Origin: Desulfomonilaceae bacterium
GTDB lineage: Bacteria; Desulfobacterota; Desulfomonilia; Desulfomonilales; Desulfomonilaceae
Direction of reading: 5' to 3'
Length of the DNA stretch: 64,000 nt
Assembly (NCBI GenBank): GCA_049969795.1
Contig: JBMFOE010000003.1
Span: 11,184 to 75,183, forward strand
Shown: piece by piece, positions 1 to 64,000 of the stretch
How the letters are laid out: each line of letters starts with the position of its first letter
How positions within the stretch are numbered: position 1 is the stretch's first letter
Translations under genes and position numbers: made by a program
The notes under the pieces: generated by a model
Told to the model about the DNA's origin: nothing
The model's input: the letters and a program-made list of their open reading frames with translations, nothing else
The model's database searches: none

Positions 1-642
1 GTGAAGGCGCTCCGTCGGCTTGAACGAGAGACCGAAGAATTGGTCCGGGAATGTCGGGGTCAAATAGAGGCGGCGATTGCCCGGCGGCCAGAGTTTCTTT
101 CCAGCCTCACGCCTCTTGAAGAAGACCCGCGAGACAGTCCTGCACCGATGCGGATGATTAGGGCGGCGATCAAGGCAGGCGTCGGTCCCATGGCTGCAGT
201 GGCGGGCGCGGTTGCAGAATTCGTCGGGAGGGCTTTATTGGCCCTGTCCCCAGAGATCATCATTGAAAATGGCGGAGACATATTTGCCCGGGTGGACACG
301 CCATTCGTCTGCGGTCTTTTCGCCGGCGCCTCCCCATTTAGCAATAGACTCGGGTTGAAGATCGAGCCGACTGGTTTGCCGGTGGGAATCTGTACGTCGT
401 CCGCGACAGTAGGGCCCTCGCGGTCGTTTGGCAGGGCGGACGCCGCGGTGGTGGTCTCATACGACGCGGCCCTTGCAGACGCGGCGGCGACTGCATTGGG
501 GAATCGTATTCAAGGGTATGCGGATCTCCGCAAGGGAGTTGAATGGGCTATGACAATACCGGGCGTCACGGCTGCGCTGGCCGTGCTCCATGACAAAATG
601 GCCGCATTGGGAGACATCGAATTAACTCCGGTATCGCCGTGA
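1..642 (+). CDS. UPF0280 / ApbE-like protein (COG2122-type), 5' end cut by window edge
   Basis: ORF is open from nt 1. The ICTSSATVGPSRSFGRADAAVVV segment resembles the UPF0280 family. It is followed directly by a NIL-ferredoxin gene. Confidence 0.55.
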   Translation: MKALRRLERETEELVRECRGQIEAAIARRPEFLSSLTPLEEDPRDSPAPMRMIRAAIKAGVGPMAAVAGAVAEFVGRALLALSPEIIIENGGDIFARVDTPFVCGLFAGASPFSNRLGLKIEPTGLPVGICTSSATVGPSRSFGRADAAVVVSYDAALADAAATALGNRIQGYADLRKGVEWAMTIPGVTAALAVLHDKMAALGDIELTPVSP

Positions 643-697
643 GATCGAGGGAAATTATTTGGCTTGTGGCAAAGGTTCAAGCCGCGAGGAAGAGACT

Positions 698-1141
698 ATG
701 GCATCCAAAAATGTATTATTGATCTTCAAGTCAAGCATCATGTATAAGCCGGTGATTTACCGTCTGGCCAAGGACTTTGATCTTGTCTTCAACATTCTCG
801 AGGCCAAGATATTGCCCCGCAGAGAAGGACGCATTCTTCTTGAACTCAGGGGCTCGGAGTCGGCCATCGACGAAGGCATCAAGTTCCTGGAAGCCCACCA
901 GGTCGTTGTAGAAATGCTTGCTGACAAGGTCTGGAGGGAAGATGAAAAGTGCACACATTGCGGCGCGTGCACCGGCCTTTGCCCTACTGGCGCCCTGCGC
1001 ATCGAGGCCCCCGAGATGAAGGTCGTCTTTGAAGTGGAAAAATGCGTGGCGTGCGGCATGTGCGGCCTCGCTTGTCCCTTTGGCGCGATGAAAGATATCA
1101 AACTCTTCGACCCCTTTGCCGAAGGCCGCGCAGGTTCCTGA
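698..1141 (+). CDS. NIL-domain protein fused to 2x[4Fe-4S] ferredoxin
   Basis: N-terminal NIL-like region (VIYRLAKDFDLVFNILEAKI) precedes two CxxCxxCxxxCP motifs (CTHCGACTGLCP, CVACGMCGLACP). Start placed at ATG 698 (MASKNVLL). Confidence 0.75.
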   Translation: MASKNVLLIFKSSIMYKPVIYRLAKDFDLVFNILEAKILPRREGRILLELRGSESAIDEGIKFLEAHQVVVEMLADKVWREDEKCTHCGACTGLCPTGALRIEAPEMKVVFEVEKCVACGMCGLACPFGAMKDIKLFDPFAEGRAGS

Positions 1142-1312
1142 GCCTTTGGGACGAAAATTGTGTTTTGCCTGTCTTGCCTCCCCAGCGGTATGTTTTGTCA
1201 GGAACAGGGCGAGGGCGTAAAATTGTATTGAAAATGGCTCGATTGTAAGCTAGTGTGAACGAATCACGGAAAAGACTCAACGGGAAAGAATCTTATGAGG
1301 AGGGATGGAGCA

Positions 1313-2398
1313 ATGGCGTCTCGGATTTTCAACTTCAATCCAGGGCCAGCCGCGCTTCCGTTGCCAGTTCTGGAGGAGGCACGGGAGGAGTTTGTCGATT
1401 TCAAAGGGTCTGGCATGTCGGTGATGGAGATCAGTCACCGGTCTGCGCTGTTCGAGGACATACTCAACGACGCGGTGGCCAGAATCAAGAGGTTGCTCAC
1501 GCTGGGCGACAATTTCAAGGTCCTTTTTCTCCAAGGGGGCGCGAGCACACAATTCGCCATGGTCCCCATGAATCTCATCCCTCCCGGAGCCTCGGCCGAT
1601 TACATCAACACAGGGACATGGGCGACGAAAGCCATCAAAGAGGCTGAAATCCTACAGAAGCCTCACAAGGTGATCGCATCGAGCAAAGACAGAGATTTCA
1701 AGTACATTCCCAAGACATTCCAGGTGACCGAAGGAGCGGCGTACCTGCACATCACCTCCAACAACACCATCAAAGGAACGCAGTGGCAGACCTTCCCAGA
1801 TGCAGGGAACGTTCCATTGGTGTCTGACATGTCTTCGGATATCCTGTCCCGGGTCTTCGACCCGCGGCCCTTTGGGCTTATTTACGCAGGCGCCCAGAAG
1901 AATCTCGGGCCTGCCGGCGTGACGCTGGTCATTATCAGAGACGACATGCTGGCGCGCGTCCCGGATGACATACCCACCATGTTCCGTTACACGACCCATG
2001 CGGAAAAGAATTCCTTGTACAACACCCCACCATGTTTCGCGATCTACATGGTGCAGCTCGTTTTGAAATGGCTCGAGGATACAGTGGGTGGGCTTGCCGC
2101 GATAGAGAAGGTGAACAAAGAAAAGGCGGCGTTGCTCTACGGCGCAATCGATCAGAGCGGGTTTTACCAAGGAACTGCTGACGTGGACAGCAGGTCCCTC
2201 ATGAACGTGACTTTCCGTCTGCCTAACGAGGATCTCGAGAAGAAGTTCGTGGCCGAGGCGCAAAAGCAAGGGCTTGGAGGACTGAAAGGACATCGATCAG
2301 TGGGCGGTTGCAGGGCATCTCTTTACAATGCAGTCGGTATGGAGGCGGTCCAGGCCCTGGTGGATTTCATGAAAGAGTTTGAGAAAAAGAACGGTTGA
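1313..2398 (+). CDS. serC: phosphoserine aminotransferase
   Basis: MASRIFNFNPGPAALP N-terminus is typical of SerC. GGAGG-type RBS at 1298-1306. Full length about 361 aa. Confidence 0.9.
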   Translation: MASRIFNFNPGPAALPLPVLEEAREEFVDFKGSGMSVMEISHRSALFEDILNDAVARIKRLLTLGDNFKVLFLQGGASTQFAMVPMNLIPPGASADYINTGTWATKAIKEAEILQKPHKVIASSKDRDFKYIPKTFQVTEGAAYLHITSNNTIKGTQWQTFPDAGNVPLVSDMSSDILSRVFDPRPFGLIYAGAQKNLGPAGVTLVIIRDDMLARVPDDIPTMFRYTTHAEKNSLYNTPPCFAIYMVQLVLKWLEDTVGGLAAIEKVNKEKAALLYGAIDQSGFYQGTADVDSRSLMNVTFRLPNEDLEKKFVAEAQKQGLGGLKGHRSVGGCRASLYNAVGMEAVQALVDFMKEFEKKNG

Positions 2399-2420
2399 TA
2401 CCTGTCGAGGGAGGCTTCCC

Positions 2421-4028
2421 ATGACGCATCGCATTCTCGTCTCTGACAACCTGCACCAAAAGGGCGTGGAGTATTTCGCGTCCCAGGCAGATTTTACCGT
2501 GGACGTCCGTCCGGGTCTTGCGCCGGAGGTCCTGAGGGCTGCGATTGCCGACTATGATGGATTGGTAATCAGAAGCGATACGAGAGTGACCAAGGACGTC
2601 CTTCAGAATGCGAAAAAATTAAAGGTCATCGGGAGGGCTGGTACAGGTCTGGACAACGTCGATATTCAAGAAGCGACGCGGCGGGGAATCGTGGTGATGA
2701 ACACCCCAGGCGGGAATTCTGAATCAGCGGCCGAACTGACCATTGCGATGATCATGGCCGTGCACAGACACATTCCCCAAGCCGTGGCCTCGATGAAATC
2801 GGGCAAATGGGAGAAGAAGAAGTTCCAAGGGCGTGAAATGGCCGGCAAGGTCCTCGGAGTGATAGGGCTCGGTAAAATCGGGAGCATCGTCGCGAGACGG
2901 GCTATACGAGGCCTCAAAATGTCTGTCTTAGCCTATGATCCCGCGAGAACCCCGGAGGCAATTTCCCAAATCGGAGCGAAGCCGGCGTCTTTGGAAGAAA
3001 TATATCGCAAGTCGGACGTGATTACCGTTCACACGCCGCTGAATGAATCCACGAGAGGTCTTGTGGGGGCCGAGGCTTTTCGCATGATGAAAGACGGCGT
3101 CTTCATCGTGAACTGCGCTCGAGGAGGCATCTTGGATGAAGACGCCTTGCTCGAGGCGCTCGAGTCGGGAAAGGTCGCGGGCGCTGCCCTGGATGATTTT
3201 ACGATGAAACCGCCTGGCCAGCATCCGCTTGTCATGCATCCTCGCGTGGTTGCGACGCCGCACCTTGGCGCTTCCACCAGCGAAGCGCAAATCACCGTCG
3301 CGGTAGCGATTGCCGAACAGGTTGTGGCTTATCTCAGGGATGGGGTGGTAAGAAACGCGGTCAATGCGCCTTGCGCAGACCCTACTGCGAACCGGAAAAT
3401 CGGCGCGTACACGGATCTTGCCAAGAGGCTCGGGGAATTCGTCGGCGGCTTGCTCACAGGCGGCGTGGCAGAGATGCAAGTCGAGTATTTGGGTGAACTG
3501 ACCTCCTGGTCGGACGTCGCGCCTCTTACCAACTCGGCGCTCGTGGGCCTCCTGGTGCAATACGAAGGCGCGGAAGTCAACCCGGTGAATGCGCGGGTGA
3601 TAGCCGAAGACAGAGGGATAAAGATATTGGAAACCAGGACTCAGGAGCCCATTCAGTTGGGAGCGGACCTGGGCGTCGCCGCGCGCAATGCACAAGGAGA
3701 GCAAGTCAGGGCGCTTGGCGCGCTGATTCAACGAGTCGGAGACGAACCGCGCATCGTCGGGATTGACAGTTTTGTGACGGAAGCAGTTCCAGCCGGACCC
3801 ATGTTGGTCGTGATGAATCGAGATATTCCGGGGGTTGTGGCAGGGGTCTCCGGCGCGCTCGCAGCCAACGGTATCAATATAGGTCAGATGAACCTCTCGC
3901 GGGATCGCCCGGGCGGTATGGCAATGTCCATCATCAACATTGACGTTCCCGCGCCGACAGCCGTCCTGGCAATGATCGAAAGGATCGAAGGAATTGTTCG
4001 AGTGAGGCAGGTGACGCTTGACTGGTAG
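2421..4028 (+). CDS. serA: D-3-phosphoglycerate dehydrogenase (long form with C-terminal ACT domain)
   Basis: 2-hydroxyacid dehydrogenase motifs (GVIGLGKIGSIVARR, NCARGG) and an ACT-like C-terminus (VVMNRDIPGVVAGVSGALAANGINI). RBS GAGGGAGG lies before ATG 2421. Confidence 0.9.
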   Translation: MTHRILVSDNLHQKGVEYFASQADFTVDVRPGLAPEVLRAAIADYDGLVIRSDTRVTKDVLQNAKKLKVIGRAGTGLDNVDIQEATRRGIVVMNTPGGNSESAAELTIAMIMAVHRHIPQAVASMKSGKWEKKKFQGREMAGKVLGVIGLGKIGSIVARRAIRGLKMSVLAYDPARTPEAISQIGAKPASLEEIYRKSDVITVHTPLNESTRGLVGAEAFRMMKDGVFIVNCARGGILDEDALLEALESGKVAGAALDDFTMKPPGQHPLVMHPRVVATPHLGASTSEAQITVAVAIAEQVVAYLRDGVVRNAVNAPCADPTANRKIGAYTDLAKRLGEFVGGLLTGGVAEMQVEYLGELTSWSDVAPLTNSALVGLLVQYEGAEVNPVNARVIAEDRGIKILETRTQEPIQLGADLGVAARNAQGEQVRALGALIQRVGDEPRIVGIDSFVTEAVPAGPMLVVMNRDIPGVVAGVSGALAANGINIGQMNLSRDRPGGMAMSIINIDVPAPTAVLAMIERIEGIVRVRQVTLDW

Positions 4029-4105
4029 TCGGATAATGCGCGCGACGTGAGGCCGCTCGAACGCTTGCGGAGGACGTGTTCATCTGTAATACGCGAGAAA
4101 GGTAA

Positions 4106-5401
<1,296 letters not shown>

Positions 5402-5471
5402 GCATCCTTTTCGACGACTAGGGAGGGGGCCGCAGCAGCTTTGGTTTACGGCTACTTCCTGAGCCGGGGCG

Positions 5472-6227
5472 TCACGAGCGGGAGACGCACAGCCGCTCGA
5501 TATCCCGCTGCACCTCCTTATCCTGAAACGCCGCTGGATCCTCGAGGTAACGGTTAATGACGTCCCATTCCATGGGATGCATGAATTCCTTGAGCGTGTG
5601 AATGCCCGCGGATTTGAATGGGATCAATCGCAGTAAATTCACGCCAAGCTTTTTAGCTGCCTCCTCGCCGCCTTGTTCTCGGTCAATGACCACGGCGACG
5701 ACGGAGCACACAACGTTGGGGATGCTTCGCCTGGTCAACTCATGTCTGACTTGCTCCAAGGCAATAAGTTTGCTGTCGAAACGCGTCACGAGATCGTCGA
5801 TGAGCGCGAGCCGGTCCCCCGGGACAATTTCTCCTTCCACAAGCGCATGCTCTCCATAAGATGAGATGGTTTTTTGAAGCATCTCAATATTCTTGACTCC
5901 TTCGAGCTTGCGAGTGAAGGCCGCTGGCATGTTGGCGGCAATGGCCATGCCTGCCACGAGGGGAATGCCCGCCATAGCAATGCCGACGGCCTTGTTTATG
6001 TCTGCCGCCTCTTCTTGGAGTAAGCGGCCCATGGCTTGGCAAATGAGCCGAAATCCATGAGGATAGGACAGAATCGGGCGGAGCTGGATGTACAGGGGAC
6101 TGTAAAGCCCTGAAATAAGCGTCCAGCCTGACGGTTTGTCGCGATAAAACGTTTTGATCATGCCGGCCTGATAAAGAAACGCCAGGATTTGGCGGCCAAG
6201 ATCCATTTTTTCTTCTTCCCAAGTCAT
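5472..6227 (-). CDS. orotate phosphoribosyltransferase-like (type I PRTase fold) protein
   Basis: PRPP-loop-like RLALIDDLVTRFDSK and PyrE-like N-terminal half. Start chosen at MTWEEEK (ATG 6227), not at the longer upstream ORF. Confidence 0.55.
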   Translation of the reverse strand: MTWEEEKMDLGRQILAFLYQAGMIKTFYRDKPSGWTLISGLYSPLYIQLRPILSYPHGFRLICQAMGRLLQEEAADINKAVGIAMAGIPLVAGMAIAANMPAAFTRKLEGVKNIEMLQKTISSYGEHALVEGEIVPGDRLALIDDLVTRFDSKLIALEQVRHELTRRSIPNVVCSVVAVVIDREQGGEEAAKKLGVNLLRLIPFKSAGIHTLKEFMHPMEWDVINRYLEDPAAFQDKEVQRDIERLCVSRS

Positions 6228-6499
6228 AGGGAAAACCTCGCATGAGAGAGCTTCTGTGATAGGGGGGCGGGTTGCCACGCGATGCTGAGGGTAGTATAGC
6301 AGCTCTCGAAGCAAAACGCGAATGCGTCGTCGGCGTATCTGCTCGCTTGAGATAAGCCGCCGGCGCTTGGTCGTTCGCCGCTCCTTGCAATAACACGAGG
6401 CCCTTGCCGGCGGTATCGCATGTAGGCGTAGAGCGGTTCCCCGAATGAATCACGAATTCCACGAAGCGACGCTCCATTTTGGGGCTTTTCTCTTTGTCA

Positions 6500-6577
6500 T
6501 TTTACCTGAAAACGCCATAGTTCTTTTCAGAACGGTATTTTCATCTCCCGTTGTCTCCTCTTGTCATGGGAGTTCGA
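6500..6577 (+). repeat. 78-bp intergenic repeat, copy 1 (family C)
   Basis: TTTTACCTGAAAACGCCATAGTTCTTTTCAGAACGGTATTTTCATCTCCCGTTG...TTGTCATGGGAGTTCGA recurs at 23782-23858 in the same orientation. The only differences are a few substitutions or indels and one variable 7-8 nt loop. Confidence 0.8.
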
Positions 6578-6828
6578 CAGAAATTTCGAGCCATAGTACA
6601 CAGTGATCTCTGGATATTTTTAGAAAAACGACCGTAGTCAAACGCGTTCCGCGAAACCTCGGGGAGGGGCGCGTTGCCTCGTCAAGGAACGTATTTTGGG
6701 AAGTGTAAATCCAAGTCATCGTAGAACCCGCGCAAAGCCCGCGCAGCGTCTAGGGCTTTCAATTTGACTGAGGCGCGTAAAGAGTGTAACTTTCGCATAA
6801 TGTGTGAAAACCATTGAGGATGAGTCTT

Positions 6829-8445
6829 ATGTTAAAGAACAGGCATATACTGATCATAGGCGCGCGTGCGGGGGGCTATGGCGAGGGGATAGCGAAAGCG
6901 GCTGTTCGCGGGGGCGCCACGGTGTTCGGCACCACACTAAATCCTGAAGAGCCTCGTGAGGCGGCGTTCTTTCAGGACCTGGGGATTTCTCTGGTGGAGA
7001 TCCCTTTGCGGTATGATGCGGATAAGCGGGCTGCAGTGCAAGAGCGCTGCCGGGAGATTGGGCAATACCTCAAGGCGCGAGGGGTAGATAGGCTCGATGC
7101 GGTGGTGCACGCGGTCGCGGGGGGATTCCCGCGGCAGCCGTCGGTGATGAAGGCCGTGGGCGACATTCTCAGGGGTAAGCAGACGTTCTCCGACATGGCC
7201 ACGCTCGTGAGAAAGAACGTCTATTACGTGAATGCAATCTCTTTCCAAGATACGATCGCAGGACTCCAAGACGTCTGCGACGATCAGACGCAATATGTCG
7301 CGCTGACCTATCGCGGGGAATTGCCCTATTTTATTTCAGACACCAAGAGGCATCTGGAATACATTGCTGCTCGATTGGCGCGAGAAGGCAAAAGAACTCT
7401 CGTAGTTGCCTTGCCTGAGGCGTGGACGCAATCCTCTCAATTTTTCACGGGCATTGAATTGGCAATCGTGTATAACTACCTGCAGATGAAGGACATTGCC
7501 GATGATGCGCCGCTGGACATGGGGGAATCCTTTCAGCGCATGGAGTCGTCTTTGGCTGCATTGGCTGGATGGAGCGGCGTGCTGGATTCTCTCAGGTCAT
7601 ACCTTCACGCAGAATGGGCGACCATCGCAAGCTCACAAGATTCGGCTCGGCTGTGGAACATGGTGCAAGAGCTTTTTGCTCGCATGCGCAAAGATGGAAC
7701 GTTCCCAGTGTTGAGGAAGGCAGTCGAAATTATTTCGGAATTTGTGAGAGAAGGCAGCGGGGTCATCCTCGCGAGGGAATTCCTCGCGGGCAATAAGTTC
7801 AATGCAGGCGACGTGCGTCAGGTGTTCTGTCATCACTTTGTGAGACAAAGCGAAGTTCCTTGCGCCCCGCCGCGACCACCTCGGACGGCCCCAGCAGTCC
7901 TCAGGCGGCGCTGGGTAGAGTACGACAAGGAAGAAATTCGCCAGACCCTGAAGATGTATGGCGCAAACTTTCTCTTTCTCGACAAGGTGATTATGGAGGC
8001 CGGCGGTTTCCGCAATGGCCTGATGGGGTTTGGAAAATACACGGTGCCGTCTCCCGAGACAAATCCTATTTTGAGAGACCATTTTGTGGGGATGCCGCTC
8101 TTCGGGGGTCATCTACAAATGGAAGCGGTCGCGCAACTCGGCACCTTTATGATCATGAAGCTCCTCAAAGATAGAAGGCTCGTCCCCATACTGACTGGTA
8201 CGGAATTCCCGGATCTCAATACCATGGCGCCTCCAGGAGAAACCCTTACCTTCGTGGGCGTCATGGGATTCACCAACAAGAGAGACCTATGGCTGGACGC
8301 CTTTATAGAAAACCGATATGCCAGGTCAAAGGGCGTCATCCGCGGCATGGTGTTGAATGAGCGAGTGGTGCGGAAGATGACAGCGTCTTTCGCTGAGGAC
8401 ATGACGTCGGACGACGACACGGCATTAGCTGGCTGGGAGAAATGA
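6829..8445 (+). CDS. fusion protein: FabV/FabI-like NAD(P)H Rossmann (enoyl-reductase-like) domain + FabZ/FabA-like hotdog dehydratase domain
   Basis: N-terminal ILIIGARAGGYGEGIAKA and ALTYRGELPYFISDTKRHLEY. Pro-rich linker PPRPPRTAP. C-terminal DHFVGMPLFGGHLQMEAVAQLG, a FabZ-like His/Glu motif. GAGGA RBS before ATG 6829; the ORF itself opens at TTG 6814. Confidence 0.6.
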   Translation: MLKNRHILIIGARAGGYGEGIAKAAVRGGATVFGTTLNPEEPREAAFFQDLGISLVEIPLRYDADKRAAVQERCREIGQYLKARGVDRLDAVVHAVAGGFPRQPSVMKAVGDILRGKQTFSDMATLVRKNVYYVNAISFQDTIAGLQDVCDDQTQYVALTYRGELPYFISDTKRHLEYIAARLAREGKRTLVVALPEAWTQSSQFFTGIELAIVYNYLQMKDIADDAPLDMGESFQRMESSLAALAGWSGVLDSLRSYLHAEWATIASSQDSARLWNMVQELFARMRKDGTFPVLRKAVEIISEFVREGSGVILAREFLAGNKFNAGDVRQVFCHHFVRQSEVPCAPPRPPRTAPAVLRRRWVEYDKEEIRQTLKMYGANFLFLDKVIMEAGGFRNGLMGFGKYTVPSPETNPILRDHFVGMPLFGGHLQMEAVAQLGTFMIMKLLKDRRLVPILTGTEFPDLNTMAPPGETLTFVGVMGFTNKRDLWLDAFIENRYARSKGVIRGMVLNERVVRKMTASFAEDMTSDDDTALAGWEK

Positions 8446-9527
8446 TTTCTTCAAAATGGGATCTGAGTCGATCTGCTGAAAAGGTGCATGAACTCGAGGA
8501 GTGTCTGCGGAACCAATCGGCGTCTCGCATCACCATCCTTTGTCACAACAATCCTGATCCCGATACCATTGCAAGCGCCTATGCATTTGATTATCTCTTG
8601 GCAAAAAAATTTGGGGTCCGATCTTTTATCCGCTATGGAGGCGTTATCACGAGGGCTGAAAACAAGGCCATGGTCAAGAGGCTGCGAATCAAGCTGCTCC
8701 CTTTGGAGCGAATCAAGGACGCGCCTACCGACGCGCTGGCCTTGATAGATGCGCAACCCGCTACCGGCAACAACTTGATTTTGTCGAGAGATATCGTCCC
8801 GCTCATTGTGATCGATCACCATCCTTTGAGGCGGGCGACGCAACGCTCCCCTTTTCATGACGTGAGACCCCTGTACGGGTCCACTTCCACCATCATCACG
8901 GAATACCTTGTGGCAGCGGGGCTTACGCCTACGAGATCGGTCGCCAACGCCTTGCTGTATGGACTCAAGACAGATACCGGCTCGTTGGTGCGGACGTCAT
9001 GCAAGTCTGATTTCCGAGCTTTTTCCTTTCTTTCTCCCCTCACCAATCCCCGAGTCCTGGGATGGATAGAAAAGCCCCCGTTGCCCCAGTCATATTTCGA
9101 GGACTACTGTAAAGGCTTGGCGAGCGCCGTCATCTACAAGGACGTCGCGGTATCGTACATTGGCGCAGTGGAGTCAGAAGCCATTGTCCCGGAACTCGCG
9201 GACGTGCTTCTCAGGATCGATCATGTGAGCTGGTCGCTTTGTATGGGACTTGTGGGAAGCGTGCTGGTTCTGTCTCTGCGCTCGAAGTCTCGGAAATACA
9301 AAGCAGGGGTGATGCTCAGGAAGCTCGTGGGAAAAGTAGGGTCGGCAGGTGGCCATCGAGAAATGGCGGGAGGCGTTATGCCCGTGGCCGGCATGACCGA
9401 TGATGAAATAAAGGAGCTCGGCGATGACGTGATCGAAAGGTTCCTTTCCCTCATCGGCCGGAGAGGAAATCGACCAGACAAGCTCATCCACGAAGCGTGG
9501 CGTCGCCTCGACAATCAGGGTCGTTAA
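8442..9527 (+). CDS. DHH/DHHA1-family phosphoesterase (NrnA-like)
   Basis: Motifs HNNPDPDTIAS, IDHH and DHHA1-type GSAGGHREMAGG. The start ATG overlaps the upstream stop (ATGA at 8442-8445). Confidence 0.8.
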   Translation: MISSKWDLSRSAEKVHELEECLRNQSASRITILCHNNPDPDTIASAYAFDYLLAKKFGVRSFIRYGGVITRAENKAMVKRLRIKLLPLERIKDAPTDALALIDAQPATGNNLILSRDIVPLIVIDHHPLRRATQRSPFHDVRPLYGSTSTIITEYLVAAGLTPTRSVANALLYGLKTDTGSLVRTSCKSDFRAFSFLSPLTNPRVLGWIEKPPLPQSYFEDYCKGLASAVIYKDVAVSYIGAVESEAIVPELADVLLRIDHVSWSLCMGLVGSVLVLSLRSKSRKYKAGVMLRKLVGKVGSAGGHREMAGGVMPVAGMTDDEIKELGDDVIERFLSLIGRRGNRPDKLIHEAWRRLDNQGR

Positions 9528-10345
9528 AGATCAGCCCGCGTCGACCAGTATTGCAAAAGCTGCGAGACGAGCTGCCGAGACGTGTACAGCCCTCCTGTCA
9601 TGCCTGCAAAGACGCTCTCGCCGCCAAAAAGCGCTTGAACGATCTCGTCGATCTTGCGACCTTGGCGCTTCATCTCATACGCCCGTGACGCGAGCTCGAG
9701 ATGCCAGTCCATGCAACGCGACAATCGCTCTCTCCCGTTCCTCTCGATGGTTCTCAAGGAAGTGAACAGTATAAGCCTCTCCATGGGGAGTTCGCAGAGT
9801 TTCTTCATGGATGCCAACATCTGCCCGATGTCGTTTTCAGGCGACGCGGTTCGAGGCGTCTGTCCGATATAAAGGTCGCCAGAAAATACCCATCCCTTGT
9901 CTCGTTCCACGATGCAGACATGGCCCCGGCAATGCCCTGGCGCGTCGATCACCTCGAAAGAATGCTTGCTGGTACGGATTTCACGGTGAATTGGCTGAGG
10001 AAACGATGGTTGCGGAGTCCCCCAAAGCCTCTCACGATACTCGGAAAGCGCGGGCGGCCGCTCTATGAACGGAATGGCAAGGGGATGGGCGTACAAGGGG
10101 ATATTAAAGGCATCCTGGAGGAGTCGATTTCCGCCGATGTGATCTTCGTGGTGGTGGCTGTTCACGATGAGTTCTAATTTCTGGGCGGTGAGGTATTCGA
10201 GCAGACTGGTTGCCGAATATGCGGCCCCGGTATCGATCAAGAGGCCGTCGATGAGGTATGCCGAGACCCAGTAGCGCAGACTCCCCTGGGCGTTGGAACA
10301 CATGCGTATCTGGGTTACCTCTTCAAACTGTACAATCTCCAGCAT
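9524..10345 (-). CDS. MBL-fold metallo-hydrolase
   Basis: HHHEDHIGGN (HxHxDH) motif and a later GHCRGH. Start taken at MLEIVQFEE (ATG 10345). Confidence 0.75.
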   Translation of the reverse strand: MLEIVQFEEVTQIRMCSNAQGSLRYWVSAYLIDGLLIDTGAAYSATSLLEYLTAQKLELIVNSHHHEDHIGGNRLLQDAFNIPLYAHPLAIPFIERPPALSEYRERLWGTPQPSFPQPIHREIRTSKHSFEVIDAPGHCRGHVCIVERDKGWVFSGDLYIGQTPRTASPENDIGQMLASMKKLCELPMERLILFTSLRTIERNGRERLSRCMDWHLELASRAYEMKRQGRKIDEIVQALFGGESVFAGMTGGLYTSRQLVSQLLQYWSTRADL

Positions 10346-10400
10346 GATCGATGCGTGCGAAGAAAAGCCTTTCTGCGTGCGCCGTAATAGAGGAGCGGCC

Positions 10401-10940
10401 TCATTCAGTGATGCTGGGAGGCGGAGGGTACGCGGCAGCCCGGACGTAACCGAACATCGAGGCAAAAATGCTCTGGGGAAATACCTCAATCAAATCATTG
10501 TATGTTTGCACACTGCTGTTGTAGCGAGTCCGCGTCAAGCTTACCTTGCTGTTTTTTTTCAAGAAGAGGTCCCATTGGCGCAAAAACGTTGGATGCTGAA
10601 GCATCTCTGGATTGCTGTGGACCAGCGTTTCCAAAGTCTTGATGTCCACATCGAGCTGATCGACGGACGCCATAATCACGTCAGGGTCGCGAGAGCGTTT
10701 TATGACGGCCTTTGCCTCTAGCATCTTGGCCGCGGTCTTTGAAAAAAAAGGTTGAAACATCTTCACTGTCTCGAGCAACCCGGGGAGCATGTCATTCCGC
10801 GCCCTCATCTCAGAAAGGAACTCGTTCCACTCGCGCTGCACATTGGCTCTCCCCTCTTGAAGGGCTGGTCGGAGGAATACAAAGGACATTGCAGAAAAGA
10901 AGAGAAACAGAAATACCGCGGCCACAAGCAACTCGATCAT
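10401..10940 (-). CDS. LemA family protein
   Basis: N-terminal TM helix followed by LemA-like segments (RARNDMLPGLLETVK ... YNSSVQTYNDLIEVFPQSIFASMFG). Confidence 0.6.
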   Translation of the reverse strand: MIELLVAAVFLFLFFSAMSFVFLRPALQEGRANVQREWNEFLSEMRARNDMLPGLLETVKMFQPFFSKTAAKMLEAKAVIKRSRDPDVIMASVDQLDVDIKTLETLVHSNPEMLQHPTFLRQWDLFLKKNSKVSLTRTRYNSSVQTYNDLIEVFPQSIFASMFGYVRAAAYPPPPSITE

Positions 10941-11173
10941 CCGAGCATAGTTCAGCGCGGAACGCTCGAGTGAGAGATCATCCCTGATGCTGTTTTTTGA
11001 AAATTGTTGAGACGGCAAAGCGACTACTCGCAAAAAGTGTCGGCAAATGAGCATGTCATATTATGGCGCATCTCGATGGAGGAGGATTTCATCCATTCCT
11101 CGGGAGGACTGCGCCATACTTGAAATTATACTTAAGAAAAAGCTGACATGCCCATGCAGAAGAAAGCATGCGA

Positions 11174-11194
11174 GACAAGGCCCCTTGCCTTGTC
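11174..11194 (-). terminator. candidate hairpin terminator downstream of infC
   Basis: On the minus strand, GACAAGGC-AAGGG-GCCTTGTC (8-bp stem, 5-nt loop) is followed by a moderately U-rich tract (TCGCATGCTTTCTTCT). It lies about 65 nt after the infC stop. Confidence 0.35.
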
Positions 11195-11258
11195 CGGGGG
11201 CGAGTCGAAAAAGGCTCTCACGCTTTCACGACTGCGGCATGCCGCAAAAAAGCTGATT

Positions 11259-11795
11259 TTATTTAGGAGCGATGACCATAGTCATGTTCCGGCCTTCAAA
11301 TTTGGCCGGTTGTTCAACGAGAACGGAATCGCCCAACATCTCGAGCATCTTGTCAATCAAAGACCGCGCCTGTTCCGGGTGCGTGATCTCCCGGCCTCGA
11401 AACATAATCGTCACTTTCACTTTGCATTTTTCGTCCAAGAAGTTTCTCAAATTTCGGACTTTGTGGGCCAGGTCATGGCTCTCGGTCTTGGGGCGCAGTT
11501 TGACTTCTTTGACGACCACGGTGGCCTGTTTTTTCTTCCGCTCGTGCTCTTTTTTGCTTTCCTCGTACCGGTATTTGCCGTAATCCATGATCTTGCAGAC
11601 CGGCGGATCGGCGTTGGGCGCTACTTCCACGAGATCGAGGCCGAATTCTTCGGCCCTGTGAAGAGCATCGGCAATGTCTAGGATTCCGAGTTGTTCGCCG
11701 TCAGGGGCAATGACCCGAACTTGTGCAGCGCGAATCTTTTGGTTCACCCTGACCTTAGGTTCCGCGGCAGTGGTAGCCCTGGGTCGTCCTTTCAT
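11259..11795 (-). CDS. infC: translation initiation factor IF-3
   Basis: INQKIRAAQVRVIAPDGEQLGI followed by the conserved IF3 N and C domains. Sits immediately downstream of thrS. Confidence 0.9.
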   Translation of the reverse strand: MKGRPRATTAAEPKVRVNQKIRAAQVRVIAPDGEQLGILDIADALHRAEEFGLDLVEVAPNADPPVCKIMDYGKYRYEESKKEHERKKKQATVVVKEVKLRPKTESHDLAHKVRNLRNFLDEKCKVKVTIMFRGREITHPEQARSLIDKMLEMLGDSVLVEQPAKFEGRNMTMVIAPK

Positions 11796-11846
11796 AGAAA
11801 CAGCCCCTTATTCATGCATTCTGTCCTCCTGATTACGTGATAGGGT

Positions 11847-13766
11847 TCAAGGTGCGTTGGTACGGGATCGTACCTGTTTCTCGAGGAGGAGTCCAAAAGA
11901 CTCCCAGGAATGCTGGACAGTGGTCTCTTGGCCCCTCGTTCTCACCGCAAGCGACCTATTTTCCACTTCTTTGTCGCCGAGAATGACCATATACGGGATC
12001 TTTTGTGTGCGAGCTTCCCTGATCTTGAGTCCGATTTTTTCGTTTCTCAGGTCCGTCTCTACTCTGAATCCCTTTGTGCGTAGGTAATCGCTCACTTCTG
12101 CGGCATAGGAATCCTGACGGGAGGTTATGGTCATGACAACCACTTGCACCGGCGCCAACCACAAGGGAAAGGCCCCGGCGTAGTGCTCGATGAGCACCCC
12201 GAGGAACCTCTCGATAGCGCCGAGGACGACCCGGTGAATCATAACCGGCCTTTTCCTCTCCCCGTCCGAATCCGTGTAGGTGAGTCCAAATCTCTCCGGA
12301 AGGGTAAAATCGCATTGGATCGTCGCGCACTGCCACGTACGTGACAAAGCGTCTCTGAGTTTGATGTCGATCTTCGGCCCATAGAAAGCGCCATCCCCCT
12401 CATTTATATCGTAAGGGATTTTTTGCTCCCTCAGGGCATTCTCGAGGGCGCGGGTTGCCCGATCCCAATCCTCGTCGGAGCCAATGGATTTTTCAGGACG
12501 AGTGCTCAGCTCCATGGTGTACTCGAAGTCGAATATGCCCATTACGTCTCGTACAAACTGGATAATGGCTAATATTTCATTATTGAGCTGTTCGGGGGTG
12601 CACAGGATGTGGGCGTCGTCCTGAGTGAATTGTCGCACCCGCATGAGCCCATGCAGCACGCCGCTCTTCTCGTGGCGATGAACTGTCCCAAGCTCGAAAA
12701 ATCGCAACGGTAGGTCTCGGTAGGACCGCACCTTTGATTTGTAGATCAGCATGTGGGCCAGGCAGTTCATGGGCTTTATACCGTAGTCAATGTCGTCCAC
12801 CTTGGTGAAATACATGTTTTCTCGATAATGATCGAAATGACCTGACCTTTCCCACAACTCTCTTTTCAAGATTTGCGGGCCTACCACCAACTGGTAGCCG
12901 CGTTTCAAATGCTCAGTCCTCTCGAATTCCTCGACAAGGTATCTCAGCATCGCGCCTTTGGGATGCCATATCACTAAACCCGGTCCTGCGTCGTCCGAGA
13001 TGGAGAACAAGTCTAGTTCTCGGCCCAATTTTCGATGATCCCGCTTTTTTGCCTCTTCGAGGACTTCGAGATACTTTTTGAGTTCCTCTTTGGTAGGGAA
13101 GGCGGTCCCATAGATTCTTTGAAGCATGGGATTATGCTCATCGCCCCGCCAATAGGCCCCTGCCACCTTGGTGAGTTTGAATGCTTTGACAAAGCCCGTG
13201 TGCGGAATGTGCGGTCCTCGACACAAGTCCGTGAATTCGCCCTGGCTATAAAGGGTCACCTCGGAGCCTTCCAAGCCTTCGATCAATTCGACCTTGTAGT
13301 CTTCGCCCTTTTCCCTAAAATATTGGATGGCCTGATCCTTGGGCAGCACCATTCGACGAAACGGAAGCCGACTCTTCACGATCTCCTTCATTCGATTCTC
13401 TATTTTTTCGAGATCGTCTGGGGTGAACGGCCTGGGGCTGTCGAAGTCGTAGTAGAAGCCGTCGGCGATGGCTGGCCCAATAGTGATCTTCACGTCCGGA
13501 TAAAGCTCTTTGACGGCTTGAGCCATGATATGCGCCGCGGAATGGCGGATTATCTCCAGCCCTTTGGGTGTATGCGCGCCGATAAAAGCGAGTCTCCCGG
13601 ACGTGGTGATGGGCGCCGCGAGATCGATGGCGCCGCCGTCCATCTCAGCGGCAACAGGACTGTCCCCAACTTGTACCGTGATTTCCCTCAAGATTTCTTC
13701 GGGGCTTACTCCAGGCGTGAATTGCTTTTTTTCCCCGGCAATTTCAATCGCAATGGTGGGTTTCAT
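11847..13766 (-). CDS. thrS: threonine--tRNA ligase
   Basis: 639 aa with a TGS-like N-terminus, class II core ([24 protein letters not shown]) and an anticodon-binding C-terminus. Confidence 0.95.
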
Positions 13767-13888
13767 GCTGGCTGGTTCGTATCTCTCTCAGTGGCTGCCC
13801 AATGCAACCCGTTTGCCGTCATTAATATACTCCGCCTCCTTCTGTACGCTGCACCTCTTTTGCCGAGATTCGCGCTGCAAGCTGCTGG

Positions 13889-13963
13889 TGGTAGGCGCGT
13901 GGGGATTTGAACCCCAGACCCTCACCGCGTCAAGGTGATGCTCTCCCCCTGAGCTACGCGCCT
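13889..13963 (-). tRNA. tRNA-Val (anticodon GAC)
   Basis: Folded by hand on the reverse complement: AGGCGCG/TA/GCTC-AGGGGGA-GAGC/A/TCACC-TTGACGC-GGTGA/GGGTC/TGGGG-TTCAAAT-CCCCA/CGCGCCT/A/CCA. 75 nt with encoded CCA. Confidence 0.9.
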
Positions 13964-14113
13964 TCTATTCAGTGCTACGAGTAACAGCAGGCAAGAGGAT
14001 TGTCAAGGGAAAATCAAAATGAGAGCGCGCCCCGGGCGAGATTCGGACTGCGAGGGGCGCTGTTTTATTAGCCATGCGGCGAAAAAAGCGCCGTGCGGCG
14101 CCCTCTTTGAACA

Positions 14114-14800
14114 TCATCGATTCGGAGACCAATGGAGGGAAACGCGCCGGGGCGCAACATCAGGAAGGCTGCCAACAAGGCACCCATTGGCCGGATTCAA
14201 CAGCTTTTGCAGGAGCGACAAGGCATAGGGGCTGTCCCAACGTGCAGCGCCCACGCTGTAACCGACGACCCCGCCTCGACAATCCACAATGTAATTTGTG
14301 GGAAAACCCGGAACCTCGAGTATGGCCTCTCGCGCAGGATTGACCACAAAAGCCGTGGTCTTGGCGCCCATTTGTACCACCTTGAGATCGAAGCCGCTCG
14401 CGCCCTTCTGCAGCACCGGAAACGGCGGTCGCTTTGCCGCGACATATTGAGAGATGGCTTGGGGGGGATCCACAAAATTCACGGCGAGAATTTCAAGACC
14501 TCTCGGCGCCATGGATTGCTTCAGTTGCACGAGCATGGGCTCTTCCATGCGGCAGGCTGGGCAGTTAATTGACCAAAAATGGAGTATCACTACCTTGCCT
14601 TGGTAATCCTTCAGGGAAATAGTTTGCCCAGAAGGGGTGTGAAACTCGATGTTCCCGAGCTGGTATGGCTGGGGATAGAGAGAGATGTTGGCGTTGTTGG
14701 AGGGTTCGGTTGTCTGCGAGAACGCGGTGGATGCGAGCAGGACCAAGGCGATGACCATAGGGAGCGTGTGAGCGTAGCTTTGATGGAAGAGGCGTTTCAT
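14114..14800 (-). CDS. TlpA-family thiol:disulfide oxidoreductase (redoxin), secreted
   Basis: Signal peptide MKRLFHQSYAHTLPMVIALVLLASTAFS and thioredoxin-fold WSINCPACRME (CxxC). AGGAG RBS upstream. Confidence 0.75.
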   Translation of the reverse strand: MKRLFHQSYAHTLPMVIALVLLASTAFSQTTEPSNNANISLYPQPYQLGNIEFHTPSGQTISLKDYQGKVVILHFWSINCPACRMEEPMLVQLKQSMAPRGLEILAVNFVDPPQAISQYVAAKRPPFPVLQKGASGFDLKVVQMGAKTTAFVVNPAREAILEVPGFPTNYIVDCRGGVVGYSVGAARWDSPYALSLLQKLLNPANGCLVGSLPDVAPRRVSLHWSPNR

Positions 14801-15051
14801 GGCGACTCCTGGCGATATAATATACAAATATATCTATTATAATATGAAAACCGCCGTGTCAATCTCCCTCGCGCCCTCTCACTCCAAAAAAACGCGCCCA
14901 GCCCATAAATTGATCAATCATTCTCCCCATGCTATGGTTGATCCAAGAGGCGGCGTGCCTCGCGCTGGGCCGTGAGCGCACGCTGCGAAGCGCGATGTAA
15001 ACGGGTATTCATCGAGGCGCTGGGAAAAAGCAAAAGAGGATCTTCTCGACT

Positions 15052-15933
15052 GTGAATAGACGAAAACTTGTCATTATTACCGGACTCTCAGGTTCTGGGA
15101 AGTCCACGGTAGCACGCGCCCTGGAGGATATCGGCTTTTTCTGCGTGGACAATCTCCCGCTGGATTTGCTCCCCAAGCTGCTGGAACTGGCGGATTCACG
15201 GGGAGCGGACCTCAGAGATTTGGCGCTCGTCATAGATGCGAGGCAAAGGCAACTGATATCTCATCCATCTGCGGTGTTCGATTCTTTTCAGTCCCAGAAC
15301 TTCAGCCTGGAGGTGTTGTTTCTCGACACGCGTGATGAGGTGCTCATACGGAGGTACAGCGAGACAAGACGGCAGCACCCCTTGGCTCAGGAAGGGAATG
15401 TCTTGGATGGGATCCGCAGGGAGAGAGTCATACTCGAAGCTGTGAAGAACCGCGCCGATTGGGTGATCGACACGTCTGACATGACGGTTCACCAACTCAG
15501 GGAAGAGATCATAAGCTTGTTCAAGCGCTCTGAAACCGGCATCCCTAAAATCGTGGTGAATTCGTTTGGGTTTGGCAAAGGCATTCCCCTGGAATCTGAT
15601 TTGATCTTTGACGTCCGTTTTTTGCCAAATCCGCATTTCGTGGAGGAATTAAAGCAAAAAGATGGCTTGAGCAAAGAGGTGCGGGACTTTGTGTTAGAGC
15701 ACGCAACGACTCAGCAATTTTTGCAAAAGTTAGACGACCTGCTCGCTTTTCTGTTACCCCTTTACATAAAAGAGGGGAAGCAGTACCTTACCATTTCGGT
15801 GGGGTGTACAGGAGGACGGCATCGGTCGGTGGTCATTGCGGAACATCTCAAAGAGACGTTTGGGAAGTTGGGCTACCATGGCGTCGAGGTAAGGCACAGG
15901 GAGCTTGGCGTGCGCAGCCCAATATCGTTGTGA
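15052..15933 (+). CDS. rapZ: RNase adapter protein RapZ (YvcJ/GlmZ-inactivating NTPase family)
   Basis: Walker A ITGLSGSGKST and C-terminal GCTGGRHRSV motif. GTG start. Confidence 0.9.
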   Translation: MNRRKLVIITGLSGSGKSTVARALEDIGFFCVDNLPLDLLPKLLELADSRGADLRDLALVIDARQRQLISHPSAVFDSFQSQNFSLEVLFLDTRDEVLIRRYSETRRQHPLAQEGNVLDGIRRERVILEAVKNRADWVIDTSDMTVHQLREEIISLFKRSETGIPKIVVNSFGFGKGIPLESDLIFDVRFLPNPHFVEELKQKDGLSKEVRDFVLEHATTQQFLQKLDDLLAFLLPLYIKEGKQYLTISVGCTGGRHRSVVIAEHLKETFGKLGYHGVEVRHRELGVRSPISL

Positions 15934-16248
15934 ACAGATTCGAGCGGCCACGAGGCGTCAAAGGAAGCTGTCAATGACGTCTTAAGGGCGTCTGGCGCCG
16001 CAGCGAGAGAGACAACGGCTCGGAAAGCCCCTGAGTCGCATGTGAACACAAGCCGCTGCGATACGTGAGCCGCAGATACAATGCAATGGTTGAACGCGGG
16101 CAAGCCTGACAATGGGCGCGTCGCCCGACCTGTAATGTAACGAAAAGTTGCCCTTCTGCAATAGCCGAGAGCCGCATGCGAGGGATGCAGGCGCGGCAGG
16201 AAAAAATCCGGGGTGGTGAGCGAGGCCCGGAATGAGCGTGAAAAGAGA

Positions 16249-16674
16249 ATGATCGGAATCCTAGTATTAACGCATGGCGAGCTTGCGGATGAGTTCCTCA
16301 AGACGGCTCGAATGATTGGTCTGAGTTCAGAGGAACGCGTCGTGGCGCTATGCGTCGATCCATCAACTGCACCTGATGCTCTGCGGGACAACCTTGGCAA
16401 GGTGATTCGAGAAATTGACGATGGAGACGGCGTGCTCATCTTGACGGATCTCTTCGGCGGCACCCCCACGAACCTGTCGCTGTCTTTCTTGACCGAGGGA
16501 AAAGTGGAAGTAGTGACGGGGCTCAATCTCCCGATGATCATAAAGGCAGTGAACTCACGCGAGGCGCATGATGTGAGATCGCTGGCAAAAGAGGCTTCCG
16601 AGGCCGGCAAGGAAAACATATATCTCGCGGGAGACGTTCTTCGTCAGCGGATGGCAAAGAAGAACAACAGGTAA
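16249..16674 (+). CDS. PTS mannose-family EIIA component
   Basis: IGILVLTHGELADEFLKTARMI N-terminus is typical of EIIA-Man. The start is uncertain: ATG 16249 or GTG 16213. Confidence 0.7.
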   Translation: MIGILVLTHGELADEFLKTARMIGLSSEERVVALCVDPSTAPDALRDNLGKVIREIDDGDGVLILTDLFGGTPTNLSLSFLTEGKVEVVTGLNLPMIIKAVNSREAHDVRSLAKEASEAGKENIYLAGDVLRQRMAKKNNR

Positions 16675-16718
16675 CGATGGTGAACGCGCTTTGTGGCGAC
16701 ACATCTTGGGGTTCCTGA

Positions 16719-17219
16719 ATGCCGATAGTGCTTGTACGCGTCGATGACCGCTTGATCCATGGCCAAATCATCGAAGGCTGGTTACCCGTCACCAAGGCAG
16801 AGGAACTCATTATCGCCGATGATGCGCTCGCCCAAGACAGCCTCCAACAAATGATCATGCTGTCCGCCCTCCCGTTGTCAGTCGGCCTTATCGTGGATAC
16901 CGTCGATGCCGTAGCCTCCCTCCTGCGAGATGACCGCGGAAACAGCCTTCGTCGCATAGTACTCGTGAAACGCCCAAAGGACGCCTTGCGGCTGATGCGA
17001 GCGGGCGTGCAATTTGATCACCTCAACGTTGGCAATCTGATGTCCAGGGAAGTAGCGGTTTGCTTGGGGCGGTCTGTCATGGTAAGCATGGAATGCCTCA
17101 TGGATCTCAACAGCATCATTGAGGAAGGCGTCCGCGTCACTATTCAGACTGTGCCGTTTGAAAAACCGGATGAGCTGCTCGATCTCAAACGATTTTTTTT
17201 GGACCACGATATTGTCTAG
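16719..17219 (+). CDS. PTS mannose/fructose/sorbose-family EIIB component
   Basis: MPIVLVRVDDRLIHGQIIEGWLP matches the EIIB-Man phospho-His motif region. Confidence 0.8.
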   Translation: MPIVLVRVDDRLIHGQIIEGWLPVTKAEELIIADDALAQDSLQQMIMLSALPLSVGLIVDTVDAVASLLRDDRGNSLRRIVLVKRPKDALRLMRAGVQFDHLNVGNLMSREVAVCLGRSVMVSMECLMDLNSIIEEGVRVTIQTVPFEKPDELLDLKRFFLDHDIV

Positions 17220-17294
17220 GCCTACCGTCGCTGCGCAATAATGGTATAATGATTTAGTAATCGCAATTGAAGCGTGACTTACTTCAGGTGATTT

Positions 17295-17992
17295 ATGTTA
17301 AACGCGGCGATCCTTGCAGGGGTTGTCGGTGGCCTGATATGGCTGGACAAGTTCCAGGTGCTCCAGGTCATGGTGAGCAGGCCAATCGTATGCGCCCCCA
17401 TCCTCGGGTGGTGCCTGGGCGATGTCTCTGCCGGCGCTGCCACCGGCGTGCTCTTCGAACTCCTCTGGCTGCGGCGTCCTCCTATTGGGGGCTTCATAAG
17501 TCCGGATTCCACCTTTGGCGCAATCGCCGCGGCCGCGATTTCGAGCTGGGTTGTTCAGGCGGTCCGGGTGGATGTGAGTGCCGCGGTGTTCATCACCTTC
17601 CTGGCTGTATTCCCGGTCTGCTACGTAGGGACGAGGCTGGACGCCCAAGTGCGGCGTTACACCGGTAAGATAGCCCTGCGCGTGGAAACGCTTCAAAAAG
17701 AAGGCAAAGAGGGACGGGTCTTCGCATATTTTTTGTTGGGCCTTGCCATTGGGTTCTCCATGGCTTTTTTACTCATTTTCACCACAACTCTCTATGGCCT
17801 TTTGCTGATACCGCTTCTCTTGTCAGCCTTGCCCGCGAGGATTGTTCAGGTGCGGGTCTCGCCTATTACGTGGCGCCTCTTGTGGGGGTCGCGGATATGC
17901 TGGTGGGGCTCCACGAAAAAAGGCGCCTCATCCTGTTTTTTGTCGGTCTTGTGGGAACAATGTGTACGCTGTTCCTGCTTGGATGCCGTTGA
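17295..17992 (+). CDS. PTS mannose-family EIIC-like membrane protein, apparently frameshifted near nt 17846-17850
   Basis: Hydrophobic EIIC-like sequence runs in frame 0 to about 17845. The plausible continuation GAGLAYYVAPLVGVADMLVGLHEKRRLILFFVGLVGTMCTLFLLGCR* is in the neighbouring frame and stops at 17990-17992. Confidence 0.5.
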
Positions 17993-18011
17993 CAACCATA
18001 CCGATTTTTGC

Positions 18012-18470
18012 ATGGCGACCAACGTGAAGGGCGTGATTGCGCGGGAAATGACCGCGCCTGATCTTGATCAGGTCCTGTTCATCGAACAGAGCTCTTACGG
18101 CGCGCCATGGTCGCGAGACATGTTCATGGACGAAATATCGAATCCGCTGAGTCGGGCGCTGGTCTTTGAACTCGACGGCCGCATAGTGGGGTATTTGTGC
18201 TGCTGGGAGATTGTGGACGAATGCCATATACTGAACATCGCGGTGCATCCCGATTACCGTCGTCAGGGAGTCGGAAGCGCGATACTCAAGATTCTCGAGG
18301 CGGCCTGTCGGGCAAAAGGCCTCACACGAATCCTCTTGGACGTAGGCAGAAGGAACAATCCGGCGCGGAACCTGTACAAAAAAATGGGATTCAAGGCGGT
18401 TGGCTTTCGGAAAAATTACTACAAAGAGGTGGGTGACGACGCGTTGCTCATGGATAAAATCCTTACCTGA
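18012..18470 (+). CDS. rimI: ribosomal-protein-alanine N-acetyltransferase (GNAT)
   Basis: GNAT core ILNIAVHPDYRRQGVGSAIL ... NNPARNLYKKMGFK. Own ATG at 18012, 20 nt after the alternate-frame EIIC stop. Confidence 0.8.
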   Translation: MATNVKGVIAREMTAPDLDQVLFIEQSSYGAPWSRDMFMDEISNPLSRALVFELDGRIVGYLCCWEIVDECHILNIAVHPDYRRQGVGSAILKILEAACRAKGLTRILLDVGRRNNPARNLYKKMGFKAVGFRKNYYKEVGDDALLMDKILT

Positions 18471-18583
18471 CTGCGTCGAGGGAACATGGCTGTTGTCCCA
18501 GGGACGTGTGGTTGCGAGCCAAGCGATCTCGTCAGTCATGTGGAGACGCCGGTAATCATCGAACAGATCGAGAACGACGGGTC

Positions 18584-19360
18584 ATGGCCAGTTACCGGGT
18601 GAAGTTTTTGGTCGTTGCCGCGGCTATTGTCCTCGGATGCGTCTGGACGCCGCCCAAGGTCTTGGGATCGTCGAGCGACGCTGAAGCCCAATTACGTGAA
18701 AGATTCGGCGAGCGGCTGGAAGAGCGCCGCGGCATGGTGGAAAATCAACTCAAGGGCCTTGGCAGGATACCCATTACCGACCAGCGCGTTCTCGAGGCCA
18801 TGCGCAAAGTTCCCCGGCATCTATTCATTCCCGAGAGCCGCAGAAGCCTCGCCTATGCTGACAGCCCAGTCCCCATCGGGTACGGTCAAACCATTTCCCA
18901 GCCATACATCGTGGCGCTCATGACCCAGGCTTTGGATATCCAACCAGGCATGAAGGTGCTCGAGATCGGGACTGGGTCAGGGTATCAAGCGGCAGTCCTG
19001 GCTGAAATAACGAACAACGTTTTTACCATTGAACTCCTCAAACCGCTCTACGAGTTTGCAAGCCACAATCTCGTGCATTTGGGCTACTCTCAGGTCAAAT
19101 GCCGCCAAGGAGACGGTTACTATGGTTGGCCGGAACAGGCCCCGTTTGACAGAATCATCGTGACATGCGCAGCGCTCCACATTCCGCCGCCTCTGCTCGA
19201 TCAATTAAAACCTAACGGCAAAATGATCATACCGGTGGGCGCCGCGTTCGAGACCCAGCGACTCCTTCTCGTGTCAAAAGATCTTGACGGTCGGCGCCGG
19301 TCAGAGACGGTGACGCTCGTACGCTTCGTCCCCTTGATTCGAGGAGGTGAAGGGAATTAG
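18584..19360 (+). CDS. pcm: protein-L-isoaspartate O-methyltransferase (with N-terminal signal/anchor)
   Basis: Motifs GYGQTISQPYIVALM and VLEIGTGSGYQAAVLA. Confidence 0.9.
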   Translation: MASYRVKFLVVAAAIVLGCVWTPPKVLGSSSDAEAQLRERFGERLEERRGMVENQLKGLGRIPITDQRVLEAMRKVPRHLFIPESRRSLAYADSPVPIGYGQTISQPYIVALMTQALDIQPGMKVLEIGTGSGYQAAVLAEITNNVFTIELLKPLYEFASHNLVHLGYSQVKCRQGDGYYGWPEQAPFDRIIVTCAALHIPPPLLDQLKPNGKMIIPVGAAFETQRLLLVSKDLDGRRRSETVTLVRFVPLIRGGEGN

Positions 19361-19582
19361 GTCCGTGACGGGCAGCGCTCCAATATTTTTTGCAGGTCGT
19401 CTTCGCTGCGCTGCCAATGGATTCAGCCATTGAGCGCAGGGACCAGCGCGACGCTGCAAGCATCTGAGTTGTCGAAGAAAAACGAGAATTCCACAGGCGC
19501 GCCGCAGCATGAACATGATAACCTTCAAAGTCTCCGTCACGGTTGAGAGAAGATCAATTAGTAGCTGCGCAGCGCTTGATCT

Positions 19583-19650
19583 GTCATGCCGGACTCGATC
19601 CAGTATCCAGGAAAGGAAGAATGGATTCCCACTTGCGAGGGGATAACATG
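19583..19650 (+). repeat. short intergenic repeat, family A (GTCATGCCG...ATGGATTCCCAC type)
   Basis: About 37 of 50 positions match the 50-nt unit at 23732-23781, and it is related to 40848-40913. It would translate as MPDSIQYPGKEEWIPTCEGIT, the repeat-derived pseudo-peptide type. Confidence 0.7.
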
Positions 19651-19715
19651 CAGCGGGAAACAGCGCATTTCGCGGTTATCTTCGAGAATGGCTATAAACT
19701 ACCGGAGCGCGTCCC

Positions 19716-22220
19716 GTGAATCGCGATTCCAAGACGTATTACCTGCCGTCCGTCTTGGTAGTCTCGGCCGCGGTTCTGGCCTGGCAATTAGGCCTGATGC
19801 GCTGCCTCTTGATTACCCGTTACTACCATTTTTCGTTTCTTATTATTAGTTGCGCATTGCTTGGATACGGAATAGGCGGCGTTGTCCTGTCGAGCTTTCA
19901 GCAATGGTTTGCCCATCACGGAACGGCTTTTTTTCGGTGGGGATGCCTGGGGCTCGGCCTTTCGATCCCGATATGTTTTTACGCTGCCGAGCTGCTGCCT
20001 TTGCAGGTCTTTTTTCCTCCGGAAGATCTGCTTTCGAGTATTTTTTGGTGGGCGCTCTACTGGGTGATTCAGAGCTTCCCTTTTGTGCTTGCTGGCGCTC
20101 TCACAGGATGGGCTCTGAGCGGACGCGCCGGGCCCGTCAATGTGGTCTATGCCTGCAGCCTTATCGGCGCCTCGTTGGGCGTTGCGGCTGGGATGCTATT
20201 CCTTTCCCGCTATGCACCTAATTTACTCGCGGCTCCCCTCGGACTCGCAGTCGCGGCAGGCTGCGCCGGACTCATACCGGGTTTGCCTTCGAGAGCAGGC
20301 TTTGCATACGGCCTTTGCGTTTTGGCCTCGTTGGTCGGTCTGGCAACGCTTCTGGTCATGGACGCCGACAAGGCGTTTCCCCTGAGGATAGATCAATACA
20401 AGACCCTCGCTCACGTGCAAAGACTGGTGGCTCAAAACGCCGCGCAAAGGATCCAGGCATTCGATGGTCTGCGCGGCAGGGTCGAACTCTACGCCAGCCC
20501 GCACTTTCATGCCCTGCTCTCCCTCGCATCGACGAAACGGCTGCCGGCTATGGACATCCTTATCAAGGACGGCGTCCAAATCGGGACCATCCCCGTAGTA
20601 AGAAATCTCCATGAAGTGGAGTTTCTGGACGAAACCCTCTTTGCGATCCCTTACCGGCTGGTGCGACCGAGGCGGGTTCTTATCCTTGGCGAAGCGGGCG
20701 CTATTCATCTCTGGAATGCCCGACTCCACCACCCTGATCTCATCCTATTGGTTCAGCCGGACGAGAATGTGGCGCGGGTTTTGAGAGCCCACCCTACTCG
20801 CCCTCTCGATGACCCGACGGTGCACGTCATCATCAGCGATACCAGAACGTTTCTAGAAAAAACGCATGAAACGTTCGATGTGATTCAGTTCGCCGAATTG
20901 GAGGGATTCGCCCCCGGCGCGAGCGGTATAGGCGGATTACGGGAAAACTACCTCGCCACAGTAGAAGGGTTCCGAAAATGTCTCGAGACCCTCACCCCTC
21001 GGGGAACGGCGTGCACAGTGAGGGGGATCCAGGATCCACCGCGGGATAACATCAAAATACTCGGGACCTGGTTTGAAGCTCTAAGAGCCGAGAGGAGTCA
21101 CGAGCCTGCCAGCCATATCGTGATGGCGCGTGATGAACTGGCATGCGCCATCCTCTGCTGGAAATCGCCCGTGACCCCAGCAACGGGCGGACAAATCGCG
21201 GAAATATGCCAGGAGAAATCGTGGGAACTGGAATGGGCGCCGCATGTACCAGGAGTCGGGGCGAATCGCGTGCACGCGCTCCCCGGGCCGCCGGATGCAT
21301 CCTTTTCATGGTACCACGAGGCCATCACAAAATTCCAACAGGGCCAGGCGGAGGAGTTCTATCGAAACTGGATTGCGCACGTCCGCCCTGCCACGGATGA
21401 CGTCCCCTATTTTTTTGATTTCTTTCGCATCGATTCCATCTCGCCTTTGAAACGCCAGTTTGGTCCCTTGTGGGCCGCTCGCTCAGAGATGGGGTTTCTC
21501 GTGCTCCTCACGTGTCTGGCCGCGACAGTGGTCGCCGCAACCTTGTTCCTCGTCACGGCCGTCTTGGGCGCGTTAAGGAGCGCCGGGCGCCCATTAGGCC
21601 GTGGGCTTTTGTGGGTTCTCTCGTTTTTCGCCATGATTGGAACCGCATTCATGCTCGTGGAGATGCTCCTGATTCAGGCGTTTACCAGGCTTCTGGGCGA
21701 TCCTGTGATAGCCGCCGGGGTGGTGTTGGCGGAGCTACTCCTTTTTTCAGGGCTGGGGAGCATATTGGAGCCTCTGCTCACGAGGCAAAGCCGTACGAGG
21801 ATGCTCGCAGCCGGGGCGCTGGCCGGCGTGATGCTGTTCCTGGCGCACGCAGGATTCAGACTCGCGCAATCCATCGCGGCAGGACTCCCTCTGCCTTATG
21901 CAATCGCGCTTTCAGTTGCGGTCATAGGGCCCATCGGATTCCTTATGGGGATGCCATTCCCTTGGGCAATGGCGAGAGTCAACAAACAAAATCCCACGGC
22001 GGCCCCGTTTGCCTGGGCGGTAAACTGCTTTGCGTCCGTGATCTCATCTCCCTTGGCAATTATCGCGGCCATGAGCCTTGGATTTCGCTTTCTCTGGACC
22101 ACAGGCTCTCTCCTTTACGGTCTTGTAGGCCTGTTGGCGTTGACCGCGTCGTGGGGGGCGAATTGCGACGCCCCAGAGGCGACTGGTCCGGCGAGCCATG
22201 AATCCCCCTCTGATGAATGA
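19716..22220 (+). CDS. polytopic membrane protein with central spermidine-synthase-like (class I MTase-fold) domain
   Basis: Many hydrophobic spans lie at both ends. The central VLILGEAGAIHLWNA ... VHVIISDTRTFLEKTHETFDVIQ resembles the spermidine synthase fold. GTG start. Confidence 0.65.
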   Translation: MNRDSKTYYLPSVLVVSAAVLAWQLGLMRCLLITRYYHFSFLIISCALLGYGIGGVVLSSFQQWFAHHGTAFFRWGCLGLGLSIPICFYAAELLPLQVFFPPEDLLSSIFWWALYWVIQSFPFVLAGALTGWALSGRAGPVNVVYACSLIGASLGVAAGMLFLSRYAPNLLAAPLGLAVAAGCAGLIPGLPSRAGFAYGLCVLASLVGLATLLVMDADKAFPLRIDQYKTLAHVQRLVAQNAAQRIQAFDGLRGRVELYASPHFHALLSLASTKRLPAMDILIKDGVQIGTIPVVRNLHEVEFLDETLFAIPYRLVRPRRVLILGEAGAIHLWNARLHHPDLILLVQPDENVARVLRAHPTRPLDDPTVHVIISDTRTFLEKTHETFDVIQFAELEGFAPGASGIGGLRENYLATVEGFRKCLETLTPRGTACTVRGIQDPPRDNIKILGTWFEALRAERSHEPASHIVMARDELACAILCWKSPVTPATGGQIAEICQEKSWELEWAPHVPGVGANRVHALPGPPDASFSWYHEAITKFQQGQAEEFYRNWIAHVRPATDDVPYFFDFFRIDSISPLKRQFGPLWAARSEMGFLVLLTCLAATVVAATLFLVTAVLGALRSAGRPLGRGLLWVLSFFAMIGTAFMLVEMLLIQAFTRLLGDPVIAAGVVLAELLLFSGLGSILEPLLTRQSRTRMLAAGALAGVMLFLAHAGFRLAQSIAAGLPLPYAIALSVAVIGPIGFLMGMPFPWAMARVNKQNPTAAPFAWAVNCFASVISSPLAIIAAMSLGFRFLWTTGSLLYGLVGLLALTASWGANCDAPEATGPASHESPSDE

Positions 22221-22388
22221 CCCTTCCCCAACGGCCTCTATCCCCAAGAGTCTAGACATGAAATGGCTTTCAGCCCTGTGTGCGCCGCCTCGAATGTAAC
22301 GATTGCCCAAAACAGTGTCATATGGCGCCCAGAACTCTTATTATTAAGATAGAGGGACGCTCGAACGAATGCGAGGCGCCTCGCGAAT

Positions 22389-22470
22389 GAGAAATCTTGG
22401 TTTTAGAGCTAAGATTTCTCGCTTCGCTCGAAATGACAGCCATGAAAGCGCTCGAAATGGCAGCCGTGTC
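22389..22470 (-). repeat. hairpin repeat cluster (family B variant, inverted orientation)
   Basis: 10-bp stem GAGAAATCTT-N12-AAGATTTCTC at 22389-22420, then AGATTTCTCGCTTCGCTCGAAATGACAGCC and a second CGCTCGAAATGGCAGCC. Both relate to the reverse complement of the family B unit. Confidence 0.6.
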
Positions 22471-22725
22471 ATCGAATTCGTGAGCGCTTCCGAGACTTCC
22501 TGGACCGGTCCCCGCGTTATCGTGTGTTCGACACGCGCTTGGCAGGCGCGGTTGACTCGCCAGAGTCAATTCATCGGGATCGGCGACCTCACAAAGATTG
22601 GCGTCATAATCCTTGTGGAAAATGCAGTTACGCGCTATGAGGAAGAGAACGCGATAAACCTCGGCCGCTGCCCTTTCAAGACCAGAGAAGCGCCTTGCGG
22701 CGGCGCAGGCTCTTGGGAGAAATCG

Positions 22726-23397
22726 ATGTTGCACATCTCGCCTGAATGGAAAGAAGCCTATCCAGGAAGCCTTTTCGGACTCCTGGCAATGAGTCGCGTC
22801 TCCAACCCCGCCTCTCATGCAGGGCTCGCCAAAGTAAAAGAAGAGCTGCAAGCCGATTTGAAGGCCCTATTCAAGAATCGCTCTGACCTCCGAGCTTTGG
22901 AGCCCATCAAAGCGTATCAAGCCTATTACAAGAAATTCGGCAACACCTATCATGTGCTCCAGCAGCTTGAATCGGTCTTGTTTAAGGGCAAATCCATTGC
23001 CTCGGTGTCAGCGCTCGTGGAATGTATGTTTATCGAGGAGCTCAGGAATATGCTGCTTACTGCGGGGCACGATCTCGCTGCCATTGAAATGCCTCTGACC
23101 CTGGATATCGCCAAAGAAGGCGATCGCTATACCCGCATCAACGGTAAAGATCAGGAGGCGAAGCCAGGAGATATGATCCTCAGAGACGCCGCAGGCATCA
23201 TTTCCACCGTCATCTATGGTCCAGACAGCAGAACGCGCATCACCTCCTCGACAAGAACCGTATTGTTTACCGTGTACGGTGCGCCGGGCGTCGGAAAGCA
23301 AAATGTGAGGCAGCACCTGGAAGGCATCGCAACGAACGTGAAGATCGTAGCCCCAGAAGCCGCCATCGACTCTCTCGAGGTATACAGCGCGACCTGA
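22726..23397 (+). CDS. B3/B4 tRNA-binding-domain protein (COG3382-like)
   Basis: IKAYQAYYKKFG ... GHDLAAIEMPLTLDIA ... ILRDAAGIISTVIYGPDSRTRIT pattern is typical of stand-alone PheT B3/4-like proteins. Start set at ATG 22726 because the upstream part of the ORF is repeat-derived. Confidence 0.55.
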   Translation: MLHISPEWKEAYPGSLFGLLAMSRVSNPASHAGLAKVKEELQADLKALFKNRSDLRALEPIKAYQAYYKKFGNTYHVLQQLESVLFKGKSIASVSALVECMFIEELRNMLLTAGHDLAAIEMPLTLDIAKEGDRYTRINGKDQEAKPGDMILRDAAGIISTVIYGPDSRTRITSSTRTVLFTVYGAPGVGKQNVRQHLEGIATNVKIVAPEAAIDSLEVYSAT

Positions 23398-23487
23398 TCG
23401 ACGGGCGCAGCATCTCCCAAAATTACCCACGACCTCGATGACGTCGCCGTGATTTTGAGCACATAGGGCTTTGCCAAATTTATCGAC

Positions 23488-23516
23488 GAGATTGCTCCCC
23501 TTCGTTCGCAATGATG
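23488..23516 (-). repeat. family B repeat, short inverted copy
   Basis: GAGATTGCTCCCCTTCGTTCGCAATGATG matches the reverse complement of the B unit and forms an inverted pair with 23531-23570. Confidence 0.55.
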
Positions 23517-23530
23517 CATCAGCAACTCGA

Positions 23531-23570
23531 TTGTCATTGCGAGGCCCTGAACGCGACGAAGCAATCTCAG
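23531..23570 (+). repeat. family B repeat (TTGTCATTGCGAGG...GAAGCAATCTCAG)
   Basis: About 33 of 40 positions match 41037-41075. The reverse complement matches 34569-34605. Confidence 0.7.
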
Positions 23571-23731
23571 GTCGCCTCGATCCTGCAGAGGAACCACTGT
23601 CCAATTCATGACTAATAGGACTTCTCGAAAGTGGTGTCGGAATGAGACACGCCGCGACGCGAATAGATGACTTTCAAAGTCTGCCTCACGGCGAAAGCAT
23701 AATCAACCAGTACCGTCACGTTGCTGGATTT

Positions 23732-23781
23732 GTCATGCCGCACGTGATCCGGCATCCTGGAAGCTGATCATGGATTCCCAC
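23732..23781 (+). repeat. family A repeat
   Basis: GTCATGCCGCACGTGATCCGGCATCCTGGAAGCTGATCATGGATTCCCAC contains the ATGCCG/CGGCAT hairpin. It abuts copy 2 of the family C repeat. Confidence 0.7.
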
Positions 23782-23858
23782 TTTTACCTGAAAATGCCAT
23801 AGCTCTTCAGAACGGTATTTTCATCTCCCGTTGCGACCCCCTTGTCATGGGAGTTCGA
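23782..23858 (+). repeat. 78-bp intergenic repeat, copy 2 (family C)
   Basis: Near-identical to 6500-6577 (see that entry). Confidence 0.8.
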
Positions 23859-24062
23859 GCGAAGCGACACATCTCGGCTCGAAAAACGAAGGTTTCTCAG
23901 TTACCGCCGCCTGCTTCTCTTTCGTGCGTGGCTCCAACGGAATGACAAGAGTGGCCATTCCATGGCTGGGGCAGCGGTTTTAACATCTATTCACGAACTC
24001 GATAATGCGGCCTCCCTTGCAACGGGAAATGTCTCGAAATGGAACAATGGTCGCCCATGATC

Positions 24063-25337
24063 TCACCAAAACCAGTGCGGCCGCTGCGAGAGCCATTCTT
24101 CAGCGGTCGCTGTCAACCAATTTTTCAGGCTTGGTTCCACGTAGAATGACGGTTGCATGAGGTCACGGCCAGGAGGGATTATGCCGCGCTGTTCAGCGAT
24201 CATGGCCAGCCGAGTGTGGGGGTAAATCCGAATCCCAACAGACAACCGCAGGCTCTCCAGCTCAAGAGAATCTGCGAATCGGAGACTTTCCAACGCAGTC
24301 TCTTTCGACTCTTCGGGCCCGCCAAGAAGCAGGAAGCCGATGCGTTTGACGCCGTGAGCGGCAAAGAGGCGCGAAGTGTGTCGGACGTCTTCGGGGCTGA
24401 AGCGCTTGTTCATTGACCGGAGCACGCGTGTTGAACCGCTTTCAAAGCCCAGCGAGACTTCTTTACAGCCAGCAGCGGCCATGAGTTCCACGAGTTCGGC
24501 GTCGAGCCGTAGAGGATAGATGATGCAGCGCCACGCGATCTTGAGATTAGCCGCGATTATTTCCCTGCACAAACGCTTCGCGTACCAAGATGGCAAGTTA
24601 AAGGTGTTGTCCACGAAGTAAAATTGCGTGAACCCTTGGCCCGCGGCTAGGGTCAACCAGCGTGCAACCACGTCTGGGGATCGGAATCGCCACGCGGCCC
24701 CTTCTATGGTCTCTGTCGAGCAGTAGCTGCACCGCATTGGGCAGCCTCGGCGGGTCTGCACAGGCAGCCAAAAATTTTGATCTCCTGCCAGGGAATGAGG
24801 CAAGAAGTTTTTTCCGGGCAGCGCAAACCGGTCGAGATCTTTCTGAAACGTTTTTGGTGTGGCCGCTGCCGCTGCTCGGCGATGCAGACCGGGAACCGTC
24901 TCGGGGTGGAGGCCGAGCTCGACGTCGCGCGCCAATCGAACCATTGCCTCCTCGCCTTCACCTGATATTCCCATATCCGCCCCCAAAAATTCGAGGATGC
25001 TGCGGGGGCAAATGCTGTAACCAGCGCCTCCTAGCACGATGGGAACGCGTGTCAGTTCGCGGCACAAGGTCGCCACAGCCTTGACCTCCCCGAGAAAAGT
25101 CTTTGTGTCATTCATCTGCTGGTTGTCGATGTTTCTGGCAGATATCCCGACCAACGCGGGCGCAAAATCTTCCATACGGCGGGCAAGCGCAGAAGCGAAA
25201 TCCGACACTTCCATCAGGTCCATTGCGTACACATCGTGGCCGGCGTCCTGGAGAGCTTGAGCGACGCAAACCAATCCCAGCGGCCACGCACGCATGTTGA
25301 TCTCTTCTCGGTTCGCTGAAATCAGGAGGATTCTCAT
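24063..25337 (-). CDS. B12-binding-domain radical SAM protein
   Basis: N-terminal cobalamin-binding-like MRILLISANRE...LGLVCVAQALQDAGHDV and radical SAM CxxxCxxC (RRGCPMRCSYCS). Confidence 0.85.
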   Translation of the reverse strand: MRILLISANREEINMRAWPLGLVCVAQALQDAGHDVYAMDLMEVSDFASALARRMEDFAPALVGISARNIDNQQMNDTKTFLGEVKAVATLCRELTRVPIVLGGAGYSICPRSILEFLGADMGISGEGEEAMVRLARDVELGLHPETVPGLHRRAAAAATPKTFQKDLDRFALPGKNFLPHSLAGDQNFWLPVQTRRGCPMRCSYCSTETIEGAAWRFRSPDVVARWLTLAAGQGFTQFYFVDNTFNLPSWYAKRLCREIIAANLKIAWRCIIYPLRLDAELVELMAAAGCKEVSLGFESGSTRVLRSMNKRFSPEDVRHTSRLFAAHGVKRIGFLLLGGPEESKETALESLRFADSLELESLRLSVGIRIYPHTRLAMIAEQRGIIPPGRDLMQPSFYVEPSLKNWLTATAEEWLSQRPHWFW

Positions 25338-25582
25338 CGGTCTTCTCCAAAACCTCGACGGTACGAACTGTCATACCATAAGGCTGTTTCTGAGCTTCAT
25401 CAAGTACAGGAGTTGTCTTCAGTTTTTCACGCCTACTGCTCAAGAGGTGGAGCTTGAGAGAAACGGCCTTCTTCTGGTGATGGAGTTTGGTCTTGGCGAG
25501 ATGGCTTGAACTCGACTATTATGCCGAAAGAAGTGGTAAGAAGCTGTCTTGCAAAGAGACCTTAGGGAGCGAGGAAAATCTC

Positions 25583-26335
25583 ATGGGAAAGAAATCTGAA
25601 GAACAACAGATATTGAGAGTATTGATTCAGTTGGCCCAGGAAGAGAATAAGCTCACAGAGAACATGGTCGATATGATGGCCAAGACCAATGAATTGGCTC
25701 AAAGGCGTACGGAGAGCGCTGATCTTCGTACGCGTTTGTCTGAGGAGCGTACAGACCTTGCCAGGCAGCAAACAAACCTGGTTTCAAAGAGCGCGGACCT
25801 GGCAGAAAAAAGAACGCAAAGCGCGGATAAACGAACCGAGTTGTCTCAAGAACGCACGGAGCTTGCCAGAGAACAAACAAAGTTCAGCGCCCGCAGTACA
25901 GAGCTGGCGGAAAAACGCACGGAGCTGTCCGAAGTTCGAACAGACCTGGCCAAAGACAGGACATTGCTCGCCGAAGAACGCACAGGCCTGTCTCAGACGC
26001 GCACGGAGTTGGCAGCGGAACGCAATAATCTCGCTTCGAATCGAACGCTCTTGTCGAGCTATCGTTCTGTGCTTGCAAAGGGGAGGACAGAACTCGCGTT
26101 TATTCGGACTGGTCTTGCGTTCGTTGCTCTCGGGATTGGTCTGATGAGATACTTCGGAGTTGGCTTGTGGACGATCCTGGATTGCAGCCTTGTCGCTGTC
26201 GGCATCGGCAGTACCGTCTTCGGCGTGAAAAACTACCTTGTAACATGGAAGTATGAGCGCGTATTTCAGGAAAGAGTTTTAGCGTTGATTTCCGATGTAA
26301 ATTCGCAGAATCCACGCCAAAGCGACCTGGTGTAA
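25583..26335 (+). CDS. DUF202/YidH-like membrane protein with expanded xRTxL[AS]x heptad array
   Basis: 20 consecutive heptads (residues 41-180) end in the canonical DUF202 signature GRTELAFIRTGLAFVALGIGL, followed by 2-3 TM helices. RBS GGAGCGAGGA before ATG 25583. Confidence 0.6.
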   Translation: MGKKSEEQQILRVLIQLAQEENKLTENMVDMMAKTNELAQRRTESADLRTRLSEERTDLARQQTNLVSKSADLAEKRTQSADKRTELSQERTELAREQTKFSARSTELAEKRTELSEVRTDLAKDRTLLAEERTGLSQTRTELAAERNNLASNRTLLSSYRSVLAKGRTELAFIRTGLAFVALGIGLMRYFGVGLWTILDCSLVAVGIGSTVFGVKNYLVTWKYERVFQERVLALISDVNSQNPRQSDLV

Positions 26336-26428
26336 TGCGTGAAATCCTGCTTCCCATTCCACAGATGACTTTCTCTTGCAGCTCATTTGCCTCGGCGCTG
26401 GCGTACCGTCGTCAGAAAGGAGCTTCAC

Positions 26429-27727
26429 ATGGATACTGAGGTGCAACGCGTTTCTCGCGAAGCCCCGGACGAGAAGGGGCTTACGGCGCTTGCGCTCTTG
26501 TCCCTCATAGGGGGTGGACTGACGGGTCTGATCGTTGCCACGTTTAGGATTATGTTGCAGTGGGCAGACCATGCAAGGGATGTGGTGGTCAGATGGGCCC
26601 ATGACGAACACGTCCTCGGTTTCTTGGTCATCTTTGCCGTTGTCACGCTTGCTGGCGGGGTTGCTGCATGGCTTGTCCGGCGCTTTTCGCCCAGGGCCAC
26701 AGGGAGCGGCATTCCTCATGTGGAGGCCGTATTGCGCGGAGAAGTCCCTTCCGCGCCAGTTCGGCTCATTTTTGTCAAGTACATCGGCGGATTTTTGGCC
26801 ATAGGAGCTGGGTTTGCCCTCGGCCGCGAGGGCCCCAGCGTGCAGATGGGGGCGATTGTCTCTCATCTGCTTGGCAGCGTCTTTCGTCGCGCCTCAGAAG
26901 ATTGTTCCGCGCTTTTGGCTGCAGGAGCGGGAGCTGGGCTGGCAACCGCGTTCAACGCGCCCATCGCCGGCGCCGTTTTTGTCTTGGAAGAACTCGTGCG
27001 CCGTTTTGATCTACGAATTACGATTGCGACGCTCGGGGCCTCCGCAGGCGCAATCGGGGTATCGCGCATGCTTCTTGGGGAGTCGCCAGACTTCACTGTG
27101 CGCGAGCTTCCATACCTGGGACTGGGAACCGTCCCGATACACCTCGTGTTAGGCGTGTTGGCTGGATTGTTGGGAGCTGCATACAACCGGTGTATTGTGA
27201 CAGGCCTTATCGCAGGCAAAAAACTGAATCGAGTCCCGGTGGAAGTTCGCGCAGGCTCAATCGGCGCGTTGATAGCCATACTGGCATGGATTGACCCAAA
27301 CATTGTCGGGGGAGGAGACTCCATCACCCAAGGGGTTCTTTCCGGTCACCATATGCTCTCTGCAATCCTCGTCTGTTTCTTGATCCGATTTGCCTTGGGG
27401 CCTCTCTCTTATGCTGCGGAGACGCCGGGAGGCCTTTTCGCGCCAATGCTCGTCCTGGGCGCTCAGCTCGGGTACATGTTTGGCGTCGTCTGCTGTTTCT
27501 GGGGCGCGCATGTTGGCGCAGACCCAGTGGCCGACGCTGTGGTGGGGATGGCCGCTTTTTTCACCGCTGTGGTGCGCGCCCCTGTCACCGGCATTGTACT
27601 GGCCATAGAATTGACGGGAAGTTTTACGTTGCTTCTCCCCATGCTCGCGGCGTGCTTCACGGCCATGCTCGTTCCTACCCTGTTGAAGGAAGCCCCAATA
27701 TATGACTCTTTGAAAGACTTTCTATGA
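26429..27727 (+). CDS. ClC-family chloride channel / H+/Cl- antiporter
   Basis: Selectivity motifs GSGIPHVE, GREGPSVQMGA and GGLFAP. AAAGGAG RBS. Confidence 0.9.
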   Translation: MDTEVQRVSREAPDEKGLTALALLSLIGGGLTGLIVATFRIMLQWADHARDVVVRWAHDEHVLGFLVIFAVVTLAGGVAAWLVRRFSPRATGSGIPHVEAVLRGEVPSAPVRLIFVKYIGGFLAIGAGFALGREGPSVQMGAIVSHLLGSVFRRASEDCSALLAAGAGAGLATAFNAPIAGAVFVLEELVRRFDLRITIATLGASAGAIGVSRMLLGESPDFTVRELPYLGLGTVPIHLVLGVLAGLLGAAYNRCIVTGLIAGKKLNRVPVEVRAGSIGALIAILAWIDPNIVGGGDSITQGVLSGHHMLSAILVCFLIRFALGPLSYAAETPGGLFAPMLVLGAQLGYMFGVVCCFWGAHVGADPVADAVVGMAAFFTAVVRAPVTGIVLAIELTGSFTLLLPMLAACFTAMLVPTLLKEAPIYDSLKDFL

Positions 27728-27945
27728 GATCAACAATTTCTCTAGAATCCATTTTGGAGGTCGGGGCCGACAAAATTCGGCGGCGCAAAAATCCGGAGGT
27801 CGCTGTCGCCAACTGAAAGGATTGACAAACACGACCAAGGCATGTTTTCAACATTCCGGAAAACGCCGATGGAGAATTTTGAATTCAGGTGAGGTTTATG
27901 CTACACAAATAGCGCCTATCACGCTTCTGGAGTAAAGGAGAGCCC

Positions 27946-28731
27946 ATGGCTGCTCGACGGTTTGTGGATTTGAGCATCAGCATTGAAGGAGGCCTCCCGA
28001 GCGATCCGCCAGCTATGATACCGTCTGTCCAGTACATAACCCATGAGCAGGGGGCTGCTCAGATGCTGGAATTTTTCCCAGGGATCAAAAGGGATCAATT
28101 GCCTTCGGGTCTGGGCTGGGCCCTAGAAGTTTTGACGCTCACGACTCACAGCGGTACTCATCTGGATGCTCCCTATCACTATCATCCTACCATGGATAAA
28201 GGCGCGCCTGCCCTGACCATCGACCAAATACCGCTCGAGTGGTGTTTCAATCGGGGAGTCCTTTTGGACTTTCGCCATAAGGCCGATGGGGAGGCGATCA
28301 CGGTCCGCGATCTCGAGGCTGAATTGGAGCGCGTCGGGCATCGCATACAACCGCTCGACATTGTGTTGATTCAGACCGGCGCGGATGAGGCCTGGGGCAC
28401 GCCTCAATATTTGGTCAGAGGCGCGGGGATGACCCGAGAAAGCACCCTTTTTCTCTTGGAAAAAGGCGTGAAAGTTGTGGGTACAGACGCCTGGAGTTGG
28501 GACAGGCCGCTGCCGTTCCTCGCCAAGGAATTTCAAGAGACGAAAGACCCACGCGTGATATGGGAAGCGCACTTCGCAGGAATCGAAATCGGTTATTGCC
28601 ACATGGAAAAAATGGCAAATCTCTCGCAAATCGGTCGTCCCACAGGATTTACCGTCGCGTGCTTCCCTGTGAAGATTAAGGGAGCCAGCGCGGGATGGGT
28701 GCGACCAGTTGCGATTATCGAGGAAGACTGA
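27946..28731 (+). CDS. cyclase-family protein (kynurenine formamidase-like)
   Basis: HSGTHLDAPYHY metal-binding motif. AAAGGAG RBS. Confidence 0.8.
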   Translation: MAARRFVDLSISIEGGLPSDPPAMIPSVQYITHEQGAAQMLEFFPGIKRDQLPSGLGWALEVLTLTTHSGTHLDAPYHYHPTMDKGAPALTIDQIPLEWCFNRGVLLDFRHKADGEAITVRDLEAELERVGHRIQPLDIVLIQTGADEAWGTPQYLVRGAGMTRESTLFLLEKGVKVVGTDAWSWDRPLPFLAKEFQETKDPRVIWEAHFAGIEIGYCHMEKMANLSQIGRPTGFTVACFPVKIKGASAGWVRPVAIIEED

Positions 28732-28937
28732 CTCTCGTCGCGGTTTTTCTCAGCATGTATTGCCGGATTGCGTCGCTTCGATCCCAATGACGCATCGATC
28801 GCCTCCTCATAGCAGCGGAGAGCTCATGGCGACGGCGACGAAACTGCCTAAGCTCACACCTATCGAGCTGAATGGCGAACGTCGCATTCGGTTTTTTTTC
28901 CAAGACTGCGAGATCCATTTCTTCAAACGTGGTGGCT

Positions 28938-29227
28938 ATGCTTGTCGGAACGCACCTCATGAAAAAGTTTGGTGGAATCAATGCATTGAACGACGTGGAT
29001 TTCGAACTGCATCCAAACGAAATCCTCGGTCTCATCGGTCCCAATGGTTCGGGCAAGACGACGTTGTTCAATGTGATGTAGGGAGGGGCGCGGCATTTGT
29101 CAAGGCTGAGCTTGCGCGGATCATCTATGGGTGCCTCTTCATTGTGGTAATAGTGTTCATGCCCAATGGGATCATGGCATTCGTGAGGCGTTCCACCAAG
29201 GAGGGGTCGTGTGCATGTCAAGACTAG
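28938..29227 (+). pseudogene. remnant of a Liv-type branched-chain amino acid ABC transporter (ATPase N-terminus + permease C-terminus in another frame)
   Basis: [47 protein letters not shown] is a LivG-like start with a Walker A motif, truncated after about 47 aa. A shifted frame then gives AELARIIYGCLFIVVIVFMPNGIMAFVRR, which looks like a LivH/LivM C-terminus. Confidence 0.45.
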
Positions 29228-29337
29228 GCGCTCTTTGCGTAAGACCTTGCTCTCGCCGCAAAAGGATCTGCGAACGCGTGCAATATCACAATCCTGTACC
29301 CAATGTATAAGAACATATTGGAAAAAGGAGACAAATT

Positions 29338-30264
29338 ATGGACAAACTCATTATCACCGCAGCCATAACCGGAGCGGCTACCATTCCCTCGCTGAGCCCT
29401 TACCTGCCCCTCACCCCTCAGCAAATAGCCGATTCCGCCATTGAAGCTGCTCGGGCCGGAGCCGCGATTGTGCACATCCATGCCAGGCGCCCCGAGGACG
29501 GTTTTCCTTCCTCAGATCCCGCTCATTTTCGCGAGATCCTCACGAAGATAAAAGCCGAGAGCGACGTGGTCATTTGCGTGACCACTGGCGGATCCGCGAT
29601 GATGACCGTGGAAGAAAGGGCTGCCGTGGTGCCGACGTTTCAGCCTGAAATGTGTTCGTTTAACATGGGGTCCATCAATTTCGCGTTGCATTCCGCATTG
29701 AAGTATCTCAAGGAGTTCAAGTATCCCTGGGAAAAGGCCTATCTCGAGATGAGCAAGGACTTTGTCTTCAAAAATACGTTTAAGGATTTTGATTACCTGT
29801 GCGACATCACGAGAGCCAATAATACCAAGCCGGAGCTTGAAATTTACGATGTAGGGCACCTTTACAACCTCGATCATCTGGCCAGCGAAGGGAAAATGCA
29901 ACCACCTTTTCATCTACAATTTGTCATGGGAGTCCTGGGCGCTATTCGCGGGACCCCTGAAGACCTGATCTATTTGCACACCAAGGCTGAAACGCTTTTT
30001 GGAGCGGACAACTTCACGTGGTCCGTGATTGGCGTCGGCGCTGCTGAAATCAATCTCTCGACCATGGCGATACATATGGGAGGACATGTTCGCGTTGGTT
30101 TGGAAGACAACATATACATTTCCAAGGGAAAGTTGGCCAAGAGCAACGCCGAGTTAGTCGAGAAGATCGTGAAATTGGCGGACCTATTGGGGCGCGAGGT
30201 CGCGACGCCCGCTGACGCTCGCCGCATCCTCGGCCTCAAGGGATTGGACAAGGTCAATTTTTAG
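29338..30264 (+). CDS. beta-keto acid cleavage enzyme family (3-keto-5-aminohexanoate cleavage enzyme-like, DUF849)
   Basis: MDKLIITAAITGAATIPSLSPYLPLTPQQIADSAIEAARAGAAIVHIHAR is typical of BKACE. Strong RBS AAAGGAG. Confidence 0.8.
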   Translation: MDKLIITAAITGAATIPSLSPYLPLTPQQIADSAIEAARAGAAIVHIHARRPEDGFPSSDPAHFREILTKIKAESDVVICVTTGGSAMMTVEERAAVVPTFQPEMCSFNMGSINFALHSALKYLKEFKYPWEKAYLEMSKDFVFKNTFKDFDYLCDITRANNTKPELEIYDVGHLYNLDHLASEGKMQPPFHLQFVMGVLGAIRGTPEDLIYLHTKAETLFGADNFTWSVIGVGAAEINLSTMAIHMGGHVRVGLEDNIYISKGKLAKSNAELVEKIVKLADLLGREVATPADARRILGLKGLDKVNF

Positions 30265-30487
30265 CGGCGAATCAAGCACCAAAGTATGCGCCGATTCTCA
30301 GGCTGTATCGCCAATTCGACGAAACGGAGTCATTTTAGGCGCTTTCCTCGGGGGCATTTCCCGTGAAGTGAGAAGTATTGCTCCCGAGACGAATATTTCT
30401 CAGTCGCCGTCTCTCACTTTGTTTCACCTTGGCTCCTTTGCGCGACAAGGGTTACGCAGTCGTGGCTGGCGCCGCGGCCAATTTAGC

Positions 30488-30515
30488 TTGCAAACCTCTG
30501 CGCCTCGTGTAAAAT
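30488..30515 (+). promoter_or_regulatory. candidate sigma70-type promoter upstream of sucC
   Basis: TTGCAA (30488-30493), 16-nt spacer, TAAAAT (30510-30515). Lies 133 nt upstream of the sucC ATG. Confidence 0.3.
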
Positions 30516-30648
30516 GAAAAGCCTCTACGACGCCGAATCAAAATCAATACAAAGCTCGGATTTTTGAGCATCATAGAACATGTGTGACGACGCGGGTTGG
30601 ACTGCATGTCGAGAGTTCAACGGAGCGCCGTGTCTAGGTGGTGCATGA

Positions 30649-31812
30649 ATGAATCTTCATGAATATCAGGCAAAAGCGATTTTAGCCAAAAGAGGCGTTC
30701 CCATTCCGAGGGGAACAGCTTGTTTCGATCCTCTTGAAGCTGTCATTGCCGCACGAAATCTTAAAACCGACCAAATAGCGCTCAAGGCGCAAGTCCACTC
30801 CGGCGGGAGAGGAAAAGCCGGCGGCGTGGCGGTGCTCTCTCTTGCCGATGACATACGAGAACGGGCTGCGGCTATGCTCGGCATGAGATTGATTACCAAC
30901 CAAACCGGTCCAGAGGGAAAACCGGTCAGCGCGGTGCTCGTGGAAGAAGTTGTCCCCATTGACCAGGAGTTTTACCTAGGGGTGGTCCTGAACAGAACGA
31001 CCGGTAGAGTGACCATCATGGCCAGCGCGGAAGGCGGTATGGACATTGAAACCCTTGCAAAAAAATCTCCTGAAAAAATTGTGACGGTGCAAGTGCATCC
31101 TCTGCTTGGTCTCGCTCCGTTTCAGGCGCGGCGGGTTGGATATGCCCTCTCGGACTCCAAGGACATAGCCGAAGAAATTGCCGAGATCGTCACGGTTCTT
31201 TATCAGATCTTTGTGGACTATGATTGCAACCTTGTGGAAATCAATCCGCTGATCCTCACGGGAAAGAGGGTTATGGCGCTCGACACGAAGATTTCCATAG
31301 ACGACCACTCGATGTTTCGTCACCGTGAGCTCGAATCCCTGAGGGATAGGAGTCAAGAAGACGCCATGGAGCTCGCCGCGCGCAAAGACGGCCTGAGCTA
31401 TGTGAGACTGGATGGAAACATAGGCTGTATCGTGAACGGCGCCGGCCTGGCAATGGCCACCCTAGACCTCATTGCCCTTCACGGAGGCGCGCCGGCGAAT
31501 TTCCTGGATGTGGGCGGCGGCGCCAGTGAAAGCGTGGTGTTCGACGCAACGACCATCCTGCTGGACGATCCCAGGGTCAAGGTCGTATTCATCAATATCT
31601 TTGGCGGCATATTGCGCTGCGATGTATTGGCTCGAGGCGTTATATCGGCTGTCCGCCGGAAGGGAGTGACGCTCCCGATCATCGCGCGCATCGAAGGGAC
31701 AAGCATCGAAGAGGGAAGACAGCTATTCGAGGAATCGGGGCTGCCTATTCAACTGATCGAGTCCCTTGACGACGCCGCGCGGCTCGTCGTCGAAAAAACG
31801 AAATTGTCGTAA
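30649..31812 (+). CDS. sucC: succinate--CoA ligase (ADP-forming) beta subunit
   Basis: MNLHEYQAKAILAKRGVPIP N-terminus, an ATP-grasp fold and a CoA-ligase domain. Confidence 0.93.
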   Translation: MNLHEYQAKAILAKRGVPIPRGTACFDPLEAVIAARNLKTDQIALKAQVHSGGRGKAGGVAVLSLADDIRERAAAMLGMRLITNQTGPEGKPVSAVLVEEVVPIDQEFYLGVVLNRTTGRVTIMASAEGGMDIETLAKKSPEKIVTVQVHPLLGLAPFQARRVGYALSDSKDIAEEIAEIVTVLYQIFVDYDCNLVEINPLILTGKRVMALDTKISIDDHSMFRHRELESLRDRSQEDAMELAARKDGLSYVRLDGNIGCIVNGAGLAMATLDLIALHGGAPANFLDVGGGASESVVFDATTILLDDPRVKVVFINIFGGILRCDVLARGVISAVRRKGVTLPIIARIEGTSIEEGRQLFEESGLPIQLIESLDDAARLVVEKTKLS

Positions 31813-31942
31813 GGAATTCGGGAAAGACGCCTCCATGGTGTGGTGAATCCCATGCCTTTGGAGCGGAGGCCGCGGCAACGGCGTTGTCGCTTCCCCGATG
31901 AGACATTTGTGATATACCGCTCGTATTTTTCGGAGACATTCC

Positions 31943-32815
31943 ATGGCAATTCTGGTTCATAAGGATTCTCGTGTCATCTGCCAGGGCATCACAGGCAGAA
32001 ACGGCGCGTTCCATTCCCTTGCATGTCGGGATTATGGCACCAACATGGTAGGCGGGGTGACCCCTGGGAAAGAAGGGGATACGGTTGACGGCATCCCGGT
32101 GTTCAACACGGTATGGAAAGCTGTTCGCGAAACAGGCGCGGACGTGTCCTTGATATTTGTTCCTGCGGCGTATGCGAAAGACCCCATCATGGAGGCTGTG
32201 GACGCTGGGATTAAGTTGATTGTGTGTATCACAGAGGGCATTCCTCCGTTGGACACCGCGCAGGCGATCCATGTAGTTCGCGAAAACGGCTGTCGGTTGA
32301 TAGGCCCCAATACTCCGGGCATTATCTCGCCGGGCGAGCGATGCAAGGTAGGCATTATGCCCGGATATATTCACAAAGCCGGCGCGGTGGGCGTTATCTC
32401 TCGATCAGGCACGTTGACCTACGAGGTAGTGGATCAACTCACGAAACATGGGCTGGGGCAATCCACGTGTCTGGGGCTCGGCGGAGATCCCGTGGTGGGA
32501 ACGAGTTTTATTGACGCCCTTACCTTATTCAGGGACGATCCGGAAACGGAGGCGGTGGTTCTTATCGGCGAGATAGGCGGATCCGCTGAAGAAGAGGCGG
32601 CTCAATTCATCAAAGAGAGCTTCAATAAGCCTGTTGTTGCCTATATCGCTGGCCGTCTGGCCCCGCCGGGGAAACGGATGGGTCACGCGGGCGCGATCAT
32701 TTCCGGCGGCTCAGGAACTGCGGCCAGTAAAATAGAGGCGCTGAGAGCGGTCGGCGTGACCGTGGTGGAGAATATCACGCAGGTAGGACAGGCAGCCAAA
32801 GCCATACTCCAATAG
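31943..32815 (+). CDS. sucD: succinate--CoA ligase alpha subunit
   Basis: Motifs [23 protein letters not shown] and the catalytic-His region [10 protein letters not shown]. Confidence 0.95.
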
Positions 32816-32924
32816 GTTCATTGGCTGAGGGCTCGCTCATCGGGAAGAACAGGCGTCGCCGTGTGCGGCCCAGGGATTATCCCGTTGCTGATGCGCAATG
32901 AGAGAAATGTCAGGAGAAGAGACC

Positions 32925-34478
32925 ATGACGGTGATCGAGGAAAAGTTTGAGGAGCTCAGGAAGCGGCTCGAGGAATCTGATTTGGCGGGCGGCCCAGACA
33001 AAATAGCCAAACAGCATCAGGCCGGCAAGATGACGGCCAGGGAGCGCGTCCTCGAGCTTCTCGACGAGGGTTCTTTCGAGGAGTTCGATAAATTTGTGTG
33101 CCACCGGTGCACTGATTTTGGGATGGCCGGCAATCAAATTCCTGGCGAAGGAGTCATTACGGGATTTGGCCGCATCAACGGGCGGGGAGTGTACGTATTT
33201 GCCCAGGATTTTACCGTGTTCGGAGGAAGTCTCTCGTTCACCCACGCCCAGAAAATCTGCAAAGTGATGGACCTGGCCTACCGGAATGGTTTTCCGCTCA
33301 TCGGCATCAACGACTCTGGAGGGGCGCGTATCCAGGAGGGCGTGGAAAGTCTCGGAGGGTACGGGGAAGTCTTCTACCGAAATGTGAGGGCGTCTGGCGT
33401 GATACCCCAGATTTCAGTGATCATGGGGCCGTGCGCGGGCGGCGCGGTGTACTCCCCGGCCGTCACTGATTTCATTTTCATGACGGAAAAGACCAGCTAC
33501 ATGTTCATTACGGGTCCTCAGGTCATCAAAGAAGTCACCAGCGAAGTCATAGATTCTGAGAGTCTTGGCGGGGCCAAGGTCCATGGCAAGGTTTCGGGGG
33601 TATGTCATTTCCACTTTCCCACTGAAAAAATGACCCTCGAGAAGGTGAAGGAACTCCTCTCGTTCCTGCCCAGCAGCAATCGTGAAAAACCGCCGGTTGT
33701 GGCCACGGACGACCCCTGGGATAGATCGGTCCCTGAACTCGATGCCATCATACCGGAAAATTCCCGTAGGCCCTATGACATGAAGAAATTGATCACGCCG
33801 GTCCTGGATAACGGGCATTTTTTCGAAGTGCACGAACACTATGCAAAAAACCTCATCACAGGCTTCGGTAGGCTGAACGGAAAGACCGTCGGGATTGTTG
33901 CGAATCAGCCCATGTGGCTGGCTGGGTGCCTGGATACAGAAGCGTCAGTAAAGTGCGCACGGTTTGTGCGATTCTGCGATTCCTTCAACATCCCACTGTG
34001 GACCCTGCTGGACGTACCCGGCTATTTGCCCGGAACGCAGCAAGAACACGGGGGCATCATCAAACACGGGGCGAAAATACTCTACGCCTACGCGGAGGCG
34101 ACGGTCCCCAAGGTGACCTTGATTACGCGAAAGGCTTATGGAGGCGCGTACGTCGTTATGTCAAGTAAGCATTTGCGGGCGGACATCAATCTCGCGTTTC
34201 CTACTGCCGAGATTGCCGTCATGGGGCCTGAAGGAGCCATCCAAATATTGTTCCGCAAAGAAATTGCCTCCGCTCCGGACCCTGCGGCAAAACGGGCTGA
34301 ACTCATAGAGGACTACGTGGCAAAATTCGCCAGCCCCTATCGGGCGGCTCAACTCGGCTTTGTTGACCAGGTCATTTTCCCGAGAGATACAAGAAAGGTG
34401 CTCGTAAGGGCCTTCGAACAACTCGAGGGCAAAGAGGAGGAAAAGCCTCGCCGTAAACATGGAAACATTCCGCTGTAG
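32925..34478 (+). CDS. methylmalonyl-CoA carboxyltransferase / propionyl-CoA carboxylase beta-type carboxyltransferase
   Basis: Acyl-CoA carboxyltransferase hallmarks: [54 protein letters not shown]. Confidence 0.88.
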
Positions 34479-34568
34479 CGGGAGTTCTTTCAGGCGAGAA
34501 TAGCGAGAGGAGTGATCGCGCCAAGGCTTGCGCCGCGGAGAATGCCAGGGACAAAAAGCGCCGGACAC

Positions 34569-34605
34569 GAGATTGTCGCGTCGCTGCGGCTCGTCGCAAT
34601 GACAA
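34569..34605 (-). repeat. family B repeat, inverted copy
   Basis: GAGATTGTCGCGTCGCTGCGGCTCGTCGCAATGACAA matches the reverse complement of 23531-23570 and 41037-41075. Confidence 0.6.
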
Positions 34606-34721
34606 AAAAGGGCGCTTGATGGTTTTTTGGGAGCCAACTGAAGCAATGCGGCGATAAGCTTTGGGAAAAACTATAGCCACTCTCGAAAATAATCGCGAAT
34701 TGCGGCGTTGACCTGCTGCAT

Positions 34722-34790
34722 GTCATTCCCACGGAAGTGGGAATCCATGACGAGTTTCCTGGGGACCGGATTGGGTACGGCATAACAAAT
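34722..34790 (+). repeat. hairpin repeat (GTCATTCCCAC-GGAA-GTGGGAATCC type)
   Basis: Perfect 8-bp stem ATTCCCAC/GTGGGAAT with a 4-nt loop at 34725-34744. The GTCAT and ATTCCCAC blocks are shared with family A. Confidence 0.55.
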
Positions 34791-34924
34791 CAGGCGCCGT
34801 GACGTAGACTTTGGAAGTCATCCTGTTCACTTCGCGGCGCGCCTCATTCCGACAGAAGTTTCGAGAAGGAGTATATAAATAACGAAACGACGAGTGACTA
34901 CAACGCGGAGGGTTGCATCGACGC

Positions 34925-35332
34925 ATGGAACAACGAATTAGAGTGATTGTCGCAAAACCAGGATTGGATGGCCACGATAGAGGGGCCAAGGTCGTGGCCC
35001 GGGCTTTGAGAGACGCGGGTATGGAAGTCATTTACACGGGGTTGCGCCAAACGCCGGAAGCGATTTTTCGCACCTGCATTCAGGAGGACGCGGACGTCGT
35101 CTGTCTCAGTTCGCTTTCTGGCGCGCACGACTACCTTTTCCCCAAGGTAGCCTCGCTGTTTCGGGAAAACCGTGTAGATGACGTGCTGATCCTCGGCGGG
35201 GGCATCATCCCAGAGGAGGATGTCCAGGCGCTCAAACAAGCAGGCATCGCTGAAATCTTCGGGCCGGGAACTCGAACCCAAGACATCGTGGATTACATTA
35301 GGACGCATGTCAAACGCGTCCGAGCGTCCTGA
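34925..35332 (+). CDS. cobalamin-binding small subunit/domain of methylmalonyl-CoA mutase-type isomerase
   Basis: [33 protein letters not shown] contains the DxHxxG B12 motif. 135 aa. No large catalytic subunit lies adjacent. Confidence 0.85.
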
Positions 35333-35357
35333 CGCCAGCGAGGCAGACGCGAAAGGC

Positions 35358-36251
35358 CTACGCCGGCGCGACAGTCCGGTAATAAAAGCCGTCTTCCGAG
35401 ATGACCGCGCCCCGCCGCATTAGGCGCTCGAGATGCTTTCCCATGAGCATACGTTCGCCGAAGGTAAAAAACCACGCGGGCTCTCGTTTCTTTCCATACA
35501 CAATACAGGCATCGACAATTTGATCCATGGTTCGAGGCCGCTCCAACAGGTCCAAGAGTTTTGCTTCTCGTTGGTCGATGACGCGCAGGTAGTCGTCCCA
35601 CTTGTCCCCCGGATCGCTCTCGAAAACCCCGACTTCGTGTGATGAAATCCACACCTTCGCCTCTATGCCGCGGAGTTTGTTCACAGAGGCTATCGTGGCG
35701 TCGATGTCTGAATCAACATCGCCGTAGTATGGTCCAAAGGGAGTGAGATCGTAGTCGCCCAAAAAAAGTACCTGGGGTTCAGGGAAAAACAGCGAGACAT
35801 GGCCGGCCGTATGCCCTGGGGTGGGGAGCACCCGAACCGTCACACCGCCTAGGTCGATAACCTCTTCCTCGGAGAAGAAACGATCCGTGTTGCGAGGCTT
35901 GAAATGGAAATCAGAGACCATTGGTTCACGAAAGATATCCCGTTCCTCGGGCTGCATGCCATACGCGTCAAAGAGGTTGTCGAGACTTTGAAGGGATTGC
36001 GCTCCGTGGAGCGGCGCCCATAGTTCGCAGTCGGCAAAGAGATCGAGGTCTTTGAAATGATCTTCGTGGGTATGGGACAGCCATACGCAATCGATGCCAT
36101 CATGTTCAATCAGATCTTTGAGGCGCTTGCGATCTGAACCGGGATCGACCACGACCTTTAGGTCGCCTCGTATGAACAGTGAATGACAAAAAGGGTATCG
36201 TCCGAAGTTTTTCCCGGGGATGAACTCCACTGGTCCGAATCGAGTATTCAT
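35358..36251 (-). CDS. MBL-fold metallo-hydrolase
   Basis: WLSHTHEDHF (HxHxDH) and a later PGHTAGH. Confidence 0.75.
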   Translation of the reverse strand: MNTRFGPVEFIPGKNFGRYPFCHSLFIRGDLKVVVDPGSDRKRLKDLIEHDGIDCVWLSHTHEDHFKDLDLFADCELWAPLHGAQSLQSLDNLFDAYGMQPEERDIFREPMVSDFHFKPRNTDRFFSEEEVIDLGGVTVRVLPTPGHTAGHVSLFFPEPQVLFLGDYDLTPFGPYYGDVDSDIDATIASVNKLRGIEAKVWISSHEVGVFESDPGDKWDDYLRVIDQREAKLLDLLERPRTMDQIVDACIVYGKKREPAWFFTFGERMLMGKHLERLMRRGAVISEDGFYYRTVAPA

Positions 36252-36386
36252 TCTGATAATCCTCTATGCGCGTCGTTTCTCATGTGCGCCTTTTGTTCAT
36301 GCCGCGGCGTGTGTGACGGCTTGCCGCACGCATGGAATTTGGAGAAAGGCATATAAGGTTGCGCTTGACAGGGTTTCCAGGCCTTT

Positions 36387-38144
36387 CTAGGCGTACAGAA
36401 ACCGGTACGCAATGGCCTCGATCCCCGCAAGGATGAAATTGCAGTCCACCAAGGCTTCAAAAAAGAGTCGATCCACTGGATGACCTTTGTGATACAGAGC
36501 GACCAGGCCCCACAGCACCACGACGTTCACCATGAGCCACCAGGCCAGCCCTGTGACCCACCCCCACCACGCCGCGGCGCCCAACATGCAGATAATGCAC
36601 AAAACAAGGGCATTCAGGAGCCTTATGGTGCGAGGCGCGCCTATGAGGATAGGTATGGTCTCCCGGCCGACTATCCGATCGCCCTGGATGTCCAACAAAT
36701 CAGAAAGCGCGGTGCGGGTAAACACGCAGCCAGCTGCAAAGAAGAAGGCCGCTGCGACGCTTGGCAGCATGGACAAGTCGATGGCGCGTGCAGCGGGAAG
36801 CACAGCCGCGGCCATGGCCCAGCCGGCTGCCACCAGCGGCGTCTTGGACCCCGGGAAGTCTTTCAAACTCCGCCATTTCAGCGAGGGAAACAAGCTAGGA
36901 GGCAAGAGCTGAGCAGTATAAATACCGCCGGCAGAAATCATCAGGAGCAGCAAGAGAAAGGGATATATCCCCATGAAGGAGCTCAGCGTCAAAGCGAACA
37001 CTGATGAAGAGGCCGCAAGAATCGTCAACAGCGTACGATACCTTGCGTAAAACGCGGCTATTTGAGGCGTGTTAAATCGGACCGCGCCGGACGCGTCATG
37101 GATGCGATTGAACAGGTGCATAGAAAAGACGAAAAGGCAGGACACGGCAACCGGCAGCGCTGACAATGACATGTTCTGAAGGGCCATACAAGCCGCGCTA
37201 AGCGCGCCGCCTGCCAATGCAGCCCAGACGTAAGTCATGATGGCCGCGTCAATGACTTTCCTTGCCAGAGGAAACAATCCCTTTTTGCGTTGGAGATCGA
37301 TCTCTTTTATCTTGTCAATGACGCTGAGAATGAGCCAGTTTGGAGTGCTCGCCCCCGCGGTAACGCCTACCGCGTCTATCCCCTCTAAATGCTGGGCAGA
37401 CAGTTCTTCTTCCGTTTCCACATGCAAGGTCTTCTTACCCTTCGATTCCGCTACCTTGACCAAGCGCGTAGTGTTGCCGGAACCTCGACCGCCCACCACG
37501 ATCACCAGGTCCACGGTCTCTGCGAGTTGCGCTACTTCGTGCTGGCGCTTGCGGGTCGAATTGCATATCGTGTTGTAATTGCGCACATCACGAAAGCGGT
37601 CCTTGATCATTCGGGATATGGCTTCGAACTTTTCCGGTTCCTGGGTTGTCTGGGCTACCAAACATATTCGTCTGTTATCGGGAATTTCATCCATTGCGCG
37701 TAAAGCGCTGGTTGCATCTGGTATGACTACTGCCCCGGCCGCGGCAAAACCCACCAAACCCTTTACTTCCGGGTGATCTTGGTCGCCGACAATGATGCAG
37801 AAATCTCCTGCCCGCGCATGCTTGGCAATGATTGCCTGAACTCGGGCCACGCGAGGACAGGTGGCGTCAACCACCAGGTCTGCTCGCTCTTGCAACTCCT
37901 TGCGTTCCTGAGGCGATATACCGTGCGCGCGAATAATGACGGTTCCGCCCTGCACTTCCGACAAGTCTGTTACCTGTCCTATGCCTTTGGATTGCAAGAG
38001 TTTCAGGGTTTGGGGGTTGTGTATAAGCGGTCCGTAGGTGACGATAGGAGTGGGCACGGATTGCCTCTGGATGTCCAATACCATCTCCACGGCGCGGCGC
38101 ACGCCCATGCAAAAACCCGCCGTCTTCGCAAGCCGAATCTTCAT
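36387..38144 (-). CDS. ispH: 4-hydroxy-3-methylbut-2-enyl diphosphate reductase fused to a C-terminal UbiA-superfamily prenyltransferase membrane domain
   Basis: IspH motifs GFCMGVRRAVE, GPLIHNPQ, DATCPRVARVQ and VVGGRGSGNTTRL lie in residues 1-285. About 300 further residues follow with multiple TM spans and LLDIQGDRIVGRETIPILIG, an Asp-rich UbiA motif. Confidence 0.8.
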   Translation of the reverse strand: MKIRLAKTAGFCMGVRRAVEMVLDIQRQSVPTPIVTYGPLIHNPQTLKLLQSKGIGQVTDLSEVQGGTVIIRAHGISPQERKELQERADLVVDATCPRVARVQAIIAKHARAGDFCIIVGDQDHPEVKGLVGFAAAGAVVIPDATSALRAMDEIPDNRRICLVAQTTQEPEKFEAISRMIKDRFRDVRNYNTICNSTRKRQHEVAQLAETVDLVIVVGGRGSGNTTRLVKVAESKGKKTLHVETEEELSAQHLEGIDAVGVTAGASTPNWLILSVIDKIKEIDLQRKKGLFPLARKVIDAAIMTYVWAALAGGALSAACMALQNMSLSALPVAVSCLFVFSMHLFNRIHDASGAVRFNTPQIAAFYARYRTLLTILAASSSVFALTLSSFMGIYPFLLLLLMISAGGIYTAQLLPPSLFPSLKWRSLKDFPGSKTPLVAAGWAMAAAVLPAARAIDLSMLPSVAAAFFFAAGCVFTRTALSDLLDIQGDRIVGRETIPILIGAPRTIRLLNALVLCIICMLGAAAWWGWVTGLAWWLMVNVVVLWGLVALYHKGHPVDRLFFEALVDCNFILAGIEAIAYRFLYA

Positions 38145-38242
38145 GGGTGGACGAATACCTTCAAAGGGTTAGTCAAGGGATAGCAGCGATGCCAGTTATT
38201 GTTCACGGGGCAGAGTACAGGCATAAAACGCTCGCCTCCCCT

Positions 38243-38857
38243 TCAATCATGATAGCGATATGCGGTCATCTTTTCCCAGTCCTGCAGCGTGTCAACGTCC
38301 ATATCGTCATAGATATCGCCCACTTCGACGCGAAGAACCGCGTCTGGGTTGGCCTCGAGTATCGAACGGCCGCCTCGATCTCCGACCAACGAAAGCAGCG
38401 CCGGAAAAAAGCGACGTGGGAAGATCACAGGGGTCGTCTGCCGGCCATCCACGGTAGGAGCCACAATCGCGGAGGGCGATTCAGAAAAGATGACTAAAAG
38501 ATGATCAATGACATCCGTGGTGAGTTTTGCCTGATCCCCCAAAATAATCATTACGCCGTCTCTGTTTAGCCCGATGATGGACTGCATCCCCGCCACGATA
38601 GACGACGCCATGCCCGCCTCGGGCGTCTGGTTGCACACGGCTTGGAGCTTCGAGTGGCGGGAAAGTTCGCCCAACGATTGGACGAGCGGATCATGGTTTC
38701 TTCCCGCGACGATGACCACTTCATCCAGTTGCGACGCCAACGCTGCCCTAACTACCCGATAAATGACTGATTTGTTGCCAAGTTCCATCAAAAGCTTCGG
38801 CCTTCCCATTCTTGTGGAGAGGCCGGCGGCAAGCACGATGCCGGCGAGCCTTACCAT
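38243..38857 (-). CDS. MobA/MocA-like nucleotidyltransferase (NTP_transf_3)
   Basis: GIVLAAGLSTRMGRPKLL N-terminal signature. Confidence 0.7.
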   Translation of the reverse strand: MVRLAGIVLAAGLSTRMGRPKLLMELGNKSVIYRVVRAALASQLDEVVIVAGRNHDPLVQSLGELSRHSKLQAVCNQTPEAGMASSIVAGMQSIIGLNRDGVMIILGDQAKLTTDVIDHLLVIFSESPSAIVAPTVDGRQTTPVIFPRRFFPALLSLVGDRGGRSILEANPDAVLRVEVGDIYDDMDVDTLQDWEKMTAYRYHD

Positions 38858-38916
38858 GGCGTCCGATGACCTTTACGACCGATTTTCATGAAATGCTCAG
38901 GGGATGAACGTCCCTT

Positions 38917-40797
38917 TCATTGGATGCTCTGAACGCTTTCCAGCGCCGCTGAATCAGTTCGAGGGGTCTGGATGAGAGCATTGAACTCTTCTCCGTCGAT
39001 GGTTTCTTTTTCGAGCAAGCGGGAAGCCACCAGGTGCAAAAGGTTTTCGTGCGTCTTTAGCGTTTCCAGCGTCAGCCGAAGGCGCGAATCAACGATGGAG
39101 CGAACTTCCTGGTCGATTAAACGAGCCGTTTCCTCGCTTATTTCCTTGGGAGGCAAGAAAGGTTGCTGAGGCAGGAAAGGGGTTGGCGCGTTTTGGTACG
39201 CCACCGCGCCCAGGGTCTCAGTCATCCCATATAGGGTTACCATGCTGCGGGCAATGTCGGTGGCCCGCTGAAGATCGTTCTGGGCGCCGGTGGTGACATC
39301 TTGGAATATCAGTTGTTCCGCTGCTCTTCCGCCGAGGAGGACGTCTATTTTTTCCAACAATTCCTTGCGAGACATCAAGTATCTGTCTTCAGTTGGTAAT
39401 TGGAGCGTGAAGCCCAGGGCGCCTATGCCTCGCGGCACGATGGAAATCTTGTGCACCTTTTCAGCTGTCTCTCGGAACGCGGCCACCAAGGCATGGCCTG
39501 TCTCATGATACGCAACCGTCTTTTTCTCTAGGTCGTTAAGGACGCGATTTTTCTTCTCTAGTCCTGCAATAATTCGGTCAATGGCCTCTTCCAGTTCTTG
39601 CGGCCCGACGCTCTGCCTGTTTTTGCGCGCCGCGAGCAAGGCAGCTTCATTGATGAGGTTCGCCAAGTCTGCGCCTGTGAAACCGGGCGTACGACGAGCT
39701 ATCACTTCCAGGTCCACATCCGGGGAAAGGGTCACATTGCGCGTATGAACTTTGAGGATGTCAATCCTCCCTTTGAGGTCAGGCCGATCCACAAGGATAT
39801 GTCTGTCGAATCGCCCAGGTCGCAGCAGCGCCGGGTCAAGGATCTCAGGCCTGTTGGTGGCTGCAAGGATTACCACCCCTTGGTTCGCTTGAAATCCGTC
39901 CATTTCAACTAGCAACTGATTCAAGGTCTGTTCCCGCTCATCATGGCCCGCGAGCGTCCCAGTCCCCCGAGCCTTCCCCAAGGCGTCTAACTCGTCGATG
40001 AAAACCAGGCAGGGAGCCATCTTACTGGCCTGTTCAAAGAGGTCTCTGACCCGCGCCGCGCCCAGACCCACAAACATTTCAATGAAATCCGAGCCGCTGA
40101 TGGAGAAAAAAGGCACGCCAGCTTCCCCTGCTACCGCTTTTGCCAACAGGGTTTTCCCTGTGCCGGGCGGTCCAACCAGGAGGACGCCTTTGGGTATCTT
40201 TGCCCCCAGACGAGTGAAACGATCGGGGTTTTGGAGAAATTCCAGAATCTCCTGAAGTTCTTGTTTGGCTTCGTCTTGGCCTGCAACGTCCTGAAAGGTC
40301 ACTCCCACGTCAGTCTGGGCAACGATTTTTGCCTTGTTTTTGCCCAAGGTCATGATTCCTGACCCCTGCCCCATCTTTTTCATTGCCCACACCCAGATCC
40401 CCACAAAGATCACGGACGGAAGAATCCAGGACAGCAGATTCATGAGGAACGTGTTTTCGTTCTCCGCAATGATTTCGACATTATTCTGTTCAAGAAAATC
40501 GATGAGATTCTTGTCGTCAACCCGCGGCGTCCTGTACACAGAGGCTGGGAACAGCGGCTCGGTCGTCTGGCCTTTCATCTTCTCATAGCCTTTCAGGAAA
40601 TGCGTTGAAACCACCACGCTGGTGATGTTTCCATCGGCTATCAAACGCTTGAATTTCGAGTAGGAAACGTTCTCTATTTTCGGGGAGAGCCAACTTTGTA
40701 AGAGGGTGAGGATAAGGAACGCGATCAAAATGTAAGCGATGGAAAAGGATGTCTTGGTTTTCATGTCTTTTGGATTTTTCATGAAAGTGTTCCTCAT
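38917..40797 (-). CDS. ftsH: ATP-dependent zinc metalloprotease FtsH
   Basis: Walker [19 protein letters not shown], the SRH region and HETGHAL (HExxH). Confidence 0.95.
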
Positions 40798-40847
40798 AGC
40801 CTGAGCTGATCCGCGGGCAATCGCTATACCAACGCGCTGAAAAATAT

Positions 40848-40913
40848 GTCATGCCGCATCCGAGGAGCGTCCAGAAATTCTGGGCTGGATGGCCGCTCCG
40901 AGCGGAAGACATG
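40848..40913 (+). repeat. family A-related repeat
   Basis: GTCATGCCGCATCCGAGGAGCGTCC...TGGATGGCCGCTCCGAGCGGAAGACATG shares its ends and layout with 19583-19650. Confidence 0.55.
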
Positions 40914-41036
40914 AAATCAACGCCCATGCCTCTATATGTCTTGTTTCGAGACACGCGGAAAGCAGTATATAATTTTTCTCAAAATTTATCACGGAGATTG
41001 CGTCGCTTTGCCCTCATTAATTAATCAAGGGCAGCC

Positions 41037-41075
41037 TTGTCGTTGCGAAGAGCCGAAGCGACTAAGCAATCTCAG
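41037..41075 (+). repeat. family B repeat
   Basis: TTGTCGTTGCGAAGAGCCGAAGCGACTAAGCAATCTCAG, compare 23531-23570. Confidence 0.7.
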
Positions 41076-41157
41076 CTTACATCAATCGTGCAGACAGGCC
41101 GTTGTCGATGCGCGGTTTTCTTCGAGACCTGTTGTTACACGGACAACACATGGAGAG

Positions 41158-42360
41158 TCATTCTGGAAGGTCTTCGACTCGAGTCACTAGCCCGTCCCTG
41201 CTGCACCAGTAACGTCTCCCATGCCAGTCGATAAAACCCCTGAATATTGAGTGTAGGAAGATGAAAGCCCCTGAAAAAAGGAGCGGAAACAACGACAGCA
41301 GCCATGCGGCAACAGCAATATGCGGCGTCACAAGCTTTCTCGCAAGCAGCATCAAAATCATCATGCCGCCGACCAATCCTAAGCCCGCGTACTGAAGAGC
41401 GTTGCCACTTTCATGCGCGAGAAAAAAGCGCGCCCCTTCCCACAACGCCAAGGGTACAGCAATGGCGAGGTTCACGTATAAAACGAGAAGCGTTCCCCAC
41501 ATCTCATGATTCGTGAACTTCGGAAACATGATTTGCCTGTCGAGATACCCGAGCAACGACCGGAACGAATGATTCCTGAGAGGCGAGATGAGGAGGTTTT
41601 TGGGGTCCATCGATACCTTGACGCCCGCTCGAGCGAGGAGATTCCCCAGCACCAAATCGTCCACCACCGTTTTTGACCACACGTCTCTGATGGGCAATGT
41701 TTCCAAGATAGCTCGCCTAATTCCGGTGCCGCCTCCCCAGGGTTTTGGGGCAACTGACGCCAAGAGAAGCACGACCACCCCATACATCGTCTGGGTAACT
41801 CCCGCAATGTTTTGAGGCCGAGGGAAAAAGCGTCGGAAGGTGGTGACAACCTCGGATTCGCCGCTTCGCAAAAGCCTCGTGAATCGCCTGAGCCACTCCG
41901 GCGGCGCCGCATTCGTACTGTCGCAGAACACTACAATCTCAGTCTCGGGTTTCAAGTTTGAAAGCGCGTACACGAGATTGTGGTTTTTTTGTCCGCAGCC
42001 GGCGGCGATGCCTGCAATGAGTTTTCTGGCATGTTGGTATTCCGTGCAGAGCTGATCGATGGCCGATGAGGCGAGGTCATCCTCGCTTTCGACGACAAGC
42101 GTCACCGTATATGAGGGGTATTCCTGTTCCAAAAGGGTTTGAAGCGCATTTTTTTGGTCAGCATTCGCGCCTTTTACAGGCACGATGATTTCTATGGGAG
42201 GCGTGTGAAGGCTGTTCTCTGAGACGTCTCGCTTGCGAAACGCGATCCATACCTTGATAAGACCAGCGTACAACAAGATGTAGGCGGGAACAGCCAAAGA
42301 AAAAGCCGCGATCGACGCGACATGAAGGTATTCGATTGAGTGCGTCACCAAATTACACAA
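41158..42360 (-). CDS. membrane glycosyltransferase, GT-A fold (GT2/GT21, ceramide glucosyltransferase/HpnI-like)
   Basis: N-terminal TM helix, then IEIIVPVKGANADQ...YTVTLVVESEDD...VFCDSTN (DxD-like) and C-terminal TM helices. The exact start is ambiguous: TTG/GTG within 42346-42360. Confidence 0.6.
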   Translation of the reverse strand: MCNLVTHSIEYLHVASIAAFSLAVPAYILLYAGLIKVWIAFRKRDVSENSLHTPPIEIIVPVKGANADQKNALQTLLEQEYPSYTVTLVVESEDDLASSAIDQLCTEYQHARKLIAGIAAGCGQKNHNLVYALSNLKPETEIVVFCDSTNAAPPEWLRRFTRLLRSGESEVVTTFRRFFPRPQNIAGVTQTMYGVVVLLLASVAPKPWGGGTGIRRAILETLPIRDVWSKTVVDDLVLGNLLARAGVKVSMDPKNLLISPLRNHSFRSLLGYLDRQIMFPKFTNHEMWGTLLVLYVNLAIAVPLALWEGARFFLAHESGNALQYAGLGLVGGMMILMLLARKLVTPHIAVAAWLLSLFPLLFSGAFIFLHSIFRGFIDWHGRRYWCSRDGLVTRVEDLPE

Positions 42361-42695
42361 TCCTCACTCTTCCACAAATCGGCGCGGACAAAGAATACTC
42401 GATAATGCTTTGCGCGACCAGCCCCTGTGAGCCGAAACGTTTGGGCCGATTGCTCAAAATTTATCTCGAGACTGCTTTGCTTTGTTTCCGATGACGTATC
42501 GGTAAGCTTCCTGTCGTTGGGAGGATCCCAAGACGACGACGCAAGCTCAGCGCACCTCGATCGGACACAGACACCTCGATCCATACCCGATTCGCATGGA
42601 GAACCGCTGGGAGAGAGCTACGCGTTGGGTGAGCCGGGGGTCGGATGTGGGAGGGCGACTCCCCAAAGGCGGCGCGATATAAAGAGAGGAGAATC

Positions 42696-43802
42696 TTACT
42701 CTTGCACGCTTACCTTCACGGTGCAGGTCATGCCGTCCTTAATTATTCCACCCGGATTCTCATCGAGCAGGCACTCGACATCGTAATCGGCCGGCACCTC
42801 GAGGGCGGGGTTGCGGCTTGTGAAGGGTATGCGGTCAATCCGGCAGGAAAACTTCTTGTCTGTTATCGCATCGAAGATCACGGTGGCCCTATCGCCGGTT
42901 TTCAGCTTTACGAGATCCAATTCGTGCACCTTGCACCGTACAAGAAGCGGGTCAATAGGGGCGATCACCATAGCTTGAAAACCATTGGGCAGTTGGGCCT
43001 GCGGCCTGAATTCAGGGTTGATTCGCAAGACCACGCCGTCGATGGGGGATTTGAGGAACGCCTGCTTGAGGTCTTTATCTTGGTCTTTGGGCCCAAACGG
43101 TCGGTTCAGTTGCCACTCCAAGAGCGCGATGGAATTTGTGTAGGTTCCGAGGGCAAAGTCGTAGTTTTCTTTGGCCACCTTCCTGGCTGCCCGAGTCTGC
43201 TCGATATTCTTCTCCAGATCTGCCTTTTCTTTCTCGGCAACCTGAAGCTGGTTCTCAAGGTTTTTGACCGCAGAATCCTGCACCAGATCTTTTCCGCGGA
43301 GTTCCTTGATGTTGCTCAACTCCCGTTTAATTTTGTCCAGCGCAATCTGTTTGATGGGAAGGGCTATTTCTTCGAGTTTTTTCAGGGCCATTTCAGTATC
43401 AGCCAAGGCCTTTTTGGCGTTGTCCACGTTCGCGGTTTTCACCACATTATACACATGGGCCAGCGATTGAGGATCGAGTTCGTACTCGGCGAGTATGTCC
43501 CCTGTCTTCACGTTTTGTCCTTCCGTGACTTTTACGTCCTTCACCACGCCCCCAAGGTACATGACAATTGGCCTTTTGAATACGGAAAAACTCTTTCCCC
43601 GCAACTGGATCTCAAGTTCGGATTTGGCGTCTGCTATTTGAGGGACAATAGCCGCTTTCGCTGGCATAGGACTCGACACCGCCTTTTTTGGTTCCTGGGT
43701 TATGGCAACGAGCGCCAACGAACTCAACGCCACCAAAACGGCAAGCGTGACGCCCAGTCCTCTCGCCATGCGCCGGGGTCTCTCAGTATTGAATTCCGGC
43801 AT
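42696..43802 (-). CDS. HlyD-family / efflux periplasmic adaptor (membrane fusion) protein
   Basis: Signal anchor, a lipoyl-like hairpin (VKVTEGQNVKTGDILAEY ... SPIDGVV), a long coiled coil and a beta-barrel C-terminus. Confidence 0.7.
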   Translation of the reverse strand: MPEFNTERPRRMARGLGVTLAVLVALSSLALVAITQEPKKAVSSPMPAKAAIVPQIADAKSELEIQLRGKSFSVFKRPIVMYLGGVVKDVKVTEGQNVKTGDILAEYELDPQSLAHVYNVVKTANVDNAKKALADTEMALKKLEEIALPIKQIALDKIKRELSNIKELRGKDLVQDSAVKNLENQLQVAEKEKADLEKNIEQTRAARKVAKENYDFALGTYTNSIALLEWQLNRPFGPKDQDKDLKQAFLKSPIDGVVLRINPEFRPQAQLPNGFQAMVIAPIDPLLVRCKVHELDLVKLKTGDRATVIFDAITDKKFSCRIDRIPFTSRNPALEVPADYDVECLLDENPGGIIKDGMTCTVKVSVQE

Positions 43803-45177
43803 TGTACCTGTTCAAACCTCCCGAAATAGTGGCTAACTCTATCAAGGCGTTTACCCTCTCCATCACGGCATTCAAGGCTCCCAAGCGCGCCTGAACCTTT
43901 GCGACGCCCTGATCCATGTATAGATCGTAGGTGAGCGTTCCCGCTTTGTATTGACTCAGAGCCCTTTCTTCCGAAGCCTCGGCCAGATTCATCTGCTCCC
44001 TGGCATAGCCCTCTTTTTCCACCGCAAGCTTGATTTCCGATCGCAGGGCTCGGAATCTGTCGTACAACTGCTGTGCAACCTCGTTGCGTTCTATTCTGAT
44101 TTGACTGGCCCTTAGTTTTTGCCGCTTGATGTCCCTCACCCTGCGGAAACCGTCCCACAGCGTGTAGTCCAGCCCCACGCCAAAAGTAGTTCCGGAAGTT
44201 GCATCCACCGGGTTATTGAGGTCTTGGAAAATCACTACCGGTCGCGGCAACAGGCGCAGATACGCGCCGGAGACCATATTGGATTGAAATTGCTCTCTTT
44301 TGGCGATGACCTTGAGGCCGAGGTTGCCGGCTTGGATATCGGCAAAGGTGATGTGGCTCCCATTAAATCCAAAAAGTATCTGATTCGCTGCATCCCTCGT
44401 ATCGAGCGGCAGATGAAAATCCGGGGGATATCCCATCATGATTTTGAGCTGCCGGGTCGCCTGGTCCATGGCGTTTTCCAGTCCCCTGATCTTGATCTCT
44501 TGGGCACGCTGGTTGTTGACAAGGGCGCGGGCTGCTATGGGATCATAGTCGCCCTGATCTTTTCTCGTGCGCGCATAATTCACCTTGTTCTTGAGCAACG
44601 CCGCAATTTGCCGCTCTGCGCGGATTGTCTTCTCCAACACGCTTATCCGGTAAAACAATTTAGCCATGTTGCCAATGTGTTCAGAAATCTTTTGTTGATG
44701 CGTGGTGGTGGCCGCGTCCACGAGGATCGCCTTGGCCTTGATCTTAACCAATGCGAGCATGGGATTGAAATTGGTCATCACGAGACTGGCAGAGAATTTC
44801 TGATTGCCTGCTGTACGATCGTTATAATTCCGCGTCCGGGTAAAATAGTAACGCGTTTGAACCTCGAGGGTCGGAAAAATTTCGGAATGAGCGTCCTTGA
44901 GGTCTGCGGATTGGATCTGGATCTCTAGTCGATTCTTTATAAGGGTTTCGGAGTGAACCAGCGCATAGCGTACGCAGGTAGGGAAATCGAAATACCCATA
45001 CGACACGGGCGCAACCTCGGGGCCCGCCGCGGCAGGCTGAGGAAAAATGGCGCTCAAGCTCATGAGCAGGGCTAGACTGCACAGCGCCGCCAGACGCGCA
45101 ACCCCTGCCGCGCACGAGATGCGTCGCTGCCTCGGCGCCCAAGTATCCCTCTCACGCCTCTTAGTCACAACATGCAC
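43783..45177 (-). CDS. TolC-family outer-membrane efflux protein
   Basis: Signal peptide and two OEP-type repeats with long helical segments. Overlaps the adaptor gene start by 20 nt. Confidence 0.7.
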   Translation of the reverse strand: MHVVTKRRERDTWAPRQRRISCAAGVARLAALCSLALLMSLSAIFPQPAAAGPEVAPVSYGYFDFPTCVRYALVHSETLIKNRLEIQIQSADLKDAHSEIFPTLEVQTRYYFTRTRNYNDRTAGNQKFSASLVMTNFNPMLALVKIKAKAILVDAATTTHQQKISEHIGNMAKLFYRISVLEKTIRAERQIAALLKNKVNYARTRKDQGDYDPIAARALVNNQRAQEIKIRGLENAMDQATRQLKIMMGYPPDFHLPLDTRDAANQILFGFNGSHITFADIQAGNLGLKVIAKREQFQSNMVSGAYLRLLPRPVVIFQDLNNPVDATSGTTFGVGLDYTLWDGFRRVRDIKRQKLRASQIRIERNEVAQQLYDRFRALRSEIKLAVEKEGYAREQMNLAEASEERALSQYKAGTLTYDLYMDQGVAKVQARLGALNAVMERVNALIELATISGGLNRYNAGIQY

Positions 45178-45564
45178 GAGACTTCCATACCCTTACGTCC
45201 CTTCACGTTAGGTCTAGGGACTGATTACAACAAAGCGATAAACCTGCATAAAAACCGCGCGCAGGACGGGCCTACGCTTTTGCGAGAAGTATAGCGAAAG
45301 GTCGAGGAAATGTCAACGACGATTTAGCGCATCAATATTGCTGATTCGAGCCTCGTGCGCCTAAAGCAGATCAAAATGACTTTAGAGGATATATTGGAAA
45401 TACTAGACGCGGTGAATAAATATAGTAAATATTACAAAGTGTGCGCTGTTGGCGCAATCCCGTGATGGAGCATGTTCATATCCCTGCTCGATGTCGTCAA
45501 ATGCAAGTCCTTCTCATGGCGAAACAGGCAGTGCCGCTTGTTGCGTCTCTGTTTCGGCCTCTCT

Positions 45565-46329
45565 TTACTCGGCATCAATGCTCGACGAAGCCAGCTTTTC
45601 CATAAACGAAAGCGTGTGCAGCTCCCCGCCGCGCAGAGACCTGACAAATGTGGACAATGCGGAGCGCAGTTCGCCGAGCGCGTGACGATTGAGGCGTATC
45701 CGCGCGGCGGAAACTCTGTCAAGAACGGGCGCTCTTCTTGCAACCGCCAGCGCCGCGGGAGACAGCATGATATACTCTTCTTGTCCTGCGTTAACGCACT
45801 GGAGATGGCACGCGCCGCCAGCCCTCGCATTGAAATAGGCGGGATGACCCTGGGCAAGTTCTTTACCGCATAGGGGACATGAGTCGAAACGTGGTCCGTA
45901 CCCGAGAAGGCCCAAGAATCGTAGTTCGTCCAACAATAGCATCACTGGCGTGGGGGTGGACGTTTCGAGATCGTGGAGGAACGCCAGTAAGAAATCGTAC
46001 ACCGCGGGATCCGGGTGCGCCTCTGGTACAAAGACGCATGTCAGCTCGACAAAATATTGCGCCCATGCGACTTTGTGAATATCGCGCCGGAGGTCGAGCC
46101 GCCCATCGAGGACGCATGACTCCTCTATCCACACGAGGCCGTCTCTCTTACGCGGGCGCAGGCGCATTTCAGTGAGCGACAAAGATTCGAGGTGTCCGGC
46201 GAATCTCCATCTGCTTTTCCGCGCGTTTTTGGCGATTCCCGTGATTCTCCCGAGTTCTTTGCTGAAAAAGACTACGAGTTGATCAGCTTCTCCGTAATCT
46301 TTTGTTCGGAGTATGATGGCAGTAGTCAT
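45565..46329 (-). CDS. recO: DNA repair protein RecO
   Basis: OB-fold N-terminus (ILRTKDYGEADQLVVFFSKELGRITGIAKNARKS) and a Cys motif CPLCG...CHLQC. Confidence 0.85.
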   Translation of the reverse strand: MTTAIILRTKDYGEADQLVVFFSKELGRITGIAKNARKSRWRFAGHLESLSLTEMRLRPRKRDGLVWIEESCVLDGRLDLRRDIHKVAWAQYFVELTCVFVPEAHPDPAVYDFLLAFLHDLETSTPTPVMLLLDELRFLGLLGYGPRFDSCPLCGKELAQGHPAYFNARAGGACHLQCVNAGQEEYIMLSPAALAVARRAPVLDRVSAARIRLNRHALGELRSALSTFVRSLRGGELHTLSFMEKLASSSIDAE

Positions 46330-46865
46330 TAATGGCTCACCAGGTTGGAACACGCGCACTGTGCTTGTCTCTTTTATGACTCTTTTGCGAATCGAGACGG
46401 CTCGCCTTTGTGCGTTATGCTCATCGGAAACGGGGCGCCGTCGTCAGATTCGGGGAAAGCCGATCATGCCGACGCGCCAATCGAGTATCCGGCTTCGGAT
46501 AGTCGCCGTGCTCACGCAGTTGGCCTCGGTTCCAGAAGTGACAGGGTGTGCGACGACGGCAGTCTTCATAATCCAGCCGAAGCCTTTGAGAGTGACTATA
46601 AACTGCACGCATCGAGTCAACAAGATACAAGCGGTCGGAAAATTTTGCCGATGGTTTGTTTTTCTCCGGCCAATGTATAGACTTAGTGTGCGCGCTCTCT
46701 GGGGCGCTGCGGTATTCGGCGCAGCTCAAAGCTCGTCGGTTGTAAGGAAAATTGTGCGCTCGTGAGCGGGGACGAACGGTCTCCCTCGCTGTCAATGCGA
46801 GTAGTCCTTATCATGGGGCAACCGTTCTTGGACGCGCACGGCGCAATGGAGTGAGGAACACAAAA

Positions 46866-47099
46866 ATGGCGCAGTGTTATCGTCATCCAGATCGAGAGGC
46901 TTCATACTACTGTCAGAAAGACGGGAACTACATGTGCGACGAATGTGCATGCTGCCACAGCCCTAATATCTATTGTCAATATCGTACGGCCTGTGTGATA
47001 AACATGCTCACCAAAGATGGGGAACTCTCCCCTTGCGACAAGAAACGCGCAGAGATGTCTGCGGGATCGAAACAGGGGGAACTGTCTCCAGGGGGCTGA
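46866..47099 (+). CDS. small B-box-type zinc-finger protein
   Basis: MAQCYRHPDREASYYCQKDGNYMCDECACCH is a Cys/His pattern typical of bacterial B-box zinc fingers. 77 aa, directly upstream of dnaJ. Confidence 0.5.
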   Translation: MAQCYRHPDREASYYCQKDGNYMCDECACCHSPNIYCQYRTACVINMLTKDGELSPCDKKRAEMSAGSKQGELSPGG

Positions 47100-47188
47100 C
47101 AAAATGACGCAGAATGATTATGAGCAATAATTGACATACTCAGGCAATTCTTTGTCGGTCTGTAAAAAAGCATTTCAGGTTGGGCGGC

Positions 47189-48286
47189 ATGACAAAACGT
47201 GACTATTACGAAGTCCTAGGGGTGAAGAAGAACGCGGGCCCGGACGAAATCAAAAAAGCGTACCGGAAAAAGGCGCTCCAATATCACCCCGACCGAAACA
47301 AAGGGGATAAACAGGCTGAGGAACTTTTCAAAGAAGCTGCAGAGGCTTATGAGGTCTTGAGCGATCCTGAGAAGAGACAACTTTATGATCGTTTTGGACA
47401 CGCGGGCTTGCAGCAGTCTGGATTCACAGGATTTCGGAACTTCGATGACATCTTTTCTTCCTTTGGCGACATTTTTGAGGAATTTTTCGGTTTCGGGGCC
47501 CGTGGCTCGAGGCGTTCGTCTGTGCGGCAGGGGGCCGACCTCCGTTACGATTTGCAGATTGACTTTATGGATGCCGCGAACGGGAAAGAGGTGGAGATAG
47601 ATGTATCCCGACACGAGGTGTGCCAGGAATGTTCAGGCATCGGAACAAAAGGGGGGACACAGCCATCGGTTTGCACTACATGCGGCGGCAGGGGGCAGGT
47701 GACGCGCTCTCAAGGCTTTTTCTCCATCAGTACGACATGTCCAACCTGCCAGGGAAGTGGAACCATCATCACTGATCCTTGTACTCACTGCAGAGGTACG
47801 GGTCGGGTATTGGCGACCAAAAAGTTGTCCATCCGCGTTCCCCCAGGCGTGGAGACTGGATCTCGACTCCGACTTCAAGGCGAGGGAGAGCCTGGCGATC
47901 CGGGCGCGCCGCCGGGGGACCTTTACGTATTCATTCATGTGAAGGAACACGAGTTTTTTAGGCGGCATGGCGACGACGTGGTGGTCGAGGTTCCCATCAC
48001 CTATACCGTCGCTGCCCTTGGAGGGCAGATCATGATTCCAACGCTCGAGGGACCTGAGCCCTTCCAAGTCCCCAAAGGTACCCAGTCCGGCCAGCAGTTT
48101 CGCATTCCCCAAAAGGGCATGCCCCACTTGCGGGGCAGAGGTCGAGGAGACCTCATCCCCATCCTCTATATAGAGACCCCCACGAAACTCAGTAAGGAAG
48201 AGGAAAATCTTCTCAGACGATTGGCCGAGATTGAAGGTTCGAAGGTATCGCCCAAGAAAAAGGGGTTCTTCATGAGGAATTCGTAG
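47189..48286 (+). CDS. dnaJ: molecular chaperone DnaJ
   Basis: J domain (DYYEVLGV...HPDRN), G/F region and four CxxCxGxG repeats. Confidence 0.95.
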
Positions 48287-48360
48287 CTCGCGTGCAGGAA
48301 GTTTCGCCACAGCGCCTGGAAGCTGAACCAGCCCCAAGGGCCTGAAGACCAAGGAATACG

Positions 48361-48858
48361 ATGGACCAGCAACGGATAATAGTACTCGGGGTAGGGAACA
48401 TCCTCCTCCATGACGAAGGTTTTGGAGTGCGGGTCGTAGAAGAGCTCGACAGGCGCTACTCGTTCCCGCCTCACGTGCGGGTAGTGGACGGCGGCACGCA
48501 AGGACTCTGGCTTCTGTCAACCCTTCAAGAAGCGGATGATTTAATAGTGATAGATGCGGTTCTCGGCGATGGTCCCCCAGGCTCGCTCTACGTCCTACAA
48601 AGAGAAGACCTTCCCAAAGGGCTCCGCATGAAACAATCCGCGCACGATTCCGATCTCGTGGAGGCGCTCAATCTGTGCACGCTGCTGGAAACGGGCCCCG
48701 CGCACGTCGTGGTCTTAGGGGTAGAACCCGAGAACATCCAGCCATATGGGTTGGAGCTCACTCCCGCCGTTGCCGCAAGAGTGGACGACGTTATCCAAAT
48801 GGTTTTGCATGAACTAGAAAAAAGGGGCGTTCACCCACAAAAAAAGTTGGAGCAATGA
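48361..48858 (+). CDS. hydrogenase maturation protease (HyaD/HybD family)
   Basis: IIVLGVGNILLHDEGFGVRVVEEL and DAVLGDGPPGS motifs. Confidence 0.8.
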   Translation: MDQQRIIVLGVGNILLHDEGFGVRVVEELDRRYSFPPHVRVVDGGTQGLWLLSTLQEADDLIVIDAVLGDGPPGSLYVLQREDLPKGLRMKQSAHDSDLVEALNLCTLLETGPAHVVVLGVEPENIQPYGLELTPAVAARVDDVIQMVLHELEKRGVHPQKKLEQ

Positions 48859-48954
48859 CCCTGCTATGCTATGCTGCCGTTCCATGATTTATTGTGATCC
48901 GGTTGAGGTCAGTCCTCAGCCGTGGATAAAACGATACCATCGAGGAGGCTTGGT

Positions 48955-49386
48955 ATGAGAAACAAGGGACGGGTGTTAATTGCGTTGGGGTTGGCTATGG
49001 TCTTCGCAGCCGCGCTGACATTGGCCTATGCAGCTACCGCCATGCCGGAGAAAGATATCACAATCCATTCGAAAGACGTATTTAAGGAGCCCAAGAAAGG
49101 CCCTGTGGTATTTCCGCACGTAAAGCACAAAGCGCTCAAGTGTACCGATTGCCACCATGAATACAAAGACGGCAAGAATGTGTGGCAGGAAGGCCAGGAA
49201 GTGAAGAAGTGTTCCGCATGCCACAAGCTGGAAGCTGAAGGCAAGATCGTAAAATTGGAAAAAGCCTATCATGACAAGTGCATAAATTGCCACAAGAAGT
49301 ATAAGCAGGAGAAAAAGCCCACCGGGCCGACAGCCTGCACGAAGTGCCATCCCAAAGCGGCCGGCGGCGACGAAAAAGAAAAATAA
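48955..49386 (+). CDS. periplasmic tetrahaem cytochrome c3
   Basis: Signal peptide plus four CxxCH sites (CTDCHH, CSACHK, CINCHK, CTKCHP) in about 110 mature residues. Confidence 0.85.
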   Translation: MRNKGRVLIALGLAMVFAAALTLAYAATAMPEKDITIHSKDVFKEPKKGPVVFPHVKHKALKCTDCHHEYKDGKNVWQEGQEVKKCSACHKLEAEGKIVKLEKAYHDKCINCHKKYKQEKKPTGPTACTKCHPKAAGGDEKEK

Positions 49387-49430
49387 AACCAGGGCGCCGC
49401 GAACCGCAGCAAGATATTATTCTGAAAAGC

Positions 49431-49462
49431 AAAAACCCTCTCCCTTGTGGAGGGGGTTTTTT
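49431..49462. terminator. bidirectional rho-independent terminator
   Basis: AAAAA-CCCTCTCC-CTTGT-GGAGGGGG-TTTTTT: an 8-bp stem (one G-U pair), 5-nt loop, T-run downstream and A-run upstream. It sits between convergent genes. Confidence 0.75.
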
Positions 49463-49515
49463 CTGAGGGAACTCCAATTGCCAAACCGTCGCGTCGATCC
49501 CTCGCCGGTCTCGCC

Positions 49516-49815
49516 TCAGGACGTCCGGCGGTAGCAACAGCGTTTATACTTCAGTCCGGAGCCGCAAGGACATGGCCCGTTCAGGGGAGGGGACAGCGGC
49601 TTTTTCTGCGTCGCTGATGTGATCTTGAGTCGTCTCGCGGCGAGGAAGTATTTGACAAGCAGATACACGGTGATGCCGCAGAATACGAGCCACACGAGGA
49701 CAAGCCCGATCGTCTCCCTTTCGTTGAACATCCCTGATGATACAAACCACCCGAGAGCGACTGTCCAAATAATCAGCCATGCCGCCGCATACCACGGACT
49801 TTTGATTTTTTTCAT
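49516..49815 (-). CDS. small membrane protein with C-terminal SEC-C metal-binding motif
   Basis: Two hydrophobic helices followed by CPCGSGLKYKRCC at the C-terminus. Confidence 0.6.
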   Translation of the reverse strand: MKKIKSPWYAAAWLIIWTVALGWFVSSGMFNERETIGLVLVWLVFCGITVYLLVKYFLAARRLKITSATQKKPLSPPLNGPCPCGSGLKYKRCCYRRTS

Positions 49816-49892
49816 ACGCTTTGGTTCTTTGCAGGCGCGGACTTTCCTTCAACGTATATCAGGTCGATACCCGTGAACGCAAGAGAACGATT

Positions 49893-49920
49893 TTGAATCG
49901 CCCTGATTTAATGGTATGCT
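49893..49920 (+). promoter_or_regulatory. candidate sigma70 promoter (extended -10) for the radical SAM-led gene array
   Basis: TTGAAT (49893-49898), 16-nt spacer ending in TGG, TATGCT (49915-49920). Lies about 35 nt upstream of the GTG 49954 start. Confidence 0.35.
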
Positions 49921-49953
49921 AGGGGCTCTACGCGTGTTTTGCAAAGGTGCGAT

Positions 49954-52362
49954 GTGGCGATTTTCCTTTTCATTAACGTCAATCATGACGTAGGGCGTGA
50001 AAGTTCGGAAAGCATTCCCATTTCCCTGGGATATGTCCTGGCTGCGGTACAGGCTGCCGGCGGCTCTGGCGTCATTTTGGATGACCTGAGAGATGGGCCT
50101 TTAACGCTGAAGACGCTTGAAAAATGGATCAGAAAGATACAGCCGGATATAGTGGGATTCACGGCGTACCAGTGTACGATGCATCGAATACGTTTCTTGT
50201 GCCGTTATGTCAAATCGCGCTATCCCCATATTCTTACCATGCTCGGCGGGCCTCAAATATTCGCCATGCCTTCACACGCGCTTTTCAACCTGCCGGATGT
50301 GGACATCCTCGTGCGTGGGGATGGCGAATACATAGTTCCTCGCCTAGCGGCTGCGCTTGATGCGGAGCGGAGTCTGGATGATGTTGAGGGAATAACCTTC
50401 CGTAGGGACGGCGAGGTGATCGACGCCAGACCGCTGCCGCGCCTAGCCAACGATCTCGATGAATATCCCTCTCCTTACTTGAAGGGAATCCTGAATCTCC
50501 AGGGAAAGACCACGGCCATTCTGCTTTCGTCCCGCGGCTGCAAACACGTCTGTCGTTTCTGCATAACGCCGAAACTTTGCGGCGGCGCGGTTCGATACCA
50601 TTCCATCGAGAGGGTGATCTCGGAGATGGAGTTCTTGGCCCGCATGGGTATCGAGCGATTCTGGTTCGCTGATCCGAACTTTACCGAAGACAAAGAAAGA
50701 ACCTCGTTGCTTTTGGAAGAAAAGATTCGTCGAGGCATAGGGACGCCTTTTTGGTGCCAAACTAGGGCGGACCTCGTTGACGCTGACATGTTGCGCCAGC
50801 TCAAACACGCGGGCGCGGACACCATTGCGTTCGGTTTGGAATCCGGCAGTCCCCAGGTCTTGCAAAAGACTGGGAAACGCATCGAACTCGATCAATTGGA
50901 AGAACACATACGCACGGCCCAGGCGCTTGGCATGGAAACGGAGCTGTTTTCGATCTTTGGGCTGCCCGGCGAAACAGTCGAAGACGCCAGACGCACAATG
51001 GAATTTCTCAAATCTCTCGGAATACCGATTCAATCGAATTCGGGTTCGCAGCAGATGCAGCTCTATTTCGGGTCGGTTTATGAGAGAGACCCAGAGAAAT
51101 TTGGCATCGTTCCAAGAAGGGAATACAGACCAGCATATTTGTCTATAGGAGAGGATTACGAAACCACCGCGATGTCAGCTCGTGACCTGGCGAAGGTCCG
51201 GAATTTATGGGCGCTGGCAAATGAACAGATGGAAACAGACGTCTATTATAAACAGCGAACGTTTGAGGTGCTGCAATTCCTGATAGAGAATCGCGACGAC
51301 CTCGCGCACGAACCGTCGTACTATGCCTACGGCGCGCTGGCATCCGCGGCCATCGAGGATTATTTCCTCCTCGAACAATTCCTCGAAGGATATGAAAGGC
51401 TTCCGTCCCACATGCGGCCGCCTACTCAAGAGCTTTTGGCAATGATTCCCTTCTTTCAAGAATCGTCAGACCCAATACAGCCACAGGACAGAGTCATATT
51501 CGACTCTCGAAGCTTCATCGATGGGATACCCTTTACTGGCATTTCCGGCAAGTATTGGGATGTCTTATTGGGGAGAGGCCTACTTTTGGAAGACTTTGAA
51601 GCGGGTTTCTTGGGCGCCCGGGCAGGTATGGCCATCGAGTTCAGTTTCGTTTTTCCGAATGATTACTTTCAAGCAGAACTCGGCGGGAAACAGGTCGAGG
51701 TGCATGCGAAGATTCACAAGGTTTTCACGCCCATCGCAATATCATCCATTGACGAACTGAAACGTACTCCATTCCGAAACAAATATTGTTTCAACGACCT
51801 GAACCTGCTGCGCGACCAAAATGAAATCCTTTATTACCTTGCGCTCAGGGATGCTGACCCTGCGACGCTCCTGAAGACCCCGACACATTTTTTGGCGTTG
51901 GTTCATAGGCTGGCGAAGCTGAGCAAGTATGAGGAGATCGGGAAGCTGGCCGCGCTTATTGCGAATAAGCCCACAGCCTTGCATGCCTTTGCAGAAACCT
52001 TAGCAGTCTGCGGAAAATACGAATGGGCGCTCCCCTACTATGAAGCCCTTTCTCATCATCTCCCCTCTGCAATGCTCAAGCAAATAAGGTGCTTATTACA
52101 CATGGGGCAGCATGAGAGAGCTGCAGCCCTCATGTCAGAGATACCCCCGAGCAAGGATTATGAATACCAGCAGGTCCTTCTTGAATGCCTCATGAAGGTG
52201 GACCCAGGATCGGAGCGCATTCCAGAACTAGAGCATCAGGTCATGGACTTGAGAGTGAAAGACGCAGTAACCAGGGAGGCTTTTGCCCGAGGAAATCATT
52301 TTGCCTCTCGTCCCGTTGTGCATGGCTTCGTTCGTGACGACGCCAGAGACGAGGAAATATAG
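49954..52362 (+). CDS. B12-binding radical SAM enzyme fused to a trigger-factor/FKBP-type PPIase-like domain and a helical C-terminal region
   Basis: B12-like N-terminus; CKHVCRFC (CxxxCxxC); residues about 515-597 (QDRVIFDSRSFIDGIPFTG...LGRGLLLEDFEAGFLGARAGMAIEFSFVFPNDYFQAELGGKQVEVHAKIHKV) align with the trigger factor PPIase domain. The ORF opens at TTG 49939; GTG 49954 has the better RBS (AAAGG). Confidence 0.8.
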   Translation: MAIFLFINVNHDVGRESSESIPISLGYVLAAVQAAGGSGVILDDLRDGPLTLKTLEKWIRKIQPDIVGFTAYQCTMHRIRFLCRYVKSRYPHILTMLGGPQIFAMPSHALFNLPDVDILVRGDGEYIVPRLAAALDAERSLDDVEGITFRRDGEVIDARPLPRLANDLDEYPSPYLKGILNLQGKTTAILLSSRGCKHVCRFCITPKLCGGAVRYHSIERVISEMEFLARMGIERFWFADPNFTEDKERTSLLLEEKIRRGIGTPFWCQTRADLVDADMLRQLKHAGADTIAFGLESGSPQVLQKTGKRIELDQLEEHIRTAQALGMETELFSIFGLPGETVEDARRTMEFLKSLGIPIQSNSGSQQMQLYFGSVYERDPEKFGIVPRREYRPAYLSIGEDYETTAMSARDLAKVRNLWALANEQMETDVYYKQRTFEVLQFLIENRDDLAHEPSYYAYGALASAAIEDYFLLEQFLEGYERLPSHMRPPTQELLAMIPFFQESSDPIQPQDRVIFDSRSFIDGIPFTGISGKYWDVLLGRGLLLEDFEAGFLGARAGMAIEFSFVFPNDYFQAELGGKQVEVHAKIHKVFTPIAISSIDELKRTPFRNKYCFNDLNLLRDQNEILYYLALRDADPATLLKTPTHFLALVHRLAKLSKYEEIGKLAALIANKPTALHAFAETLAVCGKYEWALPYYEALSHHLPSAMLKQIRCLLHMGQHERAAALMSEIPPSKDYEYQQVLLECLMKVDPGSERIPELEHQVMDLRVKDAVTREAFARGNHFASRPVVHGFVRDDARDEEI

Positions 52363-52395
52363 CTTCATTTCAGTATATCATCGGAGGATGGCCCC

Positions 52396-53229
52396 ATGGA
52401 AGAAACAGAGTCGAAGAAGCCCGCGCTGGTCGTCTATACCAGAGAAGGCGCGATTGGAATCATAACCTTGAACCGGCCGGACAAGCGAAACGCCCTGAAC
52501 CTTTCTGTGTGGTTGGATTTGGGAACTGCGGTGAGCGCCGCCGAAGCCGATGACGATGCGCGAGTCGTTCTCGTGAAGGGGCAAGGCAAGGCGTTTTGTG
52601 CGGGTTTGGATTTGAGTCCGAACAACGATATCATCTCCTATATAAGCGCTGCCCCGTCAGCGTCGCAAAAAATGGCTTTTTATAACGTGCTCAAGAAGAT
52701 CCAAGATATCCATACGAGACTGGAAAGGCTCTCGAAACCCACAATAGCGGTGATACAGGGCTATTGTCTGGGCGCTGGCCTGGAATTGGCGCTCTGTTGC
52801 GACATTCGGTTGTGTTCCGCGGATGCGGTTTTCGCGCTGCCAGAGGCGAAGCTTGCGATTATCACTGATGTAGGGGGTCTGCAGAGACTGTCCAAAGTAG
52901 TTGGCTGCGGTCATGCAAGGGAGATAGCCTTTCGAGGTCATAGATTTGACGCAGAACACGCTCGGGCCATACAGTTAGTCAATCGCGTGTATCCAGACCA
53001 CGACGCGCTGTTTCAGGAGGCCGCGAAAATGGCGGAAGAAATTGCCGCAAACCCGCCGCTGGCCGTGCAGGGAGCAAAAGACGTGCTCATGTTTACGGAC
53101 AGATTGTTCGTTTCGCAGTCTCTTGAATACAATGCAGCTCGGTCGGCCATGATCATGCCATCCGACGACTTATACGAAGCCTTTGCCGCGTTCATGCAAA
53201 AAAGAGAGGGGCAATTCAAAGGATCTTGA
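52396..53229 (+). CDS. enoyl-CoA hydratase/isomerase (crotonase) family protein
   Basis: ITLNRPDKRNAL, GKAFCAGLDL and GYCLGAGLELALCCD motifs. Confidence 0.85.
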   Translation: MEETESKKPALVVYTREGAIGIITLNRPDKRNALNLSVWLDLGTAVSAAEADDDARVVLVKGQGKAFCAGLDLSPNNDIISYISAAPSASQKMAFYNVLKKIQDIHTRLERLSKPTIAVIQGYCLGAGLELALCCDIRLCSADAVFALPEAKLAIITDVGGLQRLSKVVGCGHAREIAFRGHRFDAEHARAIQLVNRVYPDHDALFQEAAKMAEEIAANPPLAVQGAKDVLMFTDRLFVSQSLEYNAARSAMIMPSDDLYEAFAAFMQKREGQFKGS

Positions 53230-53349
53230 AAGCCATACGCCTTGGTCGCCACACATTAAGAGATGCGCGACCTTCGAGAGAAAACAAGCCAATGCGCTTT
53301 TCCATGTGCGCGCTCGGACAATGAAATTCAACGCCGCGAGGAGGATCCC

Positions 53350-55353
53350 TTGATACAGAAGTTGTTCGAACCCATTAAGATCGGCCCCATGACTGCGCCC
53401 AACAGGGTCGTCATGACCGCCATGCATCTCAACTATACCCCGGATGGCAAGGTGAACGACACCTTTCTTGAATTCTACCGCGCTCGCGCCGACGGCGGCG
53501 CGGGCCTCATCATAGTTGGCGGAGCAGAGATCAACGACCAGGCATGCGGTCTCGACTTCTTTCTCTCCATCAAAGACGACTCATGCATCCCCGGTCTCAC
53601 GAGACTTACCGACGCCATCCATGCCTCCGGCTCCAAGATCGCGATACAACTCTATATGGCAGGCGCGTATTCCTACTGCGGTCTCAAAGGCCTTCCAATC
53701 CTCGCGCCATCTGAATTTACCTCGTATTTCACCCGTCAAAAAACGACGCCCATGACAAAAGAAGACATCCACAGGGTGCAAGAGGACTTCGCCAAAGCTA
53801 CCGTGAGGGCGAAAGAGGCTGGCTTTGACGCCGTGGAAATCATTGCCTCCGCGGGTTACCTCATCTCTCAGTTTTTGTCGCCCAAGACCAACAAGAGGGA
53901 CGACGAGTATGGCGGTCCGTTGGAGAACAGAATGCGTTTCGGCGTCGAGACCATTGAAAAGGTGCGGGAGAAAGCCGGCAACGATATGGCCGTTCTCGTA
54001 AGGGTAGCAGGAAACGATTTTGTCCCGGGCAGCCACACCAACAAAGAGGCCCGTGTATTCGCTGCCGCGTGCCAGAAGGCTGGGGTCGATTGCATCAACG
54101 TCACTGGCGGCTGGCACGAGAGTCGCGTGCCGCAGATCACTATGGACTTGCCGCAGGCCGGCTACACCTATCTGGCAAGGGGCATCAAAGAAGTGGTTTC
54201 CGTGCCGGTGATCGCGTGCAATCGAATCAACGATCCTATTGTCGCCGAGGAAGTACTGAAGATGGAGGTCGCCGACCTCGTAGGAGTAGCAAGAGGATTG
54301 ATCGCTGATCCGGAGTTTGTGAACAAATCGCGTCAGGGCAAGTTCCAGGAAATTAGACGCTGTGTGGCCTGCAATCAACGCTGCTTTGACCACGTGTTCC
54401 AGCTCTTGCCGGTGGGTTGCATCGTGAATCCAAGAGCGGGAAAAGAGGCCCAGACGGTGCTCGAACCTGCATCGGTTTCCAAAAAGATTCTCGTCGCCGG
54501 CGCCGGTCCGGCCGGGTGTGAATTTTCCCTTATCGCAGCCCAGCGCGGGCATCGCGTTATCCTGTGCGACAAAGGTCAGGAAATCGGCGGCCAAGTCCCC
54601 TGGTCTGCAAAGGCTACCCAGAAACACGACTTCCATTATATCTTCGATTATTATCGGGCGGTATTGCCATCCAATGGCATAGAAATCCGGCTTGGCGTAG
54701 AGGTCACTTCTGAACTCGTGGCGCAAGAAAAGCCGGATGTGGTTGTTGTGGCCACCGGCGCGGCCCCTTTTAAGCCGCCCATCGACGCGGTGAACGCCCC
54801 AAACGTGTATCAGGCATGGGATGTGCTCAAAGGCCAGGCAGTTACCGGAAGAAAAGTAGTGGTCGTCGGGGGCGGCTCTGTGGGACTTGAAACAGCCATT
54901 TTTTTGGCCAGCAAGGGCACCATATCTCCCGAGCAGCTCTACTTTCTGACTCTTCATGAGGCGGAGCAGCCGGAGGTGCTCAGAAGCCTCATGCTCAATG
55001 GCGTCAAAGAAGTGACCGTCATAGAGATGCTTCCCAAAGTGGCGCAGGACGTGGGACCATCAACGCGTTGGGTGCTTTTGAAAGAGGTTCAGTTGCGTGG
55101 AATAAAGGTGGTGACCGGCGCGAAGATGAAAGACATAGCAGATGACCATGTGATCTACACAGACGCCAGCGGCAACGACGTGCGGCTCGAGGCGGATTCT
55201 GTTGTCTTGGCCATGGGCGCAAGGCCTGAAAATTGGCTGGCCGCGGCTCTTCAGGGTCTCGGCGTCGAGGTGAGGGTCATCGGAGACGCCAGAAAAGTAG
55301 GACGGATCGGCGAAGCCATCGAAGACGGATTCAAGCTAGCCTCTGAGTTGTAG
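53350..55353 (+). CDS. FadH / Old-Yellow-Enzyme-family Fe-S flavoenzyme (2,4-dienoyl-CoA reductase-like NADH:flavin oxidoreductase)
   Basis: OYE TIM-barrel start FEPIKIGPMTAPNRVVMTAMH. Cys cluster CVACNQRCFDHVFQLLPVGC. Two Rossmann motifs, VAGAGPAGCE and VVGGGSVGLE. TTG 53350 follows GAGGAGGA; the longer ORF from 53263 is less likely. Confidence 0.85.
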   Translation: MIQKLFEPIKIGPMTAPNRVVMTAMHLNYTPDGKVNDTFLEFYRARADGGAGLIIVGGAEINDQACGLDFFLSIKDDSCIPGLTRLTDAIHASGSKIAIQLYMAGAYSYCGLKGLPILAPSEFTSYFTRQKTTPMTKEDIHRVQEDFAKATVRAKEAGFDAVEIIASAGYLISQFLSPKTNKRDDEYGGPLENRMRFGVETIEKVREKAGNDMAVLVRVAGNDFVPGSHTNKEARVFAAACQKAGVDCINVTGGWHESRVPQITMDLPQAGYTYLARGIKEVVSVPVIACNRINDPIVAEEVLKMEVADLVGVARGLIADPEFVNKSRQGKFQEIRRCVACNQRCFDHVFQLLPVGCIVNPRAGKEAQTVLEPASVSKKILVAGAGPAGCEFSLIAAQRGHRVILCDKGQEIGGQVPWSAKATQKHDFHYIFDYYRAVLPSNGIEIRLGVEVTSELVAQEKPDVVVVATGAAPFKPPIDAVNAPNVYQAWDVLKGQAVTGRKVVVVGGGSVGLETAIFLASKGTISPEQLYFLTLHEAEQPEVLRSLMLNGVKEVTVIEMLPKVAQDVGPSTRWVLLKEVQLRGIKVVTGAKMKDIADDHVIYTDASGNDVRLEADSVVLAMGARPENWLAAALQGLGVEVRVIGDARKVGRIGEAIEDGFKLASEL

Positions 55354-55377
55354 GCCGGAGCGACAGGATGAAGAAAC

Positions 55378-57087
55378 ATGACCAGCGATTCTATAAATGT
55401 CGTCATTAGCGGCGAGGCGGGGCAGGGTCTGGCCACGATCGGCCAAGTATTCACAAAAGCTCTTGTGAAAGCCGGATATTACATCGTCGTGACGCAAAGC
55501 TATCAATCGAGAATCAGGGGAGGATGCAACGCATATTCAGTGCGGATAAGCCCCCTACCCATTGAATCGCCAGTGGAGAAGGTGGACGTTCTTGTGGCCC
55601 TTTCAGACGAAGCCTACCGCGTCAATCGGGACGCTGTCCTGGATTCGGGCCTCATCATGGCGGACGAAAAAATAGATTTATCCGGGGAGACGCGGCCCCA
55701 TACGTCCGTGAAGAGACCGGATGACGCGCGGTACTTCAACGTCTTCTTCCTGGGGGTTTTGGCGAGAGCGCTTGGCGTGGACTCGGACAGTCTTCGAGAA
55801 GCGTTGACCGAGTTCTTCGTCGGTCATCACCCTGATGCTGTGCAGAAGAATCTTGACAGCCTCGAAGAAGGCCGACAGTGGGCTTCATCGCAGCCCGATC
55901 ATATGGATCGTCCTCTGCCGACCGCGGCTCGTAAGGGATTCTGCATGATCAACGGCAATGAAGCGATCGCCATAGGCGCCATGTCGGCAGGATTGAAATT
56001 CTTCAGCTTCTACCCTATGACCCCGGCCACGTCGGTAGCCAATACCTTGGCCCCCCATGCGGCCACCATGGGTTTCCTTGTGGAGCAGGCCGAGGATGAA
56101 ATAGCCGCTATTAACATGGCCATTGGCGCATCCTTTGCCGGCGCGCCGAGTATGACGGCCACTTCGGGCGGCGGTTTCGCGCTCATGACCGAGGCGGTCA
56201 GCCTCGCGGGCATGACTGAAACGCCAATAGTTATAGTCGTGGCGCAAAGACCCGGTCCCTCCACCGGCTTGCCCACGCGGACAGAACAGGGAGACTTGGA
56301 GTTTGTGCTGCATGCAGGGCACGGCGAATTTCCGAGGGTTCTCTATGCGCCCGGCTCCGTGGAGGAATGCTTTCATCTCACCAGGGAAGCCTTCCTTATG
56401 GCCGAGAAGAGCCGTGGGCCCGTATTCATTCTGACCGACCAATTTCTGGCGGATTCATATCGTTCCGTGGAGCCTTTTGACTTGGAAGCCATCCCTTCCC
56501 TGAACGTGTGTAACGACTTGGCTTCTTCAGAAAAGCCTTTTCAGACCTACCAGATCACTGCCAGCGGCGTCTCTCCGAGACTTGCCCCCGGCCTCGTCCA
56601 ATCATGCGTACGAGCCTGGAGCTCTGAACAGCTCGCTGTGGCAGACAGCGACGAACACACCGAGGATGGCCACCTCACTGAAGATTTGCATGTAAGAAAG
56701 CTGATGGTGCAGAAAAGATGGAGAAAATTGTCAGTTATCAAGGACCATGTGCGCAAACCGCTCTTTTTCGGAGACAAAGACCCTGACGTGCTCTTGGTGT
56801 GCTGGGGCTCTTCCTTGGGCGCGGTGCGGGAAACCGTCGCTCGAAAAATCGATGAAGGACAATCCTTTGGGATGCTTCATTTTTCCCAAGTGTGGCCTAT
56901 CGTTGCCAAAGACGTTCTCCCCTATCTACAAAGCGCGAAAAGGGTAATAGGAGTAGAAAGCAACTTCACCGGTCAGTTCAGCAGGCTTCTCCGTCGAGAG
57001 ACAGGCTTCGATATTTCCGAAAGGATTCTGAGGTACGACGGGTTGCCGTTGACGTTGGAGTATGTCTTAGACCGGATTTCTGCATAG
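55378..57087 (+). CDS. 2-oxoacid:ferredoxin oxidoreductase, fused gamma-alpha subunit (KorA-like)
   Basis: Gamma-type N-terminus VISGEAGQGLATIGQVFTKAL...SRIRGG, then alpha-type INGNEAIAIGAMSAGLKFFSFYPMTPATS. Confidence 0.85.
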   Translation: MTSDSINVVISGEAGQGLATIGQVFTKALVKAGYYIVVTQSYQSRIRGGCNAYSVRISPLPIESPVEKVDVLVALSDEAYRVNRDAVLDSGLIMADEKIDLSGETRPHTSVKRPDDARYFNVFFLGVLARALGVDSDSLREALTEFFVGHHPDAVQKNLDSLEEGRQWASSQPDHMDRPLPTAARKGFCMINGNEAIAIGAMSAGLKFFSFYPMTPATSVANTLAPHAATMGFLVEQAEDEIAAINMAIGASFAGAPSMTATSGGGFALMTEAVSLAGMTETPIVIVVAQRPGPSTGLPTRTEQGDLEFVLHAGHGEFPRVLYAPGSVEECFHLTREAFLMAEKSRGPVFILTDQFLADSYRSVEPFDLEAIPSLNVCNDLASSEKPFQTYQITASGVSPRLAPGLVQSCVRAWSSEQLAVADSDEHTEDGHLTEDLHVRKLMVQKRWRKLSVIKDHVRKPLFFGDKDPDVLLVCWGSSLGAVRETVARKIDEGQSFGMLHFSQVWPIVAKDVLPYLQSAKRVIGVESNFTGQFSRLLRRETGFDISERILRYDGLPLTLEYVLDRISA

Positions 57088-57200
57088 ATGAAGGCGGCTG
57101 AATGTTCAGCGTGGCACAAGACTGACAAGACGTAGCGGCAGGGACGGGACGGCAATGTGTCGCCAAAAGAGTCGTCTTCCTTGCCCCATGAGGAGCAGCA

Positions 57201-58070
57201 ATGAGCGTCGAGACTAACACGTCGGCGGACCAGGTGTTTGGAAATTTCGAGACAGCCTGGTGTCCAGGGTGTGGAAATCATTCCATTTTAGCGGCCATGA
57301 AAAAGGCCCTGACAGCTCTCGGTTTGAAACCCTTCGAGGTCCTGTTCGTATCGGGCATTGGCCAGGCGGCAAAGGCCCCGCATTACCTGCGGGCAAACGT
57401 GTTCAACGGACTTCACGGCAGGGCTCTGCCCGTTGCAACAGGGGCGAAAATAGCCAATCCGGAACTTACTGTGATTGTAGAAAGCGGGGACGGATGTACG
57501 TACGGCGAGGGCGGCAACCATTTCCTCAACGCGATAAGGCGCAACATCGACGTGACCATGGTGGTGCACAACAATCAGGTGTATGGTCTCACCAAAGGTC
57601 AAGCCAGTCCAACCAGCATGGTCGGCTTTGTGACCAAGACCCAACCTGCTGGCGCGGTGGCAGAACCCTTCAACCCGGTCCTGGTCGCCATCGCCATGAA
57701 AGCCGGTTTCGTGGCGCGGGGCTTCTCTGGAAAGATCGATCACCTGTCTTCACTCATACAGCAAGGCGTGCAGCACAAAGGATTCTCTCTCATTGACGTG
57801 CTTCAACCCTGCGTTTCCTTTAATCATGTGAATACCTACGCGTGGTACAACCAGAGGTGCTACGAGATCGGAGCTGATCATGATCCCGCAGACAGGTCCC
57901 GTGCAATGATATTGGCTGAAGAATGGGGCGACAAGATTCCCATAGGCGTCCTTTACAAAAACGACCGACCATCATTCGAATCACACTTCCCTTTCTTGCA
58001 ACGAGGGCCCTTGGCGTCGCAACCGGCGAACATGGAGACGTTAAAGTCCATTGTGAAGTCCTTTCAATGA
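57201..58070 (+). CDS. 2-oxoacid:ferredoxin oxidoreductase beta (TPP-binding) subunit (KorB-like)
   Basis: WCPGCGNHSIL and the TPP motif GDGCTYGEGGNHF...NNQVYGLTKGQ. Confidence 0.9.
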   Translation: MSVETNTSADQVFGNFETAWCPGCGNHSILAAMKKALTALGLKPFEVLFVSGIGQAAKAPHYLRANVFNGLHGRALPVATGAKIANPELTVIVESGDGCTYGEGGNHFLNAIRRNIDVTMVVHNNQVYGLTKGQASPTSMVGFVTKTQPAGAVAEPFNPVLVAIAMKAGFVARGFSGKIDHLSSLIQQGVQHKGFSLIDVLQPCVSFNHVNTYAWYNQRCYEIGADHDPADRSRAMILAEEWGDKIPIGVLYKNDRPSFESHFPFLQRGPLASQPANMETLKSIVKSFQ

Positions 58071-58116
58071 GCCAGACTGCCAACCCCAGGCCGCATGACA
58101 AAGTAAGGAGCGAACC

Positions 58117-58899
58117 ATGACGAACACAGAAGCAGCGCAATTTATCAGTGACAATCTCCGGTTAAAGACAGCCCCCATTGCTGTCCGTTTTTTGCGGGCG
58201 GGTGAGGCGTTCCCAGAGAATTGTCGAAGACCTTCCGCACACTTGGGCAAGCGCATCACCATCTGTCAGGCGGTCACCATGGCCAGGGTTTACTCCTGGG
58301 AGCTTGGCTTGGACAAAGAAGACCTTATATGCGTACCGGCCATGATCACCTTCGGCTTCACGAGGGCCTCCCGTCCTATGGACACCCTTGCAAAGCTTTT
58401 TTGCGACGTCGGCTTTGCCGAGCATGCGGACGGCGCTGCAAGAGAGACGTCCAGCATGTATTCTTTGGAAAAAGAGAACCAGCATGGCATCTTGCTGGGG
58501 CCCTTACAAAAGGCGGAATACGAGCCGGATACAGTGTGCTTGTACGGCAATCCCGCGCAGATCATGCGCCTCATCCAGGCGTGGACCTTTCACTCGGGCC
58601 TCAGGGTAGATGGCCATTTCGGAGGCAAAGTGGAATGCACGGAATACTTGTTGGCGCCCTTCAAGACAGGAATGCCTCGGATCGCCATCCCCGGCATGGG
58701 CGACAGAATCTTTTCCATGACCCAAGATGAAGAAATGGTCTTCGCCCTGCCGGGCGCCGCGCTGGAGCACCTCGTGATCGGCCTGCGCAATGCCGGGCGC
58801 AAAATAGGCGCAAGATATCCCATTACCTTTTATCAGAATTTCCAGCCCGAGTTTCCCAAACCATACAAAGTGGTTGCAGACGAGCTGGAACTCTTCTAG
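58117..58899 (+). CDS. DUF169-like protein of unknown function
   Basis: Size and pattern (LKTAPIAVRFL...ITICQAVTMAR...VPAMITFGF) match my recollection of DUF169. Not verified by search. Confidence 0.5.
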   Translation: MTNTEAAQFISDNLRLKTAPIAVRFLRAGEAFPENCRRPSAHLGKRITICQAVTMARVYSWELGLDKEDLICVPAMITFGFTRASRPMDTLAKLFCDVGFAEHADGAARETSSMYSLEKENQHGILLGPLQKAEYEPDTVCLYGNPAQIMRLIQAWTFHSGLRVDGHFGGKVECTEYLLAPFKTGMPRIAIPGMGDRIFSMTQDEEMVFALPGAALEHLVIGLRNAGRKIGARYPITFYQNFQPEFPKPYKVVADELELF

Positions 58900-58984
58900 G
58901 CCATTGCGGGAGGCCCCGAGACGCCGCATTCGTGACCAGAAATGCACGAATAGGGCCGGTACAGACGCAAAGGAGGTTCTTTTC

Positions 58985-60055
58985 ATGGAAGATGTGTATA
59001 AACGACTGGCGCGCAAATTAGACGAGCTGCCGAACGGCTATCCTGAAACCGAATCGGGCGTGGAGCTGAAAATCCTTAAAAAGATCTTTAGCCCTGAAGA
59101 CGCGGAAATGGCCCTCAAGATCAACCCGTTTCCCGAGACTGCTGAAGCCATAGCCCAACGTTTGGCGCTGCCCCTGGATGAAATGCAAAAAATACTCGAC
59201 CGCATGGTTGAGAAGGGACAAATCGGATCGGCCCGTTTGAAGGGGGAGCAGGTGTATATGCTCGTACCATTTATCGTAGGCATCTTTGAATTCCAACTCA
59301 ACAGATTGGACAAAGAACTCGCCGACCTGGTCGAAGAATATGCGCCGTCGTTGATGACAACCGTGGGCAAGGTCCCGCCCGCGGTGATGCGAGTGGTTCC
59401 TATCAATGCTCAGATCAGGGGCCAGCAAGAGGTGCATCCGTACGAAGACATAAGGCAGACTTTGGGAAAGGCGAAATCCTTTCAGGTCATGGACTGCATT
59501 TGTAGAAAAGAAGCCGCGCTTCAGGGACACCCATGCAAGCACCCCATTGAAGTATGCTTGTCCTTTTCTCAGCATGAAGGCGCCTTTGACAGGTACCACA
59601 TGGGACGAATCATCACCAAGGACGAGGCCCTTGCGGTACTGGACAAGGCAGAAGAAGAAGGGCTCGTTCACTGCACGTACAACGTCCAGTCCGGTCAGAT
59701 GTTTGTCTGTAATTGCTGTCCCTGCTGTTGCGGGATCCTCCGGGGCGTCAAGTACTTCAAAGCCCCTCATCTCATGGCGAGGAGCAACTATGTGGCATAT
59801 ATTGACCCGGATGTCTGCGTGGCATGCGGAACCTGCGCCGACGAAAGATGCCCCATGAAGGCCATCAACGAGGGAGAAAGCGCGTATCAAGTTGATCCAG
59901 AGCGGTGCATTGGGTGCGGGGTGTGCACGACGACGTGTCCCACCGATGCGATCTCCCTGTTGAGAAAGCCCGAAGAGCTTCAAGAACAACCCCCTAGAAA
60001 CATTGTCGAGTGGTATATGCAACGAGCCGCCAACAGGGCAGCCTCGGCGCACTGA
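58985..60055 (+). CDS. Cys-rich Fe-S protein with C-terminal 2x[4Fe-4S] ferredoxin domain
   Basis: CVACGTCADERCP and CIGCGVCTTTCP, plus upstream MDCICRK...CKHPIEVC and FVCNCCPCCCG. RBS AAGGAGG before ATG 58985. Confidence 0.65.
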   Translation: MEDVYKRLARKLDELPNGYPETESGVELKILKKIFSPEDAEMALKINPFPETAEAIAQRLALPLDEMQKILDRMVEKGQIGSARLKGEQVYMLVPFIVGIFEFQLNRLDKELADLVEEYAPSLMTTVGKVPPAVMRVVPINAQIRGQQEVHPYEDIRQTLGKAKSFQVMDCICRKEAALQGHPCKHPIEVCLSFSQHEGAFDRYHMGRIITKDEALAVLDKAEEEGLVHCTYNVQSGQMFVCNCCPCCCGILRGVKYFKAPHLMARSNYVAYIDPDVCVACGTCADERCPMKAINEGESAYQVDPERCIGCGVCTTTCPTDAISLLRKPEELQEQPPRNIVEWYMQRAANRAASAH

Positions 60056-60090
60056 AGCATGCCCGGCGCATCCAGAAAAGAGGGAGTACC

Positions 60091-60474
60091 ATGCGAGAAG
60101 CGCCTGACAAGGCCGCTCAAGAAGCCAACGCGGCAGGAACCCCGACGCGTACGCTCCCGGAGTTCGTTGATACCTACTATGCCGGCTGCACCATGGTGGT
60201 ATCTTCTCCGGTAGATATTTGCGTATATTTCGGGCGATACACGTTGAAAGACCTTGAGAGCGGCCGTCCCGGCCTGGTGCAGGTTTTCGAGAAGCAGGTG
60301 TATCTCACGCCAGAGGAAGCTGAACGCGTGGGCCAAGCGATACTCAAGACCGTCCAAGTGTTCAAGGCGGCGCAAAGAGGCGAACTCAAGGCGGGCGCGA
60401 GCCAGACGTCGGGGACGCAATCTGTCAACCCGGATCCTCTCCTCTCTAATCGGGACGACCTTATCAAAGTCTAG
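60091..60474 (+). CDS. DUF3467-like small protein
   Basis: YYAGCTMVVSSPVDICVYFGR ... KQVYLTPEEAERVGQAILKTVQVFK follows the DUF3467 pattern as I recall it. RBS AGAGGGAG. Confidence 0.45.
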   Translation: MREAPDKAAQEANAAGTPTRTLPEFVDTYYAGCTMVVSSPVDICVYFGRYTLKDLESGRPGLVQVFEKQVYLTPEEAERVGQAILKTVQVFKAAQRGELKAGASQTSGTQSVNPDPLLSNRDDLIKV

Positions 60475-60565
60475 CGACGCAGTGGATCAGTCACCCCTAT
60501 TCGATCAACGCGGCTAGGAGTGACGGAGGGACGTTTGTCCCAGGGAGTTCGCTGCAGCCGAAGCA

Positions 60566-62563
60566 ATGAGCGAATTACTACTCCATGATATTGTGTACAT
60601 TTGCGCGCTTGCGCTCGGCGTAGCGCTGGTCTGCCACCGACTGGCAATCCCCCCTGTTGTAGGCTTTCTCATCACAGGCATCATCTGCGGCCCCCACGGC
60701 CTACAAATAATCCATGAAACAGAAGGCGTCGAACAAATCGCTGAGATCGGGGTTGTCTGCCTCTTATTCACTATCGGGGTAGAATTTTCACTCAAGACCC
60801 TGTTGAGAATGAGGTTCATGACGGTGTTTGGGGGCGGCATACAGGTGGGCTTGACTTTGGGCGCCGGGGCGATCCTGGGACTGGCGCTTGGTTTGAGTCT
60901 GAACCACGCAATCTTTTTTGGGTTTCTCTTGGCCCTGAGCAGCACGGCCATAGTTCTGAAAATCCTCCAGGATAAGCTGCTCATTGAGACTCCGCATGGT
61001 CGGTTAGCGGTGGCAATTCTTATCTTCCAGGATATCATCGTCGTCCCTTTGATGCTCATAGCGCCTTTTCTTGCCGGCAAAGGCGAGAGCCTCGCCAACG
61101 AACTCGGGATGCTCCTGGTGAAGTTTCTCGCCATCGTCGCCGTAGTTCTCGTAGGAACGCGTCTCGCGGTTCCGCTCTTGCTCCACCAAGTCGCTAAAAT
61201 GAAAAACCGGGAGTTGTTCGTGATCGCGGTCGTGCTGCTGGCTCTCGGCGTGGCATGGCTCACCCATTCCATGGGACTGTCTCTGGCGCTGGGAGCCTTT
61301 ATCGCAGGACTTATCGTGTCTGAATCCGAATTCAGCGAAACAGCTTTGGGAAATGTCCTGCCTTTCAGGGACTTGTTTACCAGCATCTTTTTTGTGTCAG
61401 TGGGGATGCTCCTTGACGTGAAATACGCGGCGACTCACCTCCTCTATTTGTCGCTGGTGACATGCACGGTGATGCTGCTCAAGGCTTTCATCGCGGGGAC
61501 GACGGCCTTGCTCCTCAAATTACCTCTGAGAACGGCTGTCCTTTCAGGTTTGGCGCTAAGCCAGATTGGCGAATTCTCATTCGTGCTGTCGGAGCCTGGC
61601 ATAAAACTCGGCATCCTCACGCCAGAGTTTTATCAATTATTCCTAGGGGTCTCCGTGATCACCATGATGGCAACCCCCTACCTCATCGGATCAGGCCATC
61701 GCATCGCCGACGCGCTGCTGAAATTGCCGCTGCCCCCGTCGTGGAAAACTGGCCTCAAACCAAGCCAGGTCGTCGAGGACGCCGCCGCAATGAATCGAGG
61801 CCTCATCATCGTGGGGTATGGCGCCAATGGGAAACATTTGTCTTTTGCCGCCTCCCTCGCAGGAATTCCGAGAGTAATCATTGAACTCAACCCCGAAACC
61901 GTGCGCCAGGAGAGGGAAAAAGGCGCGCCAATTTTCCAGGGAGATGCATCCCAAGAAACGGTATTAATGCACGCTGGCATAAAGAACTGCGCGATACTCG
62001 CCATAGTCATTTCGGATCCCAGCGCTACAAAGAGAATTATCGCCGCCGCTCGAGCGCTCAACAAATCCGTGCACATCATCTGCCGGACGAGATTTCTTTC
62101 GGAAGTCGATGCGCTGCACTCGCTTGGAGCGGACGAAGTTATACCTGAGGATTATGAAGCCTCCATCGAGATACTCACGCGCGTCTTGTCAAAGTACTTT
62201 GTCCCCCGACGAGAAGTGGACGAGATCGTGGATCAAATCAGAGCAAATCACTATGGTATGTTGCGCAGGCTCAGCGAACAGACGCCGCATATAGCAGACC
62301 TCAATCTTCAACAAGCGGGCGCAAACATTCATGCATTGCGAGTCGCGTCAGGGTCTGCAGCGACCCAAAAAACCATTAGGGAACTCGACTTGAGGAAAAA
62401 TTATGGCGTCACCGTGCTCGGGCTGAGGAGGGGACAAAGTTTTCTCGCCAACCCTGCGGCAGATGAGAAGATAGAAGCTGATGACGTCATAGTGGTTCTT
62501 GCGGATTCTGGTTCCGTTGTGTTGCTGGAAAAGTTGGTCAGCCCTTCTTCGCCGGACGCGTGA
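60566..62563 (+). CDS. CPA2-family monovalent cation:proton antiporter with TrkA-N/TrkA-C (RCK) domains (KefB/KefC-like)
   Basis: About 12 TM Na+/H+-exchanger domain, then IIVGYGANGKHL Rossmann (TrkA-N) and a C-terminal TrkA-C (LRVASGSAATQKTIRELDLRKNYGVTVLGLRRG). Confidence 0.88.
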   Translation: MSELLLHDIVYICALALGVALVCHRLAIPPVVGFLITGIICGPHGLQIIHETEGVEQIAEIGVVCLLFTIGVEFSLKTLLRMRFMTVFGGGIQVGLTLGAGAILGLALGLSLNHAIFFGFLLALSSTAIVLKILQDKLLIETPHGRLAVAILIFQDIIVVPLMLIAPFLAGKGESLANELGMLLVKFLAIVAVVLVGTRLAVPLLLHQVAKMKNRELFVIAVVLLALGVAWLTHSMGLSLALGAFIAGLIVSESEFSETALGNVLPFRDLFTSIFFVSVGMLLDVKYAATHLLYLSLVTCTVMLLKAFIAGTTALLLKLPLRTAVLSGLALSQIGEFSFVLSEPGIKLGILTPEFYQLFLGVSVITMMATPYLIGSGHRIADALLKLPLPPSWKTGLKPSQVVEDAAAMNRGLIIVGYGANGKHLSFAASLAGIPRVIIELNPETVRQEREKGAPIFQGDASQETVLMHAGIKNCAILAIVISDPSATKRIIAAARALNKSVHIICRTRFLSEVDALHSLGADEVIPEDYEASIEILTRVLSKYFVPRREVDEIVDQIRANHYGMLRRLSEQTPHIADLNLQQAGANIHALRVASGSAATQKTIRELDLRKNYGVTVLGLRRGQSFLANPAADEKIEADDVIVVLADSGSVVLLEKLVSPSSPDA

Positions 62564-62618
62564 GTCACGGCAGGGCATGCCAAGGAGTTTCAACCGGATG
62601 TGAGAAAAGGAGAAGAGC

Positions 62619-63113
62619 ATGAATCGGAAATCTTTGAGCTTAGTCGGCGGAGTGTGCGCGATCTTTCTCGTTGGCCTGAGTTATGCCGGCGACTTCTTGC
62701 ATCAAACAACCGGCCAAACCATTTATGTACCTGTATATTCGCATATTTATGGAGGACTGCGGTCAAGGCCCCTTGACCTGACCGCCACGCTCAGCATCCG
62801 CAACACCGACGCAGCGGCGCCTCTGAGCATCACATCGGTGAAATATTACGATTCCGATGGAAAATTGGTGAGAAACCATCTGAAAAAAGAGCGACCATTG
62901 GGGCCTCTGGCGACCACCCATTTCATCGTGGAAGAAAGCGATACCTCGGGCGGCTCTGGCGCAAAATTCATTGTGCAATGGAAATCAACCAAGCCCATCA
63001 CGCCCCCCATAATCCAGTGCGTCATGATAACGATTCAGTCCGGTCTTGGAATCTCGTTTGTCACAGAGGGAAAGGTCACCGAAGACGCCAGCGTCGAGAC
63101 CTCGGGGAAATGA
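62619..63113 (+). CDS. secreted DUF3124-like protein
   Basis: Signal peptide, then GQTIYVPVYSHIYGG as in DUF3124 (recollection, unverified). Confidence 0.45.
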   Translation: MNRKSLSLVGGVCAIFLVGLSYAGDFLHQTTGQTIYVPVYSHIYGGLRSRPLDLTATLSIRNTDAAAPLSITSVKYYDSDGKLVRNHLKKERPLGPLATTHFIVEESDTSGGSGAKFIVQWKSTKPITPPIIQCVMITIQSGLGISFVTEGKVTEDASVETSGK

Positions 63114-63117
63114 TTGT

Positions 63118-63972
63118 ATGATCATAGACGCCCATTGCCACATGTTCACCCCTAAATTGGTTCGGAATGTCGCCCGTAAAACGCGGATGGTAGCAGAACT
63201 TTGTCTCGATACAGAGAACGCGTATCGCAGGCTCACGCCGCTTGGCCTCGAGGCCGCGGCAGCGCTTCACGGCGTTGCTCATTGCGTCCTCCTGCCCACC
63301 GCGTACGCCCACCGAGTGAAGGCTGAAAACGATCTCTTTATGCATTTCACAAACGGATCGAACCGCATCAAGACGTTGGCGACGCTCCATCCATCGATGA
63401 CCGATCTTGAAAAGGAGGCGCGCCGCATTTTCTCCATGGGCATCACAGGGTTCAAGTTTTCCAGCTTTACCCAACGCTTTGACCTCGAGTCGTCGGCGGC
63501 TGATGAGATGCTCTCTGTGGTCGAGCATGCTGGGGCGTTATTCGGGATAAAGCCTGTGGCGGTGTTTGATACCTTCGTGAAAGCGGACGCTTATTTTGGC
63601 GCGGACCCAAACCATCTGACGACGCCGAGGAAGTTGGCGCAGGCGGCAGAGCGTCACCAGGTGTTGCGCATTGTCGCCGCTCACATGGGCGGCTTGACCG
63701 CGGAATTCCAGGAGATTGCGACATACCTCAAACCCCGTGAGAATTTGTATCTCGATACCTCGAACGCAGCCCATACCCTCAGCAAGGACGAATTCATTTC
63801 TTTGCTCCTCATCCATGGACCAGAGCGCATTCTGTTTGGTACGGATTGGCCATGGTTTCATTATCGTGAGGAAATACCCCTTATACGAGGTCTTTGTTCA
63901 TCGGCCGGATTCCGAGACGACCAAATTCAAATGATAATGGGGGGCAACGCTGCTGCCCTCTTTCTTTCCTGA
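63118..63972 (+). CDS. amidohydrolase-family (TIM-barrel metal-dependent hydrolase) protein
   Basis: MIIDAHCHMF N-terminal HxH motif, a later AAHMGG and C-terminal FGTDWPW. Starts 4 nt after the upstream stop. Confidence 0.7.
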   Translation: MIIDAHCHMFTPKLVRNVARKTRMVAELCLDTENAYRRLTPLGLEAAAALHGVAHCVLLPTAYAHRVKAENDLFMHFTNGSNRIKTLATLHPSMTDLEKEARRIFSMGITGFKFSSFTQRFDLESSAADEMLSVVEHAGALFGIKPVAVFDTFVKADAYFGADPNHLTTPRKLAQAAERHQVLRIVAAHMGGLTAEFQEIATYLKPRENLYLDTSNAAHTLSKDEFISLLLIHGPERILFGTDWPWFHYREEIPLIRGLCSSAGFRDDQIQMIMGGNAAALFLS

Positions 63973-64000
63973 AAACGACGCGTACGCTACATAAAACGAC

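Follow-up and report, generated by a model that had tools for sequence, protein, structure and literature searches.

The gene described here encodes one polypeptide in which a FabMG-type reductase domain precedes a FabZ-type hotdog domain, and its product is probably a bifunctional type II FAS (FAS II) enzyme, which would carry out both dehydration and enoyl reduction in place of separate FabZ and FabI, FabK, FabV or FabL proteins in Desulfomonilaceae. From the identity of the two domains, the conservation of their catalytic motifs, the distribution of the fusion and the fact that canonical enzymes are missing we infer both activities and a housekeeping role of the protein.

Architecture of the fusion gene

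The window, a stretch of 64,000 nucleotides from a Desulfomonilaceae contig, contains the following features relevant to this study. Residue numbers of the fusion follow the 543-aa frame, starting at TTG 6814.

6829..8445, + strand: ER-DH fusion gene, 538 aa (ORF call; GAGG and homologue N-termini for the start; 145 full-length homologue clusters)
6829..7848, + strand: predicted FabMG-type SDR enoyl-reductase domain, residues 6-345 (Pfam PF22046, Foldseek, profile A3 against the PDB)
6859..6882, + strand: Gly-rich dinucleotide-binding loop GARAGGYG, residues 16-23 (invariant positions in 31 homologues)
7327..7347, + strand: putative catalytic Yx5K motif YFISDTK, Y172...K178 (invariant in alignment A1; aligns with FabMG Y260...K266)
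7849..7911, + strand: variable Pro-rich interdomain linker SEVPCAPPRPPRTAPAVLRRR, residues 346-366 (poorly conserved columns in A1)
7912..8394, + strand: predicted FabZ-type hotdog dehydratase domain, residues 367-527 (domain model, Foldseek, profile A2)
8080..8124, + strand: putative catalytic His423...Glu437 segment HFVGMPLFGGHLQME (both residues invariant; match to the FabZ HF.....EA.AQ pair)
8442..8445, + strand: ATGA, in which the stop codon of the fusion overlaps the start codon of the DHH gene (read from the sequence)
8442..9527, + strand: NrnA-like DHH/DHHA1 phosphoesterase gene, 361 aa (Pfam, motifs, PDB relatives)
5472..6227, − strand: phosphoribosyltransferase-like (PRT-like) gene, divergent, context only (NCBIfam pyrE-type matches under cut-offs)

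In the single ORF an SDR enoyl reductase comes first, a Pro-rich linker of variable sequence follows, and a hotdog domain forms the C-terminal part; this order is the one given in the preliminary description of this DNA, and all peptides quoted there could be placed on the sequence. Translation from the alternative TTG at 6814 would give 543 aa; ATG 6829 is the likelier start, being preceded by GAGG at 6816-6819 (9-13 nt 5' of the ATG) and agreeing with the N-termini of homologues, which begin at a matching ML..K. Scans for promoters and terminators gave results no better than those for shuffled controls. The possibility that the fusion is an assembly artefact, raised when the gene was first described, can be set aside, because the same uninterrupted two-domain ORF recurs in 145 protein clusters and 65 genomes. 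Homologues of the fusion are named 'hypothetical' by NCBI and dehydratase by JGI, where some records also name the NAD(P)-dependent dehydrogenase half, and no description of this protein was found in the library of papers searched for FabMG, ER-FabZ fusions and Desulfomonile FAS.

A single-sequence PDB search with the whole fusion returned mostly spurious matches to mitoribosomal uL22m, caused by the Pro-rich linker, at which the confidence of the structural model also falls (pLDDT ~75). Domain-wise profiles (A2 for the hotdog domain, A3 for the N-terminal domain) were used against the PDB in place of such a search. Conservation of residues was assessed in alignment A1, comprising 31 homologues of 54-79% identity.

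The N-terminal domain

On the evidence of profiles and of the AF2 model, the N-terminal domain is a FabMG-type SDR reductase whose nucleotide loop and Tyr/Lys motif are both intact and for which enoyl reduction is predicted. It passes the cut-off of the Pfam FabMG family PF22046 (30.4 bits vs 27) with a match that spans only profile positions 155-349 of 431, and a genome search with PF22046 gave 32.5 bits, neighbouring segments included. In the AF2 model of the fusion (pLDDT 86.8), the three best Foldseek matches of this domain were to 6KI9/6KIA (E 2e-12, TM 0.57-0.58 on target), followed only by FabI ENRs, and FabMG was the sole match of profile A3 in the PDB (E 2.5e-7). 6KI9/6KIA is FabMG, a triclosan-resistance enoyl-ACP reductase from a soil metagenome; to our knowledge, FabMG-type reductases have so far been represented by one metagenomic clone and the crystal structure only.

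In the profile alignment, YFISDTK (Y172...K178) falls on YTQGKAK of 6KI9 (Y260...K266). As summarised in PMC9260719 from Kim et al. 2020, mutation of Y260/K266 in FabMG abolished ENR complementation. Both residues of the corresponding pair, Y172 and K178, are invariant in the 31 homologues, and the same is true of G16, A17, R18, G20, G21, Y22 and G23 of the loop, so that the NAD(P)H site, on which the reading of this half as a reductase had been made to depend, appears intact. Thus, the original assignment of this half to enoyl-reductase-type SDRs with a nucleotide loop and Tyr/Lys region holds, but its placement among FabV/TER or classical FabI enzymes does not, the FabMG Yx5K being found instead.

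FabMG and the N-terminal domain have in common an SDR Rossmann core from which long helices extend, the blocks AGG(F/I)P and PE...SS...G.E, and a Yx5K motif that matches residue for residue. On the other hand, identity to 6KI9 is only ~17%, the domain is shorter (~340 aa vs 438 aa), and FabMG stands alone whereas the domain described here is joined to a dehydratase. A single-sequence HMMER search of 1.84 billion representatives found no FabMG-like proteins, and the domain therefore appears to form a separate, narrow subfamily.

The C-terminal domain

The C-terminal domain, judged by the same kinds of evidence, is a FabZ-type hotdog with a single hotdog fold and predicted dehydratase activity, as had been proposed from its His...Glu motif. 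The model of this domain is of high confidence (pLDDT 90.4), its best 50 Foldseek matches in the PDB are all FabZ (TM on target ~0.75-0.85), and profile A2 matches FabZ with E 6e-21 but FabA only with ~1e-3. H423 and E437, invariant in the 31 homologues, are spaced by 14 residues as in FabZ, and the segment DHFVGMPLFGGHLQMEAVAQ aligns with the FabZ HF..P...G.L..EA.AQ motif. However, the domain scores only 17-21 bits against the curated FabZ equivalog models, whose cut-offs are 155 (TIGR01750) and 113 (NF000582); therefore we label it FabZ-type or FabZ-like rather than equivalog-level FabZ.

The single fold and the His/Glu spacing are common to this domain and the FabZ proteins of E. coli (6N3P), C. 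jejuni (3D6X) and P. falciparum (1Z6B). Unlike these, the hotdog described here forms the C-terminal part of a longer protein, contains the invariant blocks PILTGTEFPDLNTMAPPGE and IENRYARS, which lie outside the FabZ signature, and is encoded away from lpxD and lpxA; in this genome lpxD directly adjoins lpxA, with no fabZ between them. Of the stand-alone enzymes, FabZ is hexameric and FabI tetrameric. Covalent linkage of a FabZ-like domain to another lipid enzyme has a precedent in the LpxC-FabZ fusion (NCBIfam NF009667), and DH and ER lie on one chain in the type I FAS/PKS megasynthases. The fusion differs from the latter in being free-standing, with no KS, AT, KR or ACP domain, in its order of ER then DH, and in the type of its ER, which is an SDR (FabMG/FabI-like) and not of the MDR or NMO type.

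It could be argued that only one half of the protein is catalytic and the other serves as a scaffold or regulator, for example that an active ENR carries a degenerate, oligomerising hotdog and the real dehydratase is MaoC-like. MaoC-like dehydratases have a precedent in mycobacterial HadAB/BC, two MaoC-like hotdog genes are present in the genome, and the poor scores of the hotdog against curated FabZ models would fit such a degeneration. Nevertheless, the Gly loop, Yx5K and His423/Glu437 are all invariant across homologues as divergent as 54-79% identity, and one of the MaoC-like genes lies in an accessory acyl-CoA dehydrogenase/NMO cluster, which makes loss of either activity very improbable.

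Fatty-acid genes elsewhere in the genome

The genome is 94.8% complete. A fabD-fabG-acpP-fabF cluster is located on another contig than the fusion, and within ~5 kb on either side of the fusion no ACP, KS or KR gene was found, in agreement with the preliminary description. In a six-frame search of the genome, the fusion ORF was the sole match to TIGR01750 (FabZ) and to PF07977 (FabA). Neither FabV nor a FabI orthologue was found in the genome, the best match to FabI being a generic SDR with 46 bits; the FabI-like SDRs of the genome (at most 46 bits) score 135-140 bits as FabG and were rejected as generic SDRs. ApeI/ApeP-like hotdog pairs, which occur beside plsY in the sister family, were also considered and have no counterpart in this genome.

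Other candidates in the genome are two MaoC-like hotdogs, three giant megasynthases and, for enoyl reduction, a FabK-like NMO protein of 306 aa encoded on a further contig. The NMO protein reaches 164 bits vs the FabK cut-off of 453, its gene adjoins an acyl-CoA dehydrogenase gene, and orthologues are found in 12 of the 70 Desulfomonilaceae genomes surveyed. On these grounds it was rejected as the general housekeeping ENR, although it may still serve this genome. Thus, with fabD-fabG-acpP-fabF present, canonical FabZ, FabA, FabI and FabV absent, and the FabK-like protein patchy, the fusion most likely supplies both steps. The initial view that the protein could not be mapped to a described pathway may therefore be abandoned: a FAS II core that is present without canonical FabZ and FabI would make ordinary FAS II its natural home. 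FabH, PlsX and PlsY were not detected in the genome either, and therefore lipid synthesis in this lineage seems unusual in several ways.

Distribution across the class

The survey covered 122 genomes of the class, 70 of Desulfomonilaceae and 52 of the sister family. The fusion is present as a single copy in 65 of the former, representing 24 genera, and in none of the latter; its GTDB loci (62/62) were all labelled as Desulfomonile-type or as general deltaproteobacterial MAG. Four of the five Desulfomonilaceae genomes lacking the fusion also lack its DHH neighbour, and the joint absence of the fusion and of an otherwise near-universal gene suggests assembly gaps at this locus. FabF was found in 67/70 Desulfomonilaceae genomes, true FabI in only 2-3 of them, and canonical FabZ in a single genome of the 122. 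One of the FabI-bearing genomes, G046, is near-complete (6.5 Mb in two contigs) and encodes FabI besides the fusion.

Complementary occurrence of the fusion and FabZ among genomes was rejected as a clean argument: in the sister family both the fusion and canonical FabZ are missing, yet FabF is retained, so the absence of FabZ alone does not point to the fusion. A distant full-length relative, the singleton P0127, carries an ApeI-like hotdog annotation and has no DHH neighbour.

Another reading would place the fusion in a specialised pathway for lipids or polyketides, or have it act on CoA thioesters (reverse beta-oxidation or fermentation, with a TER-like reductase), rather than assign it to housekeeping FAS II. 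Its partners might then be the ER-KS-AT-ACP-KR-DH megasynthases, three giant examples of which are encoded in the genome, or a dedicated carrier protein. Such an assignment could draw on the location of the fusion gene outside the fabD-fabG-acpP-fabF cluster, the presence of these PKS/FAS-like proteins, the missing FabH, PlsX and PlsY as a hint of non-standard lipid synthesis, the divergence of the hotdog from equivalog FabZ, and the ApeI-like annotation of P0127. We nevertheless consider it unlikely. Each of the megasynthases has its own ER and DH domains, and at the loci examined the fusion was never beside such a gene but had housekeeping neighbours, e.g. purA, thrS, rpsU, rpsB and tsf. Moreover, the fusion is single-copy and near-universal in Desulfomonilaceae, whose conserved FAS II core would otherwise be left with no candidate for dehydratase and reductase.

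The neighbouring DHH gene

The overlap of the fusion's stop codon with the ATG of a DHH/DHHA1 gene was confirmed, and so was the NrnA-like identity of the latter. Its product exceeds the Pfam thresholds for DHH (36.9 vs 28.1 bits) and DHHA1 (26.6 vs 25.9), and its best PDB relatives are NrnA/Rv2837c (37 bits, E 2e-8). With NrnA/Rv2837c (CnpB) it shares the DHH + DHHA1 layout, a length of ~340-360 aa and the DxD, DHH, DTG and GGH motifs, represented here by DPD39, DHH125, DTG178 and GGH303. Nevertheless, it remains far below the cut-off of the NCBIfam NrnA equivalog NF053633 (16.7 vs 350 bits). Sequence comparison thus points to a gene that is probably of the nanoRNase/pAp-phosphatase type, NrnA-like, and of housekeeping character.

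Joint conservation of the two genes, an expectation of the preliminary description, was borne out by related genomes, the DHH gene being directly downstream of the fusion in 59 of the 65 that bear it. Such adjacency is strong synteny and could still mean a functional tie.

One could propose that the two proteins form a functional unit, in which the phosphoesterase either clears the pAp (3',5'-ADP) that phosphopantetheinyl transfer sets free or has the prosthetic group of a carrier protein as its target; a link of the former kind had been suggested when the gene was first described. The DHH gene keeps its position and strand while other flanking genes vary, its start codon in this genome overlaps the stop codon of the fusion, and annotations describe NrnA-type enzymes as bifunctional, with oligoribonuclease and pAp phosphatase functions. 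However, DHH orthologues occur in 116 of the 122 class genomes, including every family that has no fusion, and in the sister family the gene lies in an RNA-processing context (rimM-trmD-RNA MTase-rplS-rnhB-Mut7C-DHH). The two genes are not adjacent in genus g12 or in genome G063, the distant relative P0127 has no DHH neighbour, and the ATGA overlap is limited to this genome and its closest relative, the gaps in other genomes being 24-585 nt. Furthermore, an unrelated gene, the PRT-like one, is also kept beside the fusion in some relatives, with 57-58% identity to the genes upstream of the fusion at two other loci, which points to plain synteny. A functional unit thus seems quite improbable, and nothing was found in support of the pAp link. 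Given the class-wide orthologues, the RNA-processing context and the restriction of the overlap to closest relatives, the association looks like inherited gene order, possibly with a shared transcript, and not like a shared pathway; the DHH protein, though a conserved downstream neighbour, is probably outside the lipid function.

Proposed function and its implications

According to the favoured FAS II reading, the FabZ-type domain would convert (3R)-hydroxyacyl-ACP to trans-2-enoyl-ACP by means of His423 and Glu437, and the FabMG-type domain would reduce this product with NAD(P)H by means of Tyr172 and Lys178. ACP, rather than CoA, is our assumption for the substrate. The partners of the fusion would be the products of fabD-fabG-acpP-fabF, encoded elsewhere in the genome, and a single polypeptide would do the work of two separate proteins. 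It is conceivable that, within the fusion, the dehydratase site might hand trans-2-enoyl-ACP straight on to the reductase site.

A broader picture is offered tentatively, as a serious possibility for the class Desulfomonilia: a FAS II that would do without canonical FabZ and, in most cases, without FabI, FabV, FabH and PlsX, and in which a free-standing ER-DH polypeptide with a FabMG-like reductase would replace both dehydratase and enoyl reductase in Desulfomonilaceae. In the survey the class keeps FabF, FabG, FabD and AcpP but has no canonical FabZ as a rule, so that annotation of the pathway and scores of completeness are misleading for these genomes.

A free-standing dehydratase and enoyl reductase protein of FAS II would be intermediate between megasynthases and type II systems of separate enzymes. 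The hosts are organohalide-respiring bacteria, and Desulfomonile tiedjei is a cultured member of the family. Triclosan and other inhibitors directed at FabI would be expected to miss enzymes of the FabMG type, and the fusion could make Desulfomonilaceae intrinsically insensitive to triclosan-type inhibitors. If the proposed function is true, a natural host family would be defined for the FabMG class, together with a role that is apparently essential.

Results

Reality of the fusion gene

The reading frame of the fusion ends with TGA at 8443-8445 and begins with TTG at 6814 or, more plausibly, with ATG at 6829, since GAGG lies 9-13 nt 5' of the latter and all homologues start at the equivalent of its ML(x)GK (residue numbers below refer to the 543-aa frame opened by TTG). 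Peptides quoted in the preliminary description were confirmed in their places on the forward strand:

6859-6882, (+), GARAGGYG, Gly-rich loop
7327-7347, (+), YFISDTK
7849-7911, (+), Pro-rich linker
8080-8124, (+), HFVGMPLFGGHLQME in the hotdog half

The search of about 5.8 billion proteins yielded 145 homologue clusters, the best 120 of which are 502-563 aa long with at least 90% query coverage, and the whole-genome survey found the uninterrupted two-domain frame in 65 genomes; the fusion is thus genuine and not an artefact.

Assignment of the two domains

The N-terminal half had been described as enoyl-reductase-like, resembling FabV/TER or FabI. The first part of this description holds, but Pfam, fold and profile comparisons all point to another class, and the domain is assigned to the FabMG enoyl reductases. 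FabMG, an SDR enoyl-ACP reductase of 438 residues, comes from a soil-metagenome clone resistant to triclosan; it has a Yx5K motif, and its Y260F and K266A mutants fail to complement E. coli fabI(Ts) (reviewed in PMC9260719). In Pfam, the FabMG family PF22046 matched residues 97-265 with 30.4 bits (cut-off 27), and generic SDR families all remained under their own cut-offs. The complete protein was modelled confidently with AlphaFold2 from 31 homologues (pLDDT 86.8, pTM 0.80), and the best PDB fold matches of this model were FabMG (6KI9/6KIA; E 2e-12, TM 0.57-0.58 on the target). The other matches in the top 50 were nearly all FabI-type enoyl-ACP reductases, the exception being three chains from a single entry that bears only the title 'SDR glucose-ribitol dehydrogenase'; FabG was absent from these 50. 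FabMG was also the sole PDB match of the N-domain profile at E ≤ 0.01 (E 2.5e-7). In this alignment Y172 and K178 of the fusion fall exactly on Y260 and K266, and AGGFPR and PEAWTQSSQFFTGIE correspond to AGGIPK and PEIRTNSSDIFVGVE of FabMG. Among the family homologues, neither the Gly-rich loop nor Y172 or K178 varies. The relationship to FabMG is remote, at about 17% identity, and single-sequence HMMER with the fusion retrieved only its own narrow family among 1.84 billion representatives.

By profile and model, the C-terminal half is a FabZ-type dehydratase domain, as had been proposed from its His...Glu motif. Curated FabZ/FabA models matched it weakly (17-21 bits), and the equivalog FabZ cut-off was not reached. 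The hotdog-domain profile matched FabZ in 21 distinct PDB sequences (E 6e-21 to 5e-13), but FabA only at about 1e-3, and placed the His and Glu of the fusion on the FabZ catalytic pair. When the hotdog domain was modelled separately (pLDDT 90.4), all 50 top fold matches were FabZ (TM about 0.8 on the target). Both H423 and E437 are strictly conserved among homologues.

Fatty-acid synthesis genes in the genome

The 3.69-Mb assembly (94.8% complete) was searched with E. coli Fab proteins from the annotated K-12 record. Outside the window, fabD-fabG-acpP-fabF-rpiB-glyA stand in a row (contig C32:31761-36179), preceded by a 194-aa gene that occupies the place of yceD in E. coli; plsX and fabH, which usually stand there, are missing from the cluster. 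phmmer queries with E. coli PlsX and FabH and sister-family PlsY found nothing convincing anywhere in the genome. The E. coli FabZ query gave no match in this genome, and lpxD directly abuts lpxA on contig C28 with no fabZ in between. No FabI orthologue was found there either: the highest score, 46 bits, belongs to SDRs that match FabG with 135-140 bits. The six-frame family search detected no FabV, and its sole match to TIGR01750 and PF07977 was the fusion.

A FabK-like NMO protein is encoded in this genome. It reaches 164 bits against a cut-off of 453, its gene adjoins an acyl-CoA dehydrogenase gene and is followed at about 3 kb by one for a MaoC-like hydratase, and orthologues occur in only 12 of the 70 family genomes. 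Three giant ORFs (2673-3590 aa) carry their own DH and ER:

C13:38202-46271, (-), giant ORF
C22:23884-31902, (+), giant ORF
C51:257-11026, (-), giant ORF

Each combines NMO/FabK-like ER, KS, AT, ACP, KR and C-terminal PKS-type DH domains, which marks them as iterative type I FAS/PKS-like megasynthases. The accessory cluster at C15:33041-38566 comprises an ABC-type periplasmic-binding-protein-like gene (assigned by eye), the FabK-like NMO protein, the acyl-CoA dehydrogenase and, ~1.7 kb on, the MaoC-like hydratase.

Distribution in the class Desulfomonilia

Among the 122 class genomes surveyed, the fusion was present in 65 of 70 Desulfomonilaceae (24 genera) but in no sister-family genome (0 of 52). 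Of the five family genomes without it, four are also devoid of the DHH neighbour, which is otherwise near-universal; this joint absence suggests that those four assemblies simply do not include the locus. The 62 fusion loci among GTDB species representatives are all from MAGs, many labelled Desulfomonilaceae, Desulfomonile or 'Syntrophaceae' and the others by higher rank only (Deltaproteobacteria, Thermodesulfobacteriota, two 'Pseudomonadota'); no label among the 62 indicates another family. One distant full-length fusion (P0127, 553 aa, 28% identity) was found outside the family, at 6001-7662 of locus L046 (a GCA_054043745.1 contig). It keeps Yx5K, its hotdog is annotated ApeI-like, and the protein collection contains it only as a singleton; it lies among housekeeping genes, has no adjacent DHH gene and is two genes away from an NMO gene.

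FabF was found in 67 of 70 family genomes (above cut-off in 102/122 of the class), and canonical FabZ (TIGR01750 above cut-off) in a single class genome, on a 4-kb contig of a 1100-contig bin. True FabI, scoring at least 184 bits, was limited to two genomes of the family and a single genus of the sister family; a weaker match (136 bits) came from a third Desulfomonilaceae genome. Thus, the core of FAS II is conserved without its standard dehydratase and reductase, and apart from the fusion there is no candidate for both functions that extends across the family.

The DHH neighbour and flanking genes

The TGA of the fusion overlaps the ATG (8442-8444) of the 361-aa DHH ORF, whose DHH and DHHA1 domains score above cut-offs; it has the motifs DPD, DHH, DTG and GGH, and its nearest solved relatives are NrnA/Rv2837c. 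In 59 of 65 genomes the DHH gene lies directly 3' of the fusion and in the same orientation (two further cases, at contig ends, are uninformative). Adjacency is broken in genus g12 and genome G063. Only this genome and its closest relative show the overlap of stop and start codons, the spacing elsewhere being 24-585 nt between aligned ends.

3',5'-ADP (pAp) is a by-product of holo-ACP synthase, and the suggestion that the DHH protein serves carrier-protein chemistry is chemically sensible. It found no support in our results: DHH orthologues (37-45% identity) occur in 116 of 122 class genomes, including families without the fusion, and at the sister-family loci run through Pfam it is preceded by a Mut7-C RNase gene, with the full order rimM-trmD-RNA methyltransferase-rplS-rnhB-Mut7C-DHH confirmed at locus L041. 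We interpret the adjacency of the two genes as gene order retained by descent, perhaps with a common transcript, rather than as a sign of a common pathway.

Upstream of the fusion lies a divergently transcribed phosphoribosyltransferase-like gene (5472-6227, minus strand), conserved at loci L006 and L007 (57-58% identity); it has no Pfam match, and its best NCBIfam matches, pyrE models, are all below cut-offs. A metallo-beta-lactamase-fold hydrolase gene (9524-10489, minus strand) converges on the DHH gene with a 4-nt overlap of 3' ends, beside a LemA-family gene (10401-11054, minus strand) with a weak MamQ-model match (20.6 bits).

Discussion

With the fold, motifs and distribution of the fusion and the absence of alternatives established, a plausible scheme can be outlined. 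FabF, FabG and AcpP would make (3R)-hydroxyacyl-ACP, which the C-terminal hotdog would dehydrate via His423/Glu437; the FabMG-type domain would then reduce the trans-2-enoyl-ACP with NAD(P)H, Tyr172 acting as proton donor and Lys178 holding the cofactor ribose. Both activities, the substrate carrier and the cofactor preference are what we infer, as would be any channelling and triclosan insensitivity.

The absence of FabZ alone does not prove this role, since the sister family has neither the fusion nor canonical FabZ. Its only FabZ-like matches are an ApeI-like/ApeP-like hotdog pair beside plsY, as in locus L035 (7989-9349, genome G079, contig C4), where proteins of 122 and 134 aa are encoded back to back, immediately followed by plsY. 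This pair may be the FAS II dehydratase of the sister family, and each family of the class seems to have its own solution.

We found no paper on the fusion in the literature searched, and databases name it 'hypothetical protein' or after its dehydratase half, some JGI records adding an NAD(P)-dependent dehydrogenase half. Each of its domains is of a known kind, FabMG or FabZ; the novelty lies in their free-standing ER-DH combination and in its apparent use by an entire family as the standard FAS II enzyme.

Follow-up and report, generated by a model that had tools for sequence, protein, structure and literature searches.

An IspH-UbiA fusion gene in a Desulfomonilaceae genome, a further member of a described Desulfobacterota family with a non-canonical first motif in its membrane half

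The window analysed here, a stretch of 64,000 nucleotides from a Desulfomonilaceae genome, contains on its minus strand a complete gene in which IspH is joined in frame to a membrane domain of the UbiA superfamily, and as regards membership and architecture it is almost certainly an ordinary member of the IspH-UbiA family already described from Desulfobacterota. Our reading of the whole, family membership included, is that a working IspH is anchored in the membrane through its fusion to an active, atypical prenyl-diphosphate transferase, and we hold it with moderate confidence. IspH is the HMBPP reductase, the last enzyme of the MEP pathway, which yields IPP and DMAPP; it is essential and a target for drugs and herbicides. 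Related loci fall into two clades, A and B, of which clade A is the Desulfomonilaceae/Syntrophaceae clade with a conserved glycosyltransferase/nucleotidyltransferase neighbourhood. The parts of the gene are the following.

36387..38144, minus strand: complete IspH-UbiA fusion gene, a single open reading frame of 585 codons with an ATG start and the stop codon at 36387-36389
37290..38144, minus strand: IspH/LytB domain, residues 1-285, by Pfam LYTB, TIGR00216 and alignment to solved IspH
37230..37289, minus strand: basic linker and pre-membrane helix, residues 286-305 (RKKGLFPLARKVIDAAIMTY), with four K/R, from the predicted structure
36390..37229, minus strand: UbiA-fold membrane domain, residues 306-585, nine predicted transmembrane (TM) helices, by PF01040, AlphaFold and Foldseek
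37047..37124, minus strand: first motif, non-canonical, residues 341-366, end of TM2 and loop HL2-3, SMHLFN346RIHD350ASGA354VRFN358TP360QIAAFY
36840..36860, minus strand: loop motif D429-F-P-G-S-K434-T, predicted cytoplasmic, before TM5, conserved in both clades
36639..36716, minus strand: second Asp-rich motif, residues 477-502, end of TM6 and loop HL6-7, R477TALSD482LLD485IQGD489RIVGRETIPILIG

An earlier sequence-only reading of the region had proposed the fusion without giving a strand. The reading frame exists, with 585 amino acids, and it lies on the minus strand; the translation of the plus strand is riddled with stops, and the upstream and downstream layout given at the time agrees with the minus strand. 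The peptides quoted in that reading are all found in the translation, GFCMGVRRAVE at residues 10-20 of the fusion protein, GPLIHNPQ at 38-45, DATCPRVARVQ at 93-103, VVGGRGSGNTTRL at 216-228, FNRIHDASG at 345-353 and LSDLLDIQGDRIVGRETIPILIG at 480-502, and domain HMMs, conservation, predicted fold and structure alignment together confirm an IspH fused in frame to a UbiA-superfamily membrane domain.

No sequencing artefact accounts for the frame running on through the junction. A single stop-free frame runs through both halves in 80 of 83 related loci, and these 80 come from independent assemblies, including the complete genomes of Desulfomonile tiedjei (CP003360) and Desulfosarcina widdelii (AP021875). 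Both Pfam domains and a length of about 570-585 amino acids were found in all of the best 120 database homologues, and the alignment with homologues stays collinear where the two halves meet. A sequencing error that conceals a stop or frameshift at the junction of what would be two separate genes, a possible flaw named earlier, was not borne out. Three related loci (L044, L045 and L067) do carry a stop or frameshift, and UbiA-only entries occur in databases, which would be expected of an assembly or sequencing artefact, but the short entries whose sequence was read mostly begin in the C-terminal region of IspH or at an internal Met. Those that were rejected as stand-alone UbiA proteins start within the IspH C-terminal region (VTAGASTPNW...; P0165, P0181, P0229 and P0206) or at a Met within the last helix of IspH (P0174, P0215 and P0242), or are a gene call cut short (P0006). 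The artefact is for practical purposes refuted, and its probability is negligible. One of the short entries read, P0241, is the only one that resembles a possible true stand-alone UbiA.

The N-terminal half is, as judged from its sequence, a complete IspH with intact catalytic residues, and HMBPP reductase activity is predicted for it. Pfam LYTB (PF02401) matches residues 3-280 with all 267 of its profile positions (E 1.5e-90; 303.5 bits, cutoff 24.5), and NCBIfam TIGR00216 ispH matches with all 282 of its own (289.2 bits, cutoff 187.85), so that the IspH hallmarks seen earlier in residues 1-285 hold over the full length of the domain. Another NCBIfam model, NF000907, which bears on the IspH-RPS1 fusions compared below, matches only the IspH part of the protein, with 307 bits against a cutoff of 624. 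The window protein aligns over the full length of Aquifex aeolicus IspH (3DNF, 209 bits) and of the Escherichia coli enzyme, and its putative 4Fe-4S ligands C12, C96 and C194 align to the cysteines of both, which in E. coli are C12, C96 and C197. The residues corresponding to those that are catalytic or substrate-binding in E. coli according to established IspH structural work (H41, H74, H124, E126, T167, S225-N227 and S269) are present and aligned as H42, H74, H124, E126, T166/T167, S222-G-N224 and S266. Among 122 fusion proteins, each of these, as well as C96 and C194, is at least 90% conserved.

The membrane domain is recognised by Pfam UbiA (PF01040) with 40.2 bits when the full protein is scored and 43.6 bits when only its C-terminal half is, the cutoff being 34.2; the match covers mainly profile positions 71-229, and the window protein scores just over the gathering threshold, a threshold that was exceeded by 15 of 15 family members tested. 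AlphaFold models the domain (pLDDT 93.2, pTM 0.91) as nine TM helices and a short pre-membrane helix. The roughly eight hydrophobic spans counted earlier were right as to a membrane domain, and the count in the model is nine. The 15 best Foldseek matches in the PDB are all UbiA-family structures; the top ones are AfUbiA (4TQ4, TM-score 0.60), DGGGP synthase (7BPU/6M31) and ApUbiA (4OD4), and also DPPR synthase and UBIAD1, including the complex of UBIAD1 with HMGCR (8DJK). In the full-length model (pTM 0.87) the linker, with a helix at residues 291-303, has a pLDDT of about 90, and the IspH and UbiA halves are predicted to form a rigid assembly. The four K/R residues of the linker are consistent with a cytoplasmic location. 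Since the predicted loops carry 12 K/R on the cytoplasmic against 1 on the periplasmic side, the conserved polar loops HL2-3, HL4-5 and HL6-7, and the motifs with them, are modelled as facing the cytoplasm, on the side of IspH.

No curated subfamily model in NCBIfam comes near its cutoff for the UbiA half. Its nearest curated sequence families are PRK13591, PRK12872 and PRK12882, which are archaeal DGGGP-synthase-like, and assignment to DGGGP synthase or these related archaeal prenyltransferases was rejected at 25-31 bits against cutoffs of 238-296. MenA models reach 16-18 bits against a cutoff of 277, E. coli UbiA is aligned by hhalign only at the second motif (probability 1%, E 0.054), and models for ChlG and homogentisate prenyltransferases match just 2-3 of 15 members, and weakly. 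Membership in CyoE was likewise rejected, as NCBIfam, PDB profile, hhalign and Foldseek place the UbiA half at superfamily level only. A PDB profile match to the Methanocaldococcus jannaschii DGGGP synthase 6M31 (E 6e-4), in which the second motif aligns to KDFEDMEGDK, suggests that the half leans weakly toward archaeal DGGGPS-like enzymes. Neither GGGP synthase, G1P dehydrogenase nor other isoprenoid genes were found among the approximately 25 large open reading frames of the window that were scanned. A marginal Pfam score and the lack of a subfamily model near its cutoff point to no particular acceptor.

The canonical first motif NDxxDxxxD at the cytoplasmic end of TM2 is absent from the window protein, which has N346-R-I-H-D350-A-S-G-A354. 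FNRIHDASG, earlier suggested as a possible degenerate first motif, is indeed non-canonical, with one acidic residue left. In clade A, N+4 is E or D and N+8 is Ala in 87 of 87 sequences; in clade B, N+4 is Gly (26 of 31) and an Asp stands at N+8 after a one-residue deletion (29 of 31), and the acidic residue of the motif thus has another position in Desulfobacterales than in the window protein. Loss of these first-motif Asp residues abolishes activity in mutagenesis of other UbiA enzymes. The second motif, DxxDxxxD at the cytoplasmic end of TM6, is intact as D482-L-L-D485-I-Q-G-D489-R, as the sequence-only reading had it when it pointed to an Asp-rich motif typical of UbiA prenyltransferases. 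Its other concern, a loss of the catalytic Asp residues, applies to the first motif, where two of three acidic positions are gone, and not to the second. In the alignment of the fusions across both clades R477, G488, D489, G493 and G502 are invariant and D482, D485, Q487 and R490 at least 90% conserved; K434 is invariant, with P431, G432, S433 and T435 at 90% or more; and N358 and P360 are invariant, with N346 and E563 again at least 90% conserved. This pattern spans clades that are very different, the UbiA halves of Desulfobacterales proteins being merely 33-40% identical to that of the window protein, and it is a conservation that one would not look for in a mere anchor.

We put the chance that the UbiA half is an active transferase at even or slightly better. 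It most likely would still be an enzyme that binds an allylic prenyl diphosphate and Mg2+ through D482/D485/D489/R477/K434 and moves the prenyl group onto an acceptor, and the fusion would give it privileged access to new C5 diphosphates or elongation products. The diphosphate/Mg2+ site would be atypical, since only one acidic residue is left of the first Asp-rich motif, and with this non-canonical motif the half may not be a conventional transferase. Against activity speak the non-canonical first motif itself and the Gly that replaces the acidic N+4 residue in clade B.

UBIAD1 senses GGPP and controls HMG-CoA reductase. By a similar logic the UbiA half could be a catalytically dead membrane anchor or ligand-sensing module, which would bring IspH to the membrane and may bind a prenyl diphosphate or quinone to regulate it, a reading that we find possible and on balance unlikely. 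A first motif without two of three canonical acidic positions, in which the survivor differs between clades, would suit it, as would the presence of the UBIAD1-HMGCR complex among the structural matches, but the second-motif core, K434, R477, N358 and P360 are invariant or nearly so over a deep divergence, which goes beyond the needs of an anchor. A ligand sensor could also require the conservation of these residues. Membrane localisation has been raised as a possible role of the UbiA domain in such fusions, and, separately, IspH as a sensor (Rao et al. 2015, PMC4746011).

The surroundings of the gene bear on this reading and on a further one. The neighbours named earlier, ftsH and a MocA-like nucleotidyltransferase upstream and an MBL hydrolase downstream, are all present and all on the minus strand.

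35358-36251, minus strand: MBL-fold hydrolase, downstream neighbour
38243-38857, minus strand: MocA-like NTP_transf_3 nucleotidyltransferase, directly upstream (PF12804, E 2e-36)
38917-40797, minus strand: FtsH, upstream neighbour
41158..42360, minus strand: HpnI-like membrane GT2/GT21 glycosyltransferase (Glyco_tranf_2_3, Glyco_transf_21)

The MBL hydrolase is a neighbour in none of the 83 related loci. Neighbours were counted in the 24 clade-A loci that have 5 kb or more of upstream sequence and in 31 clade-B loci whose flanks are long enough. FtsH, a membrane protease, lies just upstream of the fusion in 14 of the 24 clade-A loci, which could be taken in favour of an anchor or sensor; it is, however, a housekeeping gene, its adjacency is missing in clade B and in part of clade A, and there is no sign of regulated proteolysis. 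The neighbourhoods of the two clades are entirely different, with no partner gene common to both: the fusion gene of D. tiedjei adjoins tuf-secE-nusG-rplK, that of Desulfobacterales parB/NYN/DUF3842 and ATP synthase genes. As core housekeeping genes surround it in both clades and the catalytic residues are conserved, the fusion protein is probably the working IspH of the cell. A working IspH joined to a membrane domain whose cytoplasmic loops are on the IspH side would be kept at the inner membrane face.

HpnI glycosylates an isoprenoid lipid. In clade A the UbiA half might act together with the HpnI-like glycosyltransferase and the MocA-like nucleotidyltransferase to build a glycosylated or head-group-modified prenyl lipid, which we consider decidedly improbable. 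The order GT21-[FtsH]-NTP_transf_3-IspH-UbiA recurs in this clade, with the glycosyltransferase near the fusion in 19 of 24 loci and the nucleotidyltransferase in 20; the link survives where FtsH or the nucleotidyltransferase is lacking (L005, L009, L014, L023, L027 and L030), the glycosyltransferase directly adjoining the fusion in L023, L027 and L030, and the glycosyltransferase can be aligned with HpnI from end to end. Yet its score to TIGR03472 HpnI is 82.5 bits, far under the cutoff of 310, and the nucleotidyltransferase most resembles the molybdenum-cofactor enzyme MocA (TIGR03310 MocA, 159 bits, below the cutoff of 186). Both neighbours are missing from all 31 clade-B loci, related genomes may simply have inherited the shared gene order, and clear operon signals were not found, as promoter and terminator scans gave sites no more numerous than in shuffled sequence.

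Going beyond the active transferase, we can imagine the UbiA half as a diverged module with a reduced metal site that either prenylates a Desulfobacterota-specific membrane acceptor directly with fresh C5 or short-chain diphosphate, the product being decorated by the HpnI-like glycosyltransferase in the Desulfomonilaceae clade, or senses prenyl diphosphate while covalently joined to the last MEP enzyme and exerts feedback on it, in a bacterial parallel to UBIAD1-HMGCR. This is speculative and rather improbable; if true, it would mean a new lipid or a new regulation of the MEP pathway in a major group of anaerobes. IspH built into the membrane together with a prenyltransferase-like domain would mean that the end of the MEP pathway is organised unlike that of model bacteria in at least 568 Desulfobacterota species, organisms central to the carbon and sulfur cycles of anoxic habitats, and identifying the acceptor of the UbiA half could bring to light an isoprenoid lipid so far overlooked or a regulatory connection that is new.

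Relatives of the UbiA half occur in at least 568 species-representative genomes, all of those inspected being Desulfobacterota, and the 80 genome loci listed, D. tiedjei and D. widdelii among them, are all from Desulfobacterota or unclassified "delta proteobacterium" MAGs. The closest entry, P0001, is a partial sequence from a Desulfomonilaceae MAG, 100% identical to the window protein, and the fusion of D. tiedjei is 56% identical to the window protein. The architecture was published by Rao, O'Dowd, Li, Wang and Oldfield (2015, Chem Sci 6:6813, PMC4746011), who described 47 IspH-UbiA "Rosetta stone" fusions from sulfate reducers, classed the UbiA part as CDD PT_UbiA_5 and put forward the hypothesis at which the sequence-only reading arrived too, that precursor formation is tethered to membrane prenyl transfer; expression of the full-length protein failed, and the function of the UbiA part was left open. 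The novelty implied by the sequence-only reading does not stand, while its statement that this is not a characterised enzyme does, and our search of the literature for characterisation after 2015 gave only that paper and one citation of it (a lipocone paper was a false lead). The architecture was rediscovered correctly, but it was already in print, and the system is not of a new kind.

Compared with stand-alone IspH (E. coli 3KE8, A. aeolicus 3DNF), the window protein shares a full-length alignment, the three Cys ligands and the catalytic His, Glu, Thr, Ser and Asn residues, and differs in about 300 extra C-terminal residues that form a membrane domain, which makes it a predicted integral membrane protein whereas stand-alone IspH is soluble. 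With the archaeal homologues AfUbiA (4TQ3/4TQ4), M. jannaschii DGGGP synthase (6M31/7BPU) and ApUbiA (4OD4/4OD5) the UbiA half shares the nine-TM fold (TM-score 0.56-0.61), and with DGGGP synthase also an alignable second motif, D-x-x-D-x-x-G-D followed by G-x-x-[ST]-x-P-I-x-x-G, but at 14-16% identity and an RMSD of about 6 Å, and without two of three acidic positions of the first motif and the R-P loop signature. UBIAD1 and HMG-CoA reductase are a loose analogy to a dead anchor or sensor. The IspH-RPS1 fusions of Clostridia and Fusobacteria also have an N-terminal IspH in a protein about two-fold larger and come from anaerobes (PMC4746011), but their C-terminal partner consists of soluble S1 RNA-binding repeats, that of the window protein of a membrane domain. 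The fusions of Rao et al. (2015) have the same N-terminal IspH and C-terminal UbiA-like domain of about nine TM helices in about 570-585 amino acids, and the same hosts, sulfate-reducing "deltaproteobacteria" that are now Desulfobacterota. Two DXXXD repeats were stated for them (PMC4746011), whereas the first motif of the window member and its clade is just N-x3-[D/E]-x3-A; there is no essential difference, and the window gene is a further member from a Desulfomonilaceae MAG.

On translation, the minus strand of 36387-38144 holds a single ORF of 585 codons, and the plus-strand reading of the same interval is stop-ridden and contains none. The sequence-only reading had proposed an IspH (LytB) fused in-frame to a UbiA-type membrane prenyltransferase, and the ORF, each quoted peptide at its position and both domains were recovered, the latter with scores over all cutoffs: Pfam LYTB covers residues 3-280 (E 1.5e-90), the NCBIfam equivalog TIGR00216 (ispH) reaches 289 bits on the IspH half against a cutoff of 188, and Pfam UbiA matches the C-terminal half at 40.2 bits, slightly over its gathering score of 34.2. 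The best 120 matches to the full protein, one of them from the complete genome of Desulfomonile tiedjei, are all about 570-585 aa long and carry both Pfam domains, and the window protein is matched at 100% identity by a partial NCBI entry from a Desulfomonilaceae MAG.

The taxonomic spread, put forward earlier as a check, comes to at least 568 genomes with relatives of the UbiA half (scan with one genome per species), from which 80 loci were retained. The IspH domain lies immediately 5' of the UbiA domain in 83 of 83 related loci, and one stop-free ORF covers both in 80 of them, which bears out the in-frame continuity at the junction; the other three have a stop or frameshift, and two of these belong to the MFD MAG series, presumably assembled from long reads. 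Searched exhaustively with a profile, 1.84 billion cluster representatives yielded 342 family members at E <= 1e-30, most of them 560-590 aa with the UbiA match beginning near residue 285. Most of the shorter entries whose sequence was read are fragments, which start at an internal Met or within the C-terminal region of IspH; the only possible true stand-alone UbiA among them is the database entry P0241. Apparent split or stand-alone UbiA genes also occur in some MAGs: at locus L003 (8001-8846) the gene call is shortened and the underlying ORF continuous, L045 and L067 have frameshifts in the fusion gene, and L044 has an in-frame stop within the IspH part. With so many continuous loci, an assembly or sequencing artefact can in practice be excluded as the source of the fusion, and the gene is a true IspH-UbiA fusion of full length.

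Exactly this architecture was described by Rao, O'Dowd, Li, Wang and Oldfield (Chem Sci 2015, PMC4746011), who put the UbiA part in PT_UbiA_5, of unknown function, proposed a local supply of IPP/DMAPP from IspH to the membrane prenyltransferase, and could not express the full-length protein. We found no later characterisation in the literature after that paper, and the architecture is thus known, yet biochemically uncharacterised. The window protein belongs to a large, already published Desulfobacterota family, and novelty is therefore low. Some interest remains, since the UbiA half, without an assigned function in 2015, still has none, and the question is sharpened by a non-canonical first Asp-rich motif (motif 1) with a clade-specific switch of its acidic residue, by a distribution more than ten times that first reported, and by clade-specific gene neighbours.

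The IspH half aligns end to end with IspH of A. aeolicus (3DNF, 209 bits) and of E. coli. The cluster cysteines C12, C96 and C194 are all present and aligned, as are the counterparts of E. coli H41, H74, H124, E126, T167, S225-N227 and S269, and conservation among 122 fusion proteins reaches at least 90% at every one of these except C12, whose column falls below that threshold. Neither the residue alignment nor the conservation gave signs of degeneracy; the IspH half is intact, and we infer that the protein is the working, membrane-anchored IspH.

The nearest genes, of which the first three had been named before and are all present on the minus strand, are:

35358-36251, minus strand, MBL-fold hydrolase, downstream of the fusion
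38243-38857, minus strand, MocA-like NTP_transf_3 protein
38917-40797, minus strand, FtsH
41158-42360, minus strand, HpnI-like membrane GT2/GT21 glycosyltransferase, also in loci L003-L030, L045 and L076

The hydrolase is conserved downstream of the fusion in none of the related loci. Among the Desulfomonilaceae/Syntrophaceae-like relatives (clade A, with 45-88% identity in the UbiA half) the genes run glycosyltransferase, FtsH in some loci, nucleotidyltransferase and fusion, with the glycosyltransferase directly adjoining the fusion in L023, L027 and L030; in D. tiedjei, tuf, rpmG, secE, nusG and rplK come after the fusion gene. The Desulfobacterales relatives (clade B) have none of these neighbours. 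Their order is parA, parB, an NYN/YacP protein, DUF3842 and the fusion, with plsY (often, on the opposite strand) or ATP synthase genes downstream, and the conserved NYN/YacP-DUF3842 set, at times with CooT, is seen also in L085 (7238-7844). A partnership of the fusion with the glycosyltransferase and the nucleotidyltransferase, restricted to one clade, is possible but improbable: the two lie upstream in 19 and 20 of the 24 clade-A loci whose upstream flank is 5 kb or longer (FtsH in 14), but the nucleotidyltransferase is missing from clade B and the glycosyltransferase was never beside the fusion in the Desulfobacterales loci examined. In both clades the genes around the fusion are of housekeeping type, as would suit a primary IspH. 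Promoter and terminator scans gave no more sites than shuffled sequence, and the other window ORFs scanned include no isoprenoid-pathway enzymes.

Some of these other ORFs deserve mention:

17295-18470, plus strand, 391 aa, PTS sorbose-type IIC-like membrane region (residues 5-184) and C-terminal GNAT acetyltransferase domain (259-366), an unusual pairing
19716-22220, plus strand, 834 aa, no Pfam match at E <= 1e-5
24063-25337, minus strand, B12-binding radical-SAM protein
25487-26335, plus strand, 282 aa, many tandem short repeats of 'ERTxLA' type, then a hydrophobic C-terminus
42645-43829, plus strand, 394 aa, probably spurious, since the HlyD-like adaptor gene that it overlaps almost exactly in antisense (42696-43802, minus strand) has family support
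49939-52362, plus strand, second B12-binding radical-SAM protein, 807 aa, about 450 C-terminal residues without Pfam match

Of the presumed catalytic Asp residues of the C-terminal half, whose loss had been considered, those of the second Asp-rich motif (motif 2) are retained. Motif 2, R477-x4-D482-x2-D485-x-Q-G-D489-R-x2-G-x2-T-x-P-I-x2-G, is essentially fixed in both clades, and so are K434 in D-x-P-G-S-K-T and N346, N358, P360 and E563, in a comparison where the other UbiA halves share just 33-40% identity with the window protein. At motif 1 the suspicion of degeneracy was right, as the canonical NDxxDxxxD is absent from the family alignment. The window clade has N-R-I-x-[E/D]-x-S-G-A, acidic at N+4 and Ala at N+8 in 87/87 each; the Desulfobacterales have Gly at N+4 (26/31) and, after a one-residue deletion, Asp at N+8 (29/31), and more divergent members mostly N-x3-D ... 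N-D-P. The motif 1 region (37047-37124, minus strand, residues 341-366) thus keeps a single acidic residue whose position differs by clade. Judged from the alignment, motif 2 is invariant and motif 1 reduced, the shift from N+4 to N+8 suggests that the presumed metal site has been rewired in a clade-specific way, and the metal/diphosphate site has to differ from that of textbook UbiA enzymes. The residues are conserved in the manner of a catalytic or ligand-binding site, not of a passive anchor. We regard the UbiA half as probably an active, though atypical, prenyl-diphosphate transferase; the main alternative, that it is a non-catalytic anchor or sensor, is rather unlikely.

An AlphaFold2 model of this half, built with a 126-sequence alignment (pLDDT 93.2, pTM 0.91), has a short helix followed by nine transmembrane helices; the membrane half suspected earlier stands, with nine spans where about eight had been counted. 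The model gives a nine-TM UbiA fold with confidence, lowest in the loops around both motifs (pLDDT 67-83), as might be expected where mobile loops cap the active site of a UbiA enzyme. The full-length model is also confident (pLDDT 92.9, pTM 0.87) and its linker has pLDDT about 90, which suggests that the two domains are held in a fixed arrangement and not by a floppy tether. The structural interpretation of an intact IspH with a UbiA-fold membrane half was thus correct.

By sequence the known families are far away. DGGGP synthase is the sole PDB match by profile (E 6e-4), the nearest NCBIfam models, archaeal DGGGPS-like prenyltransferases, score 25-31 bits, far under cutoffs of 238-296, and hhalign with E. 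coli UbiA covers motif 2 only (probability 1%). With sequence matches this weak, the UbiA half is a deep, separate branch of the superfamily; the placement, proposed earlier as a check, reaches the superfamily and no curated subfamily. By structure, the best 15 Foldseek matches in the PDB, at 14-16% identity, are all UbiA-family proteins, among them AfUbiA (4TQ3/4TQ4, TM 0.60), DGGGP synthase (7BPU/6M31), ApUbiA (4OD4), DPPR synthase (8J8K) and UBIAD1 (8DJK). With 12 K/R residues in the predicted cytoplasmic loops against one in the periplasmic loops, IspH and the inter-helix loops HL2-3, HL4-5 and HL6-7 are all predicted on the cytoplasmic side, the same side as these loops take in other UbiA enzymes.

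Follow-up and report, generated by a model that had tools for sequence, protein, structure and literature searches.

Organisation of the array and of its upstream region

In the window, a stretch of 64,000 nt of a Desulfomonilaceae contig, eight genes lie one behind the other on the plus strand between positions 49954 and 60474; their ORF positions were re-checked. They encode a radical SAM protein fused to a PPIase domain (rSAM-PPIase), a crotonase, a FadH-like reductase, the subunits KorA and KorB of a 2-oxoacid:acceptor oxidoreductase (OFOR), a DUF169 protein, an Fe-S protein and a DUF3467-like protein. The gaps along the array are 33, 120, 24, 113, 46, 85 and 35 nt, and the second of them shrinks to 33 nt if the ATG at 53263 is taken as the start of the reductase gene. 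With these gaps and with its domain content recovered, the same-strand array of eight genes put forward in the original prediction was borne out.

Upstream of the array, a terminator scan and reading of the sequence revealed a hairpin with a T-run at positions 49436 to 49462. Because an A-run precedes it, the hairpin can act in both directions, and judged by its sequence it is the common terminator of the convergent genes for cytochrome c3 (plus strand) and for a SEC-C protein (minus strand). This agrees with the bidirectional terminator previously assigned to 49431-49462. The array was also thought to start behind this terminator. The terminator is indeed located upstream, but the SEC-C gene (49516-49815, minus strand) lies in between. 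Its product is a membrane protein of 99 aa with two helices and a SEC-C zinc motif at the end (PF02810, matched on orthologues), and in most Desulfomonilaceae loci this gene is the divergent neighbour of the rSAM gene. The promoter candidate at 49893-49920 (plus strand), found by sequence reading, consists of TTGAAT, a 16-nt spacer and TATGCT with an upstream TG, i.e. an extended -10 region. It scored 8/12, which is under the threshold of the scan; in six loci, however, a TTTAATGnTAT block comprising the extended -10 motif TGnTAT is kept at the corresponding position.

Internal terminators had been named as a sign of independent transcription units. The terminator scan detected no terminator-like sites in the spacers, the plus-strand sites listed being within genes, and no hairpin inside the array had a better fold than shuffled sequence. 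There was also no Rfam match in the array. The gap sizes agree with one transcript, and so does the finding that the spacers contain neither terminator-like sites nor hairpins beyond those of the shuffled controls. Since the genes are tightly packed, the spacers lack terminator-like sites, a promoter-like block is conserved and the gene block is retained in the locus L167 (see below), co-transcription in the lineage of the array is plausible; the operon structure is one that we infer from the spacing only.

The rSAM-PPIase, crotonase and reductase genes

The first gene (49954-52362, probably starting with the GTG at 49954) encodes a class B, i.e. B12-binding, radical SAM protein which, according to matches in domain and structure databases, continues into a trigger-factor-type PPIase domain and a helical tail. 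Both PF02310 (46.5 bits) and PF04055 (84.4 bits) were matched over their cut-offs, the B12-binding domain is located N-terminally to the radical SAM core, and the translation carries CKHVCRFC, a CxxxCxxC motif. The putative PPIase domain was assigned by sequence match: residues 509-625 correspond to positions 144-257 of the trigger factor model TIGR00115 (E 6e-17), and trigger-factor PPIase domains in the PDB were matched with E-values of 4e-7 to 7e-6, while no Pfam FKBP model was matched at E<=0.01. The B12-binding domain and the CxxxCxxC core are common to class B radical SAM enzymes such as TokK, CysS, Mmp10-type protein methylases and BchE, and the closest solved relatives are AprD4, CysS and TokK. 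However, the protein of the array differs from them by the PPIase domain and the helical tail, and it is near no equivalog model (best score 126 bits, cut-off 750). Its C-terminal module was found in 36 of 1.84 billion cluster representatives (E<=1e-10).

The second gene (52396-53229) encodes a crotonase-fold enzyme which, based on an ECH_1 match and a residue alignment, resembles dienoyl-CoA isomerases. The score for PF00378 (164 bits) makes membership in the crotonase superfamily secure but not any finer membership, and the best NCBIfam model, PRK06142, was matched with 273 bits, under its cut-off of 308. A Glu/Glu/Asp set is aligned to Asp176/Glu196/Asp204 of the rat enzyme DCI. As in ECH1/DCI (PDB 1DCI), there is a long loop and an Asp eight residues past the catalytic Glu, which is present in dienoyl-CoA isomerases and absent from hydratases; in contrast to DCI, the first acidic residue is not Asp but the hydratase-type Glu.

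The third gene (53350-55353) probably starts with the TTG at 53350, giving a protein of 667 aa as in the orthologues. According to Pfam (Oxidored_FMN, PF00724; Pyr_redox_2, PF07992) and to the alignment with E. coli 2,4-dienoyl-CoA reductase FadH (1PS9), it is a FadH-type Fe-S flavoenzyme with an OYE/FMN barrel, a CxxCxxxCx11C motif and FAD and NAD(P)H domains. Query residues 33-694 are collinear with residues 4-669 of 1PS9 (E 3e-122) and include both GxGxxG motifs, and the [4Fe-4S] motif RCVACNQRCFDHVFQLLPVGC matches the position of CxxCxxxCx11C between the domains of FadH. Tyr166 and His252 (E. coli numbering), the catalytic residues of FadH, are conserved; Glu164, however, is replaced by Ala, as in the 2-naphthoyl-CoA reductase NCR. 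The enzyme had been expected to need low-potential electrons. This expectation found no support, the enzyme being collinear over its full length with the NADPH-dependent FadH of E. coli. Since the Tyr/His pair and both dinucleotide motifs are kept, NAD(P)H rather than ferredoxin is probably the donor. The same three-domain architecture is found in NCR (6QKG), the second-best solved relative (E 1e-102), and in Fe-S flavoenzymes of the BaiCD/BilR type. The best NCBIfam models are BaiCD, mycofactocin OYE2 and BilR, but the reductase scored far below all of their cut-offs (e.g. 506 versus 825 bits), and the neighbourhood contains no further genes from pathways for aromatic compounds, bile acids or bilirubin.

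Together, the crotonase and the reductase look like the classical pair of isomerase and dienoyl-CoA reductase. Compared to the isomerase and FadH of auxiliary beta-oxidation, the two genes are here adjacent to each other and located behind a gene for a B12-binding radical SAM protein, and the array contains no gene for an acyl-CoA dehydrogenase, thiolase or ligase.

KorAB and the genes downstream of it

The original prediction described the OFOR as a two-subunit enzyme with fused gamma and alpha subunits, a beta subunit and no delta subunit. Its Pfam architecture and the NCBIfam cut-offs support this. KorA (55378-57087), the fused gamma-alpha subunit, contains POR, POR_N and PFOR_II and reaches 610 bits with TIGR03710 (cut-off 483); KorB (57201-58070), the TPP-binding beta subunit, contains TPP_enzyme_C and PFO_beta_C and reaches 364 bits with TIGR02177 (cut-off 262). 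KorA matches over its full length the 2-oxoglutarate oxidoreductase (OGOR) 6N2N of Magnetococcus marinus (282 bits), which likewise combines a fused gamma-alpha and a beta subunit and lacks a delta subunit. Based on this closest structural match, 2-oxoglutarate would be the substrate to be considered for KorAB. In Thauera aromatica, a KorAB of the two-subunit type serves benzoyl-CoA reductase, but the array has no benzoyl-CoA reductase. Homologues with 55-57% identity adjoin rpsI/rplM in the two genomes looked up.

The next gene (58117-58899) encodes a DUF169 protein, recognised by Pfam, for which no relative with a solved fold was found. It is followed by the gene of the Fe-S protein (58985-60055), 356 aa in length, with a winged-helix N-domain, a Cys-rich middle part and a 2x[4Fe-4S] ferredoxin domain. 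The two ferredoxin motifs and additional Cys clusters noticed before were recovered: 18 Cys are invariant, ten of them beyond the ferredoxin domain, and the Cys-rich middle part comprises C171, C173, C184 and C191 as well as C242, C244, C245, C247, C248 and C249. The families to which KorA, DUF169 and the Fe-S protein belong are all large and highly conserved. For the last gene (60091-60474; 127 aa), a match to DUF3467 (PF11950) does exist (E 3e-4), but at 21.1 bits it is weak and below the gathering threshold of 25. This gene is outside any conserved block and adjoins the array only in the closest relatives.

Conservation of the gene order and possible roles

To assess conservation of the neighbourhood, 68 related rSAM loci were sampled, including 51 informative Desulfomonilaceae loci. 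The rSAM-crotonase-reductase trio is present in 43 of the latter, and the core includes the divergent SEC-C gene. At least five different contexts, upstream and downstream, surround the trio; the median gaps between its aligned ends are approximately 91 and 56 nt, and it was broken at least six times. As its synteny does not extend beyond one family, part of this may reflect inheritance and not selection. Co-occurrence of all eight genes as a single conserved module was not borne out: only the first three co-occur family-wide, seven in one clade, and eight in close relatives.

The persistence of the trio with short gaps under many flanks, and an rSAM-crotonase spacer which usually is not promoter-sized (33 nt here), speak against the possibility that only the crotonase-reductase and korA-korB pairs are linked, the remaining adjacency being inherited gene order, and that the rSAM-PPIase acts alone, for example in protein modification with the SEC-C protein. 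There are arguments for such independence: homologues with 36-40% identity keep the full architecture without crotonase or reductase nearby, some distant homologues in other orders have YcaO-TPR, PrmA or deacetylase/acetyltransferase genes as neighbours, some genomes harbour a second, partner-less rSAM copy (L021 beside L018, L068 beside L017), and in L011, L051 and L062 the SEC-C gene stays beside the rSAM gene although crotonase and reductase are gone. Considering both sides, we regard this explanation as rather doubtful.

Behind the core, korAB, DUF169 and the Fe-S gene are found in one clade only (SH-aLRT 99.8, one change of state), and a single clade means one gain. The seven-gene block is present in seven distinct loci of this clade with changed flanks; in L167 it has new flanks on both sides and gaps of 28-99 nt. 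Such retention across approximately 60-70% protein identity could reflect selection for joint function. It is also a point in favour of the self-contained pathway originally proposed, in which the rSAM would functionalise an unactivated C-H bond of a substrate that crotonase and reductase handle as a CoA ester, while KorAB, together with DUF169 and the Fe-S protein, would deliver electrons at the level of ferredoxin. Further, the genes are tightly spaced on one strand, with only 24 nt between reductase and korA here (24-28 nt including L167), and KorAB without an own ferredoxin subunit has a ferredoxin-domain protein nearby. However, the block has a single origin, and korAB, DUF169 and the Fe-S gene are absent from 26 of 33 informative trio loci. 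Relatives of KorA, DUF169 and the Fe-S protein sampled outside the clade (55-70% identity) have unrelated neighbourhoods. Missing co-occurrence and unrelated contexts elsewhere had been named beforehand as signs against the module. In one assembly the Fe-S homologue (70% identity) lies on a different contig from the trio, and in L091 korB and DUF169 are separated by two unrelated genes. In addition, the reductase looks NAD(P)H-dependent, and the DUF3467-like gene is not conserved with the block. We therefore consider one pathway of seven or eight genes unlikely: packing and clade-wide retention argue for it, but the five additional genes do not accompany the trio family-wide.

Since only the trio travels together family-wide, we lean, with modest confidence, towards a composite array whose units differ in age and which is probably read as one or two mRNAs in this lineage, rather than towards one dedicated pathway of eight genes. 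The oldest unit would be a core ancestral to the Desulfomonilaceae, consisting of the SEC-C gene and then rSAM-PPIase, crotonase and reductase, which would be read from the conserved extended -10 promoter. The crotonase would shift or hydrate conjugated double bonds of enoyl- or dienoyl-CoA, and the Fe-S flavoenzyme would reduce the diene, passing electrons from NAD(P)H via FAD and [4Fe-4S] to FMN, and the Tyr/His pair would carry out the protonation. For the rSAM, the chaperone-type domain and the YcaO or PrmA neighbours seen in other orders hint at a substrate that is a protein or peptide and not a CoA ester. The second unit, korAB with DUF169 and the winged-helix Fe-S protein, would be an addition in the sub-clade, placed directly behind the reductase. 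KorAB would oxidise a 2-oxoacid to acyl-CoA and CO2 and reduce an external ferredoxin; the Fe-S protein is a candidate acceptor, and the reduced carrier could also feed the rSAM cluster. The DUF3467-like gene would be a recent neighbour.

It is tempting to think of an undescribed anaerobic route encoded by the family-wide trio and, in this clade, by the seven-gene block, although we deem it quite improbable. In such a route the cobalamin-dependent rSAM-PPIase, perhaps with the SEC-C membrane protein as partner, would hold a protein- or carrier-bound substrate by means of its chaperone-type PPIase domain and modify a carbon that is unactivated. Crotonase and reductase would then process either the product or an acyl-CoA released from it, while KorAB and the 18-Cys winged-helix protein would have been recruited to provide low-potential electrons for this route alone.

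In the composite that we favour, the target shifts from an eight-gene module to a three-gene core conserved in a family of anaerobic dehalogenating and sulfate-reducing bacteria. This core contains a rare rSAM-PPIase fusion without a described relative, and in this lineage two widespread and very conserved proteins, DUF169 and the 18-Cys winged-helix protein, are encoded beside it. If the trio does not constitute one pathway, the locus would be ordinary metabolism packed together; if it does, it would represent a new link of radical chemistry to enoyl-CoA processing.

Layout and transcription of the array

The original prediction of eight same-strand genes and its values for the gaps between them were borne out by ORF listing and translation. 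The array, located on the plus strand, encodes a radical SAM-PPIase fusion (rSAM; 49939/49954-52362), a crotonase (52396-53229), a FadH-like reductase (53263/53350-55353), KorA (55378-57087) and KorB (57201-58070), which are the fused gamma-alpha and the beta subunits of a 2-oxoacid:acceptor oxidoreductase (OFOR), a DUF169 protein (58117-58899), an Fe-S protein (58985-60055) and a small DUF3467-like protein (60091-60474). Pfam and NCBIfam upheld each of the predicted domain assignments except that the DUF3467 match is below the Pfam threshold. KorA and KorB exceed the NCBIfam family cut-offs and no delta subunit is present, in agreement with an OFOR of the two-subunit type. Since the rSAM orthologues start at residue 9 of the rSAM ORF in the window and the orthologous reductases are 667 aa long, GTG at 49954 and TTG at 53350 are the likely start codons of the two genes. 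The base composition is uniform across the region.

A terminator was noted ahead of the array. Our scan found the hairpin (49436-49462), but a minus-strand gene for a 99-aa SEC-C membrane protein (49516-49815) is located between it and the array. The proposed promoter reaches a score of only 8/12, which is under the scan threshold, but its extended -10 block TTTAATGnTAT is kept in register in six loci at about 60-90% protein identity. Between the divergent SEC-C and rSAM genes (49816-49953), a longer block, GCAAnnnAA...TTTAATGnTAT, is conserved in six loci. It would suit an extended -10 promoter or a regulatory site common to both genes.

Within the array, the few terminator-like sites detected on the plus strand lie in genes and none in spacers, and the hits of the scan (15 found, 12.9 expected from shuffled sequences) were not counted as an excess. 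No hairpin in the spacers folds better than shuffled sequence, and no riboswitch or other RNA element was matched in Rfam at E<=1. Based on the comparison with shuffled sequences, internal terminators and structured spacers were rejected. The public runs in which we looked for transcript evidence were DNA metagenomes only. The eight genes are probably co-transcribed in this lineage.

The trio of rSAM, crotonase and reductase

Related loci (L-numbers) were collected in a genome-collection scan seeded with rSAM (80 loci with 10-kb flanks) and in a metagenome scan seeded with DUF169 (80 loci); all proteins of the window were mapped onto the loci of both scans, and every neighbouring ORF was clustered. 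The order SEC-C gene (minus strand), rSAM, crotonase, reductase was found in 43 of 51 informative Desulfomonilaceae loci, in a wide variety of upstream and downstream contexts. The gaps in this trio are short (median aligned-end distances of about 91 and 56 nt), and the gene calls agree in two further assemblies. Among cultured species, Desulfomonile tiedjei has the trio at least. In 34 loci (L003-L069) the SEC-C gene is preceded by a gene for a proline-rich protein of approximately 190 aa, hydrophobic at its N-terminus and without a match in Pfam, the place of which is taken in the window by cytochrome c3 and HycI genes.

Dienoyl-CoA isomerase (DCI) and 2,4-dienoyl-CoA reductase form an auxiliary pair for conjugated dienoyl-CoA esters. 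The crotonase aligns to rat and human DCI without large gaps and has Glu, Glu and Asp at the positions of DCI Asp176, Glu196 and Asp204, the third of which is Gly in the hydratase 5ZAI. The reductase aligns end to end with FadH of Escherichia coli (1PS9, E 3e-122), a NADPH-dependent enzyme, and shares with it the Cys motif, Tyr166, His252 and both dinucleotide motifs, whereas Glu164 is replaced by Ala as in naphthoyl-CoA reductase. The suggestion that a FadH-type enzyme would need low-potential electrons here was not supported, since the protein is collinear with the NADPH-dependent FadH and bears no sign of ferredoxin dependence. Crotonase and reductase may thus act as such an auxiliary pair on some enoyl- or dienoyl-CoA. 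Benzoyl-CoA, naphthoyl-CoA, bile-acid and bilirubin pathways were dropped as candidates on the basis of equivalog scores far below the cut-off and the lack of companion genes.

The rSAM protein is a class B enzyme with B12-binding and Radical_SAM domains. At residues 509-625 it is similar to the PPIase region of trigger factor (TIGR00115 model positions 144-257, E 6e-17), and solved trigger-factor PPIase domains are matched as well. The C-terminal module composed of PPIase and tail was matched at E<=1e-10 in just 36 of 1.84 billion cluster representatives; the ones with a full-length match are about 763-800 aa long, while the others are mostly shorter, apparently fragments, along with a few trigger factors matched via their PPIase domain. 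Weaker matches are almost all trigger factors.

Homologues from other orders (36-40% identity) keep this architecture with neither crotonase nor reductase nearby; their neighbours are a YcaO-TPR fusion with a DsrC-like gene, PrmA, or deacetylase/acetyltransferase genes. Some Desulfomonilaceae genomes additionally harbour a second rSAM copy without partners (L021, L068). Together, these observations weaken the idea that rSAM needs the CoA enzymes and give a faint hint of a protein as its substrate. They raise the possibility that functional links in the array are limited to the pairs crotonase-reductase and korA-korB, which we consider rather unlikely, the conserved order of the trio in varied contexts being the observation on the other side. 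In the loci L063-L066 (e.g. L066:3721-5457), rSAM homologues of 36% identity lie directly downstream of the YcaO-TPR fusion and beside the DsrC-like gene, a setting suggestive of protein or peptide modification for the family. In L074 (5563-6498), L077 and L064 a gene for a PrmA-type (ribosomal protein L11) methyltransferase adjoins distant rSAM-PPIase homologues, and in L074 and L077 a CxxCxxCC-domain gene is located upstream.

The clade-specific half of the array

Genes for KorAB, DUF169 and the Fe-S protein were found behind the reductase gene only in the window and in L001, L002, L052, L085-L089, L097/L098 and L167. Maximum-likelihood analysis of 68 rSAM proteins placed the seven full-length array loci in a single clade (SH-aLRT 99.8), and one change of state is enough to explain the gain of the block. 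Co-occurrence in other genomes therefore holds for the trio throughout the family, but for korAB, DUF169 and the Fe-S gene in one clade only. Within this clade the seven-gene block is retained despite change of both flanks: in L167 it is preceded by methyltransferase, PS decarboxylase and glycosyltransferase genes and followed by glycogen phosphorylase, with gaps of 28-99 nt. In L091, genes for a 1586-aa TPR/ATPase and a 503-aa ATPase are inserted between korB and DUF169. This insertion (L091:3610-9878) resembles a cassette of the mobile or defence type; the larger protein shows TPR, cold-shock-like and P-loop parts, and the smaller P-loop protein ends in an RNxxxH-type motif.

Only in the closest relatives does the DUF3467-like gene lie behind the Fe-S gene. 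The sole case downstream of a trio-only locus is L025, in a different part of the tree, where the reductase gene is followed at a distance of about 350 nt by a gene encoding a 37% identical protein (L025:9053-9430); this may be chance or the trace of an older link.

The added genes have homologues in many other contexts. KorA is 68% identical within the clade, beyond which thousands of proteins share 53-60% identity with it, and two homologues looked up adjoin rpsI/rplM and a second KorAB. KorAB is closest to the OGOR of M. marinus; a limited literature search found no specificity residues for OFORs. DUF169 homologues with 58-66% identity and about 70 invariant positions turn up in a large number of unrelated metagenomic neighbourhoods, where the adjacent gene encodes O-methyltransferase, GyrA, GpsA, thioesterase, ankyrin, deacetylase, aldehyde dehydrogenase or asparaginase; no neighbour recurs, and a conserved partner was rejected. 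Comparison of the predicted DUF169 model (pLDDT 84.5) with the PDB revealed no fold relative (best E 0.15, TM 0.19), and no DUF169 function was found in the literature.

The Fe-S protein has 3265 homologues, and for many of them identity exceeds 60% even between phyla (Abyssubacteria, Hydrogenedentota). In this family 18 cysteines are invariant, and column identity averages 73% across phyla. Here too a conserved partner was rejected, the neighbours differing across three phyla (acyl-CoA synthetase, GlcD/CCG proteins, or Memo). The trio and a 70% identical Fe-S homologue lie on separate contigs in GCA_016212925.1, and the homologue has no DUF169 or korAB genes beside it. In the AlphaFold model (pLDDT 84.6), the N-terminus forms a MarR/SmtB-like winged helix, and a ferredoxin domain is also present; the fold search matched these two ends only, and no solved relative was found for the ten-Cys domain between them. 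A Hydrogenedentota genome (L081) carries three further paralogues in tandem. KorAB would reduce an external ferredoxin, and the Fe-S protein is a candidate electron acceptor for it.

A probable composite array

The original prediction envisaged one self-contained pathway. The retention of the block within its clade would fit a single pathway of seven or eight genes; nevertheless, the restricted co-occurrence of the second half and the homologues of its genes in other contexts speak against it, being for that half the kind of observation that the original prediction had named as refuting, and we regard it as unlikely. On balance, we favour a real, probably co-transcribed array of composite nature: a family-wide trio accompanied by the SEC-C gene, a clade-specific addition and a recent small neighbour. 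The addition is an ordinary-looking KorAB with two widespread proteins, DUF169 and the Fe-S protein. As anticipated, the combination could not be matched to a described pathway: our literature search turned up none for the trio, and nothing on the gene combination in Desulfomonile. The rSAM-PPIase fusion, the DUF169 protein and the protein with 18 cysteines are worthwhile targets, each in its own right.

Follow-up and report, generated by a model that had tools for sequence, protein, structure and literature searches.

Some of biology's most difficult alkylations are carried out by class B (cobalamin-dependent) radical-SAM enzymes; for most of their families we know of no substrate. The archaeal enzymes Mmp10 and MgmA/QCMT act on methyl-CoM reductase (MCR), which is modified by a toolkit of YcaO, B12 radical-SAM and methyltransferase proteins; these MCR methylases lack any recognition domain of their own, whereas RiPP maturases of the ApyD and PoyB/C type unite a B12 radical-SAM enzyme with a peptide-holding domain, the winged-helix RRE, through which recruitment takes place. 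CysS, TokK and ThnK, on the other hand, are iterative B12 radical-SAM C-methyltransferases that actinomycetes and myxobacteria encode in antibiotic gene clusters; these multi-domain class B enzymes act on small molecules linked to pantetheine and carry extra C-terminal helical domains. Among proteins that handle polypeptides, both the FKBP domain of trigger factor (TF), a ribosome-docking chaperone, and TPR domains bind polypeptide, substrate binding by TF being an example. The eukaryotic Hsp90 co-chaperones FKBP51, FKBP52, FKBP38 and AIP/XAP2 have an FKBP fold with a TPR solenoid behind it, and the TPR of FKBP52 binds the MEEVD tail of Hsp90.

The window analysed here is a stretch of 64,000 nt (positions 11,184–75,183, forward strand) of contig JBMFOE010000003.1, assembly GCA_049969795.1, from a Desulfomonilaceae bacterium. 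It contains a gene (Table 1) whose product consists, from N- to C-terminus, of a B12-binding domain, a radical-SAM core, a helical linker, an FKBP domain of trigger-factor type and a helical tail of ~180 residues. The 802-aa product is 100% identical to a protein of a Desulfomonilaceae MAG (P0001, NCBI MGC8906101.1), and current databases name members of the family only “radical SAM protein” or, automatically, “peptidylprolyl isomerase”. A previous reading of the DNA, made from the letters alone (hereafter, the sequence-only reading), had proposed a fusion of a radical-SAM enzyme with a TF-type PPIase, a proposal borne out by domain profiles, structure model and conserved homologues; nt 51481–51729 translate exactly to the peptide it quoted, its residues 515–597 being counted from the TTG at 49939. 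It knew of no described architecture of this kind, and likewise our full-text literature search found no paper describing a radical-SAM–FKBP–TPR protein. The fusion is a conserved and undescribed design.

Table 1. Features of the fusion gene and its neighbourhood (nucleotide positions of the window; aa, residues of the 802-aa product)
Feature	Position	Strand	Basis or remark
Whole fusion gene	49954..52362	+	802 aa from GTG at 49954; TTG at 49939 gives 807 aa
Cobalamin (B12)-binding Rossmann-like domain, aa 20-131	50011..50346	+	Pfam PF02310, 46.5 bits (cutoff 32.1)
Radical-SAM core, aa 192-352	50527..51009	+	Pfam PF04055, 84.5 bits (cutoff 29.5)
CxxxCxxC cluster motif, C196-C203 (CKHVCRFC)	50539-50562	+	Inside radical-SAM core
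Helical linker or bundle, aa 409-496	51178..51441	+	DSSP on model; joins radical-SAM core to FKBP domain
FKBP-fold, trigger-factor-type PPIase domain, aa 500-594	51451..51735	+	TIGR00115, phmmer, hhalign, Foldseek
TPR-like alpha-solenoid, aa 599-777	51748..52284	+	Weak TPR_19/TPR_16 matches in window protein; Foldseek
Conserved P-x-V-H-G motif, aa 787-791	52312..52326	+	In otherwise disordered C-terminal tail
99-aa protein, SEC-C zinc-binding motif at C-terminus (PCPCGSGLKYKRCC)	49516..49815	-	Pfam PF02810, 31.3 bits (cutoff 20.4)
Crotonase-fold enoyl-CoA hydratase/isomerase, 277 aa	52396..53229	+	NCBIfam PRK06142, 273 bits; 33 nt downstream of fusion
FadH-type Fe-S flavoenzyme, 696 aa	53263..55353	+	OYE FMN and FAD/NAD(P) domains; 33 nt after crotonase
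2-oxoacid:ferredoxin oxidoreductase alpha/gamma and beta, DUF169, 4Fe-4S ferredoxin-domain protein	55378..60055	+	Co-directional; nearest relatives only

Judged by its cluster motif, its B12 domain and its modelled fold, the catalytic half is a class B radical-SAM enzyme, as the sequence-only reading had held on the strength of a cobalamin domain and the CKHVCRFC motif. Both Pfam domains exceed their cutoffs, none of C196, C200 and C203 varies among 34 core homologues (A1) or across subfamilies, and Foldseek with this half retrieves the class B structures CysS, TokK, OxsB, MgmA and TsrM (E 1e-20 to 1e-15). The best PDB matches by phmmer are CysS and TokK (E 2e-21 and 1.4e-20), which also lead by structure with Foldseek E values near 1e-19, although CysS, TokK and ThnK share only 17–21% identity with the window protein and their C-terminal domains are neither FKBP nor TPR; the small-molecule enzymes OxsB and AprD4 are also among the best structural matches. 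MgmA (9ccb), a protein-glutamine methylase with the same layout as Mmp10 and the window protein, namely B12 domain followed by radical-SAM core, is a good structural match and one of those with the lowest rmsd (E 1e-15, 4.2 Å over 371 columns), yet its family is separated from the window protein by a TIGR04014 score of 100.7 bits against a cutoff of 360. Indeed, all 13 B12 radical-SAM models of NCBIfam (ApyD, BchE, HpnJ, KedN5, PhpK, MgmA, ladderane TIGR04072 and others) remain far below cutoff, the top match, ApyD, reaching 126 bits against 750; with whole-protein scores so low, membership in any named B12 radical-SAM equivalog was rejected.

The FKBP domain is, on sequence evidence, specifically derived from trigger factor. 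The NCBIfam profile TIGR00115 (“tig”) matches aa 504–620 with its positions 144–257 of 410 (E 6.3e-17), phmmer against the PDB returns trigger factors only (best 1l1p, E 1.7e-7), and the position-by-position alignment with the E. coli PPIase segment that the sequence-only reading had claimed is confirmed by 24/80 identical and 41/80 similar residues over TF 161–240 without any gap. Profile–profile comparison with 25 trigger factors (hhalign) gives 99.7% probability and E 2.7e-25 over 125 columns; it starts at aa ~485, so that the last ~12 residues of the linker already align with the TF linker, and it ends ~15 residues past the PPIase domain (TF ~262); aa ~485–609, which comprise the FKBP domain with a short stretch on either side, are homologous to TF residues ~133–262. 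In a Foldseek search with the modelled C-terminal region, a check that the sequence-only reading had suggested, trigger factors rank first (the isolated E. coli PPIase domain 1l1p with TM 0.62), SlyD and SlpA being among the weaker matches. The signature G540, G542, F548, E549, G554, F563, F567, P568 and Y571 is kept in all subfamilies. The residues F527, W535, F548 and Y571, which we take to correspond to the TF pocket residues F177, F185, F198 and Y221 (TF numbering after the literature), form a putative pocket that is invariant in the 34 core homologues; across all subfamilies F548 and Y571 are nearly invariant, whereas F527 and W535 are not kept in the sister subfamilies, and two of the seven positions of the classical TF pocket are non-aromatic here (F168 → S518 and F233 → V583).

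The window protein is not itself a trigger factor, a candidate rejected since the whole protein scores 61.5 bits with TIGR00115 against a cutoff of 180.2: no Trigger_N match is found with Pfam or NCBIfam, the N-terminus being the B12/radical-SAM enzyme, and the protein lacks the N-domain that binds the ribosome as well as the Trigger_C arms. Thus, unlike in the ribosome-docking chaperone, the FKBP domain is here joined to an enzyme. Of the profile matches that had been anticipated, those for B12-binding, Radical_SAM and trigger factor (TIGR00115) were obtained, whereas Pfam reported neither FKBP_C (PF00254) nor, at E up to 10, Trigger_C (PF05698) in the window protein; FKBP_C is matched at 25–34 bits (cutoff 21.1) in the homologues P0047, P0048, P0087, P0149 and P0155.

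The region that follows was expected to be helical as in trigger factor; it is helical, over ~180 residues by DSSP on the model, but TPR-like and not homologous to Trigger_C. Pfam TPR_19 exceeds its cutoff in the homologues P0155 and P0159, in which weak TPR_14 matches also fall on the region equivalent to the linker, and Foldseek matches the tail to MamA and consensus TPR structures with target-normalised TM 0.39–0.57. A trigger-factor C-domain was therefore rejected, given the lack of a Trigger_C match, the point at which hhalign stops and the TPR matches found instead. Behind the solenoid, the P-x-V-H-G motif has a nearly invariant P787 and invariant H790 and G791 among the 34 core homologues, lies in a region with pLDDT < 50 and is missing from most sister subfamilies.

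With a TPR-like solenoid as its tail, the module is built as FKBP plus TPR, like FKBP51/52/38 and AIP, and not as a trigger-factor body. Foldseek with the entire C-terminal module matches FKBP52, FKBP51, FKBP38 and XAP2 (structures 1qz2 and 5mgx included; E 2e-5 to 6e-4 over ~300–330 columns), the TM values being low (~0.2–0.28) because the domain orientation differs. Identity to these immunophilins is 10–13%, and neither phmmer against the PDB nor a profile search across 1.84 billion representatives gives a sequence-level match to them. Since the FKBP domain is TF-derived, the likeness represents a convergent architecture and serves as an analogy only, not as membership. The model of the full-length protein (AF2, mean pLDDT 88.4, pTM 0.85) is confident and compact, which argues that the FKBP–TPR module is integral to the enzyme and not a floppy appendage.

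The possibility that a misassembly or a frameshift created a chimera of radical-SAM and trigger-factor genes, which the sequence-only reading had named as fatal to its claim, is in effect refuted by how widely the fusion is conserved. Independent full-length homologues, 776–855 aa long, number more than 120 and were obtained in many studies with many assemblers, and the fusion is present at 68 genome loci and 80 metagenome loci; GC content is equal in the two halves (0.525 and 0.511), the whole-protein model is confident, and the absence of the TF N- and C-domains means that no tig gene has been juxtaposed. Nothing was found in favour of such an artefact, the gene being, however, broken into fragments in some long-read assemblies.

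As to distribution, for which a survey of other genomes and of conserved neighbours had been advised, more than 100 full-length homologues constitute a core subfamily in Desulfomonilaceae and sister subfamilies, 36–49% identical, occur in other Thermodesulfobacteriota. When 1.84 billion representatives were searched by profile, the FKBP–TPR module turned up in no protein outside the fusion family; after this family and its fragments, the next matches are almost all proteins of trigger-factor size (~430 aa) aligned at the PPIase position.

Within the core subfamily the tightest-linked neighbour is the SEC-C gene. Of 82 core loci left after de-duplication, 74 have it upstream on the opposite strand, at a distance of 106–490 bp; its product, from an alignment of 41 orthologues, joins two predicted TM helices to a cytoplasmic linker. 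This divergently encoded membrane protein had not been mentioned in the sequence-only reading. Downstream, the crotonase gene is found in 66/77 and the FadH-like gene in 52/60 core loci, and the trio that they form with the fusion is kept in 46 of the 54 loci that are fully covered. The top PDB matches of the crotonase include 3-hydroxypropionyl-CoA dehydratase and delta3,5-delta2,4-dienoyl-CoA isomerase (1dci, E 1e-45); the FadH-like protein aligns over its full length with E. coli 2,4-dienoyl-CoA reductase (1ps9, E 3e-122) and also matches 2-naphthoyl-CoA reductase (6qkg, E 1e-102), its NCBIfam matches to BaiCD and mycofactocin-OYE lying under their cutoffs. The order of the genes further downstream (55378..60055) recurs only in three loci (L005, L006 and L056), and these genes probably reflect lineage synteny outside the core unit.

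These neighbours suggest the main rival reading, somewhat unlikely in our judgement, in which the B12/radical-SAM half would modify a fatty-acyl or other CoA- or pantetheine-linked substrate, or a membrane lipid, in a pathway shared with the crotonase and the FadH-like enzyme, while the FKBP–TPR module would only dock, for instance to the SEC-C tail at the membrane. The layout is operon-like, with gaps of 33 nt, one common strand, a trio that is largely retained and no terminator-like site seen between the three genes; the two enzymes resemble the dienoyl-CoA isomerase and reductase of unsaturated fatty-acid oxidation, CysS and TokK, the top structural relatives of the catalytic half, use pantetheinylated substrates, and the SEC-C protein combines two TM helices with a cytoplasmic tail. 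Methylation or desaturation of lipids by B12 radical-SAM enzymes has precedents (hopanoid methylases, ladderane-type NCBIfam matches and, from a preprint, archaeal lipids), and branched long-chain hydroxy fatty acids are reported, according to the title of a reference, as a signature of Desulfomonile tiedjei, a lead only. Against this reading, the sister subfamilies retain the FKBP–TPR module at loci where neither crotonase nor FadH nor SEC-C neighbours were found, so that the role of the module is not specific to that pathway or anchor; the SEC-C gene is still linked at some loci (L015, L055 and L066) without the crotonase and FadH genes; and we know of no role of FKBP and TPR domains in the recognition of acyl-CoA or lipids. 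Adjacency itself does not tell the two readings apart, since radical enzymes are often encoded beside the protein that they modify.

What the sister subfamilies carry instead points towards proteins. In subfamily D2 (~20 loci) the gene order is YcaO, CxxCxxCC, a 115-aa ORF, the fusion, a PrmA-like methyltransferase and a second YcaO, and in subfamily B it is YcaO-TPR, the fusion and DsrC. MCR modification genes likewise co-occur with YcaO and a SAM methyltransferase, and the parallel between these clusters and the MCR toolkit lends indirect support to a protein-modifying function.

The manner in which the module evolves bears on a further explanation, unlikely in our estimate, according to which FKBP–TPR would be an intrinsic aid to assembly or maturation (for folding, Fe-S or cobalamin loading, oligomerisation, or recruitment of a chaperone or partner), recognition of the substrate being left entirely to the catalytic half. 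A role independent of the substrate fits the retention of the module in subfamilies with unrelated neighbours; FKBP-type proteins are known to help mature metalloenzymes, SlyD being one of them, and SlyD and SlpA were seen above among the weaker structural matches. A split form, with a standalone radical-SAM protein followed by a separate TPR protein without FKBP domain, exists at four loci (L160, L162-164). The TPR part is the fastest diverging (16–26% identity between subfamilies), but rapid divergence would equally fit client-specific recognition. The FKBP domain, on the contrary, is about as conserved in the core family as the catalytic domains (60–68% identity to the window protein, against 60–66% for the B12 domain and 72–73% for the radical-SAM core), its putative pocket residues are invariant there, which suggests a specific ligand, and we know of no other class B radical-SAM enzyme that requires a module of this kind.

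The reading that we prefer, with a probability of roughly 0.45, is that of a radical, probably methylating, protein-modifying enzyme whose FKBP–TPR module holds the client. An enzyme with its own polypeptide-binding module that would act on a protein, as originally proposed, is plausible. The FKBP pocket and the TPR groove would capture an extended or unfolded segment, or the C-terminal tail, of a specific protein; the captured segment would then be handed to the radical-SAM/B12 active site, where an unactivated carbon would be radically modified, most probably by methyl transfer via methylcobalamin. By analogy, the proposed logic would be that of Mmp10 and MgmA/QCMT, in which a particular protein has one of its residues C-methylated by radical chemistry. 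Linkage makes the small SEC-C-tailed membrane protein the first candidate, either as substrate or as a membrane anchor with its tail docked in the TPR, for which the clamping of a partner’s C-terminal tail by the immunophilin TPR offers a possible model; indeed, small genes that stay so strictly beside an enzyme gene typically encode a substrate or partner dedicated to it. Second in line would be the FadH-like reductase and the crotonase of the same operon, downstream enzymes of the kind that the sequence-only reading had conceived as substrates. The data establish the domain composition, the descent of the FKBP domain from trigger factor, the conservation of the design and the gene linkages, whereas polypeptide binding by the module, methylation as the chemistry and the identity of the client are inferred.

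The conservation of the fusion, the kept TF signature and pocket counterparts, and the place of MgmA among the structural matches of lowest rmsd speak for the preferred reading of a client-holding, protein-modifying enzyme. It is weakened in the window’s own subfamily by operon partners that resemble ordinary auxiliary beta-oxidation enzymes and give the locus, with co-directional CoA-ester enzymes at 33 nt, the look of a metabolic operon. Also to be counted against it are the small-molecule enzymes (CysS, TokK, OxsB and AprD4) that best match the catalytic half, the residues S518 and V583, the unconserved F527 and W535, the missing FKBP_C match and the fact that neither a precursor-peptide-like ORF nor a RiPP recognition element was seen with Pfam and NCBIfam or among the conserved short ORFs of the locus. 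A RiPP maturase with RRE was itself rejected, for no RRE/PqqD-like domain is found by Pfam or NCBIfam and the conserved small neighbour is the 99-aa membrane protein; the concept of a fused holding domain is shared, but FKBP–TPR takes the place of the winged helix and no precursor peptide gene is recognised.

A conserved, chaperone-derived FKBP domain joined with TPR on a class B radical-SAM enzyme suggests a new mode of substrate recruitment, for which the fusion family may use a holdase. The SEC-C linkage and the YcaO, PrmA-like and DsrC clusters of the sister subfamilies provide concrete candidates for experiments. Were the acyl-CoA or lipid explanation true, the gene would point to a new step of acyl-CoA or lipid modification in Desulfomonilaceae. 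A wider proposal, which we hold to be unlikely, is that the radical-SAM–FKBP–TPR proteins constitute an undescribed post-translational protein-modification system of Thermodesulfobacteriota in which a trigger-factor-like holdase grips a tail or a segment not yet folded of the client and a C-methyl or other radical modification is installed. The clients would be, with the same low likelihood, the SEC-C protein or the FadH-like/crotonase pair here, while the sister clusters with YcaO and PrmA would have DsrC or a different protein in this role. If true, this system would be a bacterial counterpart to the multi-enzyme modification of methyl-CoM reductase, and the sister clusters hint that core proteins of sulfate-reducer relatives may receive post-translational modifications of a kind so far unobserved.

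The gene at issue starts at a GTG codon (a TTG lies upstream at 49939) and encodes an 802-aa protein identical to MGC8906101.1, from a metagenome-assembled genome (MAG) of a Desulfomonilaceae bacterium, which in NCBI bears merely the label "radical SAM protein". A B12-binding domain and a radical-SAM core, both matched by Pfam well over cutoff, are followed by an FKBP domain and a TPR-like tail. The possibility that this arrangement is an artefact, i.e., that the open reading frame is a chimera or a misassembly, is essentially excluded by its conservation, by a GC content that is equal in both halves of the gene and by the confidence of a compact full-length AlphaFold2 model (34 sequences; pLDDT 88.4, pTM 0.85). 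Indeed, the search of other genomes suggested by the sequence-only reading returned more than 120 full-length homologues (57–81 % identity, 776–855 aa) from many projects, and 68 genome loci, all in Desulfomonilaceae/Desulfomonilales-type MAGs; one homologue is automatically named "peptidylprolyl isomerase" in UniRef. Other Thermodesulfobacteriota (e.g., Desulfovibrionales MAGs) have sister subfamilies (among them B, C and D2) with this four-part architecture at 36–49 % identity, their identity to the window protein being 45–54 % in the radical-SAM core, 38–45 % in the B12-binding domain, 20–36 % in the FKBP domain and 16–26 % in the TPR region.

By every sequence and fold criterion the protein is a class B radical-SAM enzyme. 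The cysteines of its CKHVCRFC motif (C196, C200 and C203) are invariant across all aligned homologues and the solved structures nearest in sequence to the catalytic half are AprD4, CysS, TokK and MgmA. The enzyme is outside every named B12-radical-SAM subfamily: the top NCBIfam match of the catalytic half, ApyD, reaches 126 bits where the cutoff is 750, and all other NCBIfam models of this kind likewise score far under their cutoffs. The idea that a second, standalone B12-binding radical-SAM protein (424 aa) encoded in the window is closely paralogous to the catalytic half, or was its source, was rejected at 24 % identity; the best NCBIfam match of this second protein is TIGR04072, "lipid biosynthesis B12-binding/radical SAM protein" (286 bits, cutoff 360).

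The sequence-only reading had proposed that the radical-SAM enzyme is fused to a PPIase domain of the trigger factor (TF) type, quoting a peptide that is the exact translation of nt 51481–51729 and giving correctly the E. coli TF segment, with which the fusion aligns without gaps (24 identities in 80 positions). This match was upheld by an NCBIfam HMM, by phmmer against the PDB, by hhalign-type profile comparison and by Foldseek. The NCBIfam TF model hits with an E-value of 6.3e-17 through its PPIase portion only (profile positions 144–257 of 410), and the C-terminal 378 aa, searched against all PDB sequences, retrieved seven chains, every one of which is a TF. When a C-terminal profile was run against 1.84 billion representative proteins, the fusion family ranked first, and past an E-value of about 1e-14 almost all matches were proteins of ~430 aa aligned at residues ~130–250, which correspond to the size of TF and to the position of its PPIase domain; the sole protein of this length that was checked (homologue P0168) bears FKBP_C and Trigger_C. 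Finally, profile–profile comparison with 25 such TF-like proteins gave a probability of 99.7 % (E 2.7e-25, 125 columns) and paired aa ~485–609 of the fusion with TF ~133–262. Taken together, the TF HMM, the TF-only PDB matches, the database profile search and the profile–profile alignment identify the FKBP domain, including its short linker flanks, as specifically TF-derived at the sequence level and not as a generic FKBP. The TF signature residues G540, G542, F548, E549, G554, F563, F567, P568 and Y571 are nearly invariant across all subfamilies. Unlike trigger factor, the fusion is devoid of the TF N and C domains, scores under the TF cutoff and possesses just the PPIase domain; judged by its domain content, it is no trigger factor.

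The region following the PPIase domain, previously read as helical "as in trigger factor", is indeed a helical tail but is TPR-like instead of resembling the TF C-domain. Homology with the latter is ruled out, since TF similarity ends ~15 residues past the PPIase domain and Trigger_C is undetected. The window protein has weak Pfam matches to TPR_19 and TPR_16, and several homologues exceed the Pfam TPR cutoffs. With an AlphaFold2 model of the C-terminal 378 aa alone (pLDDT 85.4), Foldseek placed trigger factors on top (E 1.5e-6, a domain-level match), followed by the FKBP–TPR immunophilins FKBP52, FKBP51, FKBP38 and XAP2 (E 2e-5 to 6e-4), which the fusion resembles in layout only; the helical part alone retrieved the TPR protein MamA and consensus TPR (target-normalised TM 0.39–0.57). 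The end of TF homology, the TPR matches and the structural comparisons thus indicate that the C-terminal half, as modelled, consists of an FKBP domain of the TF type and, after it, a TPR solenoid. A P-x-V-H-G motif, which lies in a C-terminal tail that is otherwise disordered, is invariant in the core family (the window's own subfamily) and missing from most sister subfamilies; it may bind the fusion's own TPR or act as a metal or cofactor ligand.

The FKBP–TPR module was not found alone or on other enzymes: a word-based search gave only fragments of the fusion family and the profile search of 1.84 billion representatives yielded no instance outside it. The only split form seen (numbered loci L160, L162, L163 and L164) consists of a standalone ~430-aa B12-radical-SAM protein, 45–50 % identical to the N-terminal half of subfamily B, followed by a separate protein of 460–510 aa that has C-terminal TPR repeats and is without the FKBP domain.

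The genomic context was analysed in 164 loci, using the window genes as tblastn queries and clustering the flanking ORFs without bias. The gene most tightly linked to the fusion, overlooked in the sequence-only reading and retained in some loci without the crotonase and FadH-like genes, encodes a small, divergently transcribed protein with a conserved MKKIKSPWY N-terminus, two hydrophobic (predicted transmembrane) helices, a basic cytoplasmic linker and a C-terminal P-x-L-N-x-x-CPCGSGKKYKRCC corresponding to the SEC-C zinc-binding motif (Pfam 31.3 bits, cutoff 20.4). Downstream, the fusion, crotonase and FadH-like genes are separated by gaps of 33 nt. The FadH-like Fe–S flavoenzyme aligns over its full length with E. 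coli 2,4-dienoyl-CoA reductase (1ps9, E 3e-122) and also with 2-naphthoyl-CoA reductase, while delta3,5-delta2,4-dienoyl-CoA isomerase is among the top solved relatives of the crotonase; because of these relatives, the pair looks, by sequence, like auxiliary enzymes of unsaturated acyl-CoA metabolism.

Features of the fusion protein, its neighbours and other elements of the window, with frequencies from 100 de-duplicated core-family loci (denominators for SEC-C are loci with enough upstream DNA; SEC-C, crotonase and FadH-like genes are all present in 46/54)
Feature	Window position (strand)	Residues	Placement or size	Core loci
Fusion ORF	49954–52362 (+)	1–802
B12-binding domain		20–131
Radical_SAM core		192–352
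NCBIfam TF model match		504–620
P-x-V-H-G motif	52312–52326 (+)	787–791
SEC-C protein	49516–49815 (-)		99 aa (family ~95–100 aa); divergent, 106–490 bp upstream of fusion	74/82
Crotonase			directly downstream of fusion	66/77
FadH-like Fe–S flavoenzyme			after crotonase	52/60
2-Oxoacid:ferredoxin oxidoreductase (two subunits), DUF169 protein, ferredoxin-domain protein	55378–60055 (+)		after FadH-like gene, same strand
HyaD/HybD-type hydrogenase maturation protease and TmcA-like tetrahaem cytochrome c3 (preceded by DnaJ)	48361–49386 (+) and 47180–48286 (+)		upstream of fusion
Terminator-like hairpin	49436–49456		after cytochrome c3 gene
Standalone B12-binding radical-SAM protein	24063–25337 (-)		424 aa
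ORF, 834 aa	19716–22220 (+)
LytB/IspH–UbiA ORF, 585 aa	36387–38144 (-)

The remaining surroundings are variable. The extension beyond the FadH-like gene, whose ferredoxin-domain protein (~360–390 aa) ends in a 2x[4Fe-4S] domain, is common only to the closest relatives (loci L005, L006 and L056), and the DnaJ, hydrogenase protease and cytochrome c3 genes are not kept beside the fusion in other loci. A terminator-like hairpin separates the cytochrome gene from the fusion unit and was the only useful site in a generic promoter/terminator scan that performed no better than on shuffled sequences. No cobalamin or other riboswitch was detected upstream of the fusion, Rfam giving only a tRNA in the window. 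The presence of a sigma-54 activator gene upstream in 24 core loci was the reason for testing a sigma-54 promoter in the fusion/SEC-C divergent intergenic region, which was ruled out, the motif occurring in 1 of 101 upstream regions. A ThiF-family gene recurs upstream in 20 core loci. Beyond the SEC-C gene, 45 core loci (e.g., L011, 8952–9542 (+), and L001, 8959–9522 (+)) encode a proline-rich protein of ~190 aa whose N-terminus resembles a signal peptide and for which Pfam gives no match, in the place where the window has the cytochrome c3 gene. Elsewhere in the window, the 834-aa ORF matches no Pfam family at E 1e-5 and has as its only NCBIfam match a very weak one to polyamine aminopropyltransferase, and the 585-aa ORF is an unusual fusion of a LytB/IspH and a UbiA prenyltransferase domain.

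The sister subfamilies have other neighbours, the SEC-C, crotonase and FadH genes being absent from the B, C and D2 loci. The D2 fusion (36–40 % identical to that of the window) belongs to a fixed cluster in ~20 loci (among them L084, L116, L118, L124, L129, L130, L132, L136 and L153), in which a YcaO (~575–600 aa), a CxxCxxCC-like protein and a 115-aa ORF precede the fusion, and a small Cys-rich protein, a PrmA-like methyltransferase, a second YcaO, DUF6955, a TPR protein and a ~390-aa protein follow it in this order. In subfamily B (L073, L082, L085 and L086) an E. coli-type YcaO–TPR gene (~578 aa) is directly upstream and a DsrC-family gene directly downstream, with a CxxCxxCC protein and a small radical-SAM gene also interposed in L082; subfamily C has a divergent deacetylase–CBS–acetyl-CoA hydrolase/GNAT trio. 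YcaO enzymes are peptide-backbone modifiers, PrmA-type enzymes are protein methyltransferases, the target of PrmA being ribosomal protein L11, and methyl-CoM reductase is decorated by a toolkit of YcaO, B12-radical-SAM enzyme and methyltransferase, a combination that the D2 cluster also contains. This cluster has the appearance of a protein or peptide modification system that is not yet characterised. Neither YcaO nor PrmA was found in the window or, in the core loci, within 10 kb of the fusion, and DsrC was found once (L029).

What, then, could be the function of a putative polypeptide-binding module joined to a radical-SAM enzyme? Both TF-type FKBP and TPR domains are binders of polypeptides, the module is kept across subfamilies that otherwise share just the catalytic half, and several of these lie among protein- or peptide-modifying genes. 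On these grounds we favour, with a probability of about 0.45, the reading in which a polypeptide client would be captured by the FKBP–TPR half and undergo radical modification, most probably C-methylation, by the B12-radical-SAM half. By linkage, the SEC-C-tailed membrane protein would be the first-ranked candidate, either as a substrate or as a docking partner with its tail in the TPR; behind it rank the FadH-like protein and the crotonase. The main alternative, credible if rather unlikely, is an acyl-CoA or lipid substrate, with the fusion and the two enzymes encoded downstream sharing one pathway and the module merely docking the fusion at the membrane; this agrees with the operon structure and with the CysS/TokK-like fold of the catalytic half, but leaves unexplained why the module persists where the crotonase, FadH-like and SEC-C genes are absent. 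That the module serves assembly or maturation instead of substrate binding seems distinctly improbable in comparison with client capture. The protein substrate envisaged in the sequence-only reading is thus plausible, and the architecture proposed there stands apart from the tail, reassigned to TPR. Neither a radical-SAM/TF or FKBP fusion nor this gene cluster turned up in full-text searches of the literature, in agreement with the sequence-only reading, which knew of no described example of the architecture. With its proposed function, the fusion family would come as a real surprise to specialists of radical-SAM enzymes and of post-translational modification.
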